Assembly (NCBI GenBank): GCA_002774875.1
Contig: PCYM01000006.1
Location: 17,434 to 81,433, forward strand
Reading direction: 5' to 3'
Length of the DNA: 64,000 nt
Origin: Candidatus Uhrbacteria bacterium CG10_big_fil_rev_8_21_14_0_10_50_16
GTDB taxonomy: Bacteria > Patescibacteriota > Patescibacteriia > UBA9934 > UBA11717
In this document: in pieces, positions 1-64,000 of the stretch
How positions within the stretch are numbered: the stretch's first letter is position 1
Layout: each line of letters starts with the position of its first letter
Program-made: the position numbers and the translations under genes
The notes under the pieces: generated by a model
The model's input: only the letters and a program-made list of their open reading frames with translations
What the model was told of the DNA's origin: nothing
Database searches by the model: none

Positions 1-1
1 A

Positions 2-118
2 AATAGCGGTGATCGATAAAGGCACGATCGCAGATATCGGAACCCATGCCGAGCTTATGCAAAAAGGTGGGCTCTATCAACGTCTTTGGAAGCTACAATC
101 GGGAGGTTACCTCAAATA
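2..118 (+). CDS. ABC transporter ATP-binding protein, C-terminal fragment (truncated by window edge)
   Basis: Frame 2 translates to IAVIDKGTIADIGTHAELMQKGGLYQRLWKLQSGGYLK*, which matches the conserved MsbA-like C-terminal tail (hAELm..gGlY..Lw..Q). Confidence 0.6.
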
Positions 119-161
119 AAAAAACACCCGGCGTACGTCGGATGTTTTTACTTAACAACGA

Positions 162-908
162 TTACTTTGATCCCATTGTCTCAAATGCTCGTAACACCTC
201 TAACGGAATCGCAAAGATCACCGTATTGGATTGATCCGAAGAGAGATCGTTTAACGTGCTCAATGTTCGCAAGTGGAGTGCACCCGGTGTGCTGCTCAAC
301 ATCTCTGCCGCCTTCTGCAGGTTTGCAGCTGCTTGTACTTCTCCCTCCGCCTTAATAACCACGGAACGTCGCTCTCGCTCCGCCTCGGCCTGCTTTCCAA
401 TCACACGCTTCATATCCTCCGGCAACGTAACATCCTTCAACTCCACGTTGTCTACGGCAATCCCCCATGGGTCCGTTAACTCGTCCACAATGTATTTAAT
501 CTTTTTACTTGCTGCCTCCCGGTTAGACAATAATTCGTCCAGTTCCATTTCTCCAACCACGTTACGCATGGTTGTTTGTGCTAATTGACTCACAGCAAAA
601 CGGAAATCCTGAACCTCAATTACCGCCTTCTGCGCATCTTTCACCTTGTAGTAGATAACGGCGTTAATACGGGCAGAGATATTATCCTTCGTAATCGCTT
701 CTTGGTCCGGCACGTCTACCACTTTTACGCGAATATCCACCTTTTGCATCTGTTCAAAAATCGGCAGCACGAGTCGCCAACCGGGTGATTTGATAGAGAT
801 AAACTTTCCAAGCCTAAACTTGACGCCACGCTCGTACTGGTTGACCTGTCGAACAGAAATCAACAACAAAAATGCGACAAAAATCAGTACCGGAATAAAG
901 TAACCCAT
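162..908 (-). CDS. SPFH/band-7 (stomatin/prohibitin-like) membrane protein
   Basis: 248-aa ORF with an N-terminal TM helix, an SPFH core (RGVKFRLGK...) and a coiled-coil C-terminus. Confidence 0.85.
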   Translation of the reverse strand: MGYFIPVLIFVAFLLLISVRQVNQYERGVKFRLGKFISIKSPGWRLVLPIFEQMQKVDIRVKVVDVPDQEAITKDNISARINAVIYYKVKDAQKAVIEVQDFRFAVSQLAQTTMRNVVGEMELDELLSNREAASKKIKYIVDELTDPWGIAVDNVELKDVTLPEDMKRVIGKQAEAERERRSVVIKAEGEVQAAANLQKAAEMLSSTPGALHLRTLSTLNDLSSDQSNTVIFAIPLEVLRAFETMGSK

Positions 909-1027
909 AGGGTGAGAAATTATGACAATAAGTGTTTCCTTAAACTGAGTTTAACGTAACTCACTCACATTGACAAATCAGCTGATTTGCTATACTTTAT
1001 GAGCCTCGCGATACGTCGTGAGCACAC

Positions 1028-1104
1028 GCCCCGGTAGCTTAACCGGATAGAGCAGGAGGGTTCTAACCTCAAGGTTGCAGGTTCGAGTCCTGCCCGGGGC
1101 ACCA
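1028..1104 (+). tRNA. tRNA-Arg (anticodon TCT)
   Basis: Acceptor stem GCCCCGG/CCGGGGC, T-arm GCAGG-TTCGAGT-CCTGC, anticodon loop gtTCTaa, 3' ACCA. Confidence 0.75.
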
Positions 1105-1155
1105 CGTAGGAAATTGCCAGTTTTAGAAATCCATCTTACAAAACTTGATACATCT

Positions 1156-1866
1156 ATGAATCAAAAAAATAGCCTTTTGGTAGCAATAACGGTCGTCATA
1201 CTTGCTTCAATGGCCGTGTTGTATATTTTAAAAGATGTACCCGCACCTGCGGCCGTTCCTGTTTCCATAAATCCATCGCCACAACAACCGGTCGTTGTAC
1301 CGGACACCAAACCTATTGAACCAACAACACCGTCATGGGTTGGTAATCAGCTTTTATCCGTTGGTTTTCCATTACAGCCCGACCACTTGTTGTACATGAA
1401 GTTCGATGGAAGTATCGTTCCAATGGGTAAATTGTTTTACGTTAAAGGTTCTAACGGCAGTTTAACGCAAATCAAAAACGTTTCTGAACTCTCTCGAATA
1501 ACAGGTCAGATAAGCACGAGAGAGCAAGTTTTAGCCTTTGTCAGCTTTTTTACCTCCGAACCAACAAAATTTTTACTAGAACAAAATCCAGTGCAGGGAA
1601 TTGAGCCTGCTTACTCCGTATCAGAAATGCCACAATCTCTGACTCGGCTCTTAACTACAACCACGGTTGAATTGCACAACGGACAATGGGTTATAGAAAG
1701 AGACTTATTGCGGTATCCAAGCTTATCCGCTCAAGAACAGCGCGTGCCCGCTCAACTAGTGAGATCTTATGAGACCCTATCTCAAGACGGAATCTACACA
1801 TTTAGTATTGGCCGTGTACTAGCGGAAGGCGATGAGGTAAATAGTTTTTTACCTTATTATGATTAG
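1156..1866 (+). CDS. hypothetical protein, N-terminal TM anchor
   Basis: The ORF-track start at 1075 overlaps the tRNA; the first ATG after the tRNA is MNQKNSLLVAITVVILASMAV (a TM helix). No recognisable domain. Confidence 0.5.
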   Translation: MNQKNSLLVAITVVILASMAVLYILKDVPAPAAVPVSINPSPQQPVVVPDTKPIEPTTPSWVGNQLLSVGFPLQPDHLLYMKFDGSIVPMGKLFYVKGSNGSLTQIKNVSELSRITGQISTREQVLAFVSFFTSEPTKFLLEQNPVQGIEPAYSVSEMPQSLTRLLTTTTVELHNGQWVIERDLLRYPSLSAQEQRVPAQLVRSYETLSQDGIYTFSIGRVLAEGDEVNSFLPYYD

Positions 1867-1965
1867 GTTCACAAAAGTGCGGTCAAAAAAAACACTCTCC
1901 GTTGTTGAGAGTGTTTTAATTTTAGAAGGGAAAAATCCCTTGTCCGAATAAATTGAAATCTCGTA

Positions 1966-2895
1966 TTATTTTTTCCGTTTTTTATCGTGATGTTTTTTGT
2001 GGATATCGCGCAAATGGTTGTTTGTAATGTGTGTGTAGATTTGTGTGGTTGTAATGGAGGCGTGACCCAGCATAGCTTGAACAGATCGAATATCGGCACC
2101 TCCTCGCAATAAATCCGTAGCAAACGTGTGCCTCATAGTGTGCGGCGACACATGTTTTGTAATGCCAGCTTTACGTGCATATCCATCCACTGTTCGTTGA
2201 ATAGATCTTGGCGTCAGCCCCTGATCCACATCTCTCCCTGCTTTTGCACGATCGTGTGAAACAAACAGGAAGGGAGCCGTGTCGGCACGCCTGCTGAGAT
2301 ATACCTTAATTGCATCACGCGCGCGTTCCGACAAAAAAACAATGCGTCGTTTTCCACCCTTTCCTGTAACCGTAAACTCATCGCGCTTTAAATTGACGTG
2401 ATCAATCTCGAGTCGTGCGAGCTCTGATACACGTAACCCCGTAGAAAAAAGCGTTTCCAAAATTGCCGAATCTCGTAACGACACGAGTCCCTTACCGCGT
2501 TTTGGAATGTCCAAGAGTCGGATCAGCTCGTCCTCCTCCAAAAACTCCACCTGCCGGTCCGGATGCTTTGCGAGCTCGATCTTCTCTGCCGCCAAAGACT
2601 TAATGTCCCGTTTTGCTAAATATTTTAAAAATGATCGGAGGGCGATAAGGTGATAGTTTTGCGTGGTGGCTTTTGGAGCTTCTTGGTCACGCCCGTGAAT
2701 TTCTCGATTTAACCACACACGAAACTTGCGTACCTTCTCAAGTGTAATATCCCCTGGCGCCGGCCAGTGCGCCCATGTAAAAAACCGTCGTAAATAAAAA
2801 TCATAGTTTCTCAGCGTCCGTGCGCTGCGCCCCTTCTCAATCTCTAGATGTTCAAAGAAATCAAGAAGCAATATTTCTGTTTTTGATGTTGCCAT
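1966..2895 (-). CDS. tyrosine recombinase, XerC/XerD family (phage-integrase fold)
   Basis: C-terminus HTMRHTFATDLLRGGADIRSVQAMLGHASITTTQIYTHI carries the R..H..R..Y catalytic box. Start placed at MATSKTEILL (ATG on minus at 2895), not the longer ORF. Confidence 0.85.
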   Translation of the reverse strand: MATSKTEILLLDFFEHLEIEKGRSARTLRNYDFYLRRFFTWAHWPAPGDITLEKVRKFRVWLNREIHGRDQEAPKATTQNYHLIALRSFLKYLAKRDIKSLAAEKIELAKHPDRQVEFLEEDELIRLLDIPKRGKGLVSLRDSAILETLFSTGLRVSELARLEIDHVNLKRDEFTVTGKGGKRRIVFLSERARDAIKVYLSRRADTAPFLFVSHDRAKAGRDVDQGLTPRSIQRTVDGYARKAGITKHVSPHTMRHTFATDLLRGGADIRSVQAMLGHASITTTQIYTHITNNHLRDIHKKHHDKKRKK

Positions 2896-2989
2896 ATCCG
2901 TATTATACGACACTTGGTGCAGACGAGCGAGTGTGAATTGACAAACAACCCAATTTACGTTAGGTTGGATCTGTTGGCGCTGCACACAA

Positions 2990-3470
2990 GGAGTCGACCG
3001 GCTTGTCGCAAGGAAAGCCCGACTAAGACTAGGAGCTATCGAATCAACCCCCTCCCCCTAATTCGAACGCTCAGGTCTATGGTGCCTGCTCCCGTGCATT
3101 CCCAGCAGGCCGGTCCGAGGTAACTCTCGGACCGGCCACTAACCTTCTCTTTCGGACCGCTAAACAGGCGGTTTTGCTGTTTCTTGACCCAGAACCAATG
3201 AAGGAGCAATGTTCTCTCGCACCATTCGACCGTAGGATGGAGCTTACCCGACCGACGATCACGTCCGGCCAATATCCCCCACCAGGGACTAGGCCGGGCG
3301 TGGGCTGGGTCACGCTATCCGACCGTCCACCTCTGGACGGTTTGTTGTTTCTACCCCTCAATCCACCTTCGGGATTGACAAATAACACGCTTTCTTGTAT
3401 ATTCCTAGCGTTATTCACCAACGATCGCTTGGTACCTGATCTCTCCGACGGGTCACTCGGCCTTCGCTAA
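2990..3470. ncRNA. candidate structured ncRNA (rnpB or ssrA possible; strand undetermined)
   Basis: ~480 bp with no credible ORF and higher GC than its flanks. Many hairpins (GGCCGGTCCGAGGTAACTCTCGGACCGGCC with a GNRA-type loop; TTCGAAT...ATTCGAA). The motif GGAAAGCCCGAC resembles the RNase P P4 strand GGAAAGUCCGGGC, but the complementary P4 strand was not found. Confidence 0.3.
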
Positions 3471-3479
3471 TCGATTACT

Positions 3480-3743
3480 ATGCTTACAAAGAAGCAAAAG
3501 GAGAATATTATTAGCAAATTTGCTACCCACAAGAGTGACACGGGGTCACCACAGGTGCAGGTTGCGATTCTTACCTCCGAGATCAAAGATCTTACGGGTC
3601 ACTTGCGAACACACAAAAAGGACCACTCATCCCGACGCGGACTCATCCGCAAGGTAAATGAGCGTCGCCGTTTGCTCAAATACTTGGAGCGAGAGGACCT
3701 CAAGGCCCACAAAAAGTTAAAAGAAGCGTTGAAGTTGAAGTAA
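3480..3743 (+). CDS. rpsO: 30S ribosomal protein S15
   Basis: 87 aa; ...GSPQVQVAILTSEIKDLTGHLRTHKKDHSSRRGLIRKVNERRRLLKYL is the S15 signature. Confidence 0.95.
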   Translation: MLTKKQKENIISKFATHKSDTGSPQVQVAILTSEIKDLTGHLRTHKKDHSSRRGLIRKVNERRRLLKYLEREDLKAHKKLKEALKLK

Positions 3744-3750
3744 TTTTCCG

Positions 3751-3780
3751 TCCCCGCGGCTTTGTTGTCGCGGGGATTTG
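3751..3780 (+). terminator. rho-independent terminator after rpsO
   Basis: TCCCCGCG-loop-CGCGGGGA followed by TTTGG. Confidence 0.6.
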
Positions 3781-3975
3781 GCTAACAAGATCCTAGTCGT
3801 GTTCGGTTCTGCTGAATACGCCCGGTACCTTGTACCGTTTTATAAACATTTTGGGAGGTTTTGTTGGAAAAACGTAACACCGTTTCCTTTATTCCTAATT
3901 GTGCGGTTTTCTCAAATTTGTGCCGCACACAATCGCGTCACGCATGTTCCACGCATCTCTCAATCACTTTTTATC

Positions 3976-4707
3976 ATGATCCATCACAAACATCAGCGTG
4001 TCGGTGTCTTTATCGACGTACAGAATCTGTACTATAGCGCTCGTAATCTCTATAACCGAAAGGTAAACTTTGGCAATATTGTCAAAAAGGCGGTTGGAGC
4101 CCGCCAACTCATTCGTGCAACTGCGTACGTCGTTTCTACAAAAACCGGAGAGAACCAGCCGTTTTTTGACGCGCTCAATAATCTTGGAATCGAAACCAAG
4201 GAGAAAGAGCTCATGGAATACGACGGTGGCCAAAAGAAGGCCGACTGGGACGTTGGTATTACCGTGGACGCCATTAGCTCCGCACCAGATTTAGACGTGA
4301 TCATTCTCGTCTCCGGTGACGGTGACTACATGCCACTCATTGATTACCTCCACAGCAGAGGAAAATTTGTAGAGGTTGCAGCATTCCGAGAAACAACATC
4401 TTCTCGTCTTATCGAGAAGGTTGGGAGCTCAAACTACATCAACTTGTCGGAGAATAAGCGTAGTTTCCTCATTCCAACTGGTAGCCACGGAGCCGGAACG
4501 ATGGTATCAGACACAACCTCCGCTCAACCGCTTGCACAGGAGAAGGTTGAGGCAAAACCTGTAGTTAGATCTCTTTCAAAACCTCAAATCAAGCACATGC
4601 AAGCACCCGCTCCCAAGCAGATTCGTTACCCTGCGCGAGCTCACGTTACTGCAAAACCTGTAGATTACGACGGACTCTCACCCAATGAGCGTGCCTTAAA
4701 CAATTAG
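3976..4707 (+). CDS. NYN-domain (LabA/DUF88-like) protein
   Basis: VGVFIDVQNLYYSARNL ... VILVSGDGDYMPLI matches the NYN/PIN-like fold. Start placed at MIHHKHQRVGVF; the C-terminal third is low complexity. Confidence 0.75.
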   Translation: MIHHKHQRVGVFIDVQNLYYSARNLYNRKVNFGNIVKKAVGARQLIRATAYVVSTKTGENQPFFDALNNLGIETKEKELMEYDGGQKKADWDVGITVDAISSAPDLDVIILVSGDGDYMPLIDYLHSRGKFVEVAAFRETTSSRLIEKVGSSNYINLSENKRSFLIPTGSHGAGTMVSDTTSAQPLAQEKVEAKPVVRSLSKPQIKHMQAPAPKQIRYPARAHVTAKPVDYDGLSPNERALNN

Positions 4708-4883
4708 AAACCCGTTGTCTCATAAGCTACGGCTTGTGAGCAACGAAGCGTGCATATCAACACAGAGCGTCAGATGATATGATTGCTTCGTCGCTAAAAC
4801 GACATCTCATTCACAGCCTGGTGGCAAGATAGAGACCTCAACACATTGAGTTCTTGAGTCTGACTGCCAGGGGAACCAATTTT

Positions 4884-7133
4884 ATGGAACCAAAACAATT
4901 CTCTACGGAGTGGGCAGGTAAAACGCTTACGATCGAAGTAGGACGAATGGCTTTCCAGGCAGACGCCGCTTGTACCGTGCGCTATGGCGACACGGTCGTT
5001 ATGGCAACGGTCGTTATGTCCAAGGAAGAACGTCCTGGAATGAACTTTTTCCCGCTCATGGTGGATTACGAGGAAAAGTATTCCGCTGCTGGTAAGATCA
5101 AGGGATCGCGATTCATTAAGCAAGAGGGACGACCATCAGACCAAGCCGTTTTGGCTGGCCGTATGATCGACCGTACGCTACGACCGCTTTTTGATGAGCG
5201 TATTCGTAACGATATCCAGGTAATCGCATCCGTGTTGTCATTCGATGAGGAAAATGATCCGGATATCGTGGCAATCATTGCTTCTTGCGTTGTTCTCCAT
5301 ATGTCTCAAATCCCATGGGAGGGACCGGTTGCTGGTATTCGTATGGGACACATAGACGGCGCATGGATTGCCAATCCAACCTACACGCAACGAGAAACAA
5401 GCGTATCGGACCTCGTGGTCTGCGGAACAACTGACCGACTGCTCATGGTAGAAGCAAGTGCAAAACAGATACCAGACGCAACCATGATGGAAGGGGTAGA
5501 AGCCGGGCTCAAATCGCTCTCACCTGTTCTGGATCTCATTCAGCAAGTTCGTGATGCCGTCGGATCCGAGAAAATCGATCCCTTACAAGGCAAGGAAACA
5601 GCTGAACAAATGGCGACACGTGAGCAGGTAGAATCTCTTGCAAAGCCATTTATCAGCAAAAAAGTGGAGGAGCTCTTCTTTGGCGCACCACTTGATCGCA
5701 AAATTGATCGTGCTATGGCCCGAGGAGTTCTCACAGATCAGCTCAAGGATTTCTTACTCAGTGAAGGTGTAGAGGAAGAGAACCTTTCTTTTGGCACCAG
5801 CATGGTGTACCACGAGATCGAACACGTCATCTCTCAACAAATTCTCAAAAATGATCGTCGCGTTGACGGCCGTGCAATCGAAGAAATTCGTCCTCTTAGC
5901 TGTACCGTGGGGCTTTTACCACGCACGCATGGATCAGGACTTTTTGCACGCGGAGAAACACAGGTTCTCTCAACCGTAACCCTCGCAGGCCCAGGTGCAG
6001 CGCAGGTGATCGATACAATGGAAGTAGACGAGAAAAAGCGCTACATGCATCACTACTCATTTCCTCCATTTAGTGTCGGGGAAACGCGACCATTGCGAGG
6101 ACCAGGACGTCGTGAGGTTGGTCATGGTGCACTCGCAGAAAAAGCTCTCGAGCCTGTTCTTCCAGACGCAGAGGTATTCCCTTACGTAATCCGTGTTACA
6201 TCGGACACCATGGGATCAAACGGCTCTAGCTCTATGGGATCCGTCTGCGGATCGACAATCTCACTATTGGATGCAGGCGTTCCGCTTAAAGCGCCCGTCG
6301 CAGGTGTGGCTGTCGGTCTTGCATCGACACCCGACATGAACGAATGGAAAGTGTTTACGGATCTACAGGATTTAGAGGATGGACAGGGCGGAATGGACTT
6401 TAAAGTCGCAGGAACAACAGACGGCGTAACAGCAATTCAGCTGGACACAAAAACGCTCGGACTCAACATGGACATTGTAAAGGAAGCCTTCCGACAAGCC
6501 TCAAAGGCACGAGGGCAGATTCTTGAAGTTATCTCCAACACTATTGCAGAACCACGCGCCGAGCTTTCTCTCTACGCGCCTCGTATTGAGAGTATGCGTA
6601 TTAATCCAGACAAGATTCGTGACGTCATTGGCCCAGGAGGAAAGATGATTAACGAAATTATTGCCAAGACGGGTGTAGAAATTGATATTGAAGATGATGG
6701 AGTTGTCACGATTACCTCACGTATGGCAGAGGGAATGAAGGAAGCAATGGATTGGGTTAGGCTGCTTACTGCAGAAATTGAAGTAGGAAAGACGTATCAC
6801 GGAACGGTTACACGTCTTATGGATTTTGGTGCGTTCGTCGAAGTCCTGCCAAAGCAAGAAGGACTTGTGCATGTCTCCGAGATGGCGCCCTACCGCGTAA
6901 ACCAGGTAAAGGACATTGTAAAGGAAGGGGACAAGGTCTATGTAAAGGTCACCGAGGTAGACCAAATGGGTCGCACGAACCTCTCTATGAAGCAAGCAGA
7001 GGGAAATGTGTACCCAGAACCACCCACACAGGCAGAACGAAAGCCAGAAGGGGATCGTCCTGCACGTCGACCAGGATCGGATCGACCATCAGCGCCACGC
7101 GGTCCACGTCCACCACACCGTAATAACGGATAA
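4884..7133 (+). CDS. pnp: polyribonucleotide nucleotidyltransferase (PNPase)
   Basis: Two RNase PH domains, GGMDFKVAGT, and KH + S1 domains (GKTYHGTVTRLMDFGAFVEV). Start placed at MEPKQFSTEW. Confidence 0.95.
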   Translation: MEPKQFSTEWAGKTLTIEVGRMAFQADAACTVRYGDTVVMATVVMSKEERPGMNFFPLMVDYEEKYSAAGKIKGSRFIKQEGRPSDQAVLAGRMIDRTLRPLFDERIRNDIQVIASVLSFDEENDPDIVAIIASCVVLHMSQIPWEGPVAGIRMGHIDGAWIANPTYTQRETSVSDLVVCGTTDRLLMVEASAKQIPDATMMEGVEAGLKSLSPVLDLIQQVRDAVGSEKIDPLQGKETAEQMATREQVESLAKPFISKKVEELFFGAPLDRKIDRAMARGVLTDQLKDFLLSEGVEEENLSFGTSMVYHEIEHVISQQILKNDRRVDGRAIEEIRPLSCTVGLLPRTHGSGLFARGETQVLSTVTLAGPGAAQVIDTMEVDEKKRYMHHYSFPPFSVGETRPLRGPGRREVGHGALAEKALEPVLPDAEVFPYVIRVTSDTMGSNGSSSMGSVCGSTISLLDAGVPLKAPVAGVAVGLASTPDMNEWKVFTDLQDLEDGQGGMDFKVAGTTDGVTAIQLDTKTLGLNMDIVKEAFRQASKARGQILEVISNTIAEPRAELSLYAPRIESMRINPDKIRDVIGPGGKMINEIIAKTGVEIDIEDDGVVTITSRMAEGMKEAMDWVRLLTAEIEVGKTYHGTVTRLMDFGAFVEVLPKQEGLVHVSEMAPYRVNQVKDIVKEGDKVYVKVTEVDQMGRTNLSMKQAEGNVYPEPPTQAERKPEGDRPARRPGSDRPSAPRGPRPPHRNNG

Positions 7134-8137
7134 TGTATCGTTACCGCGACAACTATTTAGACACACAGCAGTCAGCCCGACCTTGGATCCGTTGGGCTGC
7201 TGTTGTTTTGTATCTCTTACTTGTGGGTTATTTAGCGATTACGTGGATACATCAGGGCAATGCTATTCCTAACGCTTCCTCATCCATTGGTGGTGCTGTC
7301 ACGTTACCTGAAGATGATTACGCTATTGCGATATTTTTTAATACAGACCAAAAGGAACTCCTCTTTAATGTCACAGGGCTTGTAGGTCAGGCTTTCGCGG
7401 TTAAAAATGACGGATCAATCGTGTCTATTAACCAAATGGTTCCATCGGCGCCAAGACCTCCTGCATGGTTTCTTCCAACAACAGTAGGCGTTGTCTACGT
7501 GAGAGAAGGGGATACTGTCACAACGCGCCGTCTATTTCGTATCAAAAATGGCATAGCTGTTTCTATGCCAGGTCAAAAGGCAATCCAAATCCCCATTCAT
7601 CCCAATGCAACAATCGGAATACATTGCTCCAACAACTGCTCTATTCCTGGTACAAGCCTCGTCCTCCCAGAAGGGCTCGACCTTATTTCTACCGATCATC
7701 AACTCATGATCGCAACGGACGCAAAAAATAGAGCGTCCTTTATGCAATTTATTTATGTGAGTAGCAAGCAGCAGAACCCCATAGAAAGAGATCGGCTCAC
7801 CAACGATGGGCGTACGATCTCAGAGCTCGTCCCGGCAGACACGATCGACACAATTATTACAGACGAAGCTTTGCAAACGCACTACACAGGAGGAACAACC
7901 TTTGGATGGTACTATCAGATCAATGAAGATCGTGACGTGCTCTTGGCATCAACATCAACAGACCTCCTAAATGAGTACACATCAGAGATGTCTACAGCTA
8001 CGTGGACAAATACAATTTGTGAAAAACACCCAGTCTCGTTTTACAGATATCATTCTTTGCCAATGTTAGAGGAAAACACGCAATCGACCTACACACTTGT
8101 TCGAAGTATAAATTCCTGGCGTATCTGTGCAGAGTAA
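7133..8137 (+). CDS. hypothetical protein with an N-terminal TM anchor
   Basis: 334-aa ORF; the ATG overlaps the pnp stop (TAATG); TM helix WAAVVLYLLLVGYLAITW; no recognisable domain. Confidence 0.5.
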   Translation: MYRYRDNYLDTQQSARPWIRWAAVVLYLLLVGYLAITWIHQGNAIPNASSSIGGAVTLPEDDYAIAIFFNTDQKELLFNVTGLVGQAFAVKNDGSIVSINQMVPSAPRPPAWFLPTTVGVVYVREGDTVTTRRLFRIKNGIAVSMPGQKAIQIPIHPNATIGIHCSNNCSIPGTSLVLPEGLDLISTDHQLMIATDAKNRASFMQFIYVSSKQQNPIERDRLTNDGRTISELVPADTIDTIITDEALQTHYTGGTTFGWYYQINEDRDVLLASTSTDLLNEYTSEMSTATWTNTICEKHPVSFYRYHSLPMLEENTQSTYTLVRSINSWRICAE

Positions 8138-8143
8138 CCATTC

Positions 8144-8200
8144 TGTGGATAACCTGAGGGTAACTGTGGATTAATGTGGATAAGAAATTACTTATCCACA
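8144..8200. promoter_or_regulatory. cluster of four DnaA-box 9-mers
   Basis: TGTGGATAA 8144-8152, TGTGGATTA 8165-8173, TGTGGATAA 8175-8183 and inverted TTATCCACA 8192-8200. The first box is 7 bp after the stop of the preceding gene. Confidence 0.6.
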
Positions 8201-8263
8201 TTTTTGTTTAAAAATAACGAACAAGTTTTTGTTTTTTTATCTAAAATAAGCCAAATACATCCG

Positions 8264-8292
8264 TTGACAAATAGTGTTCAACGTGCTACTAT
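8264..8292 (+). promoter_or_regulatory. sigma70-like promoter (TTGACA-17-TACTAT)
   Basis: Perfect -35 TTGACA, 17-nt spacer, -10 TACTAT. It points into an ORF-free GC-rich region. Confidence 0.4.
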
Positions 8293-8297
8293 GTGTA

Positions 8298-8700
8298 TGT
8301 ACCCTTCAAACAATCGTTCTTTCAAAACCCCTACCACAGGGGTGTCTAGCGAAGACTGGTACATCTTGGCTGCGCACCTCTCCTCGCAACTGTTCTATTC
8401 CATTGTTTAAAAATAAAAACATAAAATTGGGATAAAACAAACGCCACGAAGGGCTCCCCTCAATACATGTTGGTCTCAAATTGGACCGGCGCTCGAGGGA
8501 TGCCATAGAACGGTTATGAGGGAAATGTTCTACCACGTGCAGGCAGCTCGTAGGCCGAGATCTGAAGACAATCCTTGTCGCTGGATCCCGGTCTACTGGA
8601 GCGCTCTTCTGCAGTGGACCTAACGTCCGACTGCCCGAGTCACCAGCGCTCCACCTATCTATAAAGGGAGACGCTCGTAGTTCAGGCAGTCTTTTCGTTT
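8298..8700 (+). ncRNA. candidate structured ncRNA downstream of a promoter (possible RNase P RNA-like)
   Basis: ~400 nt with no credible ORF and high GC. Hairpins CCCCTACCACAGGGG and GGACCGG...CCGGTC. The 3' segment CCCGGUCUACUGG resembles the RNase P P4-3' CCCGGCUUAUCGG. Confidence 0.3.
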
Positions 8701-8760
8701 CCACAACCCTTGACAGTTTTTTCATAATAGATCACTGCTTAATTGGTATACTAGTAGTCC

Positions 8761-9228
8761 ATGAAACTATCTACCCCCCATCGTTCCGTGGTGATTGCAT
8801 TGATTGTTACATGTCTTCTCGTTATAAGCGATGGATTATTTAAGTTCATTGCATTATCGCGCCTTAGAGACGTATTTATTCCAGTCTTACCGGGTGTCGC
8901 CGAGTTTTATCTCCACAAAAACCTAGGTGTTGTTGCAAATACACCTATACCTCTCCTGCTCGTCATACCTCTTTCGGTTGTTATTCTCATCGGATGCAGT
9001 ATGTGGCTTTCTCGCATCTGGAGTCATCAGCCGAGTTTAGCCATTAGTCTGGTCTTACTCATTGGAGGAGCCTTTGGTAATTTGGTCGATCGTGTTGTCC
9101 ACGGGTTTACAACAGACTATCTCCTGCTATTCAGTCGGAGCATCATAAATCTGTCGGACGTACTCATTGTTCTTGGCATACTGGGTATTTTGTTCGCTAC
9201 AAACAAAACCTCCCCACATCAATCATAA
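8761..9228 (+). CDS. lspA: lipoprotein signal peptidase II
   Basis: 155 aa, 4 TM helices, GGAFGNLVDR and NLSDVLIVLG motifs. Confidence 0.9.
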   Translation: MKLSTPHRSVVIALIVTCLLVISDGLFKFIALSRLRDVFIPVLPGVAEFYLHKNLGVVANTPIPLLLVIPLSVVILIGCSMWLSRIWSHQPSLAISLVLLIGGAFGNLVDRVVHGFTTDYLLLFSRSIINLSDVLIVLGILGILFATNKTSPHQS

Positions 9229-9239
9229 AGGAGGTTTTT

Positions 9240-10748
9240 ATGTCTATTTTATCTGCAGCGATCATCGGCCTTTCCGCCGAACCGATCTATGTTGAAGTTG
9301 ATATTGCGTTTGGTCTTCGTAAATTCTTGATCGTTGGTCTGCCGGATCGTGCCGTCAATGAATCATCCGGCAGGGTAGAGGCAGCCCTGAAAAAAAGCGG
9401 TTTCCCCTTTCCCCGCTATAAAGTAACGGTCAATCTAGCTCCTGCACACTTAAAAAAAGAAGGTCCCGCGTACGACCTTCCTATTGCAATTAGCCTCCTT
9501 GCTGCACAAGGACACATACAATTACCCAAAGAACCACTGGTTATTTTGGGGGAACTTGGGCTCGATGGGTCAATCCGGCATGTTGACGGAGTGCTTCCGA
9601 TCACCGTAGAGATGAAGAGACGCGGACACAGAACCATTATTGTTCCCGCCTGTAACGCACAGGAAGCCGCTCTCGTGGACGGAATTCATGTTCTGGGTGT
9701 TAGCCACCTAAAAGATCTTGTTCTGCACCTTGAGGGGACAAAGCTTATCAAGCCAACGGTTCACGTTGTCGCACTCGACCATCAACCGATTTCCTACGCC
9801 TACGATATGGCACACGTAAAAGGGCAGGAGCGTGCAAAGCGCGCGTTAGAGATTGCCGCCGCTGGTGGTCATAATATTCTCTTATCGGGTCCACCTGGGT
9901 CTGGAAAAACATTGCTTGCACGATCGCTTCCTACGATTCTTCCTCAACTTACACTCGACGAAGCACTCGACATTACACGCATTCACTCAGTGAGCGGCGC
10001 ACTCAAAGGAATGCCCTTGGTAACACAGCGACCGTTTCAGTCCCCTCATCACACAACAAGCGGGGTGGCACTGATCGGCGGGGGCACAACACCAAAACCA
10101 GGACAGGTGAGTCTTGCACACCGTGGCGTTCTATTCTTGGATGAATTCCCAGAGTTTTCTAAGCAAGCACTCGAAAATCTTCGACAACCATTAGAGGACG
10201 GGTTTATTACTGTTTCTCGCGCGGCGGGTACGGCAGAATTCCCGGCAAAATTTATGCTCGTTGCCGCCATGAATCCGTGTCCTTGTGGGTATGCCAGTGA
10301 TCCGTTTCATCCTTGCGTGTGCACACCCACACAAATCATTCGCTATCAAAAAAAATTGTCAGGCCCCTTACTCGATCGCATTGACCTGCATTTAGAGGTT
10401 CCAAAACTTGAGATTGAAAAATTGGAGCAACTAGATGCCGGAGAAACGTCAACGGATTTTCAAAAACGCGTTCAAGCGGCACGGAATATTCAAACAAAAC
10501 GATTTGAAACAGTTGAACTTGTGACAAACGCAGACATTGGAACACGCGACATTAAAACCTATTGTCCCATGTCCAAAGAGGCAACACTTATCTTGGGAAC
10601 CGCCGCGCGATCGCTACACCTATCTGCTCGTGCCTACATTCGCATCATAAAAGTTGCACGCACGATTGCCGACATCGCCGCCGTCGATCTTATTGAGACC
10701 CCTCACATCACAGAAGCGCTTCAGTATAGAGAGCGCCTTACACCGTGA
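9240..10748 (+). CDS. comM: Mg-chelatase-like ATPase, YifB/ComM family
   Basis: 502 aa; ILLSGPPGSGKTLLARSLPTILP (Walker A); ChlI-type AAA+ fold; strong RBS AGGAGG. Confidence 0.9.
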   Translation: MSILSAAIIGLSAEPIYVEVDIAFGLRKFLIVGLPDRAVNESSGRVEAALKKSGFPFPRYKVTVNLAPAHLKKEGPAYDLPIAISLLAAQGHIQLPKEPLVILGELGLDGSIRHVDGVLPITVEMKRRGHRTIIVPACNAQEAALVDGIHVLGVSHLKDLVLHLEGTKLIKPTVHVVALDHQPISYAYDMAHVKGQERAKRALEIAAAGGHNILLSGPPGSGKTLLARSLPTILPQLTLDEALDITRIHSVSGALKGMPLVTQRPFQSPHHTTSGVALIGGGTTPKPGQVSLAHRGVLFLDEFPEFSKQALENLRQPLEDGFITVSRAAGTAEFPAKFMLVAAMNPCPCGYASDPFHPCVCTPTQIIRYQKKLSGPLLDRIDLHLEVPKLEIEKLEQLDAGETSTDFQKRVQAARNIQTKRFETVELVTNADIGTRDIKTYCPMSKEATLILGTAARSLHLSARAYIRIIKVARTIADIAAVDLIETPHITEALQYRERLTP

Positions 10749-10767
10749 TTTCTACAAAAAATATTTA

Positions 10768-11172
10768 TTACGCTTGGCCCACGTAGCGCATGTACAAAAA
10801 TACAGCAATTAGCAGACCGAGCCACGCGTAAGCAAGACCATCCATGAGTTGCTGTCGCTTTTTGAATTCTGCAAAGCTATCCCATTCACCCGACTTCCAG
10901 GATAAACGGCGGCCAAATAGGAACATCGCGCCCAGGGCAACAAAACCCGCAATCGGAATTAAGGAGACAAGAAACCAAAGATATTGCCGTGTTCCCAACG
11001 CATAGGCCTGTGTCCAAAATAACCCGCCGGGAGATGGCCGTTTAAGGTAACGCTCAATCAACTCCTCCGCGGGGACCAACTCAACCGTATACCCGCAAGA
11101 TCCACAGATTTTCTGCAGCTCCTTTAGCTTCTCCAAACACTCGGGACAGGTTGCGGTTGTTTTCATGTACAC
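10768..11172 (-). CDS. hypothetical zinc-ribbon membrane protein
   Basis: 134 aa; CPEC...CGSCGY zinc ribbon followed by 2-3 TM helices. Confidence 0.5.
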   Translation of the reverse strand: MYMKTTATCPECLEKLKELQKICGSCGYTVELVPAEELIERYLKRPSPGGLFWTQAYALGTRQYLWFLVSLIPIAGFVALGAMFLFGRRLSWKSGEWDSFAEFKKRQQLMDGLAYAWLGLLIAVFLYMRYVGQA

Positions 11173-11354
11173 ATTCTAGCAAATTAGCCGCCGTATGCGT
11201 ATTAGATCAGGTTCATTGTAGCCGTTATGAGTGAATCGACTCACGGCCATTCAGAATATAAAAACAATGCAAGCAGCACTATTATTCAAATAATGTCCAA
11301 AACACCAACAAAACCCGCAAAACATCGGGCGACGATCCACCTAAGCTTCAGCTA

Positions 11355-11383
11355 TTGACAATATCTGCTCTTTTTACTACAAT
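11355..11383 (+). promoter_or_regulatory. sigma70-like promoter upstream of rpmH (TTGACA-17-TACAAT)
   Basis: Consensus -35 and -10 hexamers with a 17-nt spacer, 22 bp upstream of the rpmH ATG. Confidence 0.5.
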
Positions 11384-11405
11384 CTCCACACATTGAATGA
11401 ACCTA

Positions 11406-11534
11406 TGCCTAAGCGAACGTTCCAACCAAAAAAACGACATAAGATGCGTGTGCACGGCTTCCGAGCCCGAATGCGTACTGCAACAGGGCGACTCGTCTTA
11501 AAACGACGAAGAGCAAAGGGACGACTCAAATTGA
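11406..11534 (+). CDS. rpmH: 50S ribosomal protein L34, apparently frameshifted near the C-terminus
   Basis: [38 protein letters not shown], then the frame ends DDSN*. The +1 frame gives the canonical GRLKLTV* ending at 11542; one G is missing in a GGG run at ~11519. Confidence 0.8.
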
Positions 11535-11587
11535 CCGTCTAAACCCGAAAGACATGCCATGTGCGTGTCTTTCTTGTATTATAGAGC

Positions 11588-11945
11588 TATGCTCCCCTAC
11601 GATTATCGTCTCAAGAAGGAAATGGACATTAAAAAGCTCTTTTCTAAAGGAAAAGGGGTGTTTGACGTAAAGGTGGGTGCCAAGGTCCGCAAGAACGGAT
11701 TGCAGCAAACTCGGTTTGTGATCGTGGTCGGAGTAAAGGTCCACAAGCGAGCCTTCCGTCGTAATCGTATTCGTCGACGTGTTCGTGCAATTCTAGAAGC
11801 ACATTTGAGCCACATCGCCACAGACTACGACATCGCAATCATCGCGCGACCAGAGGCGCTTAAAGCCTCATATGAGGAGCTTCAAACATCCGTTCTCTCC
11901 GCGCTCAAGAAAGCCGGCGTTTTGAATGACGTTCCTATACTATGA
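11588..11945 (+). CDS. rnpA: ribonuclease P protein component
   Basis: MLPYDYRLKKEMDIKKLF...RRNRIRRRVRAI carries the RnpA signature (RL.k..F; RNR.KR). Confidence 0.9.
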
Positions 11946-12202
11946 GGTTTCAAAACTTTGTTTATCCACTACGGCTTCCCGTGTTGGGGATGATTCGTCT
12001 CTATCAAAAAACGCTTTCCTTTGATCATGGGCCGCTTAAAGGATTTTATCCGCATGGCTATTGTCGCTTTCATCCAACGTGCTCTGAGTATGGATATAAG
12101 TCGATTAAAAACCAGGGCATCATAGTAGGAGGTGTTAAAACGTTGTATCGTATTCTTCGCTGTAACCCGTGGAGTCGTGGGGGAGTCGATGAACCTCAAT
12201 AA
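11942..12202 (+). CDS. yidD: membrane protein insertion efficiency factor YidD
   Basis: 86 aa; CRFHPTCSEYGYKSIKNQG...RCNPWSRGGVD is the YidD signature. Confidence 0.9.
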   Translation: MRFQNFVYPLRLPVLGMIRLYQKTLSFDHGPLKGFYPHGYCRFHPTCSEYGYKSIKNQGIIVGGVKTLYRILRCNPWSRGGVDEPQ

Positions 12203-12233
12203 ATAAGTTACCCTCAAGTTATCCCCATGTTGT

Positions 12234-12258
12234 CCGTGCCTTGTGCACGGATTTTTTG
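12234..12258 (+). terminator. rho-independent terminator after yidD
   Basis: CCGTGCC-TTGT-GCACGG followed by ATTTTTTG. Confidence 0.5.
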
Positions 12259-12307
12259 TTTCTTATTGTGCAACTATTATTTACTACAACCCCAATCTTG
12301 GCCAAAA

Positions 12308-12391
12308 CTATCCACAGTATTCACGACTTATGCACGAATGCTGTGGACAACTTAGAGCTTATAAACAGGCTTTCTATTCAACTGTGGATAT
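12308..12391. promoter_or_regulatory. DnaA-box cluster upstream of dnaA
   Basis: CTATCCACA 12308-12316, TGTGGACAA 12342-12350, TGTGGATAT 12383-12391. Confidence 0.55.
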
Positions 12392-12471
12392 GTGGTATGA
12401 TTCTGTCACTCGGAAATACAGCCAGGCGCACGGCCGTTAGTCCGCTTCACGCGTATCACTCAAACAAAATT

Positions 12472-13842
12472 ATGGATACACAAGAGTTGTGGGAAACCAC
12501 ATTAGGGGAGCTTGAATTAGAGCTCTCAAAGGCAAATTTTACAACCTGGTTCAAGGACACGTTCATCACCGAGATCACACACGACCATATCGTCATTGCG
12601 GTCCCCAACAATTTCACAAAAACATGGTTAGAGAATAAATATCATAAAAGTATTCTCAAATCTCTACAGAGGGCAACAAGTGACGCCGTACGAGAAGTAA
12701 CATACAACGTAGAGGTAAAAGGATCCTCAAACGGCCCACAACCAATCCCGATTCATAATACCCAGGTTGATACATCGATTGCCTTTAGTCGTAGTGACCT
12801 GCAGGACGATCCAATCGGAAACACCCTCAATCCACGCTACACTTTTGATGCTTACATCGTCGGAAAACAAAACGAGTTTGCTCATGCTGCCGCCATGGCT
12901 GTTCCTAAAAATCTCGGAACCACCTACAACCCCCTATTTATCTACGGAGGCGTAGGACTTGGCAAAACGCATCTTTTACAAGCAATCGGGCATGAGGTTG
13001 TTCAGCTCAACCCCGGAAAGCGTGTACTCTACGTTACGAGTGAGAAGTTCACCAATGATTTTATCCAGGCCGTTAGAACCGGACGTGCGCGTGAGTTTAA
13101 AGATGTTTATAGAACCGTGGACGTGTTAATTGTGGATGATATTCAGTTTTTTAGTGGAAAAGTAGAAACACAGGAAGAGTTTTTTCACACATTCAACGCA
13201 CTTCACCAGCAGAACAAGCAGATCATCTTGTCCGCCGATCGACCACCAAAACTCATCACCGCGTTAGAAAATCGTCTTTTATCCCGTTTTGAATGGGGAA
13301 TGACGGCCGATATCAGTAGCCCCGACTATGAGACACGTGTTGCGATATTGGAGGCAAAGTGTCGAGAGCGTCAATGGAGCATGCCACAAGAGGTCATGCG
13401 CCACGTTGCGGACAATATCCAATCAAATGTTCGCGAACTTGAAGGCGCCCTTAATAAAATTATTGCGTACCATCAGTTAAAAAATCAGGTACCAACCTTG
13501 GAATCCGTTGCCCCAATTGTGCAGAGTTTTAGGCCCGTAGACATCATAAAAACGGCCACTCCGCGAGAACTTATGCATGTGGTGGCTGAGTACTATGACA
13601 TAACTATGGACGAGCTCGTTGGAAAAAGTCGAGAGAAGCGACTCGCATTTCCACGTCAAATCATTATGTATCTCTTGCGCGAGGATATGAGTTATTCCTA
13701 CCCATCAATTGGACAGGAGCTCGGCGGAAGAGACCACACGACAGCAATGCACGCCTATTCAAAAATAAAGCGCTGCCTCGAATCGGATGAGAAGCTGTGT
13801 CACGATATGGAGATCATTAAGCAGCGATTGTACGCAGCATAA
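12472..13842 (+). CDS. dnaA: chromosomal replication initiator protein DnaA
   Basis: Start placed at MDTQELWETTLGELE (the longer ORF begins inside the DnaA-box region). AAA+ GGVGLGKTHLLQAIG and a C-terminal HTH. Confidence 0.95.
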   Translation: MDTQELWETTLGELELELSKANFTTWFKDTFITEITHDHIVIAVPNNFTKTWLENKYHKSILKSLQRATSDAVREVTYNVEVKGSSNGPQPIPIHNTQVDTSIAFSRSDLQDDPIGNTLNPRYTFDAYIVGKQNEFAHAAAMAVPKNLGTTYNPLFIYGGVGLGKTHLLQAIGHEVVQLNPGKRVLYVTSEKFTNDFIQAVRTGRAREFKDVYRTVDVLIVDDIQFFSGKVETQEEFFHTFNALHQQNKQIILSADRPPKLITALENRLLSRFEWGMTADISSPDYETRVAILEAKCRERQWSMPQEVMRHVADNIQSNVRELEGALNKIIAYHQLKNQVPTLESVAPIVQSFRPVDIIKTATPRELMHVVAEYYDITMDELVGKSREKRLAFPRQIIMYLLREDMSYSYPSIGQELGGRDHTTAMHAYSKIKRCLESDEKLCHDMEIIKQRLYAA

Positions 13843-14094
13843 GTCCACAGGTTTAGGGGATAACCCTGCTTATAACCCTGTAGAAAAGTATGTGTATGGG
13901 CACGTGGATAATAAGTGGATAATAGACCCGCGGGGGTGGGGACATAGTTGTTCACAGGCTGCGTCCCATCCATACACACAGTGGCTGTGCACTGAATAGA
14001 CTATTAAACATTCATTCAATAGGACTTTTCCACCCTATCCACAGCACTATTACTATTACTAGTTATATATCTATATTCATAAGAACACGTAAAC
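13843..14094. other. candidate oriC (dnaA-dnaN intergenic)
   Basis: DnaA-box-like 9-mers CGTGGATAA 13903-13911, AGTGGATAA 13914-13922 and CTATCCACA 14035-14043, followed by the AT-rich tract ACTATTACTATTACTAGTTATATATCTATATTCAT. Confidence 0.5.
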
Positions 14095-15222
14095 ATGATC
14101 TTCTCGTGTACAAAAGACAATCTGCAAAAAGGACTGAATGTGGTAAGCCACATATCCAATAAACAGGTAAATCTACCTGTCTTGCAGAATGTCCATCTAA
14201 AAGCGGAGGGAGGAAGTATTGTTCTTTCGACAACGAATCTAGAAATCGCCATGCGTATTAGTATTCGAGGAAAAATTGATAAGCCGGGTGAGTTTACAGT
14301 TCCTGCAAAACTTTTTTACGACTTTGTGAGTTTGTTGCCTAATGATCGTGTGGATGTAGAGCGCGTTGATCAGCTTTTGGAGGTTCGATGTGGAGATACA
14401 GCAACAACAATGAACGGAATTGATGCTGCAGAGTTTCCACTCATTCCACAGGTGGAGACGACGGCCGTTATTAAAATGCCTGCACAACTCGTTCGCGAGG
14501 CTCTTTCTCAGGTTGCATTTGCAGTGTCACATAGCGAGGCGCGACCAGAACTTTCTGGTGTTCTCCTTAAGTTTAATGAGAAGACGCTTACCATGGCGGC
14601 AACGGATAGCTATCGTCTCTCTGAACGAAAGGTAATTCTCACCGAACCTGCACAGGATCGACAACTGATCATACCGGCAGAGACCGTGAATGAAGTAAAC
14701 CGCATGCTATCCGTGTTTAAGGATGACCCGGAAGCAGACGACGTGCTGGAATTGAGACTCTCGGATTCTCAGGCGGTTTTTGTCTATGGACCAGCAGAAT
14801 TGATTACAAGAACGATTGATGGAAATTATCCCGACTACACACAGATTATCCCCACGGTGTTTACGACGGAGGTGATTGTGGGGAGAAATGAGTTGATAAA
14901 GGCGATTAAGACTGCAAGTCTCTTTTCGCGGCAGGGCGTGTTTGATGTGATCTTGCAGATCTCTCCAGATACCAAGAAACTAACGGTTACCGCAAATGAG
15001 GTAACGCGTGGAACAAACACGGTGAGTTGTGATGCAGATATCACTGGGAAGGAAAATAAAATGACGGTTAATTTTCGCTACTTACTTGATGGTCTCAACA
15101 CAATGAGCTCGGAAGGTGTTACGTTAAAGTTAATCGATGCAATGAACCCATGTCTTGTCATGCCAAATGGTCTCCTTGAACCTGGATCGCAAACCTACAT
15201 TGTGATGCCAATTCGCCAATAA
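14095..15222 (+). CDS. dnaN: DNA polymerase III beta sliding clamp
   Basis: 375 aa with three beta-clamp domains; the N-terminus MIFSCTKDNLQKGLNVVSHIS is typical. Confidence 0.95.
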   Translation: MIFSCTKDNLQKGLNVVSHISNKQVNLPVLQNVHLKAEGGSIVLSTTNLEIAMRISIRGKIDKPGEFTVPAKLFYDFVSLLPNDRVDVERVDQLLEVRCGDTATTMNGIDAAEFPLIPQVETTAVIKMPAQLVREALSQVAFAVSHSEARPELSGVLLKFNEKTLTMAATDSYRLSERKVILTEPAQDRQLIIPAETVNEVNRMLSVFKDDPEADDVLELRLSDSQAVFVYGPAELITRTIDGNYPDYTQIIPTVFTTEVIVGRNELIKAIKTASLFSRQGVFDVILQISPDTKKLTVTANEVTRGTNTVSCDADITGKENKMTVNFRYLLDGLNTMSSEGVTLKLIDAMNPCLVMPNGLLEPGSQTYIVMPIRQ

Positions 15223-15228
15223 AGAGAT

Positions 15229-15253
15229 CGCCCGAGTAAGGGCGGTTTTTTTT
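15229..15253 (+). terminator. rho-independent terminator after dnaN
   Basis: CGCCC-GAGTAA-GGGCG followed by GTTTTTTTTATT. Confidence 0.6.
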
Positions 15254-15317
15254 ATTGGATTTGTAGAGTGGTATACTCTTGTTTGAAACGTACGCTTTGA
15301 TTTAATCTCGTCGTTCT

Positions 15318-15848
15318 ATGTCCTACAAACGAACCGTCTCTGTCTTCCTGGGCATGGTTGTTCTGACAGGGGTTATTGTATTTGTGGGGGCTCTCTATTG
15401 GAAAAGCGCCTATATTCCATCTAAACCGCTGGAGATTGATTACAGCGCCTACGTGAGCGAGACGTCGGAGGGCGTCTATAGAAGCGAGGCTTATCGGTTT
15501 GGGTTTCAGGTTCCAACAGGATGGACCGTACAGGAATCGGGAAAACGCGTGTCGGTAATCCCATCAAGTATCGTCAGTGGGCGCGCCTTTTACATCGAGG
15601 TGACCCAATTGTCGTCTGAGGAGTATAAGGCGGCACGAGAGGCTACCAGTGAGTCTGTACGCGTGTTTGACGAGCAGACGGATGTCGCAGGATTTGATCA
15701 CACAGAGAAGTTTAAGATTAGTACAGAAATAGGAACGGACGACACGATTTTATTCATGACGTTGCCGGATCATAATCTCGTATTCAATTATCACGAGTTT
15801 AATGAGGCACATCAGGCAATCCTGCAAAGCTTTCAACTTTTTCAATGA
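15318..15848 (+). CDS. hypothetical membrane-anchored protein
   Basis: 176 aa, one N-terminal TM helix, no recognisable domain. Confidence 0.5.
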   Translation: MSYKRTVSVFLGMVVLTGVIVFVGALYWKSAYIPSKPLEIDYSAYVSETSEGVYRSEAYRFGFQVPTGWTVQESGKRVSVIPSSIVSGRAFYIEVTQLSSEEYKAAREATSESVRVFDEQTDVAGFDHTEKFKISTEIGTDDTILFMTLPDHNLVFNYHEFNEAHQAILQSFQLFQ

Positions 15849-15854
15849 ATAAAA

Positions 15855-15878
15855 CACCCCTCGATGAGGGGTGTTTTT
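15855..15878 (+). terminator. rho-independent terminator
   Basis: CACCCCTC-GATG-AGGGGTG followed by TTTTTGG. Confidence 0.6.
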
Positions 15879-15885
15879 GGATACA

Positions 15886-16358
15886 TTACTTTGTACGCAC
15901 GGGATAAATCTCGATGGTCGTGTAATGCACACCAAAGTGGATTGCATCGGAATAGTTTTCCATCCAGATGTCCGCTTTGTAGTTGTAACGCGGGTTCATA
16001 CGGTCTTTGACAATAAACTCCTTATCTCCGTAGAGCTCGGGGAATTTAACACGTGTTCCCAAAGGCAAGAAGTTTGCCGCAATAAGACCGTCACGCACGT
16101 AGGTTCCGTCGGCTGTGTTAAATGGCGTTGCGTCCGTTTGGTTTGGCAACGAGTTATATGCAGATACGGGGATCTTCATAGTACGTGGGGCTTCACGATC
16201 CGCAGAGACAGGCAAAACCTGTTTCTGGGGCTGTGCAGTGATTCCGGTGACAAACTCATCCAAGACGATTTGCGCCTGAACGGTCGGTACGTTCATAGGA
16301 ATCACAGCGGAAAAGGCGTAAGAAGCCACAAGTCCCAATGTGGTGATCTTGTGCATCG
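15886..16358 (-). CDS. 3D-domain protein (cell-wall-associated, MltA/YocH-like)
   Basis: C-terminus DGTYVRDGLIAANFLPLGTRVKFPELYGDKEFIVKDRMNPRY...ADIWM matches the 3D domain; signal peptide MHKITTLGLVASYAFSAV. The start is ambiguous (16358 or 16398). Confidence 0.7.
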
Positions 16359-16689
16359 ATACCTTCAGCTTGATCGCAAGGTTGTTGAATAGGTTTGTCA
16401 TAAAAACCAGTGGTAATAAGAAATCTCCCTTAGCAGGAGACGTGGAACTTATATCATATTTAGGCCATTTTGTCAAGGGATTGAGGCTTATTTTCAAGAG
16501 GAGGATCTTAGAATGTCAAGATCAAATACTGTGCTAAGGTTAGTCATAAAATAAGGCGAAATTATTGGAATTATGAGAGAAACTGATCTATTCCATTTTA
16601 TCCGAAATTAACATAAGTTTCTGTTTGATTGATCGCAGACGACTGGTATCTGGTGTACAATCAGTTCATACAACCATCAACCAAATTAC

Positions 16690-19617
16690 ATGGCTGACCC
16701 ACAGTACAATCGGACGCATCGATGGAAAAAACATCGCTCAAAGCGTCAACGACGCGCGACGCAACAACACACGCGCACTTCATCTTCTCGATTTAAGCAA
16801 ACGTTTAAAACTGTGTTCTCAAAGACGTTTCTAACGAATGTTTTCCTGCTTGCGGCCGTTGCTGTTGTGGGCCTGTTTGTTTTGCTTGGAGGATTGTTCC
16901 TCTTTATGGGGGGAAGCCTGCCTGATCCAAATGCGCTACAAGATCGATCCGTTGCGCAGAGCACAAAAATTTACGATCGTACCGGCGAGCATATCTTGTT
17001 TGAGATTTATGTGGACGAAAAACGCACACTTGTTCCGTTGGACACCTTACCTAAGGATTTGGTCAACGGTGTGATCGCAACAGAGGATACCAAGTTCTAT
17101 ACGCACATGGGGATTCGGCCGTTGAGTATGGCACGCGCGGTTTTGTACGGTCTCTTGCCTAATCGTCGTGTTGAGGGAACGTCCACACTCACGCAGCAGT
17201 TGGTAAAAAATGCAATTTTGACCAACGAGCGTAGTTTTACGCGTAAGATCAAGGAAATTATTTTGTCTCTTCGACTAGAGCAGAAGTATACAAAGGATGA
17301 GATTCTCCAAATTTACTTTAATGAGATTCCTTACGGCTCCACCAACTACGGAGTGGAATCAGCGGCACAAAGTTATTTTGGAAAGCCTGCTTCGCAGATG
17401 ACGCTTGCAGAGTCAGCGACGCTTGCCGGACTACCAAAAGCACCCACTACGTATTTGAATAACCCAGATCGTTTACAGGAGCGTCGGGATTTTGTTCTGC
17501 GTCGTATGTTTGAGGAAGGGTATATTACGGAGGACGCAAAGAACGCGGCACAGGCTGAGCCGCTTGCGTTGAATCGTACGGTGGGGGACATTACCGCTCC
17601 GCACTTTGTGTTCTATGTGCGGGAATTATTGCAGTCCCAGTTTGATTATAGTGATCGCGAGATAGAAGAAGGCGGGTTGAAGGTGATTACATCCATTGAT
17701 TACGACTTACAAAAGATTGCCGAAGAGGAGGTGGCGAAGGCCGTGGCTGAGCGTGGAGAATCCTTTAATTTTAGTAACGCAGCACTCGTTGCGATTGATC
17801 CAAAGACAGGCGAGATTTTGTCGATGGTTGGAAGTCACGACTATTTTGATGAGGAGAGCGACGGTGCGGTGAATGTGGCAATCCGTGCACGACAACCTGG
17901 GTCCTCTATTAAGCCGATGGTCTATACCGCATTGTTTGAAGCAGGATACACACCAAACACCGTTCTCTACGACGTAGAAACAGATTTTCCATCTGATGTT
18001 GGGATCTATCACCCTCGCAACTATGACCTTAAAGAGCATGGGCCGGTAACCGTGCGAACTGCACTGCAGGGATCCTTGAATATTCCGGCCGTAAAAGCGC
18101 TCTATCTTGTGGGCGTGGACACGTTCTTGAATTTTGCAGAACGGATGGGTTACTCGACGTTTGCGGATCGCAGCCGATTTGGACTTGCGGTTGTTCTTGG
18201 AGGGGGAGAGGTGACGCTTCTAGATCACACAAGTGCTTTTGCAACGTTGGCGGCAGACGGCATGCAACATGAGCCGGTCTCTATTTTGCGTGTTGAGAAT
18301 TCACGTGGAGACATTCAATTTGAATGGAAACCAGTAGACGGTAAAAAGATTGTCGATGCGAATATTGCACGCATGACGACGAATGTGTTGTCCGACGACG
18401 GTGCTCGGCAATACGCGTTTGGTGCGGGCTCAGCGCTCACATTGCCAGGACGTCCAGTTGCGGCAAAGTCTGGAACGACGAATGATTACCGTGATGGTTG
18501 GCTTATGGGATACACGCCATCAATCGCAATGGGTGTCTGGGGAGGGAATAATGACAATAGCAAGATGGCACGTGGCGCAGGAGGATCCTCTGTTGCAGGG
18601 CCTATCTGGAACGCGGTTATGCGACGCTACTTGGCAGATAAACCTGTCGAATCATTTGCAGGCCCATCGATCCCAACACTTGGAAAGCCGGCGTTAGATG
18701 GTGAGATTGGTAATACACAAACATTGACGATTGATCGTGTGTCGGGCTTGCTCGCAACCGACGAGACACCGGTACGATTGCGCGAACAAAAGACGTACGT
18801 TACACATCATTCAATTCTGTATTACGTGGATCGAAAGAATATTACAGGAGCCGCACCTGGGGCGGACTCGACAGATCCGCAATATCCAAATTGGGAATCC
18901 GCGGTACAGGATTGGGTTGCACGAAAAATGGCTGAACTTGGAGAGGCCTTTGTAAATGAGCAGCCGCCGACAGAATTTGACGACGTGCATGTGGCGCGAA
19001 ACATTCCAGATGTACGGATTGAGCAACCGGCAAATGGAAACCTGGAGTCTCGGACCTTTACGGTTGAGGCGCGCGTGTCTGCTCGTCGAGAAATCTCGCG
19101 CGTAGAGGTGTATGTGGATGGCTTCTATCTTGGAGCAACGAGTAACTCGCCCTACAGAATCAATGTCACAATTCCACCGTTTATTTTGGCGGGAGAACGT
19201 GCGTTGCGCGTGGTGGCATTTGATGATGTGGAGAACGAGAGTTCTGCAACCACGGAGATTCAAATTCCAAGTGGAGATTTAGGAAGCATTCAGATTGTTG
19301 ATCCTCGACCCGGTCAGATTATCGTTGCAAAGGAACCTACCTATCCCATTCGAATTGAACTCGATAACCCAAACCTCTACCAGAAAATTGAGTATTTTGC
19401 GGGGCCGCGGACAGGATCCGGTGGATCACTTATCGGCGTGACGATCAATCCGACCAAGTTTATAGAAACGCAAACATGGACGCTCCCTGTGCCTGGCGAG
19501 TACATTGTTTCGGCACTGGTGACGCTTGTGGAAACGGGGGAGACCATCTCTGCCGGAAACGTGCTTTTGGAGGTCGAGGCTCCACCGCTCGCTCCTGCTT
19601 CTGAAGAAGGCGGATAA
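16690..19617 (+). CDS. class A penicillin-binding protein (glycosyltransferase + transpeptidase) with a long C-terminal extension
   Basis: GT51 motifs EDTKFYTHMG, GTSTLTQQLVKN and RKIKE. Transpeptidase motifs SSIKP, SLN and KSGTT. The ~300-aa C-terminal extension is beta-rich. Confidence 0.9.
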   Translation: MADPQYNRTHRWKKHRSKRQRRATQQHTRTSSSRFKQTFKTVFSKTFLTNVFLLAAVAVVGLFVLLGGLFLFMGGSLPDPNALQDRSVAQSTKIYDRTGEHILFEIYVDEKRTLVPLDTLPKDLVNGVIATEDTKFYTHMGIRPLSMARAVLYGLLPNRRVEGTSTLTQQLVKNAILTNERSFTRKIKEIILSLRLEQKYTKDEILQIYFNEIPYGSTNYGVESAAQSYFGKPASQMTLAESATLAGLPKAPTTYLNNPDRLQERRDFVLRRMFEEGYITEDAKNAAQAEPLALNRTVGDITAPHFVFYVRELLQSQFDYSDREIEEGGLKVITSIDYDLQKIAEEEVAKAVAERGESFNFSNAALVAIDPKTGEILSMVGSHDYFDEESDGAVNVAIRARQPGSSIKPMVYTALFEAGYTPNTVLYDVETDFPSDVGIYHPRNYDLKEHGPVTVRTALQGSLNIPAVKALYLVGVDTFLNFAERMGYSTFADRSRFGLAVVLGGGEVTLLDHTSAFATLAADGMQHEPVSILRVENSRGDIQFEWKPVDGKKIVDANIARMTTNVLSDDGARQYAFGAGSALTLPGRPVAAKSGTTNDYRDGWLMGYTPSIAMGVWGGNNDNSKMARGAGGSSVAGPIWNAVMRRYLADKPVESFAGPSIPTLGKPALDGEIGNTQTLTIDRVSGLLATDETPVRLREQKTYVTHHSILYYVDRKNITGAAPGADSTDPQYPNWESAVQDWVARKMAELGEAFVNEQPPTEFDDVHVARNIPDVRIEQPANGNLESRTFTVEARVSARREISRVEVYVDGFYLGATSNSPYRINVTIPPFILAGERALRVVAFDDVENESSATTEIQIPSGDLGSIQIVDPRPGQIIVAKEPTYPIRIELDNPNLYQKIEYFAGPRTGSGGSLIGVTINPTKFIETQTWTLPVPGEYIVSALVTLVETGETISAGNVLLEVEAPPLAPASEEGG

Positions 19618-19680
19618 GTAAGAAGATAAAGCACTCAATACCGATGAGTGCTTTCTGGTTATGTTCTCTCCTGCACCTCA

Positions 19681-19704
19681 AAAAAAACACCGACGTTTGT
19701 CGGT
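19681..19704 (-). terminator. rho-independent terminator downstream of tRNA-Cys (minus strand)
   Basis: ACCGAC-loop-GTCGGT; on the minus strand it is followed by TTTTTTT. Confidence 0.5.
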
Positions 19705-19712
19705 CTTTTTGT

Positions 19713-19786
19713 TGGAGGCGCGAGCGGGAATCGAACCCACGATAAGGGATTTGCAGTCCCCTGCCTTACCACTTGGCTATCGCGCC
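19713..19786 (-). tRNA. tRNA-Cys (anticodon GCA)
   Basis: The reverse complement GGCGCGATAGCCAAGTGGTAAGGCAGGGGACTGCAAATCCCT...TCGCGCCTCCA gives the anticodon loop ctGCAaa and a clean cloverleaf. Confidence 0.85.
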
Positions 19787-19903
19787 GAATCGGATGGTTA
19801 CAACGCTTCATGCGCTTGCGAGAAGGATATTATGCTAATTTATTGTCAGTGTCAATCTGTCGGCTCATCTCTTTTTATCTGACCTGCTATACTGTTCACA
19901 TCT

Positions 19904-20653
19904 ATGTTGTTAGACGGTAACCATTTATCTCTTGGAATCGCCTACGTGGCAGGACTCACGTCATTTTTTGCTCCCTGTGTTGTGCCACTCCTCCCAGCAT
20001 ATGTTGCTTATTTTACTGGGTTGGGCGCAGCAGATACAGATGATCGGGCAAACAAGATTAAGCTCTTTTCTCACACGCTCATATTCGTCTTAGGGTTCCT
20101 GGTGATTTTTTTGTTGCTAGGAATGTCGTCTACATGGATCGGATCCTTGCTTGCGCATTACAAGATGATCTTATCTCGCGTCGGGGGGGTCGTTCTCATT
20201 GTTCTTGGTTTGTATCTTTTGGGCGTATTTAAAAATCCAGCATTGTATAGAGAACGTAAATTGAATCTACACGCACAATTCACTCGTTATCAAAGTTTGA
20301 ATGTGTTTGTGCTAGGTCTGACATTTGGATTTGCGTGGACGCCCTGTATTGGCCCGGTCCTTGCAGTCATTCTTCTGTGGACGAGTCAGGCCGCCACGTT
20401 GGGACAAGGGTTTTTGTTGATGTTGGCATTTGGTCTCGGTATCGGATCACCATTTTTATTGGTTAGTGTATTTTTGGATAAACTCATGCCATGGATTCGT
20501 AAGACGCAGCGGCTACAACAGATTGTTCATATGGCATCAGGATATCTCATCTTGATTATTGGGTTTTTGTTGCTTACAAACTTACTTACAGTGGTTACGG
20601 CGCCACTCACAAATCTTGGATCGCTCGAATTATTTTTAATAGATCGGCTGTAG
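19904..20653 (+). CDS. ccdA: cytochrome c-type biogenesis / thiol-disulfide transporter CcdA (DsbD family)
   Basis: 6 TM helices, with the conserved Cys in TM1 (FFAPCVVPLLP) and a second Cys (WTPCIGP). Confidence 0.8.
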   Translation: MLLDGNHLSLGIAYVAGLTSFFAPCVVPLLPAYVAYFTGLGAADTDDRANKIKLFSHTLIFVLGFLVIFLLLGMSSTWIGSLLAHYKMILSRVGGVVLIVLGLYLLGVFKNPALYRERKLNLHAQFTRYQSLNVFVLGLTFGFAWTPCIGPVLAVILLWTSQAATLGQGFLLMLAFGLGIGSPFLLVSVFLDKLMPWIRKTQRLQQIVHMASGYLILIIGFLLLTNLLTVVTAPLTNLGSLELFLIDRL

Positions 20654-20703
20654 GAGCTCACGGTGCAACAAACAGTTGGCCTTGAACGTGATAGAATAAC
20701 GTT

Positions 20704-21405
20704 ATGGCAAGGAGGAAGTGGTTTAAATTACGACGTGTCGTGGAAGAGGTCGTCTTTGGTGTAGAAGACAGCCTTGTTTCGACGTTGGGTGCAATTACCG
20801 GTATTGCCGCGGGAACGCAAAGTACCTACATTGTGATTTTATCCGGGATTGTTCTGCTGTTTGCAGAGGCTACGTCCATGACGGCGGGGAGCTACTTGTC
20901 CTCAAAATCAGAAGGAGAAGTGTGGTTGCAGGAGCATGAGTCAGATTGGGATGAGCTGATGAAGAAGCAAGGGGTTGGGAGAGGACCGGTTCACGCAGTG
21001 TTAAAGCAGGAGCGAGTAAAGCAAGAAACAAGTTACGCAATTTTGCAAGCGATCGAGGTGCAGCGTAGGCGATGGCTGGGACAAATTATTCGGCACGAGC
21101 GAGCAAGTTCTCCTTCTGGAAATCAAGCGCCTGTGTTTGCCGCGAGCGTAATGGGGGTCAGCTACTTGTTGGCAGGAATCATCCCTCTTGGTGCCTACTT
21201 CATTTTCCCTGTGCGGATGGCTATTCCTATTTCTGTGGTTGTGACGTTAATTGCGTTGTTTGCGTTTGGTGTATGGAAAGCTTCACTGACACGACAATCC
21301 AAATGGAAAAGTGGTTTGGAGATGCTGGCCATTGCAGGGGCCGCGGCTGGAATTGCGTATGTGTTGGGGTATGTGGTGCGGCAGATGTTTGGTGTTGTGA
21401 TTTAG
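20704..21405 (+). CDS. VIT1/CCC1-family membrane protein
   Basis: 233 aa; EDSLVSTLGAITGIAAGT and a C-terminal multi-TM region match the VIT family. Confidence 0.8.
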   Translation: MARRKWFKLRRVVEEVVFGVEDSLVSTLGAITGIAAGTQSTYIVILSGIVLLFAEATSMTAGSYLSSKSEGEVWLQEHESDWDELMKKQGVGRGPVHAVLKQERVKQETSYAILQAIEVQRRRWLGQIIRHERASSPSGNQAPVFAASVMGVSYLLAGIIPLGAYFIFPVRMAIPISVVVTLIALFAFGVWKASLTRQSKWKSGLEMLAIAGAAAGIAYVLGYVVRQMFGVVI

Positions 21406-21425
21406 TCTTTGCAAAGTAATTTGAT

Positions 21426-22400
21426 ATGAACTTACGCGCATTTGGAAAAAATCTTGGACTACAAGCACCAGAGTTTCCAAAAGGAATCATTTGGTTGAAT
21501 ACGGAACCACTCACGTTAAAACAGCTGCGAGGAAAAATCGTTTTGATTGATTTTTGGACATATTCCTGCGTTAACTGCCTCAACGTCATGCCACATCTAC
21601 GCCGATGGCACAAGCTGTATGCAAAGAAAGGTCTCGTTGTGATCGGTGTACATACGCCCGAGTTCGCGTTTGAGAAAGACGTATTAAATGTCGAAACAGC
21701 TGTAAAAGAATTTGATCTCACGTATCCGGTAGCGATTGATTCAGAATCAAAGATTTGGGAGGCGTATAACAACCATTGGTGGCCGCGACTTGTATTGATC
21801 AATAAGGCGGGTCAAATTGCTTTTGATCACGTAGGAGAGGGGGGATATGTAGAGATTGAGAAAGAAATTCAAAAGGCGTTGCGAGGCGTGGGGGCGAAGG
21901 CGTTGCCAAAGATTGAGAGAGAGTCGAAGTCGTCTGGTGGGGTTTGTTTTCCTACAACTCCCGAGATATATCTTGGATTCTCACGCGGACATTTTAAAAA
22001 TTCAGACGTTGAGGCGAATCATTGCCATAATTATAAACGCGTAAGCGATCAACGTGACACGCCAAGTTTGGAGGGGGAATGGACTGTCCGCGAAGGATAC
22101 GTAGAATCACACGGCGGAAAAATTCACTTGCCGTTTATGGCGGGGTCCATCAACTTGGTTGCACAGACGAGCGATGGAGAGAAGCAGCGGATTGCGGTTG
22201 TGCGTGATGGAAACGCTCTTGCGACGAACGAGGCGGGCGACGATATTGTTTTTGACGGTGATGATTCTGTTATTTTTGCACGCGAGCCGCGCATGTATCG
22301 GTTGCTTGCAGCTAGTGCACACCTAACAGGCGTATTGACACTCAACGTTCCAAGTGGCGTGCGCCTGTATTCGCTCACCTTTGGTTCCGCATGCGAGTAG
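21426..22400 (+). CDS. thioredoxin-fold thiol-disulfide oxidoreductase (TlpA/ResA-like) with a C-terminal extension
   Basis: IDFWTYSCVNCLNVMPHL carries the CxxC active site within a redoxin domain, plus ~150 aa of extra C-terminal sequence. Confidence 0.8.
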   Translation: MNLRAFGKNLGLQAPEFPKGIIWLNTEPLTLKQLRGKIVLIDFWTYSCVNCLNVMPHLRRWHKLYAKKGLVVIGVHTPEFAFEKDVLNVETAVKEFDLTYPVAIDSESKIWEAYNNHWWPRLVLINKAGQIAFDHVGEGGYVEIEKEIQKALRGVGAKALPKIERESKSSGGVCFPTTPEIYLGFSRGHFKNSDVEANHCHNYKRVSDQRDTPSLEGEWTVREGYVESHGGKIHLPFMAGSINLVAQTSDGEKQRIAVVRDGNALATNEAGDDIVFDGDDSVIFAREPRMYRLLAASAHLTGVLTLNVPSGVRLYSLTFGSACE

Positions 22401-22551
22401 GAGAGGTTGAGCTAGGTGAGAGATAGTGGTTTATTTTCATAAAGGTTTTTTGTTTCTCTACTTTGCCGTTTTTTGCTAAGATCAAAGAGGGTATATCCGT
22501 TAAGGCAGGTAACAAGGAAAGCTGTATCAAACAGCTAGGAAGGACGTGTAA

Positions 22552-22782
22552 GTGACTCATGCCACGGCACTTGTGATCGGTTCCACGGACAACGACATCC
22601 GCTGTGAACTGTACGGTCAGGACGCTGGAACGGGGAGATTTGCTGGCGCGGTGAATCTGTACCGCAGCGGTGTTTTTCACATCACGCTTCTTTCTTCCAG
22701 GCCGGGCTTTGCCTCTCCAGAAGAGGCTGTGGCGTACATGGAAGAGGTTGTACAGCAAGTTCGTGCGGCGGTAGCGGCCTAG
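22552..22782 (+). CDS. hypothetical small protein (GTG start)
   Basis: 76-aa ORF with a strong RBS AGGAAGGA 8 nt upstream of the GTG. GC ~56% is above the backbone. No recognisable family. Confidence 0.4.
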   Translation: MTHATALVIGSTDNDIRCELYGQDAGTGRFAGAVNLYRSGVFHITLLSSRPGFASPEEAVAYMEEVVQQVRAAVAA

Positions 22783-22919
22783 GACCCACTTCTCATCTTC
22801 GGGGGGACACACTGTCTCCCCGCCCACAATGTAGAACGTGTACCATTGAATTTGATTACTAAGCTTATACCTCGTTATGGGGTATTTGTTTTTGCATTGA
22901 ATTTGCTAAACTGAGCGCC

Positions 22920-23810
22920 ATGAAACCTGATACAAAACTTTTGCGGTGGTATACCGCGCACGGACGGAAACTCCCATGGCGACGTACGCATAATGCGTAT
23001 CGCATTTTGGTGAGTGAGATCATGTTACAGCAAACGCAGGTGGATCGTGTAAAGGGATTTTATGCATCGTGGCTCAAACGGTTTCCCACGTGGAAGGCAC
23101 TTGCAGAGGCTTCAAACGCCGATGTGCTGCACGCGTGGGCGGGTTTAGGGTACAACCGTCGTGCGCTAGTATTGAGAGACATTGCACGGCAGATTGTGGA
23201 GCGTGGAGAACCCAGGGATCGCGAGGGGTGGCTCGCGCTTAAGGGAATTGGACCCTATACAGCGTCGGCGGTGATGGCGTTTGCGTACAAACAACCGTAT
23301 TTACCGATTGACACCAATATTCGCAGGTTTTGTGGGCGGTTTTTATTGGGAAAAACGTATCCGCAGCCGGCGGATGACGAGCAAATTCAACAAAAGGCTC
23401 AAATAACTCTCATGGGATCGGCTCAGGCGTTTGATATCCCGCAGGCGATTTTTGATGTGGCGACGATGTATTGCACCAAGGTTCCCAATTGCGCCGCGTG
23501 CCCAATGCAAAAGGAATGTCTGGCGGCAAAGCAATTTTTGTCGGGCGAAGTGACGGCACCAAAGCAGATGGTCGCAAAGGCACAGGAGACCATTCATCGC
23601 AATAAAAAACACCCGGATCGCATTTACCGGGGGCGGATATTGAAACTCGTTCGAGAATCGGTTCAGTTAGTTACTGTTGATTCGATTGGATGCAAGATCG
23701 ACAACGAGTATGACGATGAGCTTGATCGAACTTGGTTGGAGGCGATGATTAATCGGCTTGCGGCGGATGGAATGCTTGTGCAAAAAGGGAAGAGCGTTAT
23801 TTTTAGATAA
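22920..23810 (+). CDS. mutY: A/G-specific adenine glycosylase MutY / endonuclease III family (HhH-GPD with 4Fe-4S loop)
   Basis: LPWRRTHNAYRILVSEIMLQQTQV, HhH-GPD, and the Fe-S cluster loop CTKVPNCAACPMQKEC. Confidence 0.8.
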   Translation: MKPDTKLLRWYTAHGRKLPWRRTHNAYRILVSEIMLQQTQVDRVKGFYASWLKRFPTWKALAEASNADVLHAWAGLGYNRRALVLRDIARQIVERGEPRDREGWLALKGIGPYTASAVMAFAYKQPYLPIDTNIRRFCGRFLLGKTYPQPADDEQIQQKAQITLMGSAQAFDIPQAIFDVATMYCTKVPNCAACPMQKECLAAKQFLSGEVTAPKQMVAKAQETIHRNKKHPDRIYRGRILKLVRESVQLVTVDSIGCKIDNEYDDELDRTWLEAMINRLAADGMLVQKGKSVIFR

Positions 23811-23846
23811 TGTTTCACCCCCGGCGCAGTATGCGGTCGATGGCGA

Positions 23847-24179
23847 TTAGGAGGTGCGGCTGGCCTGCAAGAGGCTCAGACACATCTCGGTGAAGCAGGT
23901 GATCATGGGCCAGTGGAGCTCATGCAGAGTTTGATCATTGATCCCTTCTACGTGGCTGGAAAGGTCCATCGTCACGACTGCGACATGGGTGAAGCAAAGG
24001 GAGAACCTGTACCCGTGGGTTGTCTGCTCTAGCAACAGTGAGCAGGGTGTCTTGGTAAAACTCCATGTAGCATCTGATTCTCCCGAGGTGTAGTTGACGT
24101 TTCGGATGTTGTGCAGATCAACGAGTCGATCAACTTCCCCACATGCCCAGTCGTAAATCGACAGCCTACTGCGTGCCAT
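23847..24179 (-). CDS. hypothetical protein
   Basis: 110-aa ORF with RBS GGAGG 5 nt upstream; no recognisable family. Confidence 0.45.
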   Translation of the reverse strand: MARSRLSIYDWACGEVDRLVDLHNIRNVNYTSGESDATWSFTKTPCSLLLEQTTHGYRFSLCFTHVAVVTMDLSSHVEGINDQTLHELHWPMITCFTEMCLSLLQASRTS

Positions 24180-24233
24180 GGTGCCTCCGGGTTTGCAACA
24201 CGTTGTTTATAGCAATGAGGGTAGACTGTGTCA

Positions 24234-24263
24234 AACAAAAAACCTCGAGCATACGCCCGAGGT
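24234..24263 (-). terminator. rho-independent terminator after hppA (bidirectional hairpin)
   Basis: CCTCG-AGCATACGC-CGAGG flanked by A-run and T-run. Confidence 0.5.
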
Positions 24264-24289
24264 TTTTGGATTGAACAAGGATGAATTAC

Positions 24290-26281
24290 CTAGATGATCA
24301 ACGCGACAATCAATAACGCAACGATGTTGATGATCTTAATCATTGGGTTAATGGCAGGTCCCGCGGTGTCCTTGTATGGATCTCCAACGGTGTCACCTGT
24401 TACGGCCGCTTGATGTGCGATGGATCCCTTTCCACCATAGTTACCAAGCTCTACGTACTTCTTTGCATTGTCCCATGCACCACCTCCTGTGGTCATAGAG
24501 ATCGCCACAAAGATTCCGGTAATGATGGATCCAATCAAGACACCGCCCAATGCGATTGGTCCCAAGACAAACCCGACCAAAATTGGCACGAGGATCGGCA
24601 AGAGTGCTGGGATGATCATGGCACTCAACGCTCCCTTGGTGACAATATCAACGGCCTTGCCATACTCAGGCTTGGCGGTTCCTTCCATGATTCCAGGGAT
24701 TTCTCGGAACTGTCGACGCACCTCCTCAACCACGCGACCAGCGACTTTTCCAACAGCCTCCATGGCAAATGCCCCAAAGAGGTAAGGAAGAAGCCCTCCA
24801 ATAAAGAGGCCAGCAATCACAAGTGGATTGTCGATCAAGAACTCTGTTGGCCCTCCAAGCTCTGCGAGTTTGTGTGTGTAGTCTCCAAATAAGACAAGTG
24901 TTGCAAGGGCGGCAGAACCAATGGCATAGCCTTTTGTGACGGCCTTTGTCGTGTTTCCAACCGCGTCGAGTTTGTCGGTCACCTCGCGAACTTTTTCTGG
25001 CATGTTTGCCATCTCAGCGATTCCACCCGCGTTGTCCGTAATCGGACCGTAGGCATCAAGTGTCACAATAATTCCAGTCAAGGACAACATCGCCATAGCA
25101 GCGATCGCGATTCCAAACAATCCAGCAAGCGCGTAGGCACCAAGGATGGCAGCTACAAGCACGAGAATAGGCATTGCGGTCGACTTCATGGAAAGAGCCA
25201 AGCCAGCGATCACGTTTGTTCCATGGCCTGTCTCAGATGCCTTAGCAAGATTCTTTACCGGGCTGTACGTGGTTGCGGTGTAGTATTCCGTGATCCAAAC
25301 CATGGCAGCCGTGACGGCGAGTCCAATCAATGCACTATAAAACACGTTCAACCAGTTAAGCCCAGGAACATCAGCAAGTAAAAACTTGGTAATTGGATAG
25401 AACGCAATTGCCGACAAAGCACCGGCCGCGATCAACCCTTTGTACAATGCCCCCATGATGTTTTCTTTCTGTCCGAGTCGGATAAAGAACAGCGCAATAA
25501 TGGAGGTGATGATAGACGCAGCACCAAGAGCCAATGGGTAGAGAATAACCGCCTCCACATCTACAAAGGTGATGGCAGCGATCAACATGGTTGCTACGGC
25601 CGTAACGGCGTAAGTTTCAAATAAGTCGGCAGCCATACCGGCACAGTCTCCCACGTTATCTCCCACGTTGTCGGCAATCACGGCTGGGTTCCGTGGATCA
25701 TCTTCTGGAATCCCTGCCTCAACTTTTCCAACAAGGTCAGCACCCACGTCTGCGGCTTTGGTAAAAATACCTCCACCCAAACGTGCGAACACGGAGATGA
25801 GGGATCCTCCAAACGCCAATCCGATCAAAGCGCTTACATCCCGTGTAAAGTAGTAGAAAAGAGTGACTCCCAAGAGGGCGAGACCAACCACGAACAATCC
25901 TGTAACGGCTCCGCCCTTAACGCTAATGTCGAGTGCTTCGTGGATGCCCTTGCGAGCCGCCTCTGCCACACGGACATTCGCACGCACGGAAACATTCATT
26001 CCAATATAGCCGGCAACACCAGATAAAATGGCACCAACAGCAAATCCGATAGCGGTCGTTGATCCAAGAAACAGCCACAAAAGCACAAATGCAACAGCCC
26101 CAATATAGCCGATCACACGGTACTGACGGTTTAAAAAGGCCTTTGCCCCTTCTTGAATTGCATGTGCAATCCCGGTCATTTTTCCTTCTCCTGCCGGTAA
26201 GCGAAGGATCCAACGAATAAGATAGAGCGCATAGAGAAGCGCAATAACACTTGAAACAATCGCGAAAATCACGACATTCAT
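24290..26281 (-). CDS. hppA: membrane-bound proton-translocating pyrophosphatase
   Basis: 663 aa, ~15 TM helices; [13 protein letters not shown] and [22 protein letters not shown] motifs. Confidence 0.95.
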
Positions 26282-26379
26282 AGGTTACAAGACTAAGAGA
26301 ATGAGTTTTTGTCTAAATCGCTTGTCCCTAAGGGGCGAATGCCGATATAATACGAATGTTAGCCTTAAACGTCAATAGA

Positions 26380-26979
26380 ATGAGTATTATCCTCCCATCG
26401 GGCAAATTAGAGATACAATTACGTGCGCAAGGTGTGCAATTGATTGCGGGCGTGGACGAGGCGGGGGCTGGGGCGTTGGCGGGTCCGGTTGTTGCGGCGG
26501 CGGTGATCTTACCCGAGGGTCATGGTTTGGCGGTAAGGGATTCAAAGACGCTTTCACAACGTCAACGTGAGACATTATTTGATCAAATTCACGCGGTTGC
26601 TATAGCTGTCGGCGTTGGCATCGTTCATGTGGAGGATATTAATAAACTTGGAATCCGACCAGCGAATTTATTGGCCATGCAAAAAGCGGCTGAGGCACTG
26701 ACGCATGTTGATCACATCCTCGTAGACGCACGGGAAATTCCACATATCAAAATTTCGCAGACCGCTATTATCCGAGGAGACCAGCAAGAATTCTGTATTG
26801 CGGCTGCGTCGATTATTGCCAAGGTGACGCGTGACCGATTTATGACGGAGGTGCATCAATTATTTCCGCAGTACAACTTTGCGCAACATAAAGGATACGG
26901 AACATTGGCGCACAGAATGGCGGTGCAAACACATGGGCGCTGTTCTTTGCATCGAGAATCGTTTACGATAGAGGTATGA
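26380..26979 (+). CDS. rnhB: ribonuclease HII
   Basis: IAGVDEAGAGALAGPVVAAAVIL (DEAGRG-type motif); start placed at MSIILPSG. Confidence 0.9.
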   Translation: MSIILPSGKLEIQLRAQGVQLIAGVDEAGAGALAGPVVAAAVILPEGHGLAVRDSKTLSQRQRETLFDQIHAVAIAVGVGIVHVEDINKLGIRPANLLAMQKAAEALTHVDHILVDAREIPHIKISQTAIIRGDQQEFCIAAASIIAKVTRDRFMTEVHQLFPQYNFAQHKGYGTLAHRMAVQTHGRCSLHRESFTIEV

Positions 26980-27674
26980 GTTTAGCAGGAGCACAACGTT
27001 TTGATACATCGGTGTCTGCAGGTGTGGTCCACCATGGCGTGGATTTGTTGCAGTACGGTGTTGCACGGGATCACTCCGCGCGCCCTGTGTCGGCAAAATT
27101 TCCGCATATTTTTGTGCAACAACAAGGTGTGATGGTGAGTGGGGAATATATCCACCCTTTGGATCAACAACATAAGGTGACAAATGTTTTCTGGGAAGAC
27201 CGATCACGACAAGACGCAACGACTGCCTTGGAACGCACGTATCGTTACGCGGAGCTTGTGGATGGTCGCATTGCGTTGCAAGAGATTCAACAACGAGATG
27301 AGGTGGATCGAGTCGATCAACAACTTCTTCGTGCGTTTAATGCATCAGGGTTGATTGAAGGCGAAACATTCCTGGTCAACGAATCCGTACGTGCACAGCG
27401 TTGGTGTCAGTATACAAATGGCCAGTGTCTTATTTTAGAAGAACGCTATAGCGAAGACGGTCAGCTGACGGATCGTAATACATTTGCAAAATCGTCTTCA
27501 CAAATGTCATGGAGCGTGAGCGGCAGTACGATACAGAATGGCTACGAATCGTTATATATAAAACAACCTGTTTTGACTCTGCCGTCCCTATCCGGATTTT
27601 CCACGAGACATTCATTCGCTCCCGTGTTTATGCTGCCAATCGACAATGAACGTCTCTTTTCTTTTGAACGGTAA
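26976..27674 (+). CDS. hypothetical protein
   Basis: 232-aa ORF, start overlaps the rnhB stop, no recognisable domain. Confidence 0.5.
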   Translation: MSLAGAQRFDTSVSAGVVHHGVDLLQYGVARDHSARPVSAKFPHIFVQQQGVMVSGEYIHPLDQQHKVTNVFWEDRSRQDATTALERTYRYAELVDGRIALQEIQQRDEVDRVDQQLLRAFNASGLIEGETFLVNESVRAQRWCQYTNGQCLILEERYSEDGQLTDRNTFAKSSSQMSWSVSGSTIQNGYESLYIKQPVLTLPSLSGFSTRHSFAPVFMLPIDNERLFSFER

Positions 27675-27724
27675 GTAAAAAAATAAGTTGACGACGTACA
27701 GGCACTCTGATAGCGTGGCATTAC

Positions 27725-29068
27725 ATGCTATTACAACTCAAACGTCTTGCGTTACGGGGGTTTATCCTCTTTGTAAAACTTGGTGCCAACGTTGCCTATT
27801 ATTCCAAACAGGTACTCAGACCATTGCTCTCGCCTGTTCGAACAATTGCGCATTTTTTTGTTTCTATTTTTGGTGTTCCTCTTTATCGCGGGCTCTTCCT
27901 CTTGCGCCGATTTTTTGGACGCATCTATGTTCCGGGAAAAAATAAGTTCATGTATTTTTTGACCAACCGTTACGCCATTCATACCGTCGTTATATTGTTG
28001 GCGTTTACCACGACGGCAATGAACGTGCAAGCGAGTGGTGTGCGTGCGGATGACTTTGGTCAAGAAAGTTTATTGTACGAAATGGTAACCGGACAAACAA
28101 ATAGAGTTGTTGCCGTACGCGCGGATACCGTAACGTCAAAACCTTCGCGTTATCTTGGATCTGCAGCATTGAGCGTGCAATCTGACATTGACTTTCATAC
28201 ACCGGCCGACGATTATGTTGCAACGACATCTGGAGGATCCGCTATTATTGCGCTGACTATCTCTGAGTCGGGTGCAAGTGTTGCTCCTCGTACGGAAAAA
28301 CTTGCCTACACAGTTAAGGACGGTGATACGATTGGTACTATCGCGCAGGCTCATGGAATCTCGTTGAACACGTTGTTGTGGGCCAATAATATTACAGCAA
28401 AGTCGACCATTCGACCTGGTGATACATTGCAAATTCTTCCTGTAGACGGGCTGACGCACAAGGTCAAGTCGGGAGACACGATCTTAGCAATCGCGCGTAA
28501 GTACGACGCGGCCGCAACAGAGATTACGGAATTTAATAACCTTACGTCCAGTAGCGCATTGAGTATTGGAGAAGAATTGATTATTCCAAATGGCGTGCAG
28601 CCGGCTGCGGTTCCAGCTCCTCGTTCTGTGGCAAGGGTCTTTACAAGTGCACCATCTACATCTACGCCTACCGGCAATCCAAATGCAACGGCACCAAGCA
28701 CGGCGGCGTCCGGGCGTATGGTGTGGCCAACGGATCTGCACATTATTACGCAATACTTTGGATGGAAGCATACAGGCGTGGATATTGACTGTCATTTTGA
28801 CAACAATAACTATGCAGCCGATGATGGTGTTGTGCAGTACAGCGGTTGGAAGGGTGGATATGGACTCACGGTGGAGATTAATCACGGAAATGGTCTTGTG
28901 ACGCGTTATGGTCACCATGCAAAACTCTATGTATCAAATGGACAAACCGTCGCAAAGGGCCAGGCGCTTGGATTGTGTGGAACAACAGGAAACTCTACGG
29001 GAACACACTTGCACTTTGAAGTGATCTCTGGCGGGCGATTTACCAACCCGCTGGAATACGTGCGTTAA
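27725..29068 (+). CDS. LysM-domain M23 family metallopeptidase
   Basis: N-terminal TM; two LysM repeats (YTVKDGDTIGTIAQAHGISLNTLLWAN and HKVKSGDTILAIARKYD); C-terminal M23 (HTGVDID...GHHAKLYVSNGQTV...GTHLHFEV). Confidence 0.85.
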   Translation: MLLQLKRLALRGFILFVKLGANVAYYSKQVLRPLLSPVRTIAHFFVSIFGVPLYRGLFLLRRFFGRIYVPGKNKFMYFLTNRYAIHTVVILLAFTTTAMNVQASGVRADDFGQESLLYEMVTGQTNRVVAVRADTVTSKPSRYLGSAALSVQSDIDFHTPADDYVATTSGGSAIIALTISESGASVAPRTEKLAYTVKDGDTIGTIAQAHGISLNTLLWANNITAKSTIRPGDTLQILPVDGLTHKVKSGDTILAIARKYDAAATEITEFNNLTSSSALSIGEELIIPNGVQPAAVPAPRSVARVFTSAPSTSTPTGNPNATAPSTAASGRMVWPTDLHIITQYFGWKHTGVDIDCHFDNNNYAADDGVVQYSGWKGGYGLTVEINHGNGLVTRYGHHAKLYVSNGQTVAKGQALGLCGTTGNSTGTHLHFEVISGGRFTNPLEYVR

Positions 29069-29090
29069 CAGCTAATCGTGAACACAAAAA

Positions 29091-29113
29091 CACCCACAAT
29101 CGTGGGTGTTTTG
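29091..29113. terminator. bidirectional rho-independent terminator
   Basis: CACCCACAATCGTGGGTG flanked by A-run and T-run, between convergent genes. Confidence 0.6.
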
Positions 29114-29124
29114 AATTGCGGTCA

Positions 29125-29934
29125 CTAGGCAACGTTATCAAGTTGATCGTTGAGATCGTCGAGCTCTTGTTGAGAGATAGCAACCTCACCGTGGCCTTTG
29201 CGCAGCTCTTGACCATAACGTGCAGAAGACCCAAGCGCTTTTCCGCGCGCGATATTCATTTTTTTCTTTCCAAACAATCGTCCAAAAAATCCTATGTCAT
29301 CTCGCTTCCTTGCGTCGGCATGCATGTTATCTCGGGCCTGGATATGTGTTGGTCGATGTTCTTCTGGTTGACGCACGGTTCTCCCCGGGATTGTTTCGCG
29401 AACCGCCTGAACGGTTGCAGCTTGTCGTTCTCGATGCCGCATGTCGGGTGTGGATTGAGTAAGTCCGTTAAGACGTTCTGTCACGATCGCGAGCTGCTTG
29501 TTGAGTTCGCCTTTTTGTAAAATGTTCCATGGTCGGAGCGCATCCATTTGATTTTGAAGTGCGACCTCACGGCGTCGTAACTCGATCGCCTGCGTCTTTC
29601 TCATGGAAGCCATATTATTCTCGTACTTGCCCGCAGCGGCAAGCGCTTCCTCTTTTTGCAAACGTATTAGTTCTCGTCCTGTTTGTTCTTGCTCGTGCGC
29701 CTTCCTTGCTCGATTTTCTAAGTCGGCTTCTTTTTGTAATTCTTCGCGAGATTGCCAGGGCGCGCCTGTTTCAATATAAGCATAAGAAAGATCCTTGATC
29801 TGAACCGCGTCAAGACGGGGTTCAGAATTTGCAGCCTCAACGGGTGCGTGACTTGGCAGAGTACCAATCAGATCGTGGTCTGGCTCCGAGAAGGCCACTG
29901 CTGCTCCTGAATCGAGATGTCGTTTTGGGTTCAT
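29125..29934 (-). CDS. hypothetical coiled-coil protein
   Basis: Start placed at MNPKRHLDSG; long heptad-like region (ELQKEADLENRARKAHEQEQTGRELIRLQKEE...); no catalytic motif. Confidence 0.55.
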   Translation of the reverse strand: MNPKRHLDSGAAVAFSEPDHDLIGTLPSHAPVEAANSEPRLDAVQIKDLSYAYIETGAPWQSREELQKEADLENRARKAHEQEQTGRELIRLQKEEALAAAGKYENNMASMRKTQAIELRRREVALQNQMDALRPWNILQKGELNKQLAIVTERLNGLTQSTPDMRHRERQAATVQAVRETIPGRTVRQPEEHRPTHIQARDNMHADARKRDDIGFFGRLFGKKKMNIARGKALGSSARYGQELRKGHGEVAISQQELDDLNDQLDNVA

Positions 29935-30174
29935 AGAAAGTCGCATTAAAGATATATCGAGTATACAGCAAAGTATGGGGTTGTGTTTAAAATCTTCTTG
30001 CCGCATAAAATCCCTCCATGTTGGCTGTGAAGGATTTTTGACGTCTCTATTTAAATGATGGGCGAGAGAGTTGACAATTTGTAGATATTCTGTTATAAAA
30101 AACATGTTTTTAGATGTGTGGCGACCAAAAGGTCAAAGCACAATGGCAGTTCATCATTCAGTAGGGAGATCGTC

Positions 30175-30480
30175 ATGTCGGGTGATCTAAAATGCAGCTT
30201 CTGCGGCAGGAAGCCAAAGGAAGTTCGGGCCATGGTCAAGAGTCCAGACGCGAACATCTGCAACGAGTGCACGCTGTTGTGTCTCGATGTGATGCAAGAC
30301 AGCGGGATGGACGACCCTGTTCGCCGTGCCGATATCAAGGGGGAGCTCCGCTGGTTGATCTTCGGGGAAGCAGAGGATGGGAGCGAGTGCGATCCCAACA
30401 GCGAGAGACTCATCCTGGTGAGGGAGGTGATCGCCGAGCATCAAGCGAAGGTGGTCAGTGAGGACAAGCCGACCGACTGA
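30175..30480 (+). CDS. stand-alone ClpX-type C4 zinc-finger (ZBD) protein
   Basis: LKCSFCGRKPKEVRAMVKSPDANICNECTLLCLDVM matches the ClpX N-terminal zinc-binding domain (CSFCGK...ICDEC..LC). No AAA+ module; acidic tail; RBS AGGGAG; GC ~58%. Confidence 0.6.
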   Translation: MSGDLKCSFCGRKPKEVRAMVKSPDANICNECTLLCLDVMQDSGMDDPVRRADIKGELRWLIFGEAEDGSECDPNSERLILVREVIAEHQAKVVSEDKPTD

Positions 30481-30833
30481 GGTCGCTCAACCGTCCAACC
30501 GAGACAGCTACACGAGCTGCCTACTCCGGTGGGCGGTTTCGTGTTTTATATTGATCTCACTTTATATTTAACCTGCGTAACCAAAACGCATGTGTTTGAA
30601 GATAAGCCTCCTCGACGAAGTATTTCAGCAATTAGGAGCGAGGAGTTGTGCAAAAATAAGGGACAAGCCGGCGCCATGCTTACAAGACCTTATCTCTGAC
30701 AAGCTGTCTTCTGCGTGCGAACGCACGCAGAGTGGCGTGGCCTGCCGAGTCACTTATTTTTGCACCACTCCGGGCGCTCCTTGACGTAGACCCACATTTT
30801 GGCTATTGTTCCGGCACAAAATCAATTACACGT

Positions 30834-32129
30834 ATGGATATAAAGCGCGAAACCGTTTCTGATTCCGAGGTAAAACTTACCATTACCATCTCTCCGGAGG
30901 AGGTGCAGCCATTTTTGGTGACGGCCGCACGTCATATCTCCGAGCACATGAATATTGATGGATTCCGTCGTGGAAAAGCTCCTTACGAGGCAATCGTGAA
31001 TAATGTTGGAGAGATGCGTGTGTTAGAAGAGGCGATTGAGCCAATGGTGCGTTTGCACGTGGCAAAGGCGTTAATGGACGAGAAGATTGAATCAATTGGC
31101 CAACCACGCGTAGATATTGAGAAGATGGTGCCAGGAAATGAACTTGTGTTTACGGCAACTGTTACGCTTATGCCAGAGGTAAGCAAGATTGCCTCATATG
31201 ACAAATTGACTGTTGAGGGGAAATCAACGAAGGCGGAAGAAAAAGATATTGAGAAAGCCATTAAAGAGCTTACAGGCATGCAGACCAAGGAGGTTCGTGC
31301 CCCAAAGGACACAGAGGTGACCATGGATCAAATGGTGGTCATTGATCTTGAAATGAAAAGGGATCTTGTACCCGTGGAAGGTGGATCAACACAGGGATTC
31401 CGTGTGTACATGCAAGAGGATCACTACGTTCCTGGCATGAAAGATGAGATGCTTGGGATGAAGGAAGGAGATCAGAAGGTCTTTACGCTCGCGTTTCCAA
31501 AAGAGCACTTTCAGAAGCATCTAGCAGGAGCCCCTGTGGATTTTGATGTAACGGTAAAAGAAATTTACGCGTTGGAGTCACCAACAGTGGATGATGCGTT
31601 TGCTGTGTCACTCGGACTGAAGGGTGTTGCAGATCTCCATGAAAAGATTGCCGAGAACCTAGAAAAGGAAAATGAAGAACAAGAGAAGCGACGTATAGAA
31701 CGGGAGGCGCTTGAGTTGTTGGCAGAGAAGTCCGCGTTTGGCACAATCCCAGAATTCCTTGTGGAAGATGAAGTGGAGAAGATGGTTCATGAGTTGGAGC
31801 ACGCCGTGACGTCTCGCGGTGGGGTGTTTGATGACTACATGAAGTCGCTTGGGAAAACGGCGGGAGAGCTACGGGAGGGGATGCGCGACCAAGGGCTATT
31901 GCGCGTAAAGGTTGCATTGTTGCTCCGCGCGATTGGAACCAAAGAAGGATTGGATGTAAGTAACGACGACGTACAAGAGGAGATTGAGAAGCAGCTTGCT
32001 CTTTATAAGGAGGATGATGAAGCACGCGATAAGCTTTCCTCGGATGCGTATAGGGACTATATGCGCTACCGAATGCGTAATGAGAAGGTTGTAGATTTTC
32101 TCTTGGAGAAAATGGTGAAAAAGGCGTAG
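30834..32129 (+). CDS. tig: trigger factor
   Basis: Start placed at MDIKRETVSDSEVKLTITIS; the GFRRGKAPYEAIVNNVG ribosome-binding signature; PPIase and C-terminal arm domains. Confidence 0.9.
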   Translation: MDIKRETVSDSEVKLTITISPEEVQPFLVTAARHISEHMNIDGFRRGKAPYEAIVNNVGEMRVLEEAIEPMVRLHVAKALMDEKIESIGQPRVDIEKMVPGNELVFTATVTLMPEVSKIASYDKLTVEGKSTKAEEKDIEKAIKELTGMQTKEVRAPKDTEVTMDQMVVIDLEMKRDLVPVEGGSTQGFRVYMQEDHYVPGMKDEMLGMKEGDQKVFTLAFPKEHFQKHLAGAPVDFDVTVKEIYALESPTVDDAFAVSLGLKGVADLHEKIAENLEKENEEQEKRRIEREALELLAEKSAFGTIPEFLVEDEVEKMVHELEHAVTSRGGVFDDYMKSLGKTAGELREGMRDQGLLRVKVALLLRAIGTKEGLDVSNDDVQEEIEKQLALYKEDDEARDKLSSDAYRDYMRYRMRNEKVVDFLLEKMVKKA

Positions 32130-32142
32130 GAGATGTTAAAAT

Positions 32143-32167
32143 GAGGCTGTTACGGCCTCGTTTTTTT
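32143..32167 (+). terminator. rho-independent terminator after tig
   Basis: GAGGC-TGTTACG-GCCTC followed by GTTTTTTTC. Confidence 0.6.
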
Positions 32168-32265
32168 CATGATCATTTAACCATACCTATCCTCGAGCTG
32201 TGACAGGCTAGATTCCTTCGCCGACTTGTCCCTAACGTAGCACAACGTGCGAAGTGAGAGCTCAT

Positions 32266-32490
32266 ACTTTAAAACACATGCGTTTTGAGAATTGCGCTCG
32301 GTGCATTGCTTTAAATAATCTGCAAGGAGTCGTCGATGTACCAGTGTATTGCCTGCGTCTGCTAAAGATTGGGTCGACGCCCAACACGGATTATTTAGAA
32401 GCAACACGCCTCGCTCCTACATTGCTAAACTTCTTCGCTGAGTTCATTCATCTTCAAACACACGTGTTCTCGGGGGCGAAGTCTAGATGA
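32266..32490. repeat. intergenic repeat, family B copy 1 (related to 37897-38030)
   Basis: Shared segments CGCTCC(C)TACATTGC..GAACT..CTTCG..GAG..TCTTCAAACACA and TGTTCTCGGGG(G/A)CGAAG, plus AAACACAnGCGTTTTGAGAAnnnTGCGCT. Confidence 0.5.
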
Positions 32491-32574
32491 GATTAGAAAT
32501 TTAAGCCGAAATCTGTACGACTGTGAGAAAATCACCTTAAGTTGATAGGAGCAGAAGTTGGTAATTTGATATCT

Positions 32575-32841
32575 ATGAAACTCAATGTAAAAGCGATCCC
32601 GGGAGCACAGCGAACGGAGGTCATGGGATGGTTGGACGAGACCACGGTAAAGATTCGTCTCAACGCGCAGCCAGAAAAAGGAAAAGCAAATGCAGAACTG
32701 ATTGCATTTCTGGCAAAGCAACTCGGGATTGCAAAATCATCTTGTACGGTTTTGCGCGGCACGACGTCGCGTGACAAAGTCGTTGGGCTGCCCGAAAGAG
32801 AATGGGAGGAGCTGCGTGCAATTTTACAAAAACCCATGTAA
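32575..32841 (+). CDS. DUF167/YggU-family protein
   Basis: MKLNVKAIPGAQRTEV...EKGKANAELIAFLAKQLGIAKSSCTVLRGTTSRDK matches the YggU/UPF0235 pattern. Confidence 0.7.
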   Translation: MKLNVKAIPGAQRTEVMGWLDETTVKIRLNAQPEKGKANAELIAFLAKQLGIAKSSCTVLRGTTSRDKVVGLPEREWEELRAILQKPM

Positions 32842-32891
32842 CAGAGAACCCCGGCACGCCAGGATTCTCGTGTCGGGGTTGAGGTTGAGGA

Positions 32892-33113
32892 TCAGACATG
32901 CACCACTCCCTCAAAAGGAGTCTGTGCGATGATCCGGAAGCGTGGCTGGTTGGTGTCTGGGTCGCGCGAGACAATCTCTATGGAGACGACCTCCGGGTTG
33001 GGGAAGCCGGCCGTGCGCAGCTGCTCGCGGATCTCGAATTCGTTGCTTGCGGTCGACGCAACTTGTAACAAGAAGAGGAACAGTTCGTGAGCCTTGGAGA
33101 TGTCGGGTTTCAT
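32892..33113 (-). CDS. hypothetical small protein (GC-rich)
   Basis: 73 aa from MKPDISKAHELF, RBS AAGGGGG; GC ~57% versus the ~49% backbone; no recognisable family. Confidence 0.4.
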   Translation of the reverse strand: MKPDISKAHELFLFLLQVASTASNEFEIREQLRTAGFPNPEVVSIEIVSRDPDTNQPRFRIIAQTPFEGVVHV

Positions 33114-33201
33114 GGGACCCCCTTTCAACGAGACCGTACGCCTTGTTGCTGCCCGTGTCAATGATTGACGCAAGCGCTCATTTTGCTATAGTCCAACAAC
33201 T

Positions 33202-34419
33202 ATGGACCAGAACAAACACGTCTACTTGGATCACGCCGCCACCACACCACTCGCGCCAGAAGTATTGGAGGCTATGATGCCCTATTTACAGGAGACTTAC
33301 GGGAATCCTGGGAGTTTTCATTCCATTGGCAAACAGGCAAACGACGCGGTGATTGCGGCTCGCGAGGGAATTGCGGAGTTGCTTGCTTGTAGGTCTGATG
33401 AGATCTTGTTTACAAGCGGTGGTACGGAAAGTGATAATTTGGCAATTTTGGGATACGCGCGCGCCATGGCAAGTAAAGGTAAACATCTTGTAACGACGTC
33501 TATTGAACACCACGCGGTGTTGGAGGCAATGCAGCATTTGGAACGCAAGGAAGGATTTGAATTAACGATTGTCCCTGTAGAGAAAAACGGGATTGTAAAT
33601 GCGCAGGCGGTGTTGGATGTGATCAGAGAGGACACAACCATCGTATCGGTTATGTTGGTCAACAATGAGATTGGAACGATTCAACCCGTTGCCGATATTG
33701 GACGGGCGATTGAGAAGAAAAAACAAGAGGGGCACGCGCAACACGTGGCATTTCATACGGATGCGTGTCAGGCAGCGGCGTACTTGGACTTGGACGTGCG
33801 CAAACTACACGTGGATCTTCTCTCGTTGAATGGATCAAAAGTCTATGGACCAAAAGGATCCGGTCTTCTCTATGTAAAGCGCGGTGTTAAACTCACGCCA
33901 TTGCAATTTGGTGGTGCGCAGGAGCGTGGATTGCGGCCAGGTACGGAGAACGTTGCGGGGAGTGTTGGCCTTTGCAAGGCGTTACAACTCGCGGTGGATC
34001 GACGTGAGGAAGATACGGATCATTCGCAGCCATTACAAGCGCGACTCATTGATGGTGTTCTTTCAACGATTTCCAAGACGCGACTTAATGGCGACCGTGC
34101 GCAACGGATCCCAAACAACGTCAACATCTCCTTTATGGATTTAGAGGGCGAAGCGCTATTGCTTTATTTAGATGCGGTAGGTGTCTATGCCTCTACGGGG
34201 AGTGCATGTACGAGCGCGTCGTTGGATCCATCACACGTGATTTTGGCACTCGGCATGCCGTTTGAGGTGGCACACGGCAGTATGCGATTTTCGCTCGGTC
34301 GATCTACAACGATGGCGGATATTGAGTACCTTTTAGAGGTGTTACCACCCCTTGTGGAGCGTTTACGTGCCATGAGCCCTGTTTGTGTAGATGAGAAGTA
34401 TTTTGAATTAGAAGCGTAA
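33202..34419 (+). CDS. iscS: cysteine desulfurase (NifS/IscS, class V aminotransferase)
   Basis: VYLDHAATTPLAPEVLEAM, PLP-lysine region, and a C-terminal active-site Cys loop (GSACTSASLDPSHVIL). Confidence 0.9.
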   Translation: MDQNKHVYLDHAATTPLAPEVLEAMMPYLQETYGNPGSFHSIGKQANDAVIAAREGIAELLACRSDEILFTSGGTESDNLAILGYARAMASKGKHLVTTSIEHHAVLEAMQHLERKEGFELTIVPVEKNGIVNAQAVLDVIREDTTIVSVMLVNNEIGTIQPVADIGRAIEKKKQEGHAQHVAFHTDACQAAAYLDLDVRKLHVDLLSLNGSKVYGPKGSGLLYVKRGVKLTPLQFGGAQERGLRPGTENVAGSVGLCKALQLAVDRREEDTDHSQPLQARLIDGVLSTISKTRLNGDRAQRIPNNVNISFMDLEGEALLLYLDAVGVYASTGSACTSASLDPSHVILALGMPFEVAHGSMRFSLGRSTTMADIEYLLEVLPPLVERLRAMSPVCVDEKYFELEA

Positions 34420-34423
34420 GACT

Positions 34424-35110
34424 ATGGCAGACTACAAATCAGAAGCCGTCCAAGGGAGACAGGGAGATGTGTCTTCACAAAGTGGCGCGGAGTCTTGGTT
34501 TTATTCCGACGCGGTAAAGGAACATTTCTTTAGCCCAAAAAACTTCGTGATGGGCGAGGAAGACATGTCAGCATACAATGCTATCGGAAAAGTAGGGTCA
34601 CCCGCCTGTGGAGATGAGCTACGCGTGTGGATGAAGGTCGACGCAAACACAGAACGCATTGCCGATTTTCGGTGGAAAACATTTGGATGCGGGTCGGCCA
34701 TCGCGTCTACGTCCATGGCAAGCGTGATGGTTACAGAGAACGGTGGGATGACGCTGGACGAGGCGCGTAAACTCAAACCGCAAGATATTATGGAGCGATT
34801 GGGTGGACTGCCAACGCGAAAGTTTCACTGTTCGGTACTGTGCGACAAGGCCCTGCGTGATGCAATTAATGACTACTATCGTCGAACCGATCAGTTTGAT
34901 AAAATCATTGTAGCCGCAAAACGATTAGTCGATCCTGTCTCGCAAGTTACGGATCACGACATTGAGGAGGCCGTGCTAGACGGCGCTATTACCTTGGAGG
35001 CCGTGCAACAACGCACAAAAGTAGGCATTGGAAACCCAACGTGTTTACCAGCAGTAGAAGAATTAATCCGGTTTTATAGAGAAAAATATTTTGGAGCTGA
35101 TACCCTATGA
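34424..35110 (+). CDS. NifU/IscU-like Fe-S scaffold with a C-terminal extension
   Basis: IscU core with 3 Cys (PACGDELRV, FGCGSAIA, HCSVLC) plus a ~90-aa C-terminal domain. Confidence 0.85.
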   Translation: MADYKSEAVQGRQGDVSSQSGAESWFYSDAVKEHFFSPKNFVMGEEDMSAYNAIGKVGSPACGDELRVWMKVDANTERIADFRWKTFGCGSAIASTSMASVMVTENGGMTLDEARKLKPQDIMERLGGLPTRKFHCSVLCDKALRDAINDYYRRTDQFDKIIVAAKRLVDPVSQVTDHDIEEAVLDGAITLEAVQQRTKVGIGNPTCLPAVEELIRFYREKYFGADTL

Positions 35111-35376
35111 CCAATTACCGAATCCGTGTTGACGAAGACTTGTGCATTGGAGCGGCATCATGCGTGACCATTGCTCCGGAGATTTTTCAACTTAACGCCG
35201 AGAATAAAGCGATTGTGCTTGATCCGACACAGACGGACCTCTCAGAAACGTACGAGCGCTGGGTGATGTTGGACGAGGAAGGGTACGAGAATCTGTTACT
35301 TGGTGCGCAGTCGTGCCCAACACTTGCCATCTTTATTTACAACGAGGCGGGAGAGCAACTGTTTCCAGAAATGTAG
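35107..35376 (+). CDS. small single-cluster ferredoxin
   Basis: 89 aa; CIGAASC...SCP has ferredoxin-type spacing. Confidence 0.7.
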   Translation: MTNYRIRVDEDLCIGAASCVTIAPEIFQLNAENKAIVLDPTQTDLSETYERWVMLDEEGYENLLLGAQSCPTLAIFIYNEAGEQLFPEM

Positions 35377-35382
35377 TAAAAA

Positions 35383-35407
35383 CCCCCGGGACATGCCGGG
35401 GGTTTTG
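35383..35407. terminator. bidirectional rho-independent terminator
   Basis: CCCCCGG-GACATG-CCGGGGG flanked by A-run and T-run, between convergent genes. Confidence 0.65.
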
Positions 35408-35409
35408 GT

Positions 35410-36480
35410 TTACGCGAGTTGTTCTTTAAAGTAGTCGACCCAAGGGATTGGAGATGGATCTACCCCATTGAGCGTCCCGAGATAAAAGCTCACATAGCTG
35501 CTTAATTGAAGAGCTGCGAGCGCTTGCTCTAACTTTGTCTCTCCCAGGACATCAATGACGTGCACGGCAATCTCACTCTTCTTTAATACCTTCGCCGTAA
35601 TTTCGTGCCGCTTTTGATTGCGCGTGTGATAAAGGTTTGAGGCAAAGAGCACGAACGCAAGCTTCTTGGCCTCTTCCGGGTGCTGAAGCCCCTCTAGGAG
35701 ATGATGATTCATCTCGGGAATTTCATGCCAATCACTGTAGCATTTTGAGCTTTCATGCGTCTGATTTCGTGCTGTTAACGCATTTCCTACCAAATGCTCA
35801 CTCGCGACAAATACGGGAACGAGACCTTGTAAACTCACGGCTAATTTTTTTGCAATGTTTTTTGACTGAGGAACGGCAGCAGACCATGCTTCGCTGAGTC
35901 CGAGTGTATGACTCACGGCTTGTTTGACGGCATTGTCGCTTAATCGTAGATAGCTAAGTTGTTTAAGGATTCCAAGTTCTGCAAAGAGGGTAAGGCCAAT
36001 GCCCATACGTGGCATGTTGGCAGGATTGGTCAGAAAATCACTAAAAATATAGGCCGGTACCTTTGCACGCTTAGCCGCTTTTTCCAACCTACCACCACTT
36101 GCGATCACAACCGTCGCGCAATGCCGTGAGACGGATTGCTTACACATCGAAAGCGCCTCCTCTGTAGATCCGCTATAGGAGACGACAATAACGAGTGTTT
36201 GTCGATTAACCCATTTTGGCAAGTCATAATCATTGAGGACGATGAGGGGGATATTCATCTCATGACCAAAGATCGCATTTACCAAATGCCCGCCTAGTCC
36301 GGATCCGCCCATGCCAGCTACGACGACTTCTGTACAGCTGAGATAATGTTTTGGGAAAACCATACTCTTCGTCTCGCTCCAGGCTTGCGCACACTGCTCT
36401 GGAAACATAGAGATGGACATAAGCGCATTAGATCCGTCGAGTTGTTCGTAGGTTGATTTTGTATTAAGGGGGAGAGGCAT
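35410..36480 (-). CDS. bifunctional phosphoglucose/phosphomannose isomerase (SIS domain, archaeal type)
   Basis: 356 aa; VVAGMGGSGLGGHLV and VSYSGSTEEAL SIS motifs. Its length and layout match the PGI/PMI family. Confidence 0.8.
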   Translation of the reverse strand: MPLPLNTKSTYEQLDGSNALMSISMFPEQCAQAWSETKSMVFPKHYLSCTEVVVAGMGGSGLGGHLVNAIFGHEMNIPLIVLNDYDLPKWVNRQTLVIVVSYSGSTEEALSMCKQSVSRHCATVVIASGGRLEKAAKRAKVPAYIFSDFLTNPANMPRMGIGLTLFAELGILKQLSYLRLSDNAVKQAVSHTLGLSEAWSAAVPQSKNIAKKLAVSLQGLVPVFVASEHLVGNALTARNQTHESSKCYSDWHEIPEMNHHLLEGLQHPEEAKKLAFVLFASNLYHTRNQKRHEITAKVLKKSEIAVHVIDVLGETKLEQALAALQLSSYVSFYLGTLNGVDPSPIPWVDYFKEQLA

Positions 36481-36518
36481 AGGGTACGTGTTATGTGTGA
36501 AGTGAATGGGTAGGATGG

Positions 36519-37721
36519 TTAAAACTCTCGTAGATCGATTGTTGTGTCAGAAAGGGGTCGCGATAGTTCACAGAGCCGTTGTTTTGATTTGATCAGAGCA
36601 ATGATTGGAGCGCGATCGGTGTTGTGTTTAAGGAGCGATGCACCGACGACGCGATCTCCTCGCACAAAGAGCAGCGTGCGACCGTCGCCATAATCACGGG
36701 CTAATACCTGTTCGGCGTGTACAATGTTTGCATCTCCAATTGCCACAATATCAATCCCTAGCACATGCGTGGCATAGGAGGAAACGAGCTCAAACGGTGC
36801 GCGCTCACCTGTCATAACCTTTGCAACATGTCGACCCTGCATCTGTGCATTCATCCAATTACCAATGTGCACTTGGCGATTAACAATTGTGTCCATATAC
36901 TCGGTACAATCACCTGCCGCGTAAATATCGGTGACGTTTGTTTCTAAAAACTCGTTGGTTTTTACACCGGTTCCAACGGTAACTCCTGCATCGGACGCCC
37001 AGGAAAATTGACTGCTGATTCCAACGCCTGCGGCCAATACATCAAAGGGAAACGTCCCGTTGTCCTCCGTCTTTGCAATAGCTCCATTGTAAGAGGCAAG
37101 GGACATGTTTTTGTGAACGGTGATGTTGTGCGCTGTGAGGTGTTCCTCGAGTAGGTCGGAAGAGGCTTGGTCAAACGTGTGAGAAAAAAAGGTCGTTCCC
37201 CGCAAAAAAAGGTGCGTACTCCAGGATTTGTTGGCAAAAAGTTCGGCAAACTCCATAGCAATGAATCCACCGCCAATGAGTCCGGCTTTGAGACCTGCAG
37301 ATGTGTGATCATCCAGGAATTCCTTAATGCGGTCGGCGTCCTCGATCGTTTGAAAGTGTAAAACATGTTCCTCGCCAGGCCAGGGGAGATGACGAGTAAT
37401 TCCGCCGCCTGCGATCAGGAGTTTTGTGTAGGTATAGGTGGCGCCGGAGGTCGTTGTGACTGTTTTTGTTTGTGGATGGATGTGTTGCACCTCTTGGATA
37501 GCGAGGTGGATGTTTTGTGTTTGGTACCAATCGGGTGTTTTTAAAAAGACCCGTTCGCGAGGGGTTTTGCCAGTGATGTAGTGGGGGAGGAGCACACGCG
37601 AATAAAGTGGATGGTCCTCGTTGCTAAGGATGGTGATCTCCGATGTTGGGTCCAGCTTGCGAAGTTGTTCAGCGGCCGAAGTCCCTGCGATTCCTCCGCC
37701 AATAATCAGGTAATGGGTCAT
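36519..37721 (-). CDS. FAD-dependent pyridine nucleotide-disulfide oxidoreductase (NADH oxidase / CoA-disulfide reductase-like)
   Basis: MTHYLIIGGGIAGTSAAE Rossmann motif and a second NAD(P)-binding GGGFIAMEFA. Confidence 0.85.
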   Translation of the reverse strand: MTHYLIIGGGIAGTSAAEQLRKLDPTSEITILSNEDHPLYSRVLLPHYITGKTPRERVFLKTPDWYQTQNIHLAIQEVQHIHPQTKTVTTTSGATYTYTKLLIAGGGITRHLPWPGEEHVLHFQTIEDADRIKEFLDDHTSAGLKAGLIGGGFIAMEFAELFANKSWSTHLFLRGTTFFSHTFDQASSDLLEEHLTAHNITVHKNMSLASYNGAIAKTEDNGTFPFDVLAAGVGISSQFSWASDAGVTVGTGVKTNEFLETNVTDIYAAGDCTEYMDTIVNRQVHIGNWMNAQMQGRHVAKVMTGERAPFELVSSYATHVLGIDIVAIGDANIVHAEQVLARDYGDGRTLLFVRGDRVVGASLLKHNTDRAPIIALIKSKQRLCELSRPLSDTTIDLREF

Positions 37722-37896
37722 AGTGATTGGATTGTATCAAGGATCCCGGTCTGTATCGAGAGGTCGCTCGGATTGTGTTTAAAAAAGTGACTCGGAAGTA
37801 GAGACACGTCTTCGTGCCTTCGCACTCAGAAGACAGCTAGCCAGGAGTAAGCCTTGTACGTCTCTATCCGATTGTCCCTTTTTGTAAACACAACCC

Positions 37897-38030
37897 TTCG
37901 CTCCCTACATTGCCTGAACTCCTTCGTCGAGTACTCTTATCTTCAAACACAGTCGTTTTGAGAAGACTTGCGCTGTGGCTCCATCTTTCAAAACACCTGT
38001 GTTCTCGGGGACGAAGGCTGGATCTGATAA
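37897..38030. repeat. intergenic repeat, family B copy 2
   Basis: CGCTCCCTACATTGCCTGAACTCCTTCGTCGAGTACTCTTATCTTCAAACACAGTCGTTTTGAGAAGACTTGCGCT...TGTTCTCGGGGACGAAGGCTGGATCTGAT is collinear with 32266-32490. Confidence 0.5.
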
Positions 38031-38075
38031 GGTCCAGATCTGACCCATGCATCTCACACTTATACGAATCCTCAA

Positions 38076-38112
38076 TATTCAAATATGTGACGATCGCCCG
38101 TATTTTGAAACA
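38076..38112. repeat. palindromic element, family A (degenerate copy)
   Basis: TATTCAAATATGTGACGATCGCCCGTATTTTGAAACA: TTCAAA/TTTGAA arms around a GACGATCG core. Confidence 0.5.
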
Positions 38113-38170
38113 GGTGGTTTTAAGAGATTTCAACAAACCGCAATAAACAATGATTTAAGAGGCGATGAAG

Positions 38171-38210
38171 AAATATCAAACATGTGACGATCGGCACATG
38201 TTTGATATTT
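38171..38210. repeat. palindromic element, family A (perfect 16-bp arms)
   Basis: AAATATCAAACATGTG-ACGATCGG-CACATGTTTGATATTT. Confidence 0.6.
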
Positions 38211-38274
38211 GGACACGATAGTAATTTTTAGGATTATCTGGATGCCTGACTTCAAACTCTCAATGAAAACGAAA

Positions 38275-38299
38275 CGCGCTCCAGGATTCCTGGAGCGCG
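38275..38299 (-). terminator. rho-independent terminator at the left edge of the GC-rich island
   Basis: CGCGCTCCAGG-ATTC-CTGGAGCGCG (11-bp stem); on the minus strand it is followed by TTTCGTTTTC. Confidence 0.6.
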
Positions 38300-38384
38300 T
38301 CGTTCGTGTTCTGATCTGACTCAACCCAGGACGGGGAGTCTGTTCTCTCGCGCACGATCAGCATTGCGCGAGGTGGGGGGCGGC

Positions 38385-39200
38385 TCAGGTCTCCTCGTCG
38401 TCGGTGGCCGTCGTGGGGCGGGGGGCGAACTGGAGGAACTTCCCGCCCCTCCGAATCGGCCACCAGCCCATCACGGCATAAAAGGCGAACAAGCCTCCCA
38501 CACCGCAGAGGGCGAGCCCCATGAGGATGTAGGCCAGGGCCCACATCCCCCGAGGCTCGCCGGCGGGGTTTGTGCCGGCGCCGGCCACCATCACCGCCAG
38601 GCCCCAGAGGGCCAGGACCATGGCGGGGATGAGGGCGTAGAGCCGCAACATCCCAGCTGAGGTGGTGGTGAAGGGCTCCTTGGCGATCTTCACCACCTTC
38701 TCCTTCTTCCTCTCCACCACCTTGTAGAACACCGTCGGCTTGGTGCCGATGGTCCCGAGGTTGAGGGCCTTCTTGGCCGGTGGGGTAGACCCTCCGACAG
38801 GGGTGAAGGTGAATCTGGCCAGCTTCACCTTCTTGGCCGGAGCCGTCGGAGGGGCGGGGGCGGCCGCAGGGGCAGCTTTGGGAGCTGCCTTCGGTGCAGC
38901 CTTTGGAACTGCGGGTGCCGCGGGAGGCGGGACCGGTGCAGCCTTGGCCGCCGGCACGAGGGCGGCGCACTGCCGTGCTACCCACTCTCGCCGCGAGGTC
39001 TCCGTCTCTCCGCCGCCAAAGGGCCGGCGGAGGTTGACGGCTGCCTCCAAATCCCCCTGGAGCCCTCTGGCAGCTTCCACCCAGGCCAGGAGGTCGGGGT
39101 TGGGGGTGGTCTCGAGGATCACCATGTAGTGACCCTTTGAGACCTCGTCGGGGCCCAACGCAACGCCGGTACTCCGGAGGAGCCTGAATCTGTGGGCCAT
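38385..39200 (-). CDS. hypothetical membrane protein (island gene 1): N-domain, (KAAP)n linker, C-terminal TM hairpin
   Basis: 271 aa from MAHRFRLL with RBS AAAGGAGG; ~65% GC with GC3 bias. Pro/Ala/Lys-rich linker AAPKAAPKAAPAAAP. Two C-terminal TM helices. No recognisable family. Confidence 0.7.
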   Translation of the reverse strand: MAHRFRLLRSTGVALGPDEVSKGHYMVILETTPNPDLLAWVEAARGLQGDLEAAVNLRRPFGGGETETSRREWVARQCAALVPAAKAAPVPPPAAPAVPKAAPKAAPKAAPAAAPAPPTAPAKKVKLARFTFTPVGGSTPPAKKALNLGTIGTKPTVFYKVVERKKEKVVKIAKEPFTTTSAGMLRLYALIPAMVLALWGLAVMVAGAGTNPAGEPRGMWALAYILMGLALCGVGGLFAFYAVMGWWPIRRGGKFLQFAPRPTTATDDEET

Positions 39201-39265
39201 GCGGCCTCCTTTCCGGGCGTTTAGCCCTTGTTTTTGGGGTTTCTCACATCTTGTGTGAGCCAAGC

Positions 39266-39294
39266 AACATACCAGAAAAATGCAATTTTGTCAA
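39266..39294 (-). promoter_or_regulatory. sigma70-like promoter for island gene 1 (TTGACA-17-TATGTT on the minus strand)
   Basis: On the minus strand: TTGACAAAATTGCATTTTTCTGGTATGTT. Confidence 0.5.
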
Positions 39295-39316
39295 TGGGGG
39301 AGGTGTTTGGGTGAGG

Positions 39317-39345
39317 GTTGACAAAACCGTGTTTTTCTGGTATAT
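39317..39345 (+). promoter_or_regulatory. sigma70-like promoter for island gene 2 (TTGACA-17-TATATT)
   Basis: TTGACAAAACCGTGTTTTTCTGGTATATT, a near-identical mirror image of the minus-strand promoter 22 bp away. Confidence 0.55.
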
Positions 39346-39451
39346 TTCTACGTTATTCCTTAGGAATAGCCGCGGCTTCTGCCGTGTTGAACCGTTCTCT
39401 AAAATTGAAACGCGAAAGCGTACGAGACACCCAACACGGAAGGAGCCAAAT

Positions 39452-41452
39452 ATGGCACCCAAGAAGACCCCGTCCCCTACCGTTCCATTTTGGAAGACGG
39501 TGGAGGACATGATCGGCCAGCAGGTCGGTCACGCGGCAGGTAAGGGCCTGTCGCACTCCCACATCGTCACCCTCCTGGTGTCGATGATGAACGATCAGGT
39601 TCTCGGAGCGCTCAGGTTGGCGGGGCCGTCTTTGACGGCCGGCGTCGGCAAGACGGCGTTCCAGGTTTTGAAGGGCCGGATCCCGGTCCTCAAGAACCTC
39701 GCGGATCCCGTTCTGGAGGAGGCCATGGAGGGCCTCCTCAACGGGTTCTTCTCCCACCTCGCCAAGTTCCCCGGTGCGACGGACGCCCAGGCGCGCATGG
39801 CTCTGTTGGCTGCGGCCAACGAGTCCATGATCGCGCACGCCCCGGTCTCCGGGGGGGCGGTCAAGCCCGGCAGCTTCGTGCTGTCGGATGCCGTGCTCAA
39901 GGCCTTGGAGGAGAAGTACGACGAGGACTCCGTCAGGGAGATCCTCGCGTGGTACTGCCACGGGGTGAGCTGCCTCGCAAGGGCAGCCCTGGACATGAAC
40001 GTCCAGGACAGCCTCGCCGTGGAGGCCGGGATGGCCTTCAACCACGGCGATTTCTCGAGCGTGGTCTCCGTGATCACGTTCGTGGAGACGGCCAAGAAGC
40101 ACCAGGGATCCTTCGAGAACCTGGTATACGCGTGCGCGGCCGTGGTCCAGGCCAACACCGCCGCCGACCACAGCGGCATGCGGACCACGTTCATGGCGCG
40201 CCGCTTGTTGGCGCGCGGCCTCAACTGGCTCGGGGTCAACGGGACCCGCCAGAACTTCATGAACGTTCTCGGGAACTGGATCGCCCCCGGACTGCTCAAG
40301 GACGGGCAGTTCGTGGCGTTCCTCGTGGCCCTCTGGGTCGCGTGCTACGTGACCACGGCGGTTCCGTGGTTCTACGCCGCGCGTGCGGGGAGCTTCGTCG
40401 GGATGTTCATCCTTGCGGCGCTCAATCTGATCGTGACCCAGTTCACCCTCAAGGTGCTGGGTCTGGTCGTCGGGGTTCATTCGTCCCTGTACCGGGGAGT
40501 GCTGCACTTCCTCGGCCAGAAGGAGGAGGGTGGCGGGGACAAGCTTCCTGCCCTCCAGTCCCTGAGGGCGCAGGCCTCCAGCCCCCTGCTGGTGGCTACT
40601 GTGCTCAACGCGATCTTGATTTTGCTCCTGGGGGAGACCCCGCGAGCATTCAACTTCGCGATCATGATCTTGATGGCGACCGTCTCGGTCGGTATCCTGA
40701 TCAGCATCTGGGACATGGCCAAGACGAGCCACGCCAAGTTCTTCCTCGATGCGGGGATCAAGTACCTCCTCCCCGTTTTGCTGGCCTCCATGGCCTGGGA
40801 CGTGTACGACGCCTTCACCCAGAGCCAACTCCCCGGCAAGGGGATGCGGCTCATGGGCAATGTCCACGAGTTCTGGGGCTGGGCGACCAGCTTCAGCATG
40901 GGACAGGTGGTCACGGGAGGACTCACGATCCTCTTGGTGGCCGCAGTCGCCTTCGCCCTCAAGCAGGGCAAGGTGTGGCACGCGATCGCCCTCGTGGTGA
41001 TCGCGGTCCCCCTCTCGTGGATCGTGGACTGCTCCGTTTCGGCGCCCAAGCGCGCCGAGGCCGCACAGGAGCAGAGGGCGCAGGAACATGCCCTCCAGCT
41101 GGAGACCCTTCGTCTCCAGCGGCAGGTGGCGGAGGCGGGGAAGACCGTCATTGTCGTCGGCGACCCGGTCCTCGCAATGCGTCAACTGGGTGGCCCCACC
41201 CGCAAGGCGGACATCGCCCTGCGGGTGCCTCGCGAAAGCTCGGCTGCAACCGAGCGCGAGGAGATCCAGATTGAGGATGAGGAAGAGTGGGAGGAGGACC
41301 TCGACATGTTCGTGCCGGAGAAGCCGAACATCAGAGAGATCCTCCGCGAGCGGGAGGAAAGGGCACAGCGTACGGTTCACCACCGTCCGCGGCCCTCCTC
41401 CCGCCGCACGTCGGCCCACCACCACCGCGCGCAACGGAATGCGCGTAGGTGA
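39452..41452 (+). CDS. hypothetical large polytopic membrane protein (island gene 2)
   Basis: 666 aa from MAPKKTPSPTV with RBS AGGAG. ~330-aa soluble N-domain, ~7 predicted TM helices, a coiled-coil (EAAQEQRAQEHALQLETLRLQRQVAEAG) and a charged RE-rich tail. ~65% GC; no recognisable family. Confidence 0.75.
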   Translation: MAPKKTPSPTVPFWKTVEDMIGQQVGHAAGKGLSHSHIVTLLVSMMNDQVLGALRLAGPSLTAGVGKTAFQVLKGRIPVLKNLADPVLEEAMEGLLNGFFSHLAKFPGATDAQARMALLAAANESMIAHAPVSGGAVKPGSFVLSDAVLKALEEKYDEDSVREILAWYCHGVSCLARAALDMNVQDSLAVEAGMAFNHGDFSSVVSVITFVETAKKHQGSFENLVYACAAVVQANTAADHSGMRTTFMARRLLARGLNWLGVNGTRQNFMNVLGNWIAPGLLKDGQFVAFLVALWVACYVTTAVPWFYAARAGSFVGMFILAALNLIVTQFTLKVLGLVVGVHSSLYRGVLHFLGQKEEGGGDKLPALQSLRAQASSPLLVATVLNAILILLLGETPRAFNFAIMILMATVSVGILISIWDMAKTSHAKFFLDAGIKYLLPVLLASMAWDVYDAFTQSQLPGKGMRLMGNVHEFWGWATSFSMGQVVTGGLTILLVAAVAFALKQGKVWHAIALVVIAVPLSWIVDCSVSAPKRAEAAQEQRAQEHALQLETLRLQRQVAEAGKTVIVVGDPVLAMRQLGGPTRKADIALRVPRESSAATEREEIQIEDEEEWEEDLDMFVPEKPNIREILREREERAQRTVHHRPRPSSRRTSAHHHRAQRNARR

Positions 41453-41533
41453 TGTAAACCCCGGTGCAACGCCGGGGTTAGGACACAGGTTGCTCAGCAC
41501 CTAGGACCCAAAGCTGAGTACTCACGAAGACAT

Positions 41534-41575
41534 CACCCTCGACCGGTTCACGGTCGGGGGTGTCTTCTTTTTTAC
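41534..41575 (+). terminator. rho-independent terminator at the right edge of the GC-rich island
   Basis: CACCCTCGACCG-GTTCA-CGGTCGGGGGTG followed by TCTTCTTTTTT. Confidence 0.6.
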
Positions 41576-41773
41576 AATAGGTGTTTGGCTTTTGCTGTTT
41601 CACCGTTCGTTGCGCCTGTGTCTTTGTATTTATCTTTCATTTTTTTGATCATTCCATCTCAGATCGCTTCGTCTTCCCTCCCTCGTTCATTTCTTTTGTT
41701 TGCTCACTCACCTCCACCAAACTTATTTACATCTGCCATATCAAAAATGTCGTACCTATGACAAATCTGATAC

Positions 41774-41806
41774 AAAAAAACACCCGCCAAGAGGCGAGTG
41801 GTTTTA
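41774..41806 (-). terminator. rho-independent terminator at the end of the pilin-like operon (minus strand)
   Basis: On the minus strand: CCACTCGCC-TCTT-GGCGGGTG followed by TTTTTTT. Confidence 0.55.
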
Positions 41807-41854
41807 TCTGATTCGATCTCACTGGATCCGATCAATTTGCTACTCAACTTGTTA

Positions 41855-42259
41855 CTAGACCTGGGAGGCGAGCAGGAGCTGGCTTATCGCGAAGTTGGAA
41901 ATTGCGAATGCGGACAGAATAATGATCATGCCAATAACTCCCTGTGTAAGCATCGTGGTTGCCTTGGTCACTTTTGCAGGATCTCCTTGCGCGGTCATCC
42001 AAATAAAACCTGCGTAGAGTGTAATGAGGAAGAAGATGATTCCCAAGAGACCCAAGAGCACGTTTACAACGTTTCCGATTGTATTAAAGATCTGATCTTG
42101 GCCTCCACCTCCGATGGTTGTAATATCTGCCGCCTGATCAAGCGCAGCCGTTGGGTCACCCGCATCAAAAACTGCTTGCGCAGGAATTGAGAATGCAAAG
42201 GCGCCGAGAAGGAGGAAGCTCGCAAAGAGTGTTGTGAAGAATTGTTGTGTGCGTGTCAT
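41855..42259 (-). CDS. small secreted two-helix hairpin protein, paralog 1 (VirB2/TrbC pilin-like)
   Basis: Sec signal peptide with AQA cleavage. Shares with the other four paralogs the core IGNVVNVLLGLLGIIFFLITLYAGFIWMTAQGDPAKVTKA...GVIGMIIILSAFAISNFA. Confidence 0.7.
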   Translation of the reverse strand: MTRTQQFFTTLFASFLLLGAFAFSIPAQAVFDAGDPTAALDQAADITTIGGGGQDQIFNTIGNVVNVLLGLLGIIFFLITLYAGFIWMTAQGDPAKVTKATTMLTQGVIGMIIILSAFAISNFAISQLLLASQV

Positions 42260-42297
42260 AGGTAAAAAGTTGAATCAATGTGTTTTAGAGAGAACCG

Positions 42298-42693
42298 TTA
42301 AACGTTTGTTGCAATATCGAGCTGCGTTACCACAAAGTTGGTAATGGAGAACGCCGAGAGCAGTATGAGGAGGCCGATAGTGGCTGTGACGAGAATGTCT
42401 TGCGCTTTCTTTACTTTGGCCGGGTCCCCTTGCGCCGTCATCCAGATCGTCCCTGCATAGACAAACAGGATAAAGACGAGTAGTCCTGAGAGCCCTACGA
42501 CCACATCGATAATTCTACCAATGAGGAAGGGGAGTGATACAGGGTCAGACGCAAACGCTGCAGCAGAAGCGGTTTCGCTCAGCCCTGTCGTCTCCGCGTT
42601 AATGACGGCTAAAACAGGGGTTGCAACGGCAAGACCAAAGAAGAGAAAGAGCGACATGCCCGCCAACAACAGTCGTTGTTTGGTTGCGGTCAT
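42298..42693 (-). CDS. small secreted two-helix hairpin protein, paralog 2
   Basis: Signal peptide ...PVLA; core IGRIIDVVVGLSGLLVFILFVYAGTIWMTAQGDPAKVKKAQD...IGLLILLSAFSITNFVV. Confidence 0.7.
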   Translation of the reverse strand: MTATKQRLLLAGMSLFLFFGLAVATPVLAVINAETTGLSETASAAAFASDPVSLPFLIGRIIDVVVGLSGLLVFILFVYAGTIWMTAQGDPAKVKKAQDILVTATIGLLILLSAFSITNFVVTQLDIATNV

Positions 42694-42778
42694 AACGTGA
42701 GAGGACGAGGATTCATCTGCTCACGCCAGGACCCACAAGGGGCGCCCCTCCCGATTTGGGAGGGGTAGGGAACCTAGC

Positions 42779-43222
42779 TTACTCAGTGATCGAGTTTGCT
42801 GTTGCGCTAATAAACTCAGTAATAACGAAGTTGGTGATTGCGTAAGCGGAGAGAATGATCGCAAGCCCAATCGCACCTGCCACAATAATCTGCTGTGCTT
42901 TTTGTACTTTTGCTTCCGTTCCACCAGCGGTCATCCAAATGGCACCACCGTAGAGAATGATAATGACAGCTACGATTCCCAAAAATCCAAGTAGCACGTT
43001 AATGATGTTTCCGATTGTGGACTTGAGGTTTGCCTGTCCAAGCCCTGTTGCACCCGTAAAATCATCACTCAACAAATCATCGGCCGTGAGTGTTGACGCC
43101 GCGTGTGCACTATCAACGAGCACAGGTGTAAGCATAGACACGGCCATGGTACCGCCAAACAAGAGGGCAGCGATTGCGAACGATGTAAGAAGGTTGCGAA
43201 GAGCGAAACGTACGTTGGTCAT
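42779..43222 (-). CDS. small secreted two-helix hairpin protein, paralog 3
   Basis: Core IGNIINVLLGFLGIVAVIIILYGGAIWMTAGGTEAKVQKAQQ...IGLAIILSAYAITNFVI. Confidence 0.7.
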   Translation of the reverse strand: MTNVRFALRNLLTSFAIAALLFGGTMAVSMLTPVLVDSAHAASTLTADDLLSDDFTGATGLGQANLKSTIGNIINVLLGFLGIVAVIIILYGGAIWMTAGGTEAKVQKAQQIIVAGAIGLAIILSAYAITNFVITEFISATANSITE

Positions 43223-43245
43223 ACAGTGTTTGTTTTTATGACAGC

Positions 43246-43581
43246 TTAGGCTGCTGTCGCGCCACCAAGTGTGTTGATGACGAAGGTTGCTAAAATGTTT
43301 GCCGCGAAAATAACCGCGAGGCCTATGACCGCCCAGATGAGCGTGTCTCTTCCTTTTGTAATTCTGTCAGGTTTACCTCCGGCCGTCAACCAAAGAAATC
43401 CACCCCAAATAACCATGGCCAATGCGAGCGATCCGGTGATTCCAAGAACCGCCTGAATCACGAATCCTATGAGCTGCGGAATACTGCGTGACCCCAATGG
43501 ATTGTACAACTGACTTGCAAACGCTGCTTGCGGTAATAGGCTCAAACCGAGTGAGAGAAACAAATAGTAGAGACGCTTCAT
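43246..43581 (-). CDS. small secreted two-helix hairpin protein, paralog 4
   Basis: Signal peptide ...AAFA; core IGFVIQAVLGITGSLALAMVIWGGFLWLTAGGKPDRITKGRD...IGLAVIFAANILATFVI. Confidence 0.7.
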   Translation of the reverse strand: MKRLYYLFLSLGLSLLPQAAFASQLYNPLGSRSIPQLIGFVIQAVLGITGSLALAMVIWGGFLWLTAGGKPDRITKGRDTLIWAVIGLAVIFAANILATFVINTLGGATAA

Positions 43582-43584
43582 AAT

Positions 43585-44136
43585 CTATGGTTGTTGAATA
43601 TAACATTCGCCTTCTGCATCGGTCGTGTCACAACAAACACCCGCTTTACAGATAAATCCTGGAGCACAGGCTTTTCCATTGTTGAGTTGCTCGGAAACTG
43701 GCGCGGGTGGTGGTGCACCACAGGTAAGGAATTCACTGCTACTCACGCTGCTTGCATCACCGCTGCGCAAGACGTTGACGCCGTACTGCACGCCAGAGAA
43801 CGCCCCGAAGACAATCAGAAGTCCAATAAAGGAAGAGATAAACATCTTGGTTGCCTTGGTTACCTTTGCAGAATCTCCACGCGCGGTGAGATAGAGAACA
43901 CCTCCCCAAACAATTACGACGAGCAGAATAATCCCCACCATTCCCATAAGGATATCGGCAATGTTGATAAAGAGCTGTAGCGCGCAGTCGAGGGCAAGAT
44001 TTGCATCTGGTCCCCCAGGCTTTGTCGCACATGTGGGAATAATACCGGACGCATCGATTGCGGTTCCTGTTGAGAGTCCCGGTGTATTGGGAATCGTCGC
44101 ATTCGCCGCGAGCGCTGTATGGATAAATGGGATCAT
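43585..44136 (-). CDS. small secreted two-helix hairpin protein, paralog 5, with a Cys-rich C-terminal extension
   Basis: Core ...ILMGMVGIILLVVIVWGGVLYLTARGDSAKVTKATK...IGLLIVFGAFSGVQY, followed by CGAPPPAPVSEQLNNGKACAPGFICKAGVCCDTTDAEGECY. Confidence 0.7.
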   Translation of the reverse strand: MIPFIHTALAANATIPNTPGLSTGTAIDASGIIPTCATKPGGPDANLALDCALQLFINIADILMGMVGIILLVVIVWGGVLYLTARGDSAKVTKATKMFISSFIGLLIVFGAFSGVQYGVNVLRSGDASSVSSSEFLTCGAPPPAPVSEQLNNGKACAPGFICKAGVCCDTTDAEGECYIQQP

Positions 44137-45548
44137 AGCGTTTGATTGACTTCGTTTTGTGCAATACCCAAGGCTTCTTCGATGGTATGCGTTCCCGATA
44201 CAATACTGTCGATCATTTTCTCCATAGCTTTCTCTGCGCTTGTTGCATCGTTTCCATTGTACCAGGCCTGCGCCGACAAGACCTGATCTGCAAAGACGGA
44301 AAGGTCAAAGTCTTCATTTTGTTTGAGCACGAGGCTGCGAAGCGCTGTTGGTTTTCTCGCAGCACTGAGGAAACTGTCGACGTTTTCTTCTGCTGCCGTA
44401 AACTGGATAAAATCCCAAGCCCAGTCTGGGTTATCACTTTTCTTAGAGACACTCTCGATCCAGAAGTTAGCGTAGTTAATGCGTGCGCGAAGGTCTTCTG
44501 AGATCTGCGGCATAGGCGCTAGCCCGATGTTGAGCTTCTGTGCACGGGCCTTAATCAGCGGATCGTGGTAGCTGTAGCCAAAGAAAAATGCTGTTTGACC
44601 CGCAACGAATGCATCGAAACTCCCCGTAAAGCTCTTGTCCCAGGTGTAGGCTTCCTTGGTTGGATTGGCAAAGTCGGTATAAAAGCGAAGCGCGTCGGCG
44701 GAAGGAAGGCTTCGACCGCTAGGGCCGCTCACTGTCTCTGCAAAACGTGCTTGTCCTCTTGCGTCGCTCATCTGTGCGCCACTTTGCATCATGAGAAGCG
44801 AGAGAATATCCGTTGATCGTTCTACATTACTACCGGTTCCAATCGCTGCACCTGATTGAGCAATCCCTCCATTGGCGTTGTACTTGGTGAGTTTAACAAC
44901 GTCTGCTTGAAATTCTTCCCACGTTGCTGGCGGTTGAGGAATACCAGCCGCATCCAAAATGTCTTTGTTGTAGTACAGCGCCAGTGTATCTACGGAGAGT
45001 GGAAGCCCATAGATACGATTCTTTGTACCAGCGGCGTCCGTTGCGGGGTAGACCACGTATTCTGGAACCACTTGCACAAATGAATCCGTCAGCTCTCGTA
45101 ACGAAAGCGTTTGTTCAGTTCTAAGGGCGACGACGAGTTCCTTTTTGAGGGTTCCCTTCATCTCCTGGTAGGTGAGTTTAACTGTGTCAGGCATGGGGGA
45201 AATGAGATCCGTGTAGCCTTTCATCCAGGTGTTGTGCACGGAAAAAATGTCTGGTCCACGGTCTTCCGCAAGCGCGCGAATCAGCTCGCCCTCGTACTCT
45301 TCAAACCGCAATTTGCGATAGTTGATTTTAACGTTTGGGTGAATGCGACGATATGCTTCGATCATGGGATCGAATGTATCCTGTCCATCAAACACACGCC
45401 AAACCGTGAGTTCAATTGGTTGCAATGCTTGTTGTGCGGCATTGCTTCCACCACGACAACCAAGACCAGGAAAGATGGCGAGTCCAACGCTTAAGAGAGT
45501 AAGGATCCAAAGACGTGTTCGTAACATACGTACCGATTGTTCATTCAT
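44133..45548 (-). CDS. extracellular solute-binding lipoprotein (ABC-transporter SBP, sugar-binding family-1 type)
   Basis: Lipoprotein signal MLRTRLWILTLLSVGLAIFPGLGC. SBP_bac_1-like layout (YGLPLSVDTLALYYNKDIL, FFFGYSYH). The stop overlaps the next gene by 4 nt. No permease or ATPase in the window. Confidence 0.85.
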   Translation of the reverse strand: MNEQSVRMLRTRLWILTLLSVGLAIFPGLGCRGGSNAAQQALQPIELTVWRVFDGQDTFDPMIEAYRRIHPNVKINYRKLRFEEYEGELIRALAEDRGPDIFSVHNTWMKGYTDLISPMPDTVKLTYQEMKGTLKKELVVALRTEQTLSLRELTDSFVQVVPEYVVYPATDAAGTKNRIYGLPLSVDTLALYYNKDILDAAGIPQPPATWEEFQADVVKLTKYNANGGIAQSGAAIGTGSNVERSTDILSLLMMQSGAQMSDARGQARFAETVSGPSGRSLPSADALRFYTDFANPTKEAYTWDKSFTGSFDAFVAGQTAFFFGYSYHDPLIKARAQKLNIGLAPMPQISEDLRARINYANFWIESVSKKSDNPDWAWDFIQFTAAEENVDSFLSAARKPTALRSLVLKQNEDFDLSVFADQVLSAQAWYNGNDATSAEKAMEKMIDSIVSGTHTIEEALGIAQNEVNQTL

Positions 45549-45610
45549 TTCAAAAGATGATTCTATTATAGCGGATTTATGCAAAAGATGTGTGTGCATG
45601 AAATAAAAAA

Positions 45611-45636
45611 CACCCGATCGCTCGGATGTTTTTGTG
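45611..45636 (-). terminator. rho-independent terminator after galU (minus strand)
   Basis: On the minus strand: CATCCG-AGCGAT-CGGGTG followed by TTTTTTAT. Confidence 0.5.
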
Positions 45637-45637
45637 T

Positions 45638-46525
45638 TTAGGCTTGGTCAATAAGCGAACGCATGTAAGCAAGGATGTCGTCCTTCATGTCTGCATGTTT
45701 GAGTGCGTAGGCTATGGAGGTTTTTGCATAGGCGAGGTTGGTGCCGCAATCCCACCAGGTTCCATCCAAGATACGCGCGTGTAGGGTACCACCGGTTTTG
45801 ATGTAGGAATCAAAAGCGTTTGCGAGTCGGATCTCACCCGAGGCGTCTTTTGGTTCATTCTTCAATACGTTGATATATTCTGTCGTGAGAATCTCACGCC
45901 CAATGTGCGCGTAGGTAGAGGGTGCATCCTTCTTTGCGGGTTTCTCCACAAACTTACTCACTTTCCATGCAACGTCGTTTACGGGTTCGCCATCAATCAC
46001 ACCAAAACGCTCTACGCGATCAATTCCCACATCTTCCACGAGCGTCACACACCCCCCGAACTCATTGTAAACATCCATGAGCTGACCAATCGCCGGACCC
46101 GACGTGCCTTCAATCAAATCGTCTCCATAACACACGGCCACGGCCTCACCTTCGTCAATAAACGGGATGGCTGCGAGTAGCGCGTGTCCGTCACCCAGGG
46201 GCTTGTCTTGTCGCACGTACGCAAAGTTCGCGAGCTTGCCTACGTTTTTTACTTTGGCGAGGAGCTCTGTTTTTCCGGATTGCTCCAAGCGATACTCTAA
46301 CTCAAAGTTGCGATCAAAGTGATTTTCAATGGCTGCCTTACCGTTGGACGTTACAAAGATAATGTCTTTAATGCCAGCCTCTACAAACTCCTCGACGATA
46401 TATTGCAAAATAGGCTTGTCGACAATAGGAAACATCTCTTTTGGCATGGCTTTTGAGGCAGGGAGTGCGCGTGTTCCCATACCGGCGACAAGGAACACGG
46501 CTTTGGTGATTGGTCGATTGTTCAT
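45638..46525 (-). CDS. galU: UTP--glucose-1-phosphate uridylyltransferase
   Basis: Start placed at MNNRPITKAVFLVAGMGTRALPASKAMPKEM; nucleotidyltransferase fold. Confidence 0.9.
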   Translation of the reverse strand: MNNRPITKAVFLVAGMGTRALPASKAMPKEMFPIVDKPILQYIVEEFVEAGIKDIIFVTSNGKAAIENHFDRNFELEYRLEQSGKTELLAKVKNVGKLANFAYVRQDKPLGDGHALLAAIPFIDEGEAVAVCYGDDLIEGTSGPAIGQLMDVYNEFGGCVTLVEDVGIDRVERFGVIDGEPVNDVAWKVSKFVEKPAKKDAPSTYAHIGREILTTEYINVLKNEPKDASGEIRLANAFDSYIKTGGTLHARILDGTWWDCGTNLAYAKTSIAYALKHADMKDDILAYMRSLIDQA

Positions 46526-46661
46526 AGGTGTTTGAATCAGTAGATGTGGGGATGATTGCATATTTTGGGGGCGACGTCTAGCACAAATCACGATTGACCA
46601 ATGACTGTGGGCGTGGTAGGTTTGTGCTCGTTGTGGGGAGGTTTAGGGTGTCGATGAGTGA

Positions 46662-46699
46662 GGTTTCAAATATGCGACGATCGTCGGTGTTTTGAAACC
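46662..46699. repeat. palindromic element, family A (38-bp copy)
   Basis: GGTTTCAAATATGCGACGATCGTCGGTGTTTTGAAACC: 9-bp outer arms plus an inner self-complementary CGACGATCGTCG. Confidence 0.6.
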
Positions 46700-46778
46700 G
46701 AGCAAAATGATCTATAGAGTGTATATGTTGCCTATGATATTTGATCTGATCGCATCAGACCTGTACATATCACTATAC

Positions 46779-46870
46779 GGAGAGGTGCCAGAGTGGTCGA
46801 ATGGGCTTGACTCGAAATCAAGTGAGCTACGCAAGTGGTTCCGAGGGTTCGAATCCCTCCTTCTCCGCCA
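46779..46870 (+). tRNA. tRNA-Ser (anticodon CGA)
   Basis: GGAGAGG...long variable arm...GAGGGTTCGAATCCCTC-CTTCTCC-G-CCA; anticodon loop ctCGAaa. Confidence 0.85.
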
Positions 46871-46960
46871 AAGAAAAAGGCTCGTTGCAAGACGAGCTTT
46901 TTTCTTTGGCGAGGTAGAGCACATGCCATGCTATAATCACATCAGCAAACACCAACACCT

Positions 46961-47437
46961 ATGACACTCAAATCCTCCCTTCAGCTCGTTGCCTCTATAC
47001 TTATCTGTGAATTTGTTGGAATTGCTGGATCGTTGTTTACGTTCTCGTCCGTTAATAATTGGTACACCACGCTCGCCACACCAGCGCTCAATCCTCCAGG
47101 CTGGGTCTTTGGTCCGGTGTGGACACTGCTCTACGCGCTCATGGGCATCGCCGTGTTCTTGATCTGGCAGAAACGCACAAAACGCACATCGCACAATCGC
47201 GCATTGGCCGTGTTTGCCGCGCAGCTCGTCCTTAATGGTATCTGGACACCCATCTTTTTTGGCGCACACAACCTTGGACTCGCATTTATTGACATCGTCT
47301 TATTACTCCTTGCGATTGTTTGGACCATTGTGGAGTTTTACAAAATCTCTCGCCCAGCCGCATATCTCCTCCTACCCTATGCGGCTTGGGTGAGTTTTGC
47401 AACGTATCTTAACTTGGCTCTTTGGCTGTTAAATTAA
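46961..47437 (+). CDS. tspO: TspO/MBR-family tryptophan-rich sensory protein
   Basis: 158 aa, 5 TM helices, Trp-rich; LNPPGWVFGPVWTLLYALMG is typical of the family. Confidence 0.85.
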   Translation: MTLKSSLQLVASILICEFVGIAGSLFTFSSVNNWYTTLATPALNPPGWVFGPVWTLLYALMGIAVFLIWQKRTKRTSHNRALAVFAAQLVLNGIWTPIFFGAHNLGLAFIDIVLLLLAIVWTIVEFYKISRPAAYLLLPYAAWVSFATYLNLALWLLN

Positions 47438-47441
47438 CGCT

Positions 47442-47840
47442 ATGTTTTTTTTGGAGAAGGCTGGATCCATCATTGTAAGTCATAGGCATCCAATGTGCGT
47501 GGTGATTCTATATCAAACCAAACAGCGGGATTGGACATTCCCAAAAGGACACGTGGAACCTGGTGAATCGTTCGCGCAAACAGCGAGACGAGAAACAAAA
47601 GAGGAGACAGGACTAGATGTTGAGGTAGGTGAGGAGTTGGGAGTCACCCAATATATACATCCAAATGGGCAGGAAATATCCGTGCACTGGTTTAGGACAC
47701 AATCACATGACGACGCAGAACTTAAGCCGGAATTTGCGGGAGGTGAAGCCGTGTGGGTGCCGTTGGATGCGGTTGAGGCTCGCCTTACGTACGCTAGCGA
47801 CAAAGCATTTTTTGCATCAATCAAGGATCAACTCGGTTAA
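47442..47840 (+). CDS. NUDIX hydrolase
   Basis: NUDIX box GHVEPGESFAQTARRETKEETGL. Confidence 0.8.
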   Translation: MFFLEKAGSIIVSHRHPMCVVILYQTKQRDWTFPKGHVEPGESFAQTARRETKEETGLDVEVGEELGVTQYIHPNGQEISVHWFRTQSHDDAELKPEFAGGEAVWVPLDAVEARLTYASDKAFFASIKDQLG

Positions 47841-47868
47841 GCGGGTGGCACGTAGGGCGCATTATAGA

Positions 47869-47905
47869 AGGTTTCAAATAGACAACGATCGTCGGTGTTT
47901 TGAAA
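47869..47905. repeat. palindromic element, family A (38-bp copy)
   Basis: GGTTTCAAATAGACAACGATCGTCGGTGTTTTGAAAC, immediately after the NUDIX gene. Confidence 0.6.
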
Positions 47906-48018
47906 CATTAAAGGAGGATGGTACGCAATTGCGTGCTGTTTTTTATGGGCGCGTGATCCTCACGAGATTGAGGCTTATGGGTTGACAAAAAGCAACAGTT
48001 GCTGTATGATCGCGCGTT

Positions 48019-48720
48019 ATGAAAAACAGCATCACTATTGGAAAACACAAAAACAAGTCCATCCATGTGGGAGGCCGTTCTTATGATCGATTGCCTATCA
48101 AGACGCCCCTTATTACAAAGGAGCATAATCTCGTGGACGTGTGTGTAAGCGGCACGAAATCCTTGATGCAACAGGATGATATTTTGTTTGTGAGCGAGAA
48201 GATCGTAGCTATTAGTCAGGGCCGCGCGTATCCGTTGATGCATATTCACCCGCGTCCTCTTGCGGTGTGGCTGAGCCAGTACGTTTCAAAATCTCCAAAC
48301 GGTATTGGACTCGCGAGCCCCTATACCATGGAACTTGCATTTAAACAGGCTGGTGTAGCACGTATGTTATTGGCGACTGTTGCCTCTGCGCTTACGCGAC
48401 CATTTGGAATTCATGGAGTCTTTTATTTGGTGGCGGGTAACAGTGTAAACGCGATCGATGGTCCTTGTGACTTTGCGATCCCGCCTTATAATCACTATGC
48501 AAAAATGGCTCCACAGAAACCAAGCCGCGTGGCCAAGGAACTCAAGCGCGAGCTCGGGTTTGACGTGGTAGTGATCGATGCAAATGATCTTGGCGTCAAT
48601 ATTCTTGGTAAGTCGAGCCGTAAAATTTCTACACGTTTTTGTAAGGAGTTGTTTAAGGACAATCCTATGGGACAGAGCACCGAGCAAACGCCGATTTGTA
48701 TTGTGCGTCTTGCGGCTTAG
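48019..48720 (+). CDS. F420-0:gamma-glutamyl ligase (CofE)-like family protein
   Basis: DILFVSEKIVAISQGR and ...RVAKELKRELGFDVVVIDANDLG resemble the CofE/F420-ligase fold. The assignment is tentative. Confidence 0.55.
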   Translation: MKNSITIGKHKNKSIHVGGRSYDRLPIKTPLITKEHNLVDVCVSGTKSLMQQDDILFVSEKIVAISQGRAYPLMHIHPRPLAVWLSQYVSKSPNGIGLASPYTMELAFKQAGVARMLLATVASALTRPFGIHGVFYLVAGNSVNAIDGPCDFAIPPYNHYAKMAPQKPSRVAKELKRELGFDVVVIDANDLGVNILGKSSRKISTRFCKELFKDNPMGQSTEQTPICIVRLAA

Positions 48721-48757
48721 GAGGAATCAATTCTGCGTTGAGTGGTGTATTTTGAGA

Positions 48758-48795
48758 GGTTTCAAATATACGACGATCGTCGGTGTTTTGAAACC
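48758..48795. repeat. palindromic element, family A (38-bp copy, followed by a T-run)
   Basis: GGTTTCAAATATACGACGATCGTCGGTGTTTTGAAACC followed by TTTTTGG; it could act as a terminator for the preceding gene. Confidence 0.6.
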
Positions 48796-48846
48796 TTTTT
48801 GGTTTGCGGATTGAGAGGGAATCGGGATTCCTGATAGAATGCACGC

Positions 48847-50316
48847 ATGCATGCAGAACTTCAAAAATTCTTGATCACGTTTGCGCAGACGGTATCCCTC
48901 AATAAAGGACGAGCCTATTTTGTGGGTGGGTACGTGCGCGATCAGCTGCGCGGGATTGCGAGCAAGGATATTGATATTGAGGTGCACGGGGTGGAGCCGA
49001 AGACACTACGGCTTATTGTCGAGAACCATTTTAAGGACGTACAAGAACAAGGAGAGTCATTTGGTGTGTTGCGTGTCTTTTGGCAGTCGTCGGATAAGTC
49101 GGAACAGGTAGAAATTGATATCTCGCTTCCGCGAACAGACTCAAAAGTAGCTCCGGGCCATACGGGATTTGATGTACGAGTGGATCCGTTTATGGGCGTG
49201 GAGGCAGCGGCACAACGTCGTGATTTTACCATCAACGCGATGATGCAAGATGTACTCACGGGTAAGGTTGTGGATCCGTTCGGCGGAAAACTGGATCTTG
49301 AGGCGGGAATTTTGCGTGCCGTTGATGTAGATTTGTTTAGCGACGATCCTCTGCGTGTGTTGCGAGCGGTGCAGTTTGCCGCGCGGTTTGAACTCATGGT
49401 CGAAGAAGAGACGTGCTCGCTTATGCGTGGCATGGTGGATCAACTTGCGGAACTCTCCATAGATCGCAAACGTGTAGAATGGCAAAAATTATTTTTACAG
49501 GCACGGAAGCCTTCCATTGGATTGCAACTAGCACGCGATCTGGATTTGTTTGTGGGTCCGTTGGCGATTTTAGAGAAGATGGCGCAGACCGAGCAGGACC
49601 CCACTTGGCATCCGGAGGGATCTGTCTGGAATCATACGGTGTGGGGATGTGACGAAGCGGCATTGCTTGCAGAACGCGAAGAACTCTCGGAAGAGGATCG
49701 TCTTACGCTTGTTTTAGGAAACCTGTGCCACGATATTGGAAAGATCGACACGACCACACGTAGTGGAGGCCATGTGCACTCGGCGGGACACCAGGAAGTT
49801 GGTCAACCCTATATTGCACCTGTATTAACGGCAATGGGATTTGAAAAATTTGTGGATTCGTCACAAAAAATTATGCGATTTCACCACCACCCCATGTGGC
49901 TGTTTGAACATCAGGAGGAATCCACAGAGGGTCGCCTTCATGCACTCGCGCGACAGCTTAAACCCCTCACGATGCGCATGCTCTCCTACGCCACGGAGGT
50001 AGATTTACGCAGTCGTGGTCCGTACCCAGCAGATGCAACAGGCATGCGACGCCCAGAAATTGCGGATTGGTTCCGCGAGCAGGCGTGTAAACAGGATGTA
50101 TTGGATCACCCGCCAGGGGATGTGGTACGCGGATCAGACCTTATGCATCTTGGACTCAAACCGGGACCCGTCTTTGGACTCATTGTGCGCGTGGCGAATC
50201 AACTCCACGACGATCTCGGCTTGTCTCGCGAGACAATTTTGGAACGGATGGCAATAAAAAAAGACGAGCTGCTTGAGCTCGATCTCTTGTCGTTGTATGA
50301 GACGCTAGCCGAGTAG
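48847..50316 (+). CDS. cca: CCA tRNA nucleotidyltransferase / poly(A)-polymerase family with HD domain
   Basis: Nucleotidyltransferase head GGYVRDQLRG..DIDIEV; HD motif LCHDIGK. Confidence 0.85.
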   Translation: MHAELQKFLITFAQTVSLNKGRAYFVGGYVRDQLRGIASKDIDIEVHGVEPKTLRLIVENHFKDVQEQGESFGVLRVFWQSSDKSEQVEIDISLPRTDSKVAPGHTGFDVRVDPFMGVEAAAQRRDFTINAMMQDVLTGKVVDPFGGKLDLEAGILRAVDVDLFSDDPLRVLRAVQFAARFELMVEEETCSLMRGMVDQLAELSIDRKRVEWQKLFLQARKPSIGLQLARDLDLFVGPLAILEKMAQTEQDPTWHPEGSVWNHTVWGCDEAALLAEREELSEEDRLTLVLGNLCHDIGKIDTTTRSGGHVHSAGHQEVGQPYIAPVLTAMGFEKFVDSSQKIMRFHHHPMWLFEHQEESTEGRLHALARQLKPLTMRMLSYATEVDLRSRGPYPADATGMRRPEIADWFREQACKQDVLDHPPGDVVRGSDLMHLGLKPGPVFGLIVRVANQLHDDLGLSRETILERMAIKKDELLELDLLSLYETLAE

Positions 50317-51594
50317 CTTTTTAGGTGAAAATGCACGTTCTTTTTCTGCTGCGATGAGGAGCAGGATGATAAACACCGCGCCCAACAAGGCGAGGTCGTT
50401 TTTAAGAAAGGGAACGTCTACCATTCCGTGGATCATCATTTCTGTGAGCCCGGCGCCAAACGCAACCACATAATAGCGGTTTGCTTTTTTGGTCGTGACG
50501 CGCCAAATACCAAATCCGATCAAACAAAATCCGGCAAGTCCAAGTACGCCAAATTCAACCCAGGTGTTTAAAAAGACGTTGTGTGGATATTGAAAAATTT
50601 CCAAATGCGTATGTGTGTGGAATGGGGCGATGGCAACAGGGAAGTTGTTGGGTCCGGCGCCGAGTAAAAAATTCTGAGGAGAGGCAAGGAGAAAATGGGC
50701 CGTTTCATTCCATTGAGCGGTGCGTGTCTGACCAGACCAATCTTGCAGTGTGATTTTTTGAAAGACGGTCGCGCGAAGGGATGGAATAACGAGGATCGTG
50801 AGACTGAGAAAAATAACGATTGGGAGGGTGATGGACGCTCCTTTTTTGTAGAGAAAACTGACCAAGACGAGACTTGCAACGATAGCAAAGAGCGCCGCCT
50901 CTGTCTGTGCGAGGTAAACGGCCATAAGCCCCAAGAAGAACGCGGACCCCAACACGCGTCGCTGTGCCGTGGTGAGTCGACTTTTATCATCCATAAAAAA
51001 CACCGCCAGCATGGTAATAATGGGCGCAATAAAATGACCAAGCGCGTTTGGATAAGGGTAGAGACCTGTTACTCGGCGTTCGAGCGCCCAAGCCTCTGGG
51101 ATGGTAATACCGGTAAGCGCTTGGAAGATGGCGACCACGCTTAGAATGATTACGGGGATGGAGAGGGCGATCAAAAAATGACGCATGCGGAAGTTTTCAG
51201 AGGATCGACTTATGCTCCACATAATTGCGCCAAGAAGCATTGGCTCAATGAGATAACTTTTCATCACGTTGATGGCACTTAATGGGTCGGATGTTTGCAA
51301 AAGACCCAAGATTCCACCTATTAGTACGAGTAGAATCCCAATACTGATGAGTCGGTGCCCAGATGACAGATTCTTTAACGAATCACGTCGACGTTCTTGC
51401 ATAAATCCGAGCGCCCATACTACAACAAGCACTAAAAACATGAGCTCTAAGAAGTTGGTTGGAAATGGACCGATTGTAAATTTGATCAAATAGAGGGGGA
51501 GAGAAGCGACAAACACAAGAACGCCTTTGCGAACGGTACGTGTGCAGAGGTAGGCGTAGATGGAGAGAAGCACGATGGATAACAGCGCGGTCAT
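50305..51594 (-). CDS. O-antigen ligase / Wzy-like polytopic membrane protein
   Basis: 429 aa, >10 TM helices, with a large periplasmic loop near the C-terminal third. Confidence 0.6.
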   Translation of the reverse strand: MTALLSIVLLSIYAYLCTRTVRKGVLVFVASLPLYLIKFTIGPFPTNFLELMFLVLVVVWALGFMQERRRDSLKNLSSGHRLISIGILLVLIGGILGLLQTSDPLSAINVMKSYLIEPMLLGAIMWSISRSSENFRMRHFLIALSIPVIILSVVAIFQALTGITIPEAWALERRVTGLYPYPNALGHFIAPIITMLAVFFMDDKSRLTTAQRRVLGSAFFLGLMAVYLAQTEAALFAIVASLVLVSFLYKKGASITLPIVIFLSLTILVIPSLRATVFQKITLQDWSGQTRTAQWNETAHFLLASPQNFLLGAGPNNFPVAIAPFHTHTHLEIFQYPHNVFLNTWVEFGVLGLAGFCLIGFGIWRVTTKKANRYYVVAFGAGLTEMMIHGMVDVPFLKNDLALLGAVFIILLLIAAEKERAFSPKKLLG

Positions 51595-53027
51595 GATTTT
51601 TTGAGAAAGAGTTTGACTGTTTCCATCTTAACACCACCAAGGCCCAACACAATAGCGACATAAATTGCTCCTCCTCCGAGTATAAGGGCGAGGAGAAGGA
51701 GATGATTGACGACCAAGATGGAGGTAATGCTTGCTAGGGCTACTGTCATAACAGCCGTTGCGAGGAGATAGACGCTGACATTGCGTACGCGTGGTCTAAA
51801 CGATGTCTGGCGGATGACGACCGTTGTTGTGAGTATGGCAATAAGTAGCTCGGAGATAACGGTAGTCCAGGCGGCACCAAACGCGCCGTAGAGAGGAATT
51901 GTAATAAGGTATAGGGTGGTTGCGACGACGGCCGTTGCAATGTAGGCGGGGAGAATCGCGCGTTGTTTATTAACGCCTACGATTGCGTGCGCAAACAGGA
52001 TTCCAAAGAAGACGATCGTGTTGGCAATCATAAGGATCACCAAGTAGGGAGCAGCACCGGAAAATTCCGCACCTGCAATGAGTCGCATAATCGGCTCCGC
52101 AAGAATAATGGCACCTCCGAGCATAGGAAAACTGGCGAGCGCAAAAAAATCAAACGCCTGTTGGATAAGCGCGTTCATTTTGTCTTTGGATTTTGTGCTC
52201 CAGGCACGCACCATCATTGGGAGTAGAAGCCCCATAAACATGGTGGGAATAACGGTCACAACGTCTAATACTTTGTAGGCGGCGCCGTAGAGACCAATCT
52301 CGGCGTCGGATCTGTAAAAGGAGAGAAAGAGAATGTCGCCTTTAAGGTAGAGGAGGTTAAAGAAAATAGAAATGGCAATCGGCCAGCTGCGAGAAAGAAA
52401 CTGTTTAAGGAGCGCAAAATTGATGGAGAAGCGAATGGACACAAAACGACGTGCAAACGCAATGTTCATAATAAGGAGCAACACATTGCCAATGGCAAAG
52501 GCTCCCATCATGTACGGTGCACTTGGGTAAGCGGTGGCAAACCAGGCAACCACGAGCAAAATGAGTCCGCGACTTACGGCTTCGGCGAGCGCTGGGCGCC
52601 ACATTGCGAGGCCTTTTTGATAGACGCCAATGAGCATCTGACTGCTCGTCATAAAGAAGTAGGAGAAGGCACCCACGGAAATAGTGAGTTTGACCACGGG
52701 TGCGTAGGGCATATACCAGGCGATCAATACGGCAAGCGCAAAGAAAAAGAGCCCGGAGAGCAGGCGAGAGGTAAACGCGGTGGAGACGATGGTGTTGATG
52801 TTGGCTTTCTCCTCACTGATCATCTGTGTAGTTGTGAGGGTAAATCCAAAATCGGCCAGGGCGCCGGCCACGGCCAAGAACGTCATAGCAAGCGTAAATT
52901 GACCGTACCCGTCAACGCCCAGCGAGCGGGTGAGAATAGCAATAGTAAACACGCCAAACGCGGTACCAACCACGCGGCCGATAAGTTGAACAAGGGTGTT
53001 TTTTGCAATCGCGTGAACCTGTGACAT
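51591..53027 (-). CDS. polysaccharide/oligosaccharide flippase (MOP/Wzx superfamily)
   Basis: 478 aa, ~14 TM helices; the N-terminus KNTLVQLIGRVVGTAFGVFTIAILTRSLG is typical of Wzx/MurJ-like flippases. Confidence 0.75.
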   Translation of the reverse strand: MSQVHAIAKNTLVQLIGRVVGTAFGVFTIAILTRSLGVDGYGQFTLAMTFLAVAGALADFGFTLTTTQMISEEKANINTIVSTAFTSRLLSGLFFFALAVLIAWYMPYAPVVKLTISVGAFSYFFMTSSQMLIGVYQKGLAMWRPALAEAVSRGLILLVVAWFATAYPSAPYMMGAFAIGNVLLLIMNIAFARRFVSIRFSINFALLKQFLSRSWPIAISIFFNLLYLKGDILFLSFYRSDAEIGLYGAAYKVLDVVTVIPTMFMGLLLPMMVRAWSTKSKDKMNALIQQAFDFFALASFPMLGGAIILAEPIMRLIAGAEFSGAAPYLVILMIANTIVFFGILFAHAIVGVNKQRAILPAYIATAVVATTLYLITIPLYGAFGAAWTTVISELLIAILTTTVVIRQTSFRPRVRNVSVYLLATAVMTVALASITSILVVNHLLLLALILGGGAIYVAIVLGLGGVKMETVKLFLKKS

Positions 53028-53483
53028 GGAGGCAGTATAGCAAAAGGGAAGGGTGGGAGATAGGAGGTGGAGGAGTTAACACATTCAAAATAAACAGGCT
53101 AAATGTGGGTGCCAATCATACGCAGCTTCGAGGCCGGCAGCGCCGAAGTCTCAGCGTAACGCTCAACAACTATATTCTGCGACGTTGGCGGCGGCGGATA
53201 ATGCCCTATATGGGGTGTTGAACGAGCGTGCGTGAAGCGCGATGGAGGTTGTGATGCGCATGAGAGAACAATTGAGTACGTTGCGGACGTGGATGTGCCA
53301 TCCGGGCATGCCGCTGAAGGACGCGTCCTCGGCAACGCCTGAGACCTGATCCAACATTGCCTCATTGGAGGCACTCATGACCCTCGTGTGGCATATGGCC
53401 GCGCGGGGGATCGATTTTTATCTCACATGTTTGAGTCGGGTTCCAAATCGTGCTAGTATAGCCCTACACTAACAGAAAAACAC

Positions 53484-55337
53484 ATGTCGGATTCTTTTCT
53501 CCTCCAATCATCTATTTCCTTTATAAAACGTGCGATTTTGGCACTTTCCGTGCTTGGATTCTTATTCCTGTTGGCGCCATCCGTGGACGCACGCGCCGGG
53601 TATGACGGTCTCGTGATGAGTGTTTCTCCACAGACTGTTTCTGTGGCTTCTGGTGCGTCGCAAGTTGTGCACGTGCAGGTGCAAAATACGGGGACAGAAA
53701 CCTGGTATCAAAACGGTGATGTCTTTGTTTCTGCCTACTCCGTGAATCCCAATTACCATACGAGTCCTTACCGTGGACCGAGCTGGTACAGCGATCATCA
53801 ACTTGGCCAACTACTCGAGACGTCTGTTGCCCCTGGGCAAACAGGTACGCTCGAATTTTTTGTCTATGGGCCACCTGCATTTACTGGGACACTCGTTGAG
53901 TCGTTTAGATTGGCAGCCGAAGATACATCGTGGATTGGATCGTCGTTTGATCTCACCATGCGGGTAGGTGACACACAAACGTCCGTGGAAGCAACACCTG
54001 TAGCAAACACTCCCGCCGTTTCTTCTTCATCTAATTATGGGGGTGTGTTGGTTGCATCATCCGTCAACGAGGTGCGCGCAAAGGCTGGGCAAATGATCCC
54101 GCTCAAACTCGCATTTTCCAACACAGGCAGCACTACTTGGAAGCAAGTTTCTCTCCAAACACCTGGTGCACATGTAGCCACAGGGACGGCCTCAGATTTT
54201 CGTCACCTCTCGTGGGTGAGTGATCAGATTGCGTATCGTGATATGCAGGCAAATGTGGCGCCAGGTCAAACGTTTGTAGCGGATGTCTTTTTTCAAGCGC
54301 CTGCCTCTAATGGTCAACACACGGCAATGTTTCAATTAGTTGCAGACACCGTGGAGTTGGGAGACGCGGTGGTCAACATCCCCGTGTTTGTAACGGATGG
54401 ATCGCCTGCATTGCTCAATCAACCTGTGGTCAATCAAGTGTATCGCGTGGGTGAGATGATGGAGGAACCTCGCGTGCGTGTGGGAATCGACCAAGTAACC
54501 GGGCAAGAAGTGATTTTTTCCGCAAATACAGCTGTCCGCGTATTGGAGTCCGATGCCAAGACAGAACGGTATCTGATCCCGGCGCAACAGGCGATGCGAG
54601 TCAATTACAATGTAAAAACAGGTCAATACGTGTTTGAATCCGGAGGCGTAGTCTACACAGCGGGTGATTATCTGCGTTTTGAAGGCGTAGATCACAACAC
54701 GATTTTTACGGTGGCCAGTTTTAGCGATGTTCGTTCTTGGAACACCTCACTGAATGACAATACATTTAGAGATACGTTGGAGCTGCGGTTTAATACGGTC
54801 AAAGATCGCACATGGTTGATCAATGAATTACAGATCGAGGATTATTTGTATGCTGTTGATGAGACCAGTAACACAGCGCCGGACGAGTATCACAAGGCGC
54901 TTGCGACCACGGCACGCACATATGCGTTGTATGCCTGGGAGCATAAGTCCAAGTACGCGGGAGAGTTTATTGACCTGCGATCCGACACGTACGACCAGGT
55001 GTATCACGGATATGGTGCGGAGATTCGTCGACCAAATTGGGTGGAGCAGGTAAAAGCGACGGCGGGGCAGAGCATTCAATACGACGGGCAGACCATTATT
55101 GCGGCGTACTTTTCTCGGTCTGACGGGCACACACGATCTTGGGTGGATGTGTGGGGACGCAATGTGCCGTATGCGATTGGCGTGAGTGTTCCCTGCGAAG
55201 TCGGACAAACCATGTGGGGGCACGGTGTTGGCATGAGTGCCATGGGTGCGGTGTGCTTAGCGGAGGAGGAAGGTTACAGTTATAGTCAAATTCTGCATCA
55301 CTTTTATACAGATGTGGATCTTATAAAACGTTGGTAA
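53484..55337 (+). CDS. SpoIID/LytB-domain protein with N-terminal repeated beta-domains
   Basis: C-terminal SpoIID/LytB domain (...RTYALYAWEH...YDQVYHGYGAE...TIIAAYFSRSDGHTRSW...). Two N-terminal repeats (...VQNTGTETWYQNGDVFVSAYS... / ...SNTGSTTWKQVSLQ...). Confidence 0.8.
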   Translation: MSDSFLLQSSISFIKRAILALSVLGFLFLLAPSVDARAGYDGLVMSVSPQTVSVASGASQVVHVQVQNTGTETWYQNGDVFVSAYSVNPNYHTSPYRGPSWYSDHQLGQLLETSVAPGQTGTLEFFVYGPPAFTGTLVESFRLAAEDTSWIGSSFDLTMRVGDTQTSVEATPVANTPAVSSSSNYGGVLVASSVNEVRAKAGQMIPLKLAFSNTGSTTWKQVSLQTPGAHVATGTASDFRHLSWVSDQIAYRDMQANVAPGQTFVADVFFQAPASNGQHTAMFQLVADTVELGDAVVNIPVFVTDGSPALLNQPVVNQVYRVGEMMEEPRVRVGIDQVTGQEVIFSANTAVRVLESDAKTERYLIPAQQAMRVNYNVKTGQYVFESGGVVYTAGDYLRFEGVDHNTIFTVASFSDVRSWNTSLNDNTFRDTLELRFNTVKDRTWLINELQIEDYLYAVDETSNTAPDEYHKALATTARTYALYAWEHKSKYAGEFIDLRSDTYDQVYHGYGAEIRRPNWVEQVKATAGQSIQYDGQTIIAAYFSRSDGHTRSWVDVWGRNVPYAIGVSVPCEVGQTMWGHGVGMSAMGAVCLAEEEGYSYSQILHHFYTDVDLIKRW

Positions 55338-55347
55338 TTAGAGATGT

Positions 55348-55812
55348 ATGGGAGAAAACGTAGGTAATCCGAATTTTGAGCGTGCTCAGGCTCAGGCGGA
55401 AAAAATTAAAGGAGTTTATGAACTTCGTGGAATGATTGCAGATGTTACGGACGCAGCGGTGGATCAGCTGCGTTTTGATCGCGTAATGGAAGCGATGGAG
55501 AACGATCGTTATGTAAGGGATACGGATTTATCGGAGCTCAATACAATAAGAGAGGGATTTGCGGATTATGCCGTTTTGTTGAATGAGGACCGCACACAAC
55601 AACAGTCAGAGAAGGTTTTAAGAAAGTATTTTGCAGGCATGGATTTGAACGGTAGGGAGTGGAAGGATGAGGGTGCACTCAAGATGGCACTTGATAAGAT
55701 CTACGAGGTTCTTAAGAATTCCCTTTATACGTTAGAAGAGGATCTAGGCCTCGAACACAGACCCCATCCAAAAGATGAATATCCTGAGCCACCAACGCAA
55801 GACGTATCATAG
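55348..55812 (+). CDS. hypothetical protein
   Basis: 154-aa hydrophilic ORF, no recognisable domain. Confidence 0.5.
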   Translation: MGENVGNPNFERAQAQAEKIKGVYELRGMIADVTDAAVDQLRFDRVMEAMENDRYVRDTDLSELNTIREGFADYAVLLNEDRTQQQSEKVLRKYFAGMDLNGREWKDEGALKMALDKIYEVLKNSLYTLEEDLGLEHRPHPKDEYPEPPTQDVS

Positions 55813-55849
55813 TTGTACAGGACATCAAATTTAAAAAAGAACCAAGAAA

Positions 55850-55874
55850 ACGAGCTCGAATGAGCTCGTTTTGT
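55850..55874 (+). terminator. rho-independent terminator
   Basis: ACGAGCTC-GAAT-GAGCTCGT followed by TTTTG. Confidence 0.5.
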
Positions 55875-56927
55875 GTTATAGTTGGAGAAATGAAATATCC
55901 CTTATATATTTTTACCGTGCTGACGCTCTTGCTCCCGCAGAGTGTCTTTGCGATGTCCGATACCTTGCGAGATGTGTATGATCAACGGCCAGACTTGCAG
56001 GCGGTGTTTACCCAAGAAGGCGAGACGGTTGCACCCGGAGCGGCGGGATTTTTAATGCATTTGGAGGATTGGGCGCAGCAGTATGGATGGCAATCTGTTC
56101 CGGAGCTTGCTTCCTACGCGCCAGAGGTCGCGCCACCGCAGAGGTTAAACCTCCATGCGGATCCTGTGGTGGATGCGGCGGCGTGGATCGTGGTGGACAG
56201 GTCGAGTGGAAAGATCTTAGCGGCAAACGGGGCAGAGAAGCTGTGGCCGATCGCGAGTATCACCAAACTCGTTACAACGGATGTCGTCACTAAGCAGACA
56301 ACAGCTCTCGATCAGTCTTGGGACGTTCGCAATACAGATAATGTGGGAGGTGCGCGTTTGTATGTAGAAGATGGAACGTGGTTTCCCGTACGGGAGTTAC
56401 TCTCTGCCGCGCTCATTGGATCGGCCAATAACGCGGCATATGCCATCTCCCGCGTTCTCGGCGTGCCCCAATCAACGTTTGTAGGATTAATGAATGACCG
56501 CGTGCGCACCATGGGACTCAGACGAACGACCTTGGTGGACCCTACGGGGATAGAAGTGGAGAATCAATCGACGGCAAGAGAGATCGCCTACCTGGCGCGA
56601 GAGGTATTTGCCAATAATGAAACCGTGCGCAAAACCACGCAGACCGTGCGGGCGCCGTTGCAGGGTTCGGATGGGATTGTGCGAACCATTACCACCACAA
56701 ACTGGATGCTCTACAAGCCGCAGTATGATGACGTTTGGGTGACGGGTGGAAAGACGGGATTCCTCTATGAGTCGGAGTGGAATGTGGTGGAGCAGTTGCG
56801 ACCGTCGCAGTATGAAGGGGAACGTGAGTTGATTGTGGTAGTGTTTGGGTCCGCCTCGCGCGGTGAGAGTTTTGATAATGTGCAACGATTAAGTAAGTGG
56901 GTGTGGAGCGAATTTGATTGGAACTAA
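55860..56927 (+). CDS. D-alanyl-D-alanine carboxypeptidase (serine peptidase S11, PBP5-like)
   Basis: SxxK (ASITK), SxN (GSANN) and KTG (GGKTGF) motifs; an alternative start at 55890 (MKYPLYIF) is possible. Confidence 0.85.
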   Translation: MSSFCVIVGEMKYPLYIFTVLTLLLPQSVFAMSDTLRDVYDQRPDLQAVFTQEGETVAPGAAGFLMHLEDWAQQYGWQSVPELASYAPEVAPPQRLNLHADPVVDAAAWIVVDRSSGKILAANGAEKLWPIASITKLVTTDVVTKQTTALDQSWDVRNTDNVGGARLYVEDGTWFPVRELLSAALIGSANNAAYAISRVLGVPQSTFVGLMNDRVRTMGLRRTTLVDPTGIEVENQSTAREIAYLAREVFANNETVRKTTQTVRAPLQGSDGIVRTITTTNWMLYKPQYDDVWVTGGKTGFLYESEWNVVEQLRPSQYEGERELIVVVFGSASRGESFDNVQRLSKWVWSEFDWN

Positions 56928-56928
56928 A

Positions 56929-56949
56929 ACGAGCCTCGCGGCTCGTTTT
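56929..56949. terminator. bidirectional hairpin terminator
   Basis: ACGAGCC-TCGC-GGCTCGT followed by TTT, between convergent genes. Confidence 0.5.
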
Positions 56950-56952
56950 AAC

Positions 56953-57507
56953 TTAAAGGGTGTGTCCAACTGATTCTTCGCGGAATCGATCTTCCTCGGC
57001 GAGCCGTAAAATGGTGTTACGAATTTGCTCGGGGTGCGGGACGTTCTTAAAGAGGAAGCGTTTGTCTTCTCCTGCGGTTTGAATGTACACCTGCCCGTAA
57101 TCAAGAAACGTCGCCGTCGCACCTTGTACTTCTGCCGTGACATCTTGCACGAGTGCAATGTGCATCTCAGACGCCACGCGATTAAACAATCCGTGCTGTT
57201 CGATATTAATGATACGTTCTGTGGTCACAATCCACACGTCCAAATAGTAATCAATAAACTCTTGGAATAAAAACGTGATGACGGAAAGGTAATAGATGGA
57301 GAGGAACACGGAACCAATGGCGCCTCCCTCGGAACTATGGAGGAGACTCGGCATAGTCTGACCAAGGAGCCAGGTGATCAATAGCGGGGCAACGGATGCG
57401 AGTGCGACAAAGAAGAAGAGTCGCGCAACGGCAAGCCAATGACGTCGTAAAAACAACACAGGCTTCTCGCCGGGCTTACTGTTGGGGAGGTGGTGAAGAT
57501 GCAACAT
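56953..57507 (-). CDS. membrane protein with bacterial PH (bPH_2/YdbT-like) domain
   Basis: Two TM helices followed by a PH-like domain (..DYYLDVWIVTTERIINIEQ..); matches the DUF304/bPH_2 layout. Confidence 0.6.
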   Translation of the reverse strand: MLHLHHLPNSKPGEKPVLFLRRHWLAVARLFFFVALASVAPLLITWLLGQTMPSLLHSSEGGAIGSVFLSIYYLSVITFLFQEFIDYYLDVWIVTTERIINIEQHGLFNRVASEMHIALVQDVTAEVQGATATFLDYGQVYIQTAGEDKRFLFKNVPHPEQIRNTILRLAEEDRFREESVGHTL

Positions 57508-57510
57508 AGT

Positions 57511-57756
57511 CTAAAAAATCTGATTGGTGGTCTCGGGAATAATGGAGATGCGTGTACTCCAGTCGGCGAGCGAGATGAAGTACATGGAGAGGCCAATCAT
57601 TCCAAGGACAATCACCACGTATAGAGTTGTAATAACGATGGTAAATTTGCACGCACGCCCGTAGCGCACCATGTGGTACACGTTAAAAAAGGTAAAAAGC
57701 AGCACTAGGAGCATAAAGAACAAGAAGACAAATAGGAAGAGGTTGATGGGGATCAT
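57511..57756 (-). CDS. hypothetical small membrane protein
   Basis: 81 aa, two TM helices. Confidence 0.45.
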   Translation of the reverse strand: MIPINLFLFVFLFFMLLVLLFTFFNVYHMVRYGRACKFTIVITTLYVVIVLGMIGLSMYFISLADWSTRISIIPETTNQIF

Positions 57757-57765
57757 AGGCGACGC

Positions 57766-64000: not shown

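What the first reader, a model, noticed from the sequence alone, without database searches (positions are those of the whole stretch)
38275..41575. 3.3-kb high-GC island encoding two divergent membrane proteins of unknown family
Composition jumps from about 48-50% GC to about 65% GC across 38.3-41.6 kb. The six-frame track shows long antisense ORFs here (715 aa, 441 aa, 292 aa), which is typical of GC-rich coding DNA. The segment is bounded by hairpin terminators at 38275-38299 and 41534-41575, with family-A palindromes on the left and a polypyrimidine tract on the right.

It carries only two genes, both with strong Shine-Dalgarno sites:
- A 271-aa protein with an N-terminal ~70-aa domain, a (KAAP)n Pro/Ala/Lys linker and a C-terminal double-TM hairpin.
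- A 666-aa protein with a ~330-aa soluble N-domain, about seven TM helices, a coiled-coil and a highly charged RE-rich tail.

I recognise no Pfam-like signature in either. This looks like a horizontally acquired two-gene membrane module and is my best candidate for an undescribed system.
Basis: partly seen in the sequence, partly recalled or inferred. Interest (0 to 1): 0.85.

Follow-up and report, generated by a model that had tools for sequence, protein, structure and literature searches.

The report
GC-rich fast-evolving membrane cassette in Uhrbacteria
The GC-rich 3.3-kb segment is real, but it is not a recent foreign import: it is a fast-evolving, uncharacterised two-gene membrane cassette that fills the same chromosomal slot in all related Uhrbacteria examined, is always abnormally GC-rich, and encodes unusually tightly folded mRNAs.

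Summary
GC is 0.64 across 38.27-41.58 kb against 0.485 elsewhere. Gene A (38385-39200, -) and gene B (39452-41452, +) have GC3 of 0.83 and 0.88 (z = 8-9), and neither matches any known family.

The reading as a horizontally acquired island does not hold. A/B relatives sit in the same slot (PGI, Pyr_redox | cassette | five VirB2-like pilins, SBP) in every B-family contig recovered from Uhrbacteria-type genomes. Similarly built GC3-rich genes fill the slot in more distant relatives. There, cassette GC3 is 0.72-0.94 where flanks are 0.45-0.77.

Cassette proteins diverge far faster than the flanks (B 46% identical where flanks are 83-97%). In the window/L001 pair the cassette is instead less diverged at synonymous sites than its flanks, with mosaic dS. 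This indicates exchange between lineages.

A conserved pair of back-to-back strong promoters drives the genes, and the B leader sequesters its Shine-Dalgarno site. The coding regions fold far more stably than synonymous-codon shuffles (gene-level z = -10 for B). Neighbouring genes and natively GC-rich genes do not.

Best reading: a clade-wide, strongly transcribed inner-membrane module, possibly partnering the pilin array. Its GC richness is actively maintained, probably by selection for mRNA structure. Biochemical function is unknown.

The parts
37722..38270 (.). Non-coding left arm (GC 0.43) made of palindromic or dispersed short repeats. It belongs to the block that is more alike between the window and L001 than the flanks are.
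   Evidence: 89-95% nt identity to L001 against ~76% in flanking genes. Palindrome at 38171-38210 and a repeat at 38079-38096. Further copies at 30582-30759, 32411-32496, 46665-46698 and 48761-48794. The L003 rearrangement breakpoint lies at about 37763.
38273..38301 (-). Intrinsic terminator of gene A (13-bp stem, then a U-run). It also scores on the + strand.
   Evidence: The 3' UTR folds with z = -4.2. It is nearly invariant in L001 and L003.
38385..39200 (-). Gene A, 271 aa. It has a ~80-aa N-domain, a Pro/Ala/Lys linker (KAAP repeats), a basic segment and a C-terminal TM hairpin. GC3 is 0.83.
   Evidence: dN/dS 0.36 against L001. No family match.
39266..39294 (-). Promoter of gene A: TTGACA-17-TATGTT with an extended -10 TG.
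   Evidence: 10 of 12 matches. It is one of only two matches in the 64-kb window to the strict motif TTGACA-N8-10-T[TA]TTnTGnTAnnnT.
39263..39349 (.). 32-nt inverted repeat. Its two arms are the back-to-back A and B promoters (the twin promoter).
   Evidence: I1, 81% complementary. Conserved in all six B-family loci aligned and seen again in the L011, L049 and L050 upstream sequences, read by eye. The strict-motif regex finds back-to-back pairs in window, L001, L044, L048, L028 and L030.
39318..39346 (+). Promoter of gene B: TTGACA-17-TATATT with an extended -10 TG.
   Evidence: 11 of 12 matches..
39347..39451 (+). Leader (5' UTR) of gene B. It has a 5' hairpin and a long stem that pairs an upstream anti-SD with the Shine-Dalgarno site GGAAGGAG.
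   Evidence: MFE -37.9 kcal/mol, z = -4.9. The same SD-sequestering arrangement recurs with different sequences in the L044, L046, L047 and L048 leaders.
39452..41452 (+). Gene B, 666 aa. It has a ~285-aa helical N-domain (motif AFNHGDFS), 6-8 TM segments (motifs NWxAP and, in most relatives, FRWQA), a long helix, the motif GGPTR and an Arg/Glu-rich tail. GC3 is 0.88 and the mRNA is hyper-structured.
   Evidence: dN/dS 0.27 with mosaic dS. RNA folding excess.
41534..41562 (+). Intrinsic terminator of gene B (12-bp stem, then a T-run).
   Evidence: The 3' UTR folds with z = -5.5. The right edge of the block that aligns well with L001 is at 41577.
41855..44136 (-). Neighbouring array of five VirB2-like pilin genes (PF18895 T4SS_pilin), convergent with B and of native composition. 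It is the conserved right-hand neighbour of the cassette and the proposed functional partner.
   Evidence: Same neighbour in L001, L044, L046-L050 and L011.

Best explanation
**What it is (shown).**
- The segment is the local allele of a clade-wide cassette that fills a fixed chromosomal slot in Uhrbacteria-type Patescibacteria.
- The slot lies between the Pyr_redox/PGI genes and a five-gene VirB2-like pilin array plus a solute-binding protein.
- The cassette holds two genes here (A, B) and four in some relatives (A, B, a signal-anchored coiled-coil protein C, and a TM + coiled-coil + Cys-domain protein D).
- Everywhere it is the GC3-richest thing in its neighbourhood.
- Its proteins diverge far faster than the flanks.
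- Alleles do not track the flanks and show mosaic synonymous divergence, so they are exchanged between lineages by recombination.

**How it is expressed (shown at sequence level).**
- Two back-to-back near-consensus sigma-70 promoters with extended -10 elements are conserved across alleles whose proteins are only ~20-30% identical.
- The B leader hides its Shine-Dalgarno site in a long stem.
- The coding RNAs are far more structured than synonymous-shuffled versions.

**How it most likely works (inferred).**
- A and B are inner-membrane proteins whose mass is mostly cytoplasmic.
- They are made from abundant, very stable but translationally gated mRNAs.
- They probably form a membrane complex that serves the adjacent pilin array, as a host-contact or secretion platform. 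A VirB6-like platform role for B is the best guess.
- The GC richness is not a mark of foreign origin. An active force acting on the coding sequence maintains it.
- That force is most likely selection for RNA secondary structure at synonymous sites, with recombination-associated GC-biased fixation as a possible contributor.
For: **Same slot in relatives.**
- Same synteny and A/B relatives in L001-L008, L044, L046, L047, L048, L049, L050 and L011.
- These B-family cassette genes have GC3 0.79-0.94 against 0.42-0.77 for flanks.
- Slot genes of like size and layout in L039, L014, L017-L021, L023-L025, L027, L028, L030 and L033 are also GC3-elevated, by +0.08 to +0.43.

**Fast divergence and exchange.**
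- L046 against L048: flanks 83-97% identical, A 29%, B 46%.
- Window against L001: flanks 78-91%, B 86%.
- dS is 0.33 (B) and 0.59 (A) against 0.86 to >2.8 for flanks.
- A block of elevated identity spans 37700-41577 and includes non-coding DNA.
- dS along B ranges from 0.09 to 0.77.
- dN/dS is below 1 throughout.

**Promoters and leader.**
- Promoter motif conserved and nearly restricted to cassettes; only two matches in the window.
- Leader structure.

**GC enrichment confined to coding DNA.**
- In the window, GC is 0.40-0.55 in the promoter core and the two 5' UTRs, and 0.56-0.63 in the 3' UTRs.
- In other alleles, embedded and flanking spacers range 0.43-0.65. The C-B spacer in L011 is 0.43 and the B-A spacer in L049 is 0.49.
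- GC3 in coding DNA is 0.8-0.9.

**RNA structure excess.**
- All 13 windows of 150 nt in B have z from -1.2 to -6.4 against dinucleotide shuffles, mean about -3.1.
- 16 control windows from Pyr_redox, PGI and SBP have mean about +0.1.
- Against synonymous-codon shuffles, gene-level z is -10.3 (B) and -3.8 (A).
- Other alleles and families: -5.4 (L046), -3.5 (L050), -2.8 (L011), -6.3 (L021), -2.8 (L025).
- Four window controls range -1.35 to +1.06, and three natively GC-rich genes range -1.0 to +1.6.
- The sense strand is more structured than the antisense (z -9.8 against -6.0) and has more G-U pairs.

**Pilin context.** VirB2-like pilin arrays are a described feature of these bacteria (bioRxiv 10.1101/2025.01.22.634366, read).
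Against: **Function rests on neighbourhood and architecture only.**
- No sequence similarity to VirB6/TrbL or any other family.
- Both AlphaFold models failed (pLDDT 45 and 38).
- No VirB4 or VirD4 in the window.
- B is convergent with the pilin operon, not co-transcribed.

**Slot proteins may not all be related.** Those of the more distant loci fall into several groups with no provable homology to B. 'One cassette type' rests on position, architecture, GC3, the promoter motif and the folding excess.

**Structure selection is not proven.**
- Individual predicted base pairs are not conserved between the window and L001. Two-sided changes keep 7 pairs and break 7, and one-sided changes keep pairs no better than slid controls.
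- So any selection would be for overall foldedness, or the excess could arise from a mutational process that makes local inverted repeats.
- The antisense strand also shows an excess, so a DNA-level cause is not excluded.

**GC shift is not confined to third positions.** GC1, GC2 and Gly/Ala/Arg/Pro content are also raised, clearly in A and weakly in B. This fits a general GC-directed pressure as well.

**Promoter motif is not cassette-specific.** A few matches elsewhere drive genes of normal GC3.
Confidence: 0.5

Rival explanations
1. Recent horizontal acquisition: a two-gene module imported from a GC-rich donor and not yet ameliorated.
For: - Sharp composition jump bounded by terminators.
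- GC1, GC2 and amino-acid usage are also shifted.
- The cassette block is less diverged between the window and L001 than the flanks are, so some horizontal movement does occur.
- Some Uhrbacteria are natively 62-63% GC (L014, L020) and could act as donors.
Against: - The slot is filled by related or like-built GC3-rich genes in every relative examined, down to ~20% B identity, and no empty site was found.
- Flanking genes are saturated at synonymous sites even in the closest pair, so neutral amelioration should be far advanced. Yet all alleles keep GC3 of 0.72-0.94.
- In the natively GC-rich genomes the slot genes are still above background: L014 0.92 against 0.76, L020 0.86 against 0.78.
- No integrase, direct repeats or tRNA target.
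- No homologue outside the slot in 1.84 billion representative proteins, nor in viral, phage or plasmid collections.
- Embedded spacers are mostly not GC-enriched.
Confidence: 0.06
2. A membrane-based anti-phage or exclusion system (abortive-infection or superinfection-exclusion type) sitting in a variable hotspot. The cytoplasmic domains would sense an invader, the TM part would act on the membrane, and an arms race would drive the fast evolution.
For: - Orphan, fast-evolving membrane proteins with large cytoplasmic domains.
- Allele replacement at a fixed site between conserved genes.
- Strong constitutive promoters combined with translational gating.
- The cassettes have variable gene content, 2-4 genes.
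Against: - No PADLOC match of any weight. The best is E = 0.007 over 60 residues.
- Defence systems are typically patchy, whereas this slot is filled in essentially every lineage examined.
- No nuclease, ATPase or other effector domain was found.
- It gives no reason for the GC3 and RNA-folding anomaly.
Confidence: 0.15
3. Same cassette, different cause of the GC richness: a recombination hotspot in which GC-biased gene conversion, or another local AT-to-GC fixation bias, drives GC upward. The RNA-folding excess would then be a side effect.
For: - Recombination signals at the locus.
- Recombining genes have higher GC3 in most bacterial groups tested, mostly through non-optimal codons (PMC4450053, read).
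- GC1, GC2 and Gly/Ala/Arg/Pro usage are also raised.
- The 3' UTRs are at 0.56-0.63 against 0.45 +/- 0.07 for intergenic DNA.
- Highly expressed-type genes of the window (trigger factor, PNPase, H+-PPase) are not GC3-rich, so codon optimisation is unlikely.
Against: - Several spacers embedded in cassettes stay at or below the locus average: 0.43 in L011, 0.49 in L049, 0.40 in the window promoter core. They may, however, be constrained.
- By my recollection, not checked here, the +0.35-0.40 GC3 shift is far larger than the shifts reported for bacteria.
- Biased conversion does not predict more folding than synonymous shuffles of identical composition, nor a stronger excess on the sense strand.
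Confidence: 0.2
4. A remnant of an integrated element, such as a phage lysis or holin-spanin-like cassette, or an assembly chimera.
For: - Small membrane proteins, and lipoprotein-like or TM + coiled-coil partners in the four-gene versions.
- Composition differs from the host.
Against: - No meaningful PHROG match. The best is E = 9e-4 over a TM/linker stretch.
- No viral or phage hits.
- No integrase or other phage genes nearby.
- Identical junctions in independent assemblies from different samples and pipelines.
- Purifying selection on both genes.
Confidence: 0.03

Closest known systems
Replacement (flexible) genomic islands, i.e. hypervariable envelope loci at fixed chromosomal positions such as O-antigen or cell-wall islands (own knowledge; example: the Haloquadratum cell-wall island, PMC4535781, seen in the listing)
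   Same: - Fixed slot between conserved genes.
- Deeply divergent alleles that do not follow the flanks.
- Exchange by recombination.
- Envelope-related products.
   Different: - Such islands are usually AT-rich relative to the genome and carry recognisable enzymes.
- This one is strongly GC3-rich and holds only orphan membrane proteins.
- It keeps a conserved twin promoter.
- It shows an RNA-folding excess.
VirB6/TrbL-type polytopic subunits and VirB2-like pilin arrays of the Patescibacteria type IV secretion system (bioRxiv 10.1101/2025.01.22.634366)
   Same: - A large polytopic inner-membrane protein encoded next to an array of divergent VirB2-like pilins.
- That paper finds VirB6 homologues scarce or absent in some well-represented phyla (read).
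- The window is origin-proximal (dnaA at 12.2 kb), as that paper notes for many such systems.
   Different: - No match to PF04610 or any T4SS profile.
- No VirB4 or VirD4 nearby.
- B has a ~285-aa N-terminal soluble domain and a charged C-tail, which classical VirB6 lacks (from memory, not checked here).
- B is transcribed separately from the pilins.
Classical horizontally acquired genomic island
   Same: Sharp compositional discontinuity, orphan genes, own promoters and terminators.
   Different: - No mobility genes, tRNA or direct repeats.
- No empty site in relatives.
- No donor.
- The anomaly persists across the whole clade.
Elevated GC3 in recombining bacterial genes, attributed to GC-biased gene conversion (Lassalle et al. 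2015, PMC4450053)
   Same: Recombination signals coincide with raised GC3, mostly through non-optimal codons.
   Different: - The shift here (+0.35-0.40 GC3) looks much larger than I recall for that study; I did not check its magnitudes.
- It is largely limited to coding DNA.
- It is accompanied by excess RNA folding.
Selection for local RNA secondary structure in bacterial coding regions (Katz and Burge 2003, Genome Research; recalled from memory, not read here)
   Same: Native coding RNA folds better than codon-shuffled versions.
   Different: - The effect here is gene-specific and, as far as I recall, far larger than the reported genome-wide effect (gene-level z about -10 where neighbours are near 0).
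- It is coupled to a compositional island.

Membership tests
Recently acquired genomic island (HGT) | Composition atypical for the host genome | tested here: met
   GC 0.64 against 0.485. GC3 z = 7.8 and 8.9.
Recently acquired genomic island (HGT) | Absent from related genomes (empty site) or patchy distribution | tested here: not met
   The slot is filled in all relatives examined: L001, L011, L039, L044, L046-L050 and about 15 more distant loci.
Recently acquired genomic island (HGT) | Mobility signatures: integrase or transposase, flanking direct repeats, tRNA target | tested here: not met
   - Only two genes, neither with a recombinase domain.
- No flanking direct repeats beyond chance-level short matches.
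- The nearest tRNA is at 46779.
Recently acquired genomic island (HGT) | Identifiable donor lineage or element carrying close homologues | tested here: not met
   - Only 9 hits among 1.84 billion representatives, including the window protein itself.
- Every hit traced to a contig lies in the same Uhrbacteria slot.
- None in viral, phage or plasmid collections.
VirB6/TrbL family (T4SS polytopic subunit) | Match to the family profile (Pfam PF04610) or a homologous fold | tested here: not met
   - No Pfam hit at E <= 1 for B, nor at E <= 0.1 for the family alignment.
- No hit for 10 slot proteins at E <= 0.05.
- The fold could not be tested because AlphaFold pLDDT was 38.
VirB6/TrbL family (T4SS polytopic subunit) | Polytopic inner-membrane protein with at least 5 TM segments | tested here: met
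   6-8 hydrophobic segments between residues 287 and 530.
VirB6/TrbL family (T4SS polytopic subunit) | Encoded with other T4SS genes (VirB4 ATPase, VirB3, VirB8, coupling protein) | tested here: inconclusive
   Adjacent to five VirB2-like pilin genes. No VirB4 or VirD4 in the window or in the fetched loci.
Known anti-phage defence systems (PADLOC) | Match to a defence-protein profile | tested here: not met
   Only marginal partial hits: E = 0.007 for B and none for A.
Known anti-phage defence systems (PADLOC) | Sporadic presence among close relatives | tested here: not met
   Near-universal occupancy of the slot.
Replacement-type hypervariable island | Same position between conserved flanks, with divergent alleles that do not follow the flanks | tested here: met
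   - Identity matrix.
- Block of discordant identity.
- Mosaic dS.
Replacement-type hypervariable island | Several alleles coexisting within one species or population | not tested
   Exact-match look-ups return only identical proteins. Read-level population data were not available.
GC-biased gene conversion hotspot | Evidence of recombination, and GC3 raised more than total GC | tested here: met
   for recombination. GC3 is raised by 0.34-0.39 and total GC by 0.17.
GC-biased gene conversion hotspot | Non-coding DNA inside the tract equally enriched, and AT-to-GC fixation bias in polarised substitutions | tested here: inconclusive
   - Spacers are at 0.40-0.65, mostly near background. The 3' UTRs are somewhat raised.
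- Polarisation is impossible because the outgroups are saturated.
Coding region under selection for RNA secondary structure | Native RNA more stable than synonymous-codon and dinucleotide shuffles, where control genes are not | tested here: met
   B gene-level z -10.3, A -3.8, five other cassettes -2.8 to -6.3, seven control genes -1.35 to +1.6.
Coding region under selection for RNA secondary structure | Specific base pairs conserved through compensatory changes | tested here: not met
   - Window against L001: no better than slid controls.
- Substitution rates are only modestly lower at paired sites: 0.186 against 0.239 at third positions.

The most novel reading that the evidence does not exclude
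A compositional 'island' created from within, not by transfer. Throughout the diversification of Uhrbacteria, one strongly transcribed membrane-protein cassette has been held at GC3 of about 0.8-0.9 in genomes of GC3 0.4-0.8. The cause would be that its synonymous sites are recruited to build an exceptionally folded mRNA, and translation is gated by an SD-sequestering leader. The encoded A/B(/C/D) proteins would be the missing, unrecognisably divergent membrane platform of the VirB2-like pilin apparatus that these episymbionts are thought to use on their hosts.
Probability: 0.3. Interest if true: 0.8.

Novelty: new variant of a known kind. Interest (0 to 1): 0.62.

Why it matters
- **Island detection.** Composition-based island finders would call this segment foreign DNA. 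The comparative data show a vertically anchored slot whose deviant composition is maintained. It is a concrete counter-example to reading a GC jump as transfer.
- **GC content debate.** If selection for RNA folding is the cause, this is an unusually clean natural case for the argument over what sets bacterial GC content (selection or biased conversion). Gene-specific RNA-structure selection would be strong enough to move GC3 by almost 0.4.
- **Biology of these bacteria.** The cassette is a near-universal, strongly expressed, fast-evolving membrane module next to the pilin array. In other Patescibacteria that array is essential for life on a host. This makes A/B a good candidate for the lineage-specific part of the host-contact machinery and a target for genetics as these organisms become tractable.

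Tried and rejected
- **AlphaFold2 of A and B.** With two-sequence alignments the models gave pLDDT 44.8 and 38.4. They are unusable, so no fold search was run.
- **Third word-index homologue search.** Run with the family alignment, it added nothing.
- **Degenerate-pattern scans.**
  - The 11-sequence alignment was too divergent to seed.
  - A 5-sequence alignment found nothing in JGI metagenome contigs or viral contigs.
- **Family and structure searches.** Nothing significant from phage or plasmid tblastn, Rfam, PDB sequence-profile searches, or Pfam, PADLOC and PHROG scans of A-, B-, C- and D-like proteins.
- **Homology between slot-protein groups.**
  - Profile-profile comparison did not link B to the slot proteins of more distant loci.
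  - The exceptions are L011 (98.7%) and a weak link to L039 (37%).
- **Alignment-based consensus fold of the B leaders.** Uninformative because of indels. Single-sequence folds were used instead.
- **Overlapping antisense gene as cause of GC3.** Rejected. The antisense frame is closed in other alleles, and its first codon position is the most variable site.
- **Codon optimisation for high expression.** Rejected as the main cause. Expressed-type genes in the window have GC3 of 0.45-0.51, and some genes behind the same promoter motif have normal GC3.
- **Compensatory-change test of predicted pairs, window against L001.** Negative.

Full report

Yes. Sliding-window GC rises from 0.485 +/- 0.032 (maximum 0.586 in 236 outside windows) to 0.556-0.692 between about 38.27 and 41.58 kb.

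The two genes are 38385-39200 on the minus strand (A, 271 aa) and 39452-41452 on the plus strand (B, 666 aa).
- Their GC1/GC2/GC3 values are 0.65/0.56/0.83 and 0.64/0.43/0.88. Neighbouring genes have GC3 near 0.5.
- Among about 70 ORFs in the window they are the only strong GC3 outliers, with z = 7.8 and 8.9 against 39 confident genes.
- The frames are right. GC3 is the highest codon position in both genes, and against the closest allele the third position is the most variable. dN/dS is 0.27 (B) and 0.36 (A).

Terminators at 38273-38301 and 41534-41562 and the Shine-Dalgarno sites are present. No Pfam, NCBIfam, PHROG or PADLOC family matches.

The long antisense ORF over B is a by-product of GC3. 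It depends only on the absence of TTA/CTA/TCA codons and is interrupted in other alleles.

**2. Where does the window come from, and is the segment an assembly artefact?**

B is identical to a hypothetical protein of Candidatus Uhrbacteria bacterium CG10_big_fil_rev_8_21_14_0_10 (COV06_03285). An 84%-identical protein, with a neighbouring A homologue, occurs in a second Uhrbacteria genome.

The same junctions were assembled independently in ENA, JGI, Logan and NCBI contigs from several samples, so a chimera is excluded. The window also carries dnaA (12241-13842) and ordinary housekeeping genes.

**3. The segment is not a one-off insertion.**

A sensitive search of 1.84 billion representative proteins found nine B-family proteins, counting the window's own. 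Every relative that could be traced to a contig lies in the same arrangement: PGI and Pyr_redox, then an A-like gene, then divergently a B-like gene, then five VirB2-like pilin genes, a solute-binding protein and an NTP-transferase (L044, L046, L047, L048, L049, L050).

A scan of species-representative genomes with the Pyr_redox neighbour gave L011. A profile-confirmed B homologue (hhalign 98.7%) and an A-like gene sit in the same slot there, inside a 5-kb, four-gene GC-rich segment.

In all of these the cassette genes have GC3 of 0.79-0.94, and the flanking genes 0.42-0.77.

More distant loci also carry a GC3-elevated gene of 600-830 aa in the slot: L039, L014, L017-L021, L023-L025, L027, L028, L030 and L033.
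- These have the same layout, a long soluble N-part followed by 5-8 hydrophobic segments.
- The GC3 excess is +0.08 to +0.43 over the local median.
- Their sequences fall into several groups with no provable homology to B.

No empty site was seen.

**4. Evolutionary behaviour.**

Cassette proteins do not follow the flanks.
- L046 and L048 share 83-97% identity in flanking proteins but only 29% (A) and 46% (B).
- L044 and L046 share 72-91% in pilins but 34% in B.
- The window and L001 share 78-91% in flanks and 86% in B.

In the window/L001 pair the cassette is less diverged than its surroundings.
- dS is 0.33 (B) and 0.59 (A) against 0.86 to >2.8 in flanks.
- A block of raised nucleotide identity runs from about 37700 to 41577. 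It includes the non-coding left arm at 89-95%.
- Within B, dS is mosaic: 0.09-0.28 in most of the N-domain, 0.55-0.77 in the TM region, 0.2-0.45 in the tail. dN/dS stays between 0.05 and 0.48.

Together these point to real, constrained proteins that evolve fast overall and whose alleles are exchanged between lineages by recombination. One contig (L003) has a different left flank, with the breakpoint in the repeat-rich arm.

**5. Expression signals.**

The 251-nt A-B spacer holds a 32-nt inverted repeat whose arms are two near-consensus promoters. These are TTGACA-17-TATATT for B and TTGACA-17-TATGTT for A, both with an extended -10 TG.

This twin promoter, including an A-tract/T-tract spacer, is conserved in alleles with only ~20-30% protein identity.

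A strict pattern for the motif matches only these two places in the 64-kb window. In other loci it is found almost only at the GC3-rich slot genes, including groups not demonstrably homologous to B, such as the back-to-back pairs in L028 and L030. A few matches elsewhere precede genes of normal GC3, so promoter strength alone does not explain the composition.

The B leader folds strongly (z = -4.9) and pairs the Shine-Dalgarno site with an upstream anti-SD. The same arrangement appears with different sequences in L044, L046, L047 and L048.

**6. What maintains the GC richness?**

Recent transfer is very unlikely for three reasons.
- Flanks are saturated at synonymous sites even in the closest pair, yet every allele remains GC3-rich.
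- In natively GC-rich relatives the slot genes are still above background.
- There is no donor or mobile element.

Codon optimisation is unlikely because trigger factor, PNPase and H+-PPase in the window have GC3 of 0.45-0.51.

The enrichment is largely confined to coding DNA.
- In the window, the twin-promoter core is 0.40, the leaders 0.49-0.55 and the 3' UTRs 0.56-0.63.
- In other alleles, spacers within and beside the cassette are 0.43-0.65.

The coding RNAs are much more structured than expected.

| Test | Gene or set | Result |
|---|---|---|
| 150-nt windows vs dinucleotide shuffles | B, all 13 windows | z -1.2 to -6.4, mean about -3.1 |
| 150-nt windows vs dinucleotide shuffles | 16 control windows (Pyr_redox, PGI, SBP) | mean about +0.1 |
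| Gene level vs synonymous-codon shuffles | B | -10.3 |
| Gene level vs synonymous-codon shuffles | A | -3.8 |
| Gene level vs synonymous-codon shuffles | L046 B | -5.4 |
| Gene level vs synonymous-codon shuffles | L050 B | -3.5 |
| Gene level vs synonymous-codon shuffles | L011 B | -2.8 |
| Gene level vs synonymous-codon shuffles | L021 slot gene | -6.3 |
| Gene level vs synonymous-codon shuffles | L025 slot gene | -2.8 |
| Gene level vs synonymous-codon shuffles | four window controls | -1.35 to +1.06 |
| Gene level vs synonymous-codon shuffles | three natively GC-rich genes | -1.0 to +1.6 |

Synonymous-codon shuffles keep the protein, the codon usage and the GC3 periodicity. The sense strand shows the larger excess (-9.8 against -6.0 for antisense) and has more G-U pairs.

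My preferred reading is that synonymous sites are under selection for a highly folded mRNA, which automatically favours G and C.

Caveats:
- Individual predicted pairs are not conserved between the window and L001.
- The antisense strand also shows an excess.
- GC1, GC2 and Gly/Ala/Arg/Pro usage are raised too.
- So recombination-linked GC-biased fixation (PMC4450053), or a process that creates local inverted repeats, may contribute.

**7. What do the proteins do?**

This is inference only.
- A has an N-domain of about 80 aa, a Pro/Ala/Lys linker, a basic stretch and a TM hairpin with a very short outer loop.
- B has a ~285-aa helical N-domain with the conserved motif AFNHGDFS, 6-8 TM segments with short loops, a long helix, a GGPTR motif and an Arg/Glu-rich tail.
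- Neither has a signal peptide, so most of the mass is probably cytoplasmic.
- Four-gene versions add a signal-anchored coiled-coil protein and a TM + coiled-coil + Cys-domain protein.
- Several B relatives carry a similar Cys domain fused at the C-terminus.

The only constant partner is the neighbouring array of five VirB2-like pilins. Such arrays are a described feature of Patescibacteria, and that paper finds VirB6 homologues scarce or absent in some of their phyla (bioRxiv 10.1101/2025.01.22.634366).

I therefore rank a membrane platform for that apparatus first, at about 0.3, and a membrane-based exclusion or defence function second. Both AlphaFold models failed, so no fold evidence exists.

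**8. Verdict.**

The 'horizontally acquired' reading is not, but 'undescribed system' is fair.

The closest known kind is a replacement-type hypervariable envelope island. This one differs in four ways:
- it is GC3-rich;
- it is near-universal in the clade;
- it is driven by a conserved twin promoter;
- it encodes hyper-structured mRNAs.

It is of moderate-to-high interest, mainly for the maintained compositional disequilibrium and the RNA-folding signal.

Noticed in passing
L003:3177-4055 (minus strand) and the L003 left flank, 1-5480: One JGI contig carries the same cassette, but to its left it has FUR, Gmad2 and DNA polymerase I genes in place of Pyr_redox/PGI. It also holds a second GC-rich (0.66-0.68) orphan gene of 292 aa with no Pfam hit. 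So GC-rich orphan genes are not limited to this slot.
   Followed up: partly
window 41578-41854: A 277-nt pyrimidine-rich, AT-rich spacer lies between B's terminator and pilin1. The corresponding gap in L001 is only about 44 nt. It is an insertion or deletion of unknown nature, and it contains the pilin1 terminator at 41781-41800.
   Followed up: partly
window 38079-38111, 38171-38210, 37781-37960; also 30582-30759, 32411-32496, 46665-46698, 48761-48794: A family of short palindromic, dispersed intergenic repeats (REP- or MITE-like; core TCAAACATGTGxCGATCGGCACATGTTTGA). Copies fill the non-coding arm left of gene A, vary in number between the window and L001, and mark the L003 rearrangement point.
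   Followed up: partly
window 30118-30480 (+); orthologous position L009:7684-8046: A 120-aa protein with a ClpX-type C4 zinc finger (PF06689, E = 3e-13) has GC3 of 0.74 in the window. A 120-aa ORF in the related genome has GC3 of 0.73. It is the only other clearly GC3-elevated gene in the window.
   Followed up: partly
window 12241-13842 and GC skew around 12-13 kb: dnaA lies here and the GC skew changes sign nearby. The window therefore spans the replication origin, and the cassette lies about 26 kb from it.
   Followed up: no
L010, L012-L014, L017-L019, L025, L026, L028, L030-L033, L038, L039, L041: Many species-representative records titled 'uncultured Gammaproteobacteria bacterium' carry loci with Pyr_redox homologues, many of them also with PGI and VirB2-like pilin arrays like those of the Uhrbacteria records. 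The record titles look like placeholder or wrong taxonomy.
   Followed up: no
L044:3-479 (minus strand): The A-like gene of this allele continues after the linker into a segment that reads like a PKD-type Ig domain (VTFTSTS...CDWEFG...FDVTLTVTDDAGG) in place of the TM hairpin. The gene is cut by the contig end.
   Followed up: no
window 46775-46870: A 96-nt stretch 100% identical between the window and L001, inside DNA that is otherwise about 77% identical. It is the tRNA-Ser (CGA) gene.
   Followed up: yes

What the first reader, a model, noticed from the sequence alone, without database searches (positions are those of the whole stretch)
39266..39345. Mirrored pair of near-identical sigma70-like promoters driving the two island genes
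The 250-bp divergent intergenic region contains TTGACAAAACCGTGTTTTTCTGGTATATT on the plus strand (39317-39345). Its inverted near-copy TTGACAAAATTGCATTTTTCTGGTATGTT is on the minus strand (39266-39294). Both have a perfect -35 hexamer, a 17-nt spacer and a good -10. The two -35 boxes sit back to back, 22 bp apart. This 29-bp module duplicated as an inverted repeat suggests co-regulated divergent expression. The shared GTTTTTCTGG spacer core could be an operator.
Basis: seen in the sequence. Interest (0 to 1): 0.6.

Follow-up and report, generated by a model that had tools for sequence, protein, structure and literature searches.

The report
Conserved back-to-back divergent promoter pair
Two strong, ordinary-type bacterial promoters sit back to back and drive two unknown membrane-protein genes in an uncultured groundwater bacterium; the promoters stay almost unchanged across related lineages while the GC-rich genes they drive evolve very fast.

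Summary
The arms are 39266-39294 (-) and 39318-39346 (+), and the -35 boxes are 23 bp apart, not 22. Each arm reads TTGACA, a 17-nt spacer, TGn, then TAT(A/G)TT. They are the two best promoter matches in the region, and the 29-mer is unique in the window.

The window is from a Candidatus Uhrbacteria (CPR) genome. The same gene pair sits at the same syntenic place in at least 8 lineages, between Pyr_redox and a T4SS-pilin gene array. Both arms are visible in all 8; a ninth contig (L018) is cut and shows only the + arm.

- **Conserved positions:** TTGACA, A7-9, T18-19, T21-G22 and T24-A25 are invariant or nearly so. Mid-spacer and inner -10 bases vary freely.
- **Operator idea:** other promoters of the same genome share the A-run, the T-run and often TGn. 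The "operator" core is therefore best read as general promoter determinants.
- **Arm spacing:** the gap is 23 bp in 6 lineages but 10 and 7 bp in two others. The arms do not co-vary.
- **"Island":** it is not a recent import. The pair is syntenic, keeps GC3 at 0.80-0.94, and diverges much faster than its flanks.

Verdict: a well-supported classical back-to-back divergent sigma70-type promoter pair. The promoter pair is ordinary in kind, but its genomic setting is unusual.

The parts
39266..39294 (-). Promoter of gene A. The -35 TTGACA is at 39294-39289, followed by a 17-nt spacer. The extended -10 TG is at 39274-39273 and the -10 TATGTT at 39271-39266.
   Evidence: Conserved in 8 lineages.
39318..39346 (+). 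Promoter of gene B. The -35 TTGACA is at 39318-39323, followed by a 17-nt spacer. The extended -10 TG is at 39338-39339 and the -10 TATATT at 39341-39346.
   Evidence: The + arm is seen in all 9 contigs, including the cut contig L018.
39295..39317 (.). 23-bp gap between the two -35 boxes. Its length is conserved in 6 lineages and its sequence is not conserved.
   Evidence: The gap is 7 bp in L017 and 10 bp in L015.
39352..39352 (+). Probable transcription start of B. It is a conserved G, the 6th nucleotide after the -10. Inferred, not mapped.
   Evidence: The CGT(C/T)AT motif is conserved after the -10 in the seven + arms whose -10 fits TAnnnT. A covarying hairpin starts at this G.
39260..39260 (-). 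Probable transcription start of A. It is a conserved G, the 6th nucleotide after the -10. Inferred, not mapped.
39352..39370 (+). 5'-terminal stem-loop of the B mRNA.
   Evidence: Of 6 predicted pairs, 3 carry compensatory double changes and none is broken across 6 lineages.
39374..39447 (+). Long-range helix of the B leader (39374-39389 pairing with 39432-39447). It buries the Shine-Dalgarno GGAG at 39442-39445 and encloses a GAAA-capped hairpin.
   Evidence: I7; z = -4.4. P(SD unpaired) is 0.02 against a shuffled median of 0.26 in the window and L001 only; it is not significant in the other lineages.
39243..39259 (-). 5'-proximal stem-loop of the A mRNA (CUCACA-CAAGA-UGUGAG).
   Evidence: The stem is conserved in L001 and L013 with loop changes.
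39452..41452 (+). Gene B. It encodes a 666-aa all-alpha polytopic membrane protein of unknown function, with GC3 of 0.88.
   Evidence: substitutions are biased to the third codon position, with counts of 77/45/132 at positions 1/2/3. No Pfam, PHROG or PDB match.
38385..39200 (-). Gene A. It encodes a 271-aa protein with an N-terminal domain, a Pro/Ala-rich linker and C-terminal transmembrane helices. Function unknown; GC3 is 0.83.
41534..41575 (+). Intrinsic terminator of B: a 12-bp stem followed by a T-run.
   Evidence: L001 shows one compensatory G-C to A-T change and one wobble-to-Watson-Crick change.
38273..38301 (-). Intrinsic terminator of A: a 13-bp stem followed by a T-run.
   Evidence: Identical in L001 and L003.

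Best explanation
The inverted repeat is two autonomous, near-consensus sigma70-type promoters of the extended -10 class, placed back to back.

**Proposed mechanism**
- The host RNA polymerase holoenzyme binds each arm through the perfect -35 TTGACA, the TG at -15/-14 and the TA...T of the -10.
- It probably starts at the conserved G six bases downstream: 39352 on the plus strand and 39260 on the minus strand, about 92 bp apart.
- This produces two divergent monocistronic mRNAs, A (271 aa) and B (666 aa).
- Each mRNA begins with a stem-loop and ends at its own intrinsic terminator.

**Why the arms resemble each other.** Both are held by selection to the same extended promoter consensus of this organism: TTGACAAAA, about 6 variable bases, TTTT(C/T)TG, N, TA. 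The resemblance does not come from recent duplication, and the arms do not form one protein-binding palindrome.

**Shown and inferred**
- Shown: sequence anatomy, conservation pattern, RNA covariation just downstream, terminators.
- Inferred: the transcription start sites, promoter strength, and any coupling between the two promoters, for example through negative supercoiling.
For: **1. Match to the consensus.** The arms score 11/12 and 10/12 with a 17-nt spacer and TGn, and are the best two hits in the 8-kb scan. The 29-mer is unique in the window.

**2. The host uses this consensus.**
- TTGACA-N17-TAnnnT sites lie just upstream of rpsO (3375), tRNA-Cys (19855) and other genes.
- Near-consensus sites with one -35 mismatch (TTGCCA, TCGACA) lie 6-9 nt upstream of the divergent tRNA-Gly and tRNA-Leu genes.

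**3. Phylogenetic footprint over 17 arms from 9 contigs (8 with both arms).**
- Invariant or nearly so: positions 1-6 TTGACA, A7-9, T18, T19, T21, G22, T24 and A25.
- Near-random: positions 10-15 and 26-28.
- This holds although B proteins are 25-35% identical and A proteins are barely alignable.

**4. Specificity.** In about 162 kb of window plus related loci, every exact TTGACA-N17-TAnnnT match outside the window (12 in about 98 kb of loci) is an arm of this pair. The window adds its 2 arms and 8 other sites, for 14 arms among 22 matches.

**5. RNA-level selection downstream.** It starts exactly at the predicted +1 G: the hairpin has 6 pairs, 3 with compensatory double changes and none broken.

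**6. Complete transcription units.** Both genes have an RBS and ATG and an intrinsic terminator, one of which shows compensatory change.

**7. The coding strand agrees with promoter orientation.** Third-position substitutions dominate and indels are in-frame.

**8. The arms act on their own.** The gap is 23 bp in six lineages but 10 and 7 bp in L015 and L017. Arms show no within-locus covariation at variable positions: 2.50 identical positions of 7 within loci against 2.63 between loci.
Against: - No transcription start data exist. The organism is uncultured and no RNA data were available here.
- The -10 hexamers of some lineages are weak (TACCCT, TAGTCT), so activity would depend on the -35 and the TG.
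- The host comparison set is small: 8 exact-pattern promoters. The claim that the A-run and T-run are general promoter features is therefore suggestive rather than proven.
- The strict 23-bp gap in six lineages is not explained by autonomous promoters alone.
Confidence: 0.75

Rival explanations
1. The shared spacer core (TTTTTCTGG), or the whole inverted repeat, is an operator. A dimeric or looping regulator binds both arms and co-represses or co-activates A and B.
For: - Spacer positions 16-22 are more conserved in the arms (1.1-2.0 bits) than in the 8 other host promoters.
- The gap is exactly 23 bp in six lineages.
- The arm centres are 52 bp apart, about 5 helical turns.
- Each spacer has an internal AAAA-N5-TTTT dyad.
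Against: - The conserved positions are those that contact RNA polymerase (TG at -15/-14) or that recur in unrelated host promoters, such as the T-run at 17-19 and the A-run after the -35.
- The gap changes to 10 and 7 bp in L015 and L017 with the arms intact, which changes the helical phase.
- The centre is not conserved in sequence.
- No regulator gene is linked to the pair in any lineage.
Confidence: 0.15
2. The conserved intergenic module is mainly a recombination anchor. It would be a stretch of conserved DNA between two hypervariable genes, across which alleles of A and B are exchanged. Promoter activity would be secondary.
For: - The intergenic region is an island of identity (66-89%) between A (30-50%) and B (40-65%) in the closely related L012 and L014, whose flanks are 80-95% identical.
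- Identity along B between the window and L001 is mosaic, with 95-100% at 39936-40236 against flanks of about 75%.
- L003 carries the same block with a different left flank.
Against: - Conservation inside the module is position-specific and follows promoter elements rather than being uniform.
- The evidence for independent shuffling of A and B is weak. The A(L014)-A(L013) similarity of 51% covers only a 35-aa motif.
- A recombination anchor does not exclude promoter function.
Confidence: 0.06
3. The inverted repeat acts as a nucleic-acid hairpin, either a DNA cruciform or an RNA stem in a read-through transcript. Alternatively it forms the inverted repeats of an invertible promoter switch.
For: - The arms are 32 nt long and 81% complementary.
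- There is a weak hairpin-type Rfam chance hit at 39264-39348, with E = 0.57.
Against: - The two arms show no compensatory covariation at variable positions.
- The segment between the arms is only 7-23 bp and carries no promoter that could be flipped.
- No recombinase gene is nearby.
- Both flanking genes point outward, so no transcript is expected to span both arms.
Confidence: 0.02

Closest known systems
Classical back-to-back divergent sigma70 promoters. This is the divergent-promoter organisation of bacterial genes; their dependence on supercoiling is studied in PMC4469952.
   Same: - Two separate promoters on opposite strands, each with its own -35 and -10, with upstream regions facing each other.
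- Start sites are about 92 bp apart, and the promoters drive two divergent genes.
   Different: - The two arms are unusually alike, and both are held at near-consensus with a perfect -35 across at least 8 lineages.
- No regulator site is evident between them.
Extended -10 (TGn) promoters, also called the '-16 region' promoters of Gram-positive bacteria.
   Same: TG lies one base upstream of the -10 in 16 of 17 arms, and a T-rich stretch lies just upstream.
   Different: - Here the TG is combined with a perfect -35, whereas classical extended -10 promoters often lack a good -35.
- The upstream base is C/T (T-C/T-T-G) rather than the TRTG motif. This comparison comes from my own knowledge and was not tested.
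Symmetry-based bidirectional promoters (Warman et al., bioRxiv 10.1101/2020.01.31.928960; PMC12825309).
   Same: Divergent transcription arises from a pseudo-symmetrical DNA element.
   Different: - In those promoters the two -10 elements overlap on opposite strands. RNA polymerase binds in one of two exclusive orientations, with start sites a few tens of bp apart at most.
- Here the symmetry axis lies between the two -35 boxes. The -10 elements are about 70 bp apart, so the two promoters are physically separate.
Genomic island acquired by horizontal transfer.
   Same: There is a sharp compositional jump: 65-70% GC against 48%, and GC3 of 0.83-0.88 against about 0.5.
   Different: - No integrase, tRNA or flanking direct repeats are present.
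- The pair occupies the same syntenic position and has the same GC-rich composition in all related lineages. The anomaly is therefore old and maintained, not a recent import.

Membership tests
sigma70-type promoter (extended -10 class) | A -35 hexamer close to TTGACA and a -10 hexamer close to TATAAT, separated by 17 +/- 1 bp. | tested here: met
   The pair TTGACA/TATATT scores 11/12 and TTGACA/TATGTT scores 10/12, each with a 17-nt spacer.
sigma70-type promoter (extended -10 class) | TG located one base upstream of the -10. | tested here: met
   Both arms have it. It is present in 16 of 17 arms across lineages.
sigma70-type promoter (extended -10 class) | Correct position and orientation upstream of a gene with an RBS and start codon. 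| tested here: met
   The leaders are 60 nt (A) and 100 nt (B), with GGAGG and GGAG 6-7 nt before the ATG.
sigma70-type promoter (extended -10 class) | The host polymerase uses this consensus. | tested here: met
   Exact TTGACA-N17-TAnnnT sites precede rpsO and tRNA-Cys. One-mismatch -35 variants precede tRNA-Gly and tRNA-Leu at the expected distance.
sigma70-type promoter (extended -10 class) | Conservation confined to polymerase-contact positions in orthologous loci. | tested here: met
   Information profile of 17 arms.
sigma70-type promoter (extended -10 class) | Transcription start mapped 6-8 nt downstream of the -10. | not testable with these tools
   Support is indirect only: a conserved G, and a covarying 5' hairpin that starts at it.
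Back-to-back divergent promoter pair | Two promoters on opposite strands with non-overlapping core elements, and upstream regions that adjoin. | tested here: met
   The -35 boxes are 23 bp apart and the -10 elements lie at 39266-39271 and 39341-39346.
Symmetry-based bidirectional promoter (shared or overlapping -10) | -10 elements of the two orientations coincide or overlap, so that one RNA polymerase binding event excludes the other. | tested here: not met
   The -10 elements are 69 bp apart.
Operator / palindromic regulator site | Fixed spacing of half-sites across orthologues. | tested here: not met
   The gaps are 23, 10 and 7 bp.
Operator / palindromic regulator site | Conserved bases beyond those explained by polymerase contacts or the general promoter consensus. 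| tested here: inconclusive
   The T-run and A-run are stronger in the arms than in the 8 host promoters, but they are the same kind of feature.
Operator / palindromic regulator site | A linked regulator gene. | tested here: not met
   None was found in any of the syntenic loci.
Invertible promoter switch | Inverted repeats flanking a promoter-bearing segment, together with a site-specific recombinase. | tested here: not met
   The segment between the arms is 7-23 bp, and no recombinase gene is nearby.
Recently acquired genomic island | Atypical base composition. | tested here: met
Recently acquired genomic island | Patchy distribution, mobility genes, or a tRNA or direct-repeat boundary. | tested here: not met
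   - The pair is syntenic in 8 lineages.
- No tRNA is adjacent.
- No phage or viral relatives were found.

The most novel reading that the evidence does not exclude
The mirrored promoter, together with the 5' leader, is the one fixed piece of a hypervariable two-gene cassette. The cassette sits beside the T4SS-pilin gene array of Uhrbacteria.

- **Fast divergence.** The two ORFan membrane proteins diverge far faster than the rest of the genome, and not in step with it. L012 and L014 have flanks 87-97% identical, but B is 42% and A 28% identical.
- **Mosaicism.** The cassette shows mosaic identity consistent with recombination.
- **Composition.** It has kept GC3 at 0.8-0.94 inside 45-55% GC genomes over long evolutionary time.

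This would be a vertically retained, actively maintained compositional island. GC-biased gene conversion at a recombination hotspot, or selection on the mRNA, could maintain it. The cassette would encode strain-specific surface, host-interaction or exclusion functions.

A similar mirrored promoter next to GC-rich genes in an unrelated CPR-like contig (L044) hints that the pattern may be more general.
Probability: 0.3. Interest if true: 0.65.

Novelty: new member of a known kind. Interest (0 to 1): 0.4.

Why it matters
**The promoter pair itself.** It is a textbook kind of element, so it adds little on its own. It does provide one of the few comparative, position-by-position views of promoter determinants in an uncultured CPR bacterium: a perfect -35, an A-run, a T-run and TGn.

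**The setting.**
- The two strongest promoters of the neighbourhood are nearly frozen, while the two ORFan membrane-protein genes they drive are among the fastest-evolving genes nearby.
- Those genes keep a GC3 of about 0.9 in a 48% GC genome.
- If a recombination-driven or selection-driven process maintains this, the locus would be a clean natural case for studying how local base composition is maintained in bacteria.
- It would also point to strain-specific envelope functions linked to the T4SS-like pilins of episymbiotic CPR bacteria.

Tried and rejected
**Searches that found nothing useful**
- Rfam found only tRNAs at gathering thresholds. At E <= 1 on 37.7-41.9 kb it found no family, only chance miRNA hits.
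- Pfam and PHROGs gave no hits for A, B or any relatives.
- The PDB sequence profile search gave nothing below E = 0.07.
- The afdb50 fold library was unavailable.
- Viral contigs and the phage collection contain no relatives of B.
- GTDB genome contigs gave only the known second Uhrbacteria genome.
- The word-indexed protein search missed the distant homologues. The exhaustive HMMER search found them.

**Ideas tested and dropped**
- *SD sequestration conserved across lineages:* the minimum-energy folds suggested it. The ensemble test is significant only for the window and L001, so it was downgraded to a clade-specific feature.
- *A and B alleles shuffled independently:* the A(L014)-A(L013) 51% match covers only a 35-aa motif, so the claim was dropped.
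- *CGTTATTC after the -10 is a general start-region motif:* it is shared with the rpsO promoter, but there are only 6 copies in the window against 2.4 expected, and they are not promoter-linked.
- *The 715-aa antisense ORF 39353-41500 is a gene:* its GC pattern by codon position is the reverse-frame mirror of B (0.86/0.44/0.63). Substitutions follow the plus-strand frame, so it is an artefact of high GC.

**Metagenome scan.** A scan for the mirrored pattern found 33 contigs, none encoding A or B relatives.

Full report
**1. The observation**

- TTGACAAAATTGCATTTTTCTGGTATGTT lies on the minus strand at 39294-39266.
- TTGACAAAACCGTGTTTTTCTGGTATATT lies on the plus strand at 39318-39346.
- The -35 boxes are back to back, 23 bp apart (39295-39317), not 22.

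The match is far beyond chance.
- The repeat finder reports a 32-nt inverted repeat that is 81% complementary.
- A degenerate 29-mer with up to three mismatches occurs only at these two places in 64 kb, with none in 100 shuffles.
- In the consensus scan of 36-44 kb they are the two best promoter-like sites, scoring 11/12 and 10/12. Both have a 17-nt spacer and a TG before the -10.

**2. The two transcription units**

- The minus-strand gene A runs from 39200 to 38385 and encodes 271 aa. It has ATG preceded by GGAGG.
- The plus-strand gene B runs from 39452 to 41452 and encodes 666 aa. It has ATG preceded by GGAG.
- Each gene is followed by a strong intrinsic terminator: 38301-38273 on the minus strand and 41534-41562 on the plus strand.
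- The B terminator shows a compensatory G-C to A-T change in the orthologue.

Both genes are real coding sequences.
- Against the orthologue, indels are in-frame.
- Substitutions concentrate at third codon positions: 77/45/132 for B and 49/36/81 for A at positions 1/2/3.
- The 715-aa antisense ORF at 39353-41500 is an artefact of high GC.
- Neither protein matches Pfam, PHROGs or PDB sequences.

**3. Where the window comes from, and what the "island" is**

The window is from a Candidatus Uhrbacteria (CPR) genome. It has about 48% GC, while 38300-41560 has 60-73% GC. GC3 is 0.83 for A and 0.88 for B, against about 0.5 in neighbouring genes.

The word-indexed search found only one other genome with the pair. 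An exhaustive HMMER profile search found seven more distant full-length relatives of B, P0004-P0010, plus one 159-aa fragment.

Seven of their contigs are long enough to show neighbours, and all show the same neighbourhood: PGI, Pyr_redox, A (-), B (+), five T4SS_pilin genes, SBP, NTP_transferase. The eighth, L018, holds only B. There are two variations:
- L015 has the pair inverted relative to its flanks.
- L017 has two extra GC-rich genes.

In every lineage the pair has GC3 of 0.80-0.94, against 0.42-0.77 in the flanks. There is no adjacent tRNA, no integrase, and no phage or viral relative. The "island" is therefore an old, resident, compositionally anomalous locus rather than a recent import.

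**4. Comparative test of the promoter reading**

Both mirrored arms are present in all eight lineages whose contig spans the intergenic region. The cut contig L018 shows only the + arm.

The information profile over 17 arms is as follows.

| Positions in the 29-mer | Content | Conservation |
|---|---|---|
| 1-6 | TTGACA | invariant |
| 7-9 | A | 16, 15 and 13 of 17 |
| 10-15 | mid-spacer | near-random |
| 16-17 | T | 14 and 13 of 17 |
| 18-19 | T | invariant |
| 20 | C/T | 11 C, 6 T |
| 21-22 | TG | 16 of 17 each |
| 24-25 | TA | invariant |
| 26-28 | inner -10 | variable |
| 29 | T | 14 of 17 |

- This is the footprint expected of a sigma70-type extended -10 promoter. It is kept although B proteins are only 25-35% identical and A proteins are hardly alignable.
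- A G six bases after the -10 is conserved in all 14 arms tabulated. The three arms from L015 and L018 were not examined for it.
- In the B mRNA a hairpin starts exactly at that G. It has 6 pairs, 3 with compensatory double changes and none broken. This is indirect evidence that transcripts start there.
- In about 162 kb of window plus related loci, all 12 exact TTGACA-N17-TAnnnT matches found outside the window are arms of this pair. The window holds its 2 arms and 8 other sites.

**5. Does the host use such promoters?**

Yes.
- Exact TTGACA-N17-TAnnnT sites lie upstream of rpsO (3375-3403) and tRNA-Cys.
- Sites with one -35 mismatch lie 6-9 nt upstream of the divergent tRNA-Gly and tRNA-Leu genes.
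- Of the eight other exact-pattern promoters in the window, six have A at position 7, five have A at position 8, and six have T at positions 18-19.
- Several host promoters carry TGn.

The host set is small, so this conclusion is not airtight.

**6. Tests of the alternatives**

- **One palindromic protein site, or a hairpin.** Either would need fixed geometry or arm-to-arm covariation.
  - The gap is 23 bp in six lineages but 10 bp in L015 and 7 bp in L017.
  - The 23-bp centre has no conserved sequence.
  - At variable positions, arms of the same locus are no more alike than arms of different loci. The means are 2.50 against 2.63 identical positions of 7, and 10.6 against 10.0 of 17 across the spacer.
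  - The window's 13/17 spacer identity thus reflects shared constraint, not recent duplication or pairing.
- **Invertible switch.** The inter-arm segment is tiny and no recombinase is present, so this is excluded.
- **Symmetry-based bidirectional promoter** (bioRxiv 10.1101/2020.01.31.928960; PMC12825309). That type needs overlapping -10 elements, whereas here they are 69 bp apart. This is the classical back-to-back arrangement, in which coupling through supercoiling (PMC4469952) is possible but untested.

**7. RNA features downstream**

- The 100-nt B leader folds stably (z = -4.4 to -5.5 in the window and L001). It has a 5' hairpin and a long helix that buries the SD.
- SD occlusion is significant only in the window and L001: P(unpaired) is 0.02 and 0.00 against a shuffled median of 0.26. 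It is not significant in the other lineages. I treat it as clade-specific.
- The leader is nearly identical between the window and L001.
- The A mRNA also starts with a hairpin.

**8. The unusual setting**

- The pair diverges much faster than its neighbours and not in step with them.
  - L012 and L014 have flanks 87-97% identical, but B is 42% and A 28% identical.
  - The window and L001 have flanks 78-91% identical, but B is 84% identical.
- Sliding identity shows the intergenic module as an island of conservation between two hypervariable genes in L012 and L014.
- Between the window and L001 there is a mosaic, with 95-100% identity at 39936-40236 against about 75% in the flanks.
- Third-position divergence of B between the window and L001 (0.20) is lower than in the flanks (about 0.5).
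- Together these point to recombination or allele replacement, to strong constraint on synonymous sites, or to both. I could not separate these.
- A metagenome scan for the mirrored pattern found 33 contigs without A or B relatives. One CPR-like group (L030, L033, L039, L044) has very similar arms next to a 64-66% GC two-gene unit in a 38-50% GC genome.

**9. Verdict**

- The finding is real and its core interpretation (two promoters) is well supported by comparative evidence.
- The operator and island parts are not supported.
- In kind it is a new member of a known class, back-to-back divergent sigma70 promoters.
- Most of the interest lies in the frozen promoter module inside a fast-evolving, persistently GC-rich ORFan gene pair.

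Noticed in passing
window 38385-41452; loci L001, L010, L012-L015, L017: The A/B gene pair keeps GC3 at 0.80-0.94 in every lineage, while flanking genes are at 0.42-0.77. Its proteins diverge far faster than the flanks and not in step with them. Nothing tested here explains what maintains the composition.
   Followed up: partly
window 37763-38384: This 620-bp non-coding block is over 90% identical to L001 and L003 and moves with the pair: L003 has a different left flank starting exactly here. Its left part (37763-38040) is a dispersed repeat, with copies at window 30582-30759 and 32411-32496 and at L001 1587-1849. The block is absent from distant lineages.
   Followed up: partly
window 38171-38210: A 40-bp near-perfect palindrome (AAATATCAAACATGTGACGA / TCGGCACATGTTTGATATTT) lies inside the non-coding block. 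A related half-copy lies at 38079-38096.
   Followed up: no
window 38302-38384 (minus strand); L010 3033-3108; L014 about 8440-8560: The 3'UTR of A in the window is homologous (79% over 78 nt) to the 3'UTR of B in L010. It contains two stems with compensatory changes. It also has a hairpin loop CUGAUC complementary to a downstream GAUCAG, which may form a pseudoknot between the stop codon and the terminator.
   Followed up: no
window 39352-39451: The B leader is about 96% identical between the window and L001 (4 differences in 100 nt), more conserved than the coding sequence. It buries the Shine-Dalgarno in a 16-bp long-range helix. It has no Rfam match, and SD occlusion is significant only in this clade.
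   Followed up: partly
window 3375-3416: The rpsO promoter (TTGACAAATAACACGCTTTCTTGTATATT) resembles the plus arm even downstream of the -10: TATATTcCTAgCGTTATTC against TATATTtCTA-CGTTATTC. CGTTATTC is not a general motif.
   Followed up: partly
window 59461-59583: tRNA-Leu (-) and tRNA-Gly (+) are driven by their own back-to-back divergent promoters, with -35 boxes 65 bp apart. The -10 elements end 6-9 nt before the mature tRNA ends. This served as an internal control for the host promoter consensus.
   Followed up: yes
window 39353-41500 (minus strand): A 715-aa ORF runs antisense to gene B. Its GC by codon position (0.86/0.44/0.63) and the substitution pattern show that it is a by-product of high GC, not a gene.
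   Followed up: yes
L044 2800-4400 (also L030, L033, L039): An unrelated CPR-like contig has a mirrored TTGACAAAACCGTTGTTTT(C/T)TGA pair with a 19-bp gap. Its left arm faces a 64-66% GC two-gene unit in a 38-50% GC genome. That unit encodes a secreted YARHG-domain protein and a 141-aa protein.
   Followed up: partly
L020, L021, L024, L026, L028, L029, L032, L034-L038, L043, L045, L046, L048-L051: Nineteen metagenome contigs, most with JGI-style identifiers, from an organism of about 32% GC carry one conserved back-to-back TTGACA pair. Eighteen have a 7-bp gap and L034 has 6 bp. The pair is of the same extended -10 design. The genes were not examined.
   Followed up: no
L015 4132-8517; L017 8107-9530: In L015 the cassette is inverted relative to the pilin and Pyr_redox flanks and carries different partner genes of 163, 334 and 210 aa. 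In L017 two extra GC-rich genes (GC3 0.88-0.94) follow B. All of these lack family matches.
   Followed up: partly

What the first reader, a model, noticed from the sequence alone, without database searches (positions are those of the whole stretch)
41855..45599. Operon of an orphan solute-binding lipoprotein followed by five tandem paralogous VirB2/TrbC-like small hairpin proteins
Six co-directional minus-strand genes with 3-40-bp gaps, the first overlapping the next by 4 nt. The first is an SBP_bac_1-type lipoprotein with no cognate permease or ATPase in the window.

It is followed by five paralogs of 111-183 aa. Each has a Sec signal peptide (AxA cleavage) and a shared core: hydrophobic helix, Y.G..WMTA.G....KV.KA, hydrophobic helix, IG..IILSAF.ITNFV. 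This topology (signal peptide plus two TM helices joined by a short charged loop) is the hallmark of VirB2/TrbC conjugative pilins and related T4SS pilin-like proteins. However, no other T4SS component (VirB4, VirB6, VirD4) is present nearby.

Five divergent copies in tandem suggest a variable surface filament or membrane-active repertoire, possibly interacting with the SBP. I have not seen this arrangement described.
Basis: partly seen in the sequence, partly recalled or inferred. Interest (0 to 1): 0.75.

Follow-up and report, generated by a model that had tools for sequence, protein, structure and literature searches.

The report
Sugar-binding lipoprotein plus secretion-pilin gene array
This operon in an ultra-small Uhrbacteria (Patescibacteria) genome encodes a lipid-anchored sugar-binding protein without a transporter, followed by five VirB2-like type IV secretion pilins; such pilin arrays are already published, but their strict coupling to this binding protein appears not to have been described.

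Summary
Six co-directional minus-strand genes at 41855-45599 lie between two terminator-like hairpins.

- **Identity.** The first gene is an SBP_bac_1 lipoprotein. The other five are paralogs that match Pfam PF18895 (T4SS_pilin). The source is Candidatus Uhrbacteria (class ABY1), about 30 kb from dnaA.
- **What is already known.** Tandem arrays of 2-11 divergent VirB2-like pilins in Patescibacteria were published in 2023-2025 and are essential in Southlakia epibionticum. That part is not novel.
- **What seems new.** In all 20 patescibacterial loci where DNA downstream of an SBP homolog was available, and in 6 further loci, the SBP is immediately followed by 3-12 pilin genes. It is usually preceded by galU. 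No ABC permease and no VirB4/VirB6/VirD4 lies within 10 kb. Actinobacterial homologs of the SBP are instead followed by permeases.
- **Nature of the paralogs.** They are old positional orthologs under purifying selection (dN/dS 0.05-0.17), not a fast-churning repertoire.
- **Best reading.** This is a conserved accessory module of the Patescibacteria T4SS. The pilins are hairpin subunits. The SBP is probably a transport-independent ligand-recognition partner. This is inferred from synteny only.
- **Also seen.** A conserved GC-rich island of fast-evolving membrane-protein genes abuts the array and is unexplained.

The parts
45606..45633 (-). Terminator-like hairpin after galU, marking the upstream edge of the SBP-pilin transcription unit in this genome
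   Evidence: 12-pair stem followed by a T-run. In relatives galU and the SBP instead overlap by 4 nt or are separated by 1-5 nt (public gene calls).
45638..46591 (-). galU-like UTP-glucose-1-phosphate uridylyltransferase. It is the conserved upstream neighbour of the module. The public gene call starts at 46561.
   Evidence: Pfam NTP_transferase 1.1e-25. TIGR01099 galU 1.5e-79, below the equivalog cut-off. It lies on the same strand directly upstream of the SBP in 17 other genome-contig loci and in L027, L032, L034, L036 and L037.
44133..45527 (-). Lipid-anchored MalE/CUT1-type solute-binding protein (464 aa) with no cognate permease or ATPase. The ORF is open up to 45599.
   Evidence: SBP_bac_1 6.4e-28. 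100% identical to P0001. Lipobox Cys invariant. AF2 pLDDT 91. Foldseek top hits are oligosaccharide-binding SBPs at E 1e-24 to 1e-21. The PDB profile search finds sugar SBPs. A roughly 30-aa insertion, predicted as a beta-hairpin at residues 115-139, is absent from actinobacterial homologs.
43585..44136 (-). Pilin 1 (183 aa), the long first-position pilin. It has a hairpin core, a conserved Cys pair before helix 1 and a Cys-rich C-terminal tail. It overlaps the SBP stop codon by 4 nt.
   Evidence: PF18895 1.7e-09. AF2 helices 45-84 and 89-131 with pLDDT above 90, plus a small three-stranded tail. The first pilin is the longest or among the longest in most related arrays.
43246..43581 (-). Pilin 2 (111 aa), the shortest copy and the one most like VirB2/TrbC
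   Evidence: PF18895 6.4e-14; TrbC PF04956 4e-06 at 27.4 bits against a cut-off of 27.9. Its best hit is array position 2 in 15 of 17 loci.
42779..43222 (-). Pilin 3 (147 aa), with a long (about 41 aa) signal peptide
   Evidence: PF18895 1.1e-05 at 25.9 bits against a cut-off of 26.6. dN/dS 0.066 against L001.
42694..42778 (-). 85-nt intra-operon spacer with two stable stem-loops. It may be an RNA processing, stability or attenuation element.
   Evidence: RNA fold -41.8 kcal/mol, z = -3.66. In L001 the stems are conserved and the loops differ.
42298..42693 (-). Pilin 4 (131 aa). The public gene call uses the internal Met at 42657, giving 119 aa.
   Evidence: PF18895 3.6e-07. The residues upstream of the internal Met are conserved in L001.
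41855..42259 (-). Pilin 5 (134 aa)
   Evidence: PF18895 1.7e-10; NF045849 at 41.6 bits against a cut-off of 40. Identical to PIR47456.1 / COV06_03290.
41781..41800 (-). Intrinsic-terminator-like hairpin ending the operon
   Evidence: 8-pair stem with 6 GC pairs, followed by TTTTTTT.

Best explanation
[quoted passage not shown] The host here is a Candidatus Uhrbacteria genome (class ABY1).

**Shown.**
- The five genes encode members of Pfam T4SS_pilin.
- Each has two long hydrophobic helices joined by a short Lys/Arg-containing loop.
- Four of the five have Sec signal peptides.
- All five are old paralogs kept in a fixed order under purifying selection.
- They are co-oriented and tightly spaced with a lipoprotein of the MalE/CUT1 oligosaccharide-binding fold, between two terminator-like hairpins.
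- The SBP-then-array arrangement, usually preceded by galU, recurs in every related patescibacterial locus examined. No ABC permease or VirB4 lies within 10 kb.

**Inferred.**
- After Sec export and signal-peptide cleavage, the pilins sit in the membrane as hairpins with the basic loop facing the cytoplasm.
- A T4SS encoded elsewhere in the genome extracts and assembles them into a heteromeric pilus-like or channel structure.
- The less conserved N-terminal segments, and the Cys-rich tail of pilin 1, face outward.
- The lipid-anchored SBP acts with this structure as a surface ligand-recognition or contact factor, probably for a host-derived sugar or glycan, rather than as the receptor of an importer. 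Lipoproteins play such a role in mycoplasma conjugation, where ligand binding but not transport is needed.
For: **Family assignment.** PF18895 hits on all five, a near-threshold TrbC hit, and NF045849 hits. Homologs are named 'pilin', 'Mbov_0395 family pilin-like conjugal transfer protein' and 'VirB2 component' by NCBI and JGI.

**Topology.** Hydropathy analysis. The AF2 hairpin has pLDDT above 90. The loop motif carries conserved K/R.

**Organism.** Uhrbacteria, placed in class ABY1 by PMC12102498 Table S1.

**Published context.**
- 441 arrays of 2-11 pilins were found in 383 assemblies. Within-array identity averages 25%. The pilin gene lies near virB4 in only 1135 of 1948 assemblies that have both (PMC12102498).
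- The array is essential in Southlakia epibionticum (PMC10633639; PMC12857230).
- T4SS pilins are highly expressed in cultured Paceibacterales (PMC10936435).

**Synteny.**
- The SBP is followed by 3-12 pilins in 20 of 20 loci with downstream DNA.
- The same holds in L027, L032, L033, L034, L036 and L037.
- Five of six arrays reached by starting from a pilin have the SBP upstream.
- Control: actinobacterial SBP homologs are followed by BPD_transp_1 permeases.

**Selection and orthology.** dN/dS is 0.05-0.17. Positional orthology is shown. The hairpin core is 90-97% identical to L001, while the signal peptide and termini are less conserved.

**SBP integrity.** AF2 pLDDT 91 with sugar-SBP fold matches. 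Many aromatic residues are invariant.

[quoted passage not shown] For the P48 SBP lipoprotein, ligand binding but not transport governs ICE acquisition (PMC12892991).
Against: - No T4SS ATPase or channel gene is in the 64-kb window or within 10 kb of the module in any relative. The link to a T4SS therefore rests on family membership alone.
- Presence of VirB4 in this particular genome could not be checked. Of the four CG10 Uhrbacteria assemblies, one is listed without VirB4.
- A PDB sequence search found no solved pilin.
- The reviews read here describe a pilus only as a possibility for Patescibacteria T4SSs (PMC12857230).
- The SBP-pilin link is synteny only. An SBP can serve a permease encoded elsewhere.
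- galU and nearby envelope genes suggest that part of the conserved gene order may be inherited neighbourhood rather than shared function.
- One related array (L035) lacks the SBP.
Confidence: 0.6

Rival explanations
1. The SBP is an ordinary receptor of a sugar ABC importer whose permease and ATPase genes lie elsewhere in the reduced genome. Its position next to the pilins, and next to galU, reflects inherited gene order or co-expression of envelope proteins near the replication origin. There is no physical or functional partnership.
For: - The fold is a full, well-predicted CUT1 SBP with conserved aromatic residues typical of sugar-binding clefts.
- Public annotations call it a 'multiple sugar transport system substrate-binding protein'.
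- The surrounding genes are envelope and housekeeping genes with conserved order: Wzy_C, flippase, SpoIID, PGI, NifS.
- One array exists without the SBP.
Against: - No permease or ATPase lies within 10 kb in 26 related loci or in the 64-kb window. Non-patescibacterial homologs keep theirs adjacent.
- The SBP-then-array adjacency survives down to 33-42% SBP identity, in lineages where the other neighbours differ: L016, L017, L018, L021, L022, L033.
- A 4-nt stop/start overlap with pilin 1 suggests translational coupling.
- A clade-specific beta-hairpin insertion is present.
Confidence: 0.25
2. The five hairpin proteins are not filament subunits. They are resident membrane proteins, for example parts of a channel, holin-like or membrane-active peptides, or immunity proteins. 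They share only a distant ancestry with VirB2.
For: - The hairpin fold is generic.
- No T4SS machinery lies nearby.
- The TrbC model is not reached at its gathering cut-off.
- The literature read here treats a Patescibacteria T4SS pilus only as a possibility.
Against: - Four of five exceed the curated PF18895 cut-off, and pilin 5 exceeds the NF045849 cut-off.
- In other Patescibacteria the same family sits inside virB4 clusters and is essential together with them (PMC12102498; PMC10633639).
- No relatives were found on viral contigs, where holins would be expected.
- Long signal peptides and a basic inter-helix loop fit the VirB2/TrbC design.
Confidence: 0.1
3. The array is an antigenic or host-range variation repertoire. 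The copies are interchangeable major pilins that diversify rapidly, so that different hosts can be engaged or defences evaded. This has been proposed for Bartonella and Anaplasma VirB2 paralogs and suggested for Patescibacteria.
For: - Within-array identity is low, at 24-43%.
- The predicted exposed N- and C-terminal segments are generally less conserved than the core.
- Array size varies from 3 to 12 among relatives.
- PMC12102498 suggests this reading.
Against: - Copies 1-3 keep their array position in 13-15 of 17 loci, and copies 4 and 5 do so among closer relatives.
- All five are under purifying selection, with dN/dS 0.05-0.17.
- No pseudogenes or recent duplicates occur in this array. 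The closest pair is only 43% identical.
- The first copy has its own conserved architecture.
Confidence: 0.1

Closest known systems
VirB2-like pilin arrays of Patescibacteria T4SS (Quinonero-Coronel et al. 2025, PMC12102498; essential six-pilin array of Southlakia epibionticum ML1, Wang et al. 2023, PMC10633639)
   Same: - Same Pfam family (PF18895).
- Same phylum.
- Tandem array of divergent paralogs: five here, within the reported range of 2-11. Identity is low, against a reported average of 25% and maximum of 54%.
- Chromosomal location in the origin-proximal region.
- No relaxase nearby.
   Different: - In Southlakia the array lies inside the virB4 cluster. Here no T4SS machinery is within the window.
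- The array here is led by an SBP lipoprotein and usually galU. The text and held supplements of these papers do not mention such a partner.
Mycoplasma ICE conjugation module: Mbov_0395-family pilin-like protein (NCBIfam NF045849), CDS14 surface lipoprotein (PMC6030558) and P48 nucleoside-binding SBP lipoprotein (PMC12892991)
   Same: - Monoderm, reduced-genome bacteria.
- The pilins here hit NF045849, one above its cut-off.
- A surface lipoprotein is required for T4SS-mediated transfer.
- An SBP acts through ligand binding rather than transport.
   Different: - Those systems are mobile conjugative elements with a relaxase or DDE recombinase.
- P48 is chromosomal, acts in the recipient, belongs to a different SBP type (nucleoside-binding) and keeps its transporter.
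- CDS14 was not compared with any SBP here.
- No tandem pilin array is described there.
VirB2/TrbC/TraA conjugative pilins of diderm T4SS (Pfam PF04956)
   Same: - Signal peptide, two hydrophobic helices and a short basic loop.
- Small size.
- Weak but consistent HMM similarity: 27.4 bits for pilin 2, and several homologs carry both Pfam hits.
   Different: - The hits fall below the PF04956 gathering score.
- The genes are not next to virB3/virB4.
- The host is regarded as a monoderm (PMC12857230).
- There is no evidence for cyclisation, acetylation or lipid co-assembly.
- Five ordered paralogs replace one major pilin.
Tandem VirB2 paralogs of Bartonella and Anaplasma phagocytophilum T4SS (as cited in PMC12102498)
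   Same: Several divergent VirB2 genes lie in a row in an organism that depends on a host cell.
   Different: - Those arrays are interpreted as antigenic variation. Here the paralogs are ancient positional orthologs under purifying selection.
- No SBP partner is present there.
CUT1-family oligosaccharide ABC-transporter binding proteins (e.g. T. maritima MalE2 6dts, CpMnBP1 4r9g, CbpB 7x0k)
   Same: Same fold, with Foldseek E 1e-21 to 1e-24. Same Pfam family, and a lipoprotein anchor as is usual in monoderms.
   Different: - No adjacent permease or ATPase.
- A clade-specific roughly 30-aa beta-hairpin insertion.
- Invariable linkage to pilin genes.

Membership tests
Pfam PF18895 T4SS_pilin | Score at or above the curated gathering cut-off (26.6 bits) | tested here: met
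   Scores are 41.3, 30.6, 52.2 and 38.0 bits for four copies. The 147-aa copy scores 25.9 bits, 0.7 below the cut-off. Precomputed hits on the public copies agree.
Pfam PF18895 T4SS_pilin | Small exported protein with two hydrophobic helices joined by a short charged loop | tested here: met
   Hydropathy segments. AF2 helices 45-84 and 89-131 with pLDDT above 90. Loop motif with conserved K/R. A classic signal peptide is present in 4 of 5 copies.
Patescibacteria VirB2 array (as defined in PMC12102498) | 2-11 pilin genes in tandem (or separated by one gene) in a Patescibacteria genome, with low mutual identity | tested here: met
   Five adjacent genes. Identity is 24-27% over the full alignment and 33-43% over the core. 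The host is Uhrbacteria, class ABY1.
Patescibacteria VirB2 array (as defined in PMC12102498) | Genome also encodes the T4SS signature ATPase VirB4 | not testable with these tools
   Only 64 kb of the genome is visible and it holds no VirB4. Of the four CG10 Uhrbacteria assemblies, three are listed as VirB4-positive and one as negative. Which of them is the source could not be resolved.
VirB2/TrbC conjugative pilin (Pfam PF04956) | Score at or above the gathering cut-off (27.9 bits) | tested here: not met
   The best score is 27.4 bits (pilin 2). Pilin 3 scores 13.9 bits. The other three give no hit.
VirB2/TrbC conjugative pilin (Pfam PF04956) | Encoded within a T4SS gene cluster (virB3/virB4/virB6 neighbours) | tested here: not met
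   None is in the window or within 10 kb of the module in 26 related loci.
VirB2/TrbC conjugative pilin (Pfam PF04956) | Structure matches solved conjugative pilins | tested here: inconclusive
VirB2/TrbC conjugative pilin (Pfam PF04956) | Polymerises into an extracellular pilus | not testable with these tools
   This needs microscopy or biochemistry.
CUT1 ABC-transporter solute-binding protein (SBP_bac_1) | Family HMM and two-lobed SBP fold | tested here: met
   PF01547 at 99.1 bits. The PDB profile search hits sugar SBPs down to 3.8e-25. AF2 pLDDT is 91, with Foldseek E 1e-24.
CUT1 ABC-transporter solute-binding protein (SBP_bac_1) | Operon partner permeases (BPD_transp_1) and ATPase | tested here: not met
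   Absent from the window and from all patescibacterial loci examined. Present next to the actinobacterial homologs.
CUT1 ABC-transporter solute-binding protein (SBP_bac_1) | Binds a sugar or oligosaccharide ligand | not testable with these tools
   Only indirect evidence is available: many aromatic residues are invariant.
NCBIfam NF045849 Mbov_0395 family pilin-like conjugal transfer protein | Score at or above the equivalog cut-off (40 bits) | tested here: inconclusive
   Pilin 5 scores 41.6 bits and passes. The other four score 18.8-25.1 bits.

The most novel reading that the evidence does not exclude
In ABY1 Patescibacteria, and in some other lineages, a MalE-type lipoprotein may have been recruited away from ABC transport. 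It would then be a dedicated ligand-sensing or host-glycan-docking subunit of a T4SS pilus module.

The module would comprise:
- galU;
- the SBP;
- an ordered set of specialised pilins;
- an adjoining GC-rich island of very fast-evolving secreted and polytopic membrane proteins.

Together these would form the host-recognition front end of the still-unexplained, essential Patescibacteria T4SS.
Probability: 0.3. Interest if true: 0.75.

Novelty: new variant of a known kind. Interest (0 to 1): 0.5.

Why it matters
[quoted passage not shown] The Southlakia T4SS genes and its pilin array are essential for epibiotic growth, yet the system's function is described as completely unknown (PMC11665869).

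A binding protein with a recognisable sugar-binding fold, strictly linked to the pilin arrays, gives a concrete experimental handle. Its ligand can be determined in vitro without culturing the organism. That ligand would indicate what the apparatus recognises on or takes from the host.

The result also shows that many pilin arrays lie away from virB4 in a conserved module of their own. Surveys centred on virB4 neighbourhoods would miss this.

Tried and rejected
- **Profile search of the pilin alignment against PDB sequences.** It found no pilin. The only matches were insignificant disintegrin-like hits (E about 5) to the Cys-rich tail of pilin 1.
- **Looking for T4SS machinery next to the module.** Candidates downstream in L016, L018 and L021 turned out to be rpsO, NYN, PNPase and ComM. 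Other neighbours were glycosyltransferases, DUF2079 and GyrA.
- **VirB4 in the source genome.** This could not be determined.
- **Supplements of PMC12102498.** A search for SBP_bac, PF01547 or galU near virB4 found nothing. The stored file is truncated, so this is weak negative evidence.
- **Viral-contig scan with the pilin alignment.** No relatives were found. This argues against a phage or holin origin, but the scan used a single peptide pattern.
- **The GC-rich island proteins.** Pfam, NCBIfam, PHROGs and PDB sequence searches gave no hit. A VirB6-like identity was considered but has no support.
- **Recent foreign insertion as the origin of the GC-rich island.** This was rejected because the same anomaly recurs at the same position in many relatives.

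Full report
**1. The observation.**

ORF listing confirms six co-directional minus-strand ORFs between 41855 and 45599. The first matches Pfam SBP_bac_1 at 6.4e-28.
- Its most likely start is the Met at 45527 (MLRTRLWILTLLSVGLAIFPGLGC...). That gives a 464-aa product identical to a public protein (P0001).
- The lipobox cysteine is invariant in 62 homologs.
- A signal peptidase II gene lies elsewhere in the window.

The next five ORFs (183, 111, 147, 131 and 134 aa) are genuine paralogs.
- Pairwise BLASTP E-values run from 1e-10 to 4e-27, with 33-43% identity over the core.

Three corrections apply.
- One intergenic gap is 85 nt, not 40 or less.
- The 183-aa protein has no classic signal peptide. 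It starts with a short, uncharged, conserved MIPFIHTALAAN.
- The SBP ORF probably starts 72 nt downstream of the stated end.

Terminator-like hairpins at 45633-45606 and 41800-41781 bracket the unit. The SBP stop overlaps the first pilin start (ATGA).

**2. Identity of the small proteins.**

- All five hit Pfam PF18895 (T4SS_pilin). Four are above the gathering score and the fifth is 0.7 bits below it.
- The 111-aa copy reaches 27.4 bits on TrbC/VirB2 PF04956, against a cut-off of 27.9.
- All five hit NCBIfam NF045849 (Mbov_0395 family pilin-like conjugal transfer protein), one above its cut-off.
- A profile search returned 727 relatives, nearly all carrying PF18895. Some are named 'pilin' or 'VirB2 component' by NCBI or JGI.
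- Hydropathy analysis and an AlphaFold2 model show a hairpin of two long helices (residues 45-84 and 89-131 of the 183-aa protein, pLDDT above 90). A four-residue turn joins them, within the loop motif that carries conserved Lys/Arg.
- Fold searches cannot separate this hairpin from generic helical hairpins. A PDB sequence search finds no pilin. The assignment therefore rests on sequence families.

**3. Organism and literature.**

- SBP and pilin homologs come from Candidatus Uhrbacteria and related Patescibacteria MAGs.
- Two of the pilins are identical to PIR47460.1 and PIR47456.1 (COV06_03310 and COV06_03290) of a Candidatus Uhrbacteria CG10_big_fil_rev assembly.
- The window is chromosomal. 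dnaA lies at 12241-13842 and dnaN at 14095-15222, and the cumulative GC-skew minimum is there too.

The literature already covers such arrays.
- Quinonero-Coronel et al. 2025 (PMC12102498) surveyed 3,035 Patescibacteria genomes with exactly these Pfam models. They reported 441 arrays of 2-11 VirB2-like pilin genes in 383 assemblies. Average identity was 25%. Pilins lay near virB4 in only 1135 of 1948 assemblies. Uhrbacteria fall in class ABY1, where T4SS loci tend to lie near comF, recG and radA.
- Wang et al. 2023 (PMC10633639) showed that the pilin series inside the T4SS cluster of Southlakia epibionticum is essential.
- A 2025 review singles this out (PMC12857230).
- T4SS pilins are among the most highly expressed unknown genes in cultured Paceibacterales (PMC10936435).

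The pilin array as such is therefore a known kind of feature.

**4. What appears new: the SBP coupling.**

A scan of species-representative genomes with the SBP returned 22 patescibacterial and 4 actinobacterial loci. An HMM built from the five paralogs was run on all ORFs of these loci.
- In all 20 patescibacterial loci that include DNA downstream of the SBP, the SBP is immediately followed on the same strand by 3-12 pilin-like ORFs.
- None is present in the actinobacterial loci. There the SBP is followed by BPD_transp_1 permeases instead.
- Independent public gene calls with precomputed Pfam hits show the same arrangement in L027.

I also started from pilins rather than from the SBP.
- Five of six arrays have the SBP directly upstream: L032 (Magasanikbacteria), L033, L034, L036 and L037.
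- One array, next to dnaA, lacks it: L035.

A galU-like nucleotidyltransferase precedes the SBP on the same strand in most loci.
- It often overlaps the SBP by 4 nt or is separated by only 1-5 nt.
- In this window a terminator-like hairpin separates the two genes.
- Glycosyltransferases (GT28/MGDG-synthase-like, GT2) or DUF2079 lie in or near some arrays.

No VirB4, VirB6, VirD4 or ABC permease was seen within 10 kb in any of these loci. The text and held supplements of the T4SS papers contain no mention of solute- or substrate-binding proteins next to arrays. Two full-text searches combining pilin or VirB2, CPR or Patescibacteria, and SBP terms found nothing relevant.

**5. Nature of the paralogs.**

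- Copies 1, 2 and 3 of this window find their best match at the same array position in 13-15 of 17 related loci. Copies 4 and 5 do so among the closer relatives.
- Against the 90%-identical relative L001, all five genes are intact with dN/dS of 0.05-0.17. Synonymous sites are near saturation, so these are rough values.
- The hairpin core is 90-97% identical to L001. Signal peptides and the predicted exposed termini are generally less conserved.
- The first-position pilin is the long one in most arrays. In more distant relatives it has a normal signal peptide, a conserved Cys pair just before helix 1, and a variable, often Cys-rich tail. AF2 models that tail here as a small three-stranded unit.

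This pattern fits specialised, non-redundant subunits, such as major and minor pilins or a tip subunit. It does not fit a rapidly turning-over variation repertoire.

**6. The SBP.**

- AF2 gives a confident model (pLDDT 91).
- The closest solved structures are oligosaccharide-binding proteins of the CUT1 family: Tlet_1705, the mannooligosaccharide-binding CpMnBP1, T. maritima MalE1-3 and the cellodextrin-binding CbpB. Foldseek E-values are 1e-24 to 1e-21. The sequence profile search agrees.
- Many aromatic residues are invariant in the clade. This is what one expects if a sugar-binding cleft is retained, but the pocket could not be mapped.
- Relative to actinobacterial and some distant patescibacterial homologs, the Uhrbacteria-type proteins carry an insertion of about 30 residues. 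It is predicted as a protruding beta-hairpin at residues 115-139.

**7. Mechanism.**

Shown:
- family membership;
- topology;
- a compact gene cluster bracketed by terminator-like hairpins;
- conserved SBP-array synteny without a transporter;
- purifying selection;
- positional orthology.

Inferred:
- The pilins are exported and inserted as hairpins. A T4SS encoded elsewhere assembles them into a heteromeric pilus or channel-like structure.
- The lipid-anchored SBP works with them as a ligand-recognition or contact factor rather than as an importer receptor.

Precedents exist in the only other monoderm system with homologous pilin-like proteins.
- In mycoplasma ICEs the surface lipoprotein CDS14 is essential for conjugation (PMC6030558).
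- The SBP lipoprotein P48 controls ICE acquisition through ligand binding, not transport (PMC12892991).

The main rival is that the SBP serves a permease encoded elsewhere and the linkage is inherited gene order. Whole-genome profiling would settle this.

**8. Side observation: the GC-rich island.**

- Directly downstream of the array, window 38.3-41.5 kb has 60-72% GC against 41-49% in the flanks.
- Codon-position GC shows the real genes are 39452-41452 on the plus strand and 38385-39263 on the minus strand. The first is 666 aa with GC3 0.85, six hydrophobic segments in its C-terminal half, and its own terminator at 41534-41562. The second is 292 aa with GC3 0.81.
- One public gene call took the antisense ORF.
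- The same compositional jump occurs at the same position in at least ten related loci. In L009 it is 0.56-0.64 against 0.37-0.45, and in L006 it is 0.67 against about 0.42. In L037 the corresponding large gene has GC3 of 0.90.
- In most of them the region encodes a 570-785-aa protein with a soluble N-terminal part and 5-7 hydrophobic segments, plus one or two small, probably secreted, low-complexity proteins.
- None of these proteins has any Pfam, NCBIfam, PHROGs or PDB match.
- The 666-aa protein has only eight other representative clusters among 1.84 billion.
- A profile of that family matches the positional counterpart in L020 (hhalign probability 98.5%, E 1.9e-15). It does not match those in L009, L034 or L037.

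Why a fast-evolving gene set next to the pilin array keeps a much higher GC3 than its genome is unexplained.

**9. Verdict.**

The conserved galU-SBP-pilin architecture, detached from virB4, seems to be an undescribed variant of the Patescibacteria pilin array. It is a useful experimental lead.

Noticed in passing
window 38260-41570, and the same position in L001, L002, L003, L006, L009, L013, L020, L027, L033, L034, L037: A GC-rich island (60-72% GC against 41-49% in the flanks; GC3 up to 0.85-0.90) lies directly downstream of the pilin array. The island recurs at this position across related Uhrbacteria-type loci. In the loci whose ORFs were examined it encodes a 570-785-aa polytopic membrane protein and one or two small secreted-looking proteins. 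None has a family or structure match. These proteins evolve far faster than the neighbouring SBP. The cause of the compositional anomaly is unknown.
   Followed up: partly
window 39353-41425 (-) versus 39452-41452 (+): One public gene call on the source contig took a 690-aa antisense ORF in the GC-rich island. Codon-position GC (GC3 0.85 on the plus strand, against GC1 0.86 for the antisense frame) and a plus-strand terminator at 41534-41562 indicate that the 666-aa plus-strand gene is the real one.
   Followed up: yes
window 42694-42778 (-): The 85-nt spacer between pilins 3 and 4 folds into two stable stem-loops (-41.8 kcal/mol, z = -3.7). In the 90% relative L001 the stems are conserved while the loops differ. 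The spacer is more conserved than synonymous sites in the flanking genes. It may be an intra-operon RNA processing or attenuation element that sets pilin ratios.
   Followed up: partly
window 50305-53027, and the corresponding genes in L008, L020, L027, L034: A Wzy_C-family protein (O-antigen ligase / O-oligosaccharyltransferase type) and a Polysacc_synt flippase lie about 5 kb from the module. They are syntenic in several relatives. Together with galU and the glycosyltransferases inside or near some arrays (L016, L018, L032), this raises the untested possibility of pilin or envelope glycosylation linked to the module.
   Followed up: no
window 43585-43740 (-): C-terminal 50 residues of pilin 1: A Cys-rich tail (six Cys in the last 46 residues) follows the second helix. 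AF2 models it as a small three-stranded unit. Its only sequence resemblance is an insignificant one to disintegrins (E about 5). Tails of first-position pilins in relatives vary in length and are either Cys-rich or acidic.
   Followed up: partly
window 1028-2985: A tyrosine recombinase gene (Phage_integrase with SAM-like N-domain, 1966-2985, minus strand) sits beside tRNA-Arg (1028-1104). It could be XerC/D or the edge of an integrated element.
   Followed up: no
window 57766-59211 (-): The RuvB ORF is 481 aa, and the RuvB_N domain starts only at residue 168. This is either a long N-terminal extension or an over-extended TTG start.
   Followed up: no
L035 10001-12302: A different Patescibacteria contig carries a five-gene T4SS_pilin array without any SBP, about 6 kb from dnaA/dnaN. 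At least two array architectures therefore exist.
   Followed up: partly
L002, L004, L005, L007-L011, L014, L018 (record titles): Ten public MAGs that carry this Patescibacteria-type module are titled 'uncultured Gammaproteobacteria bacterium'. These are probably mislabelled records.
   Followed up: no
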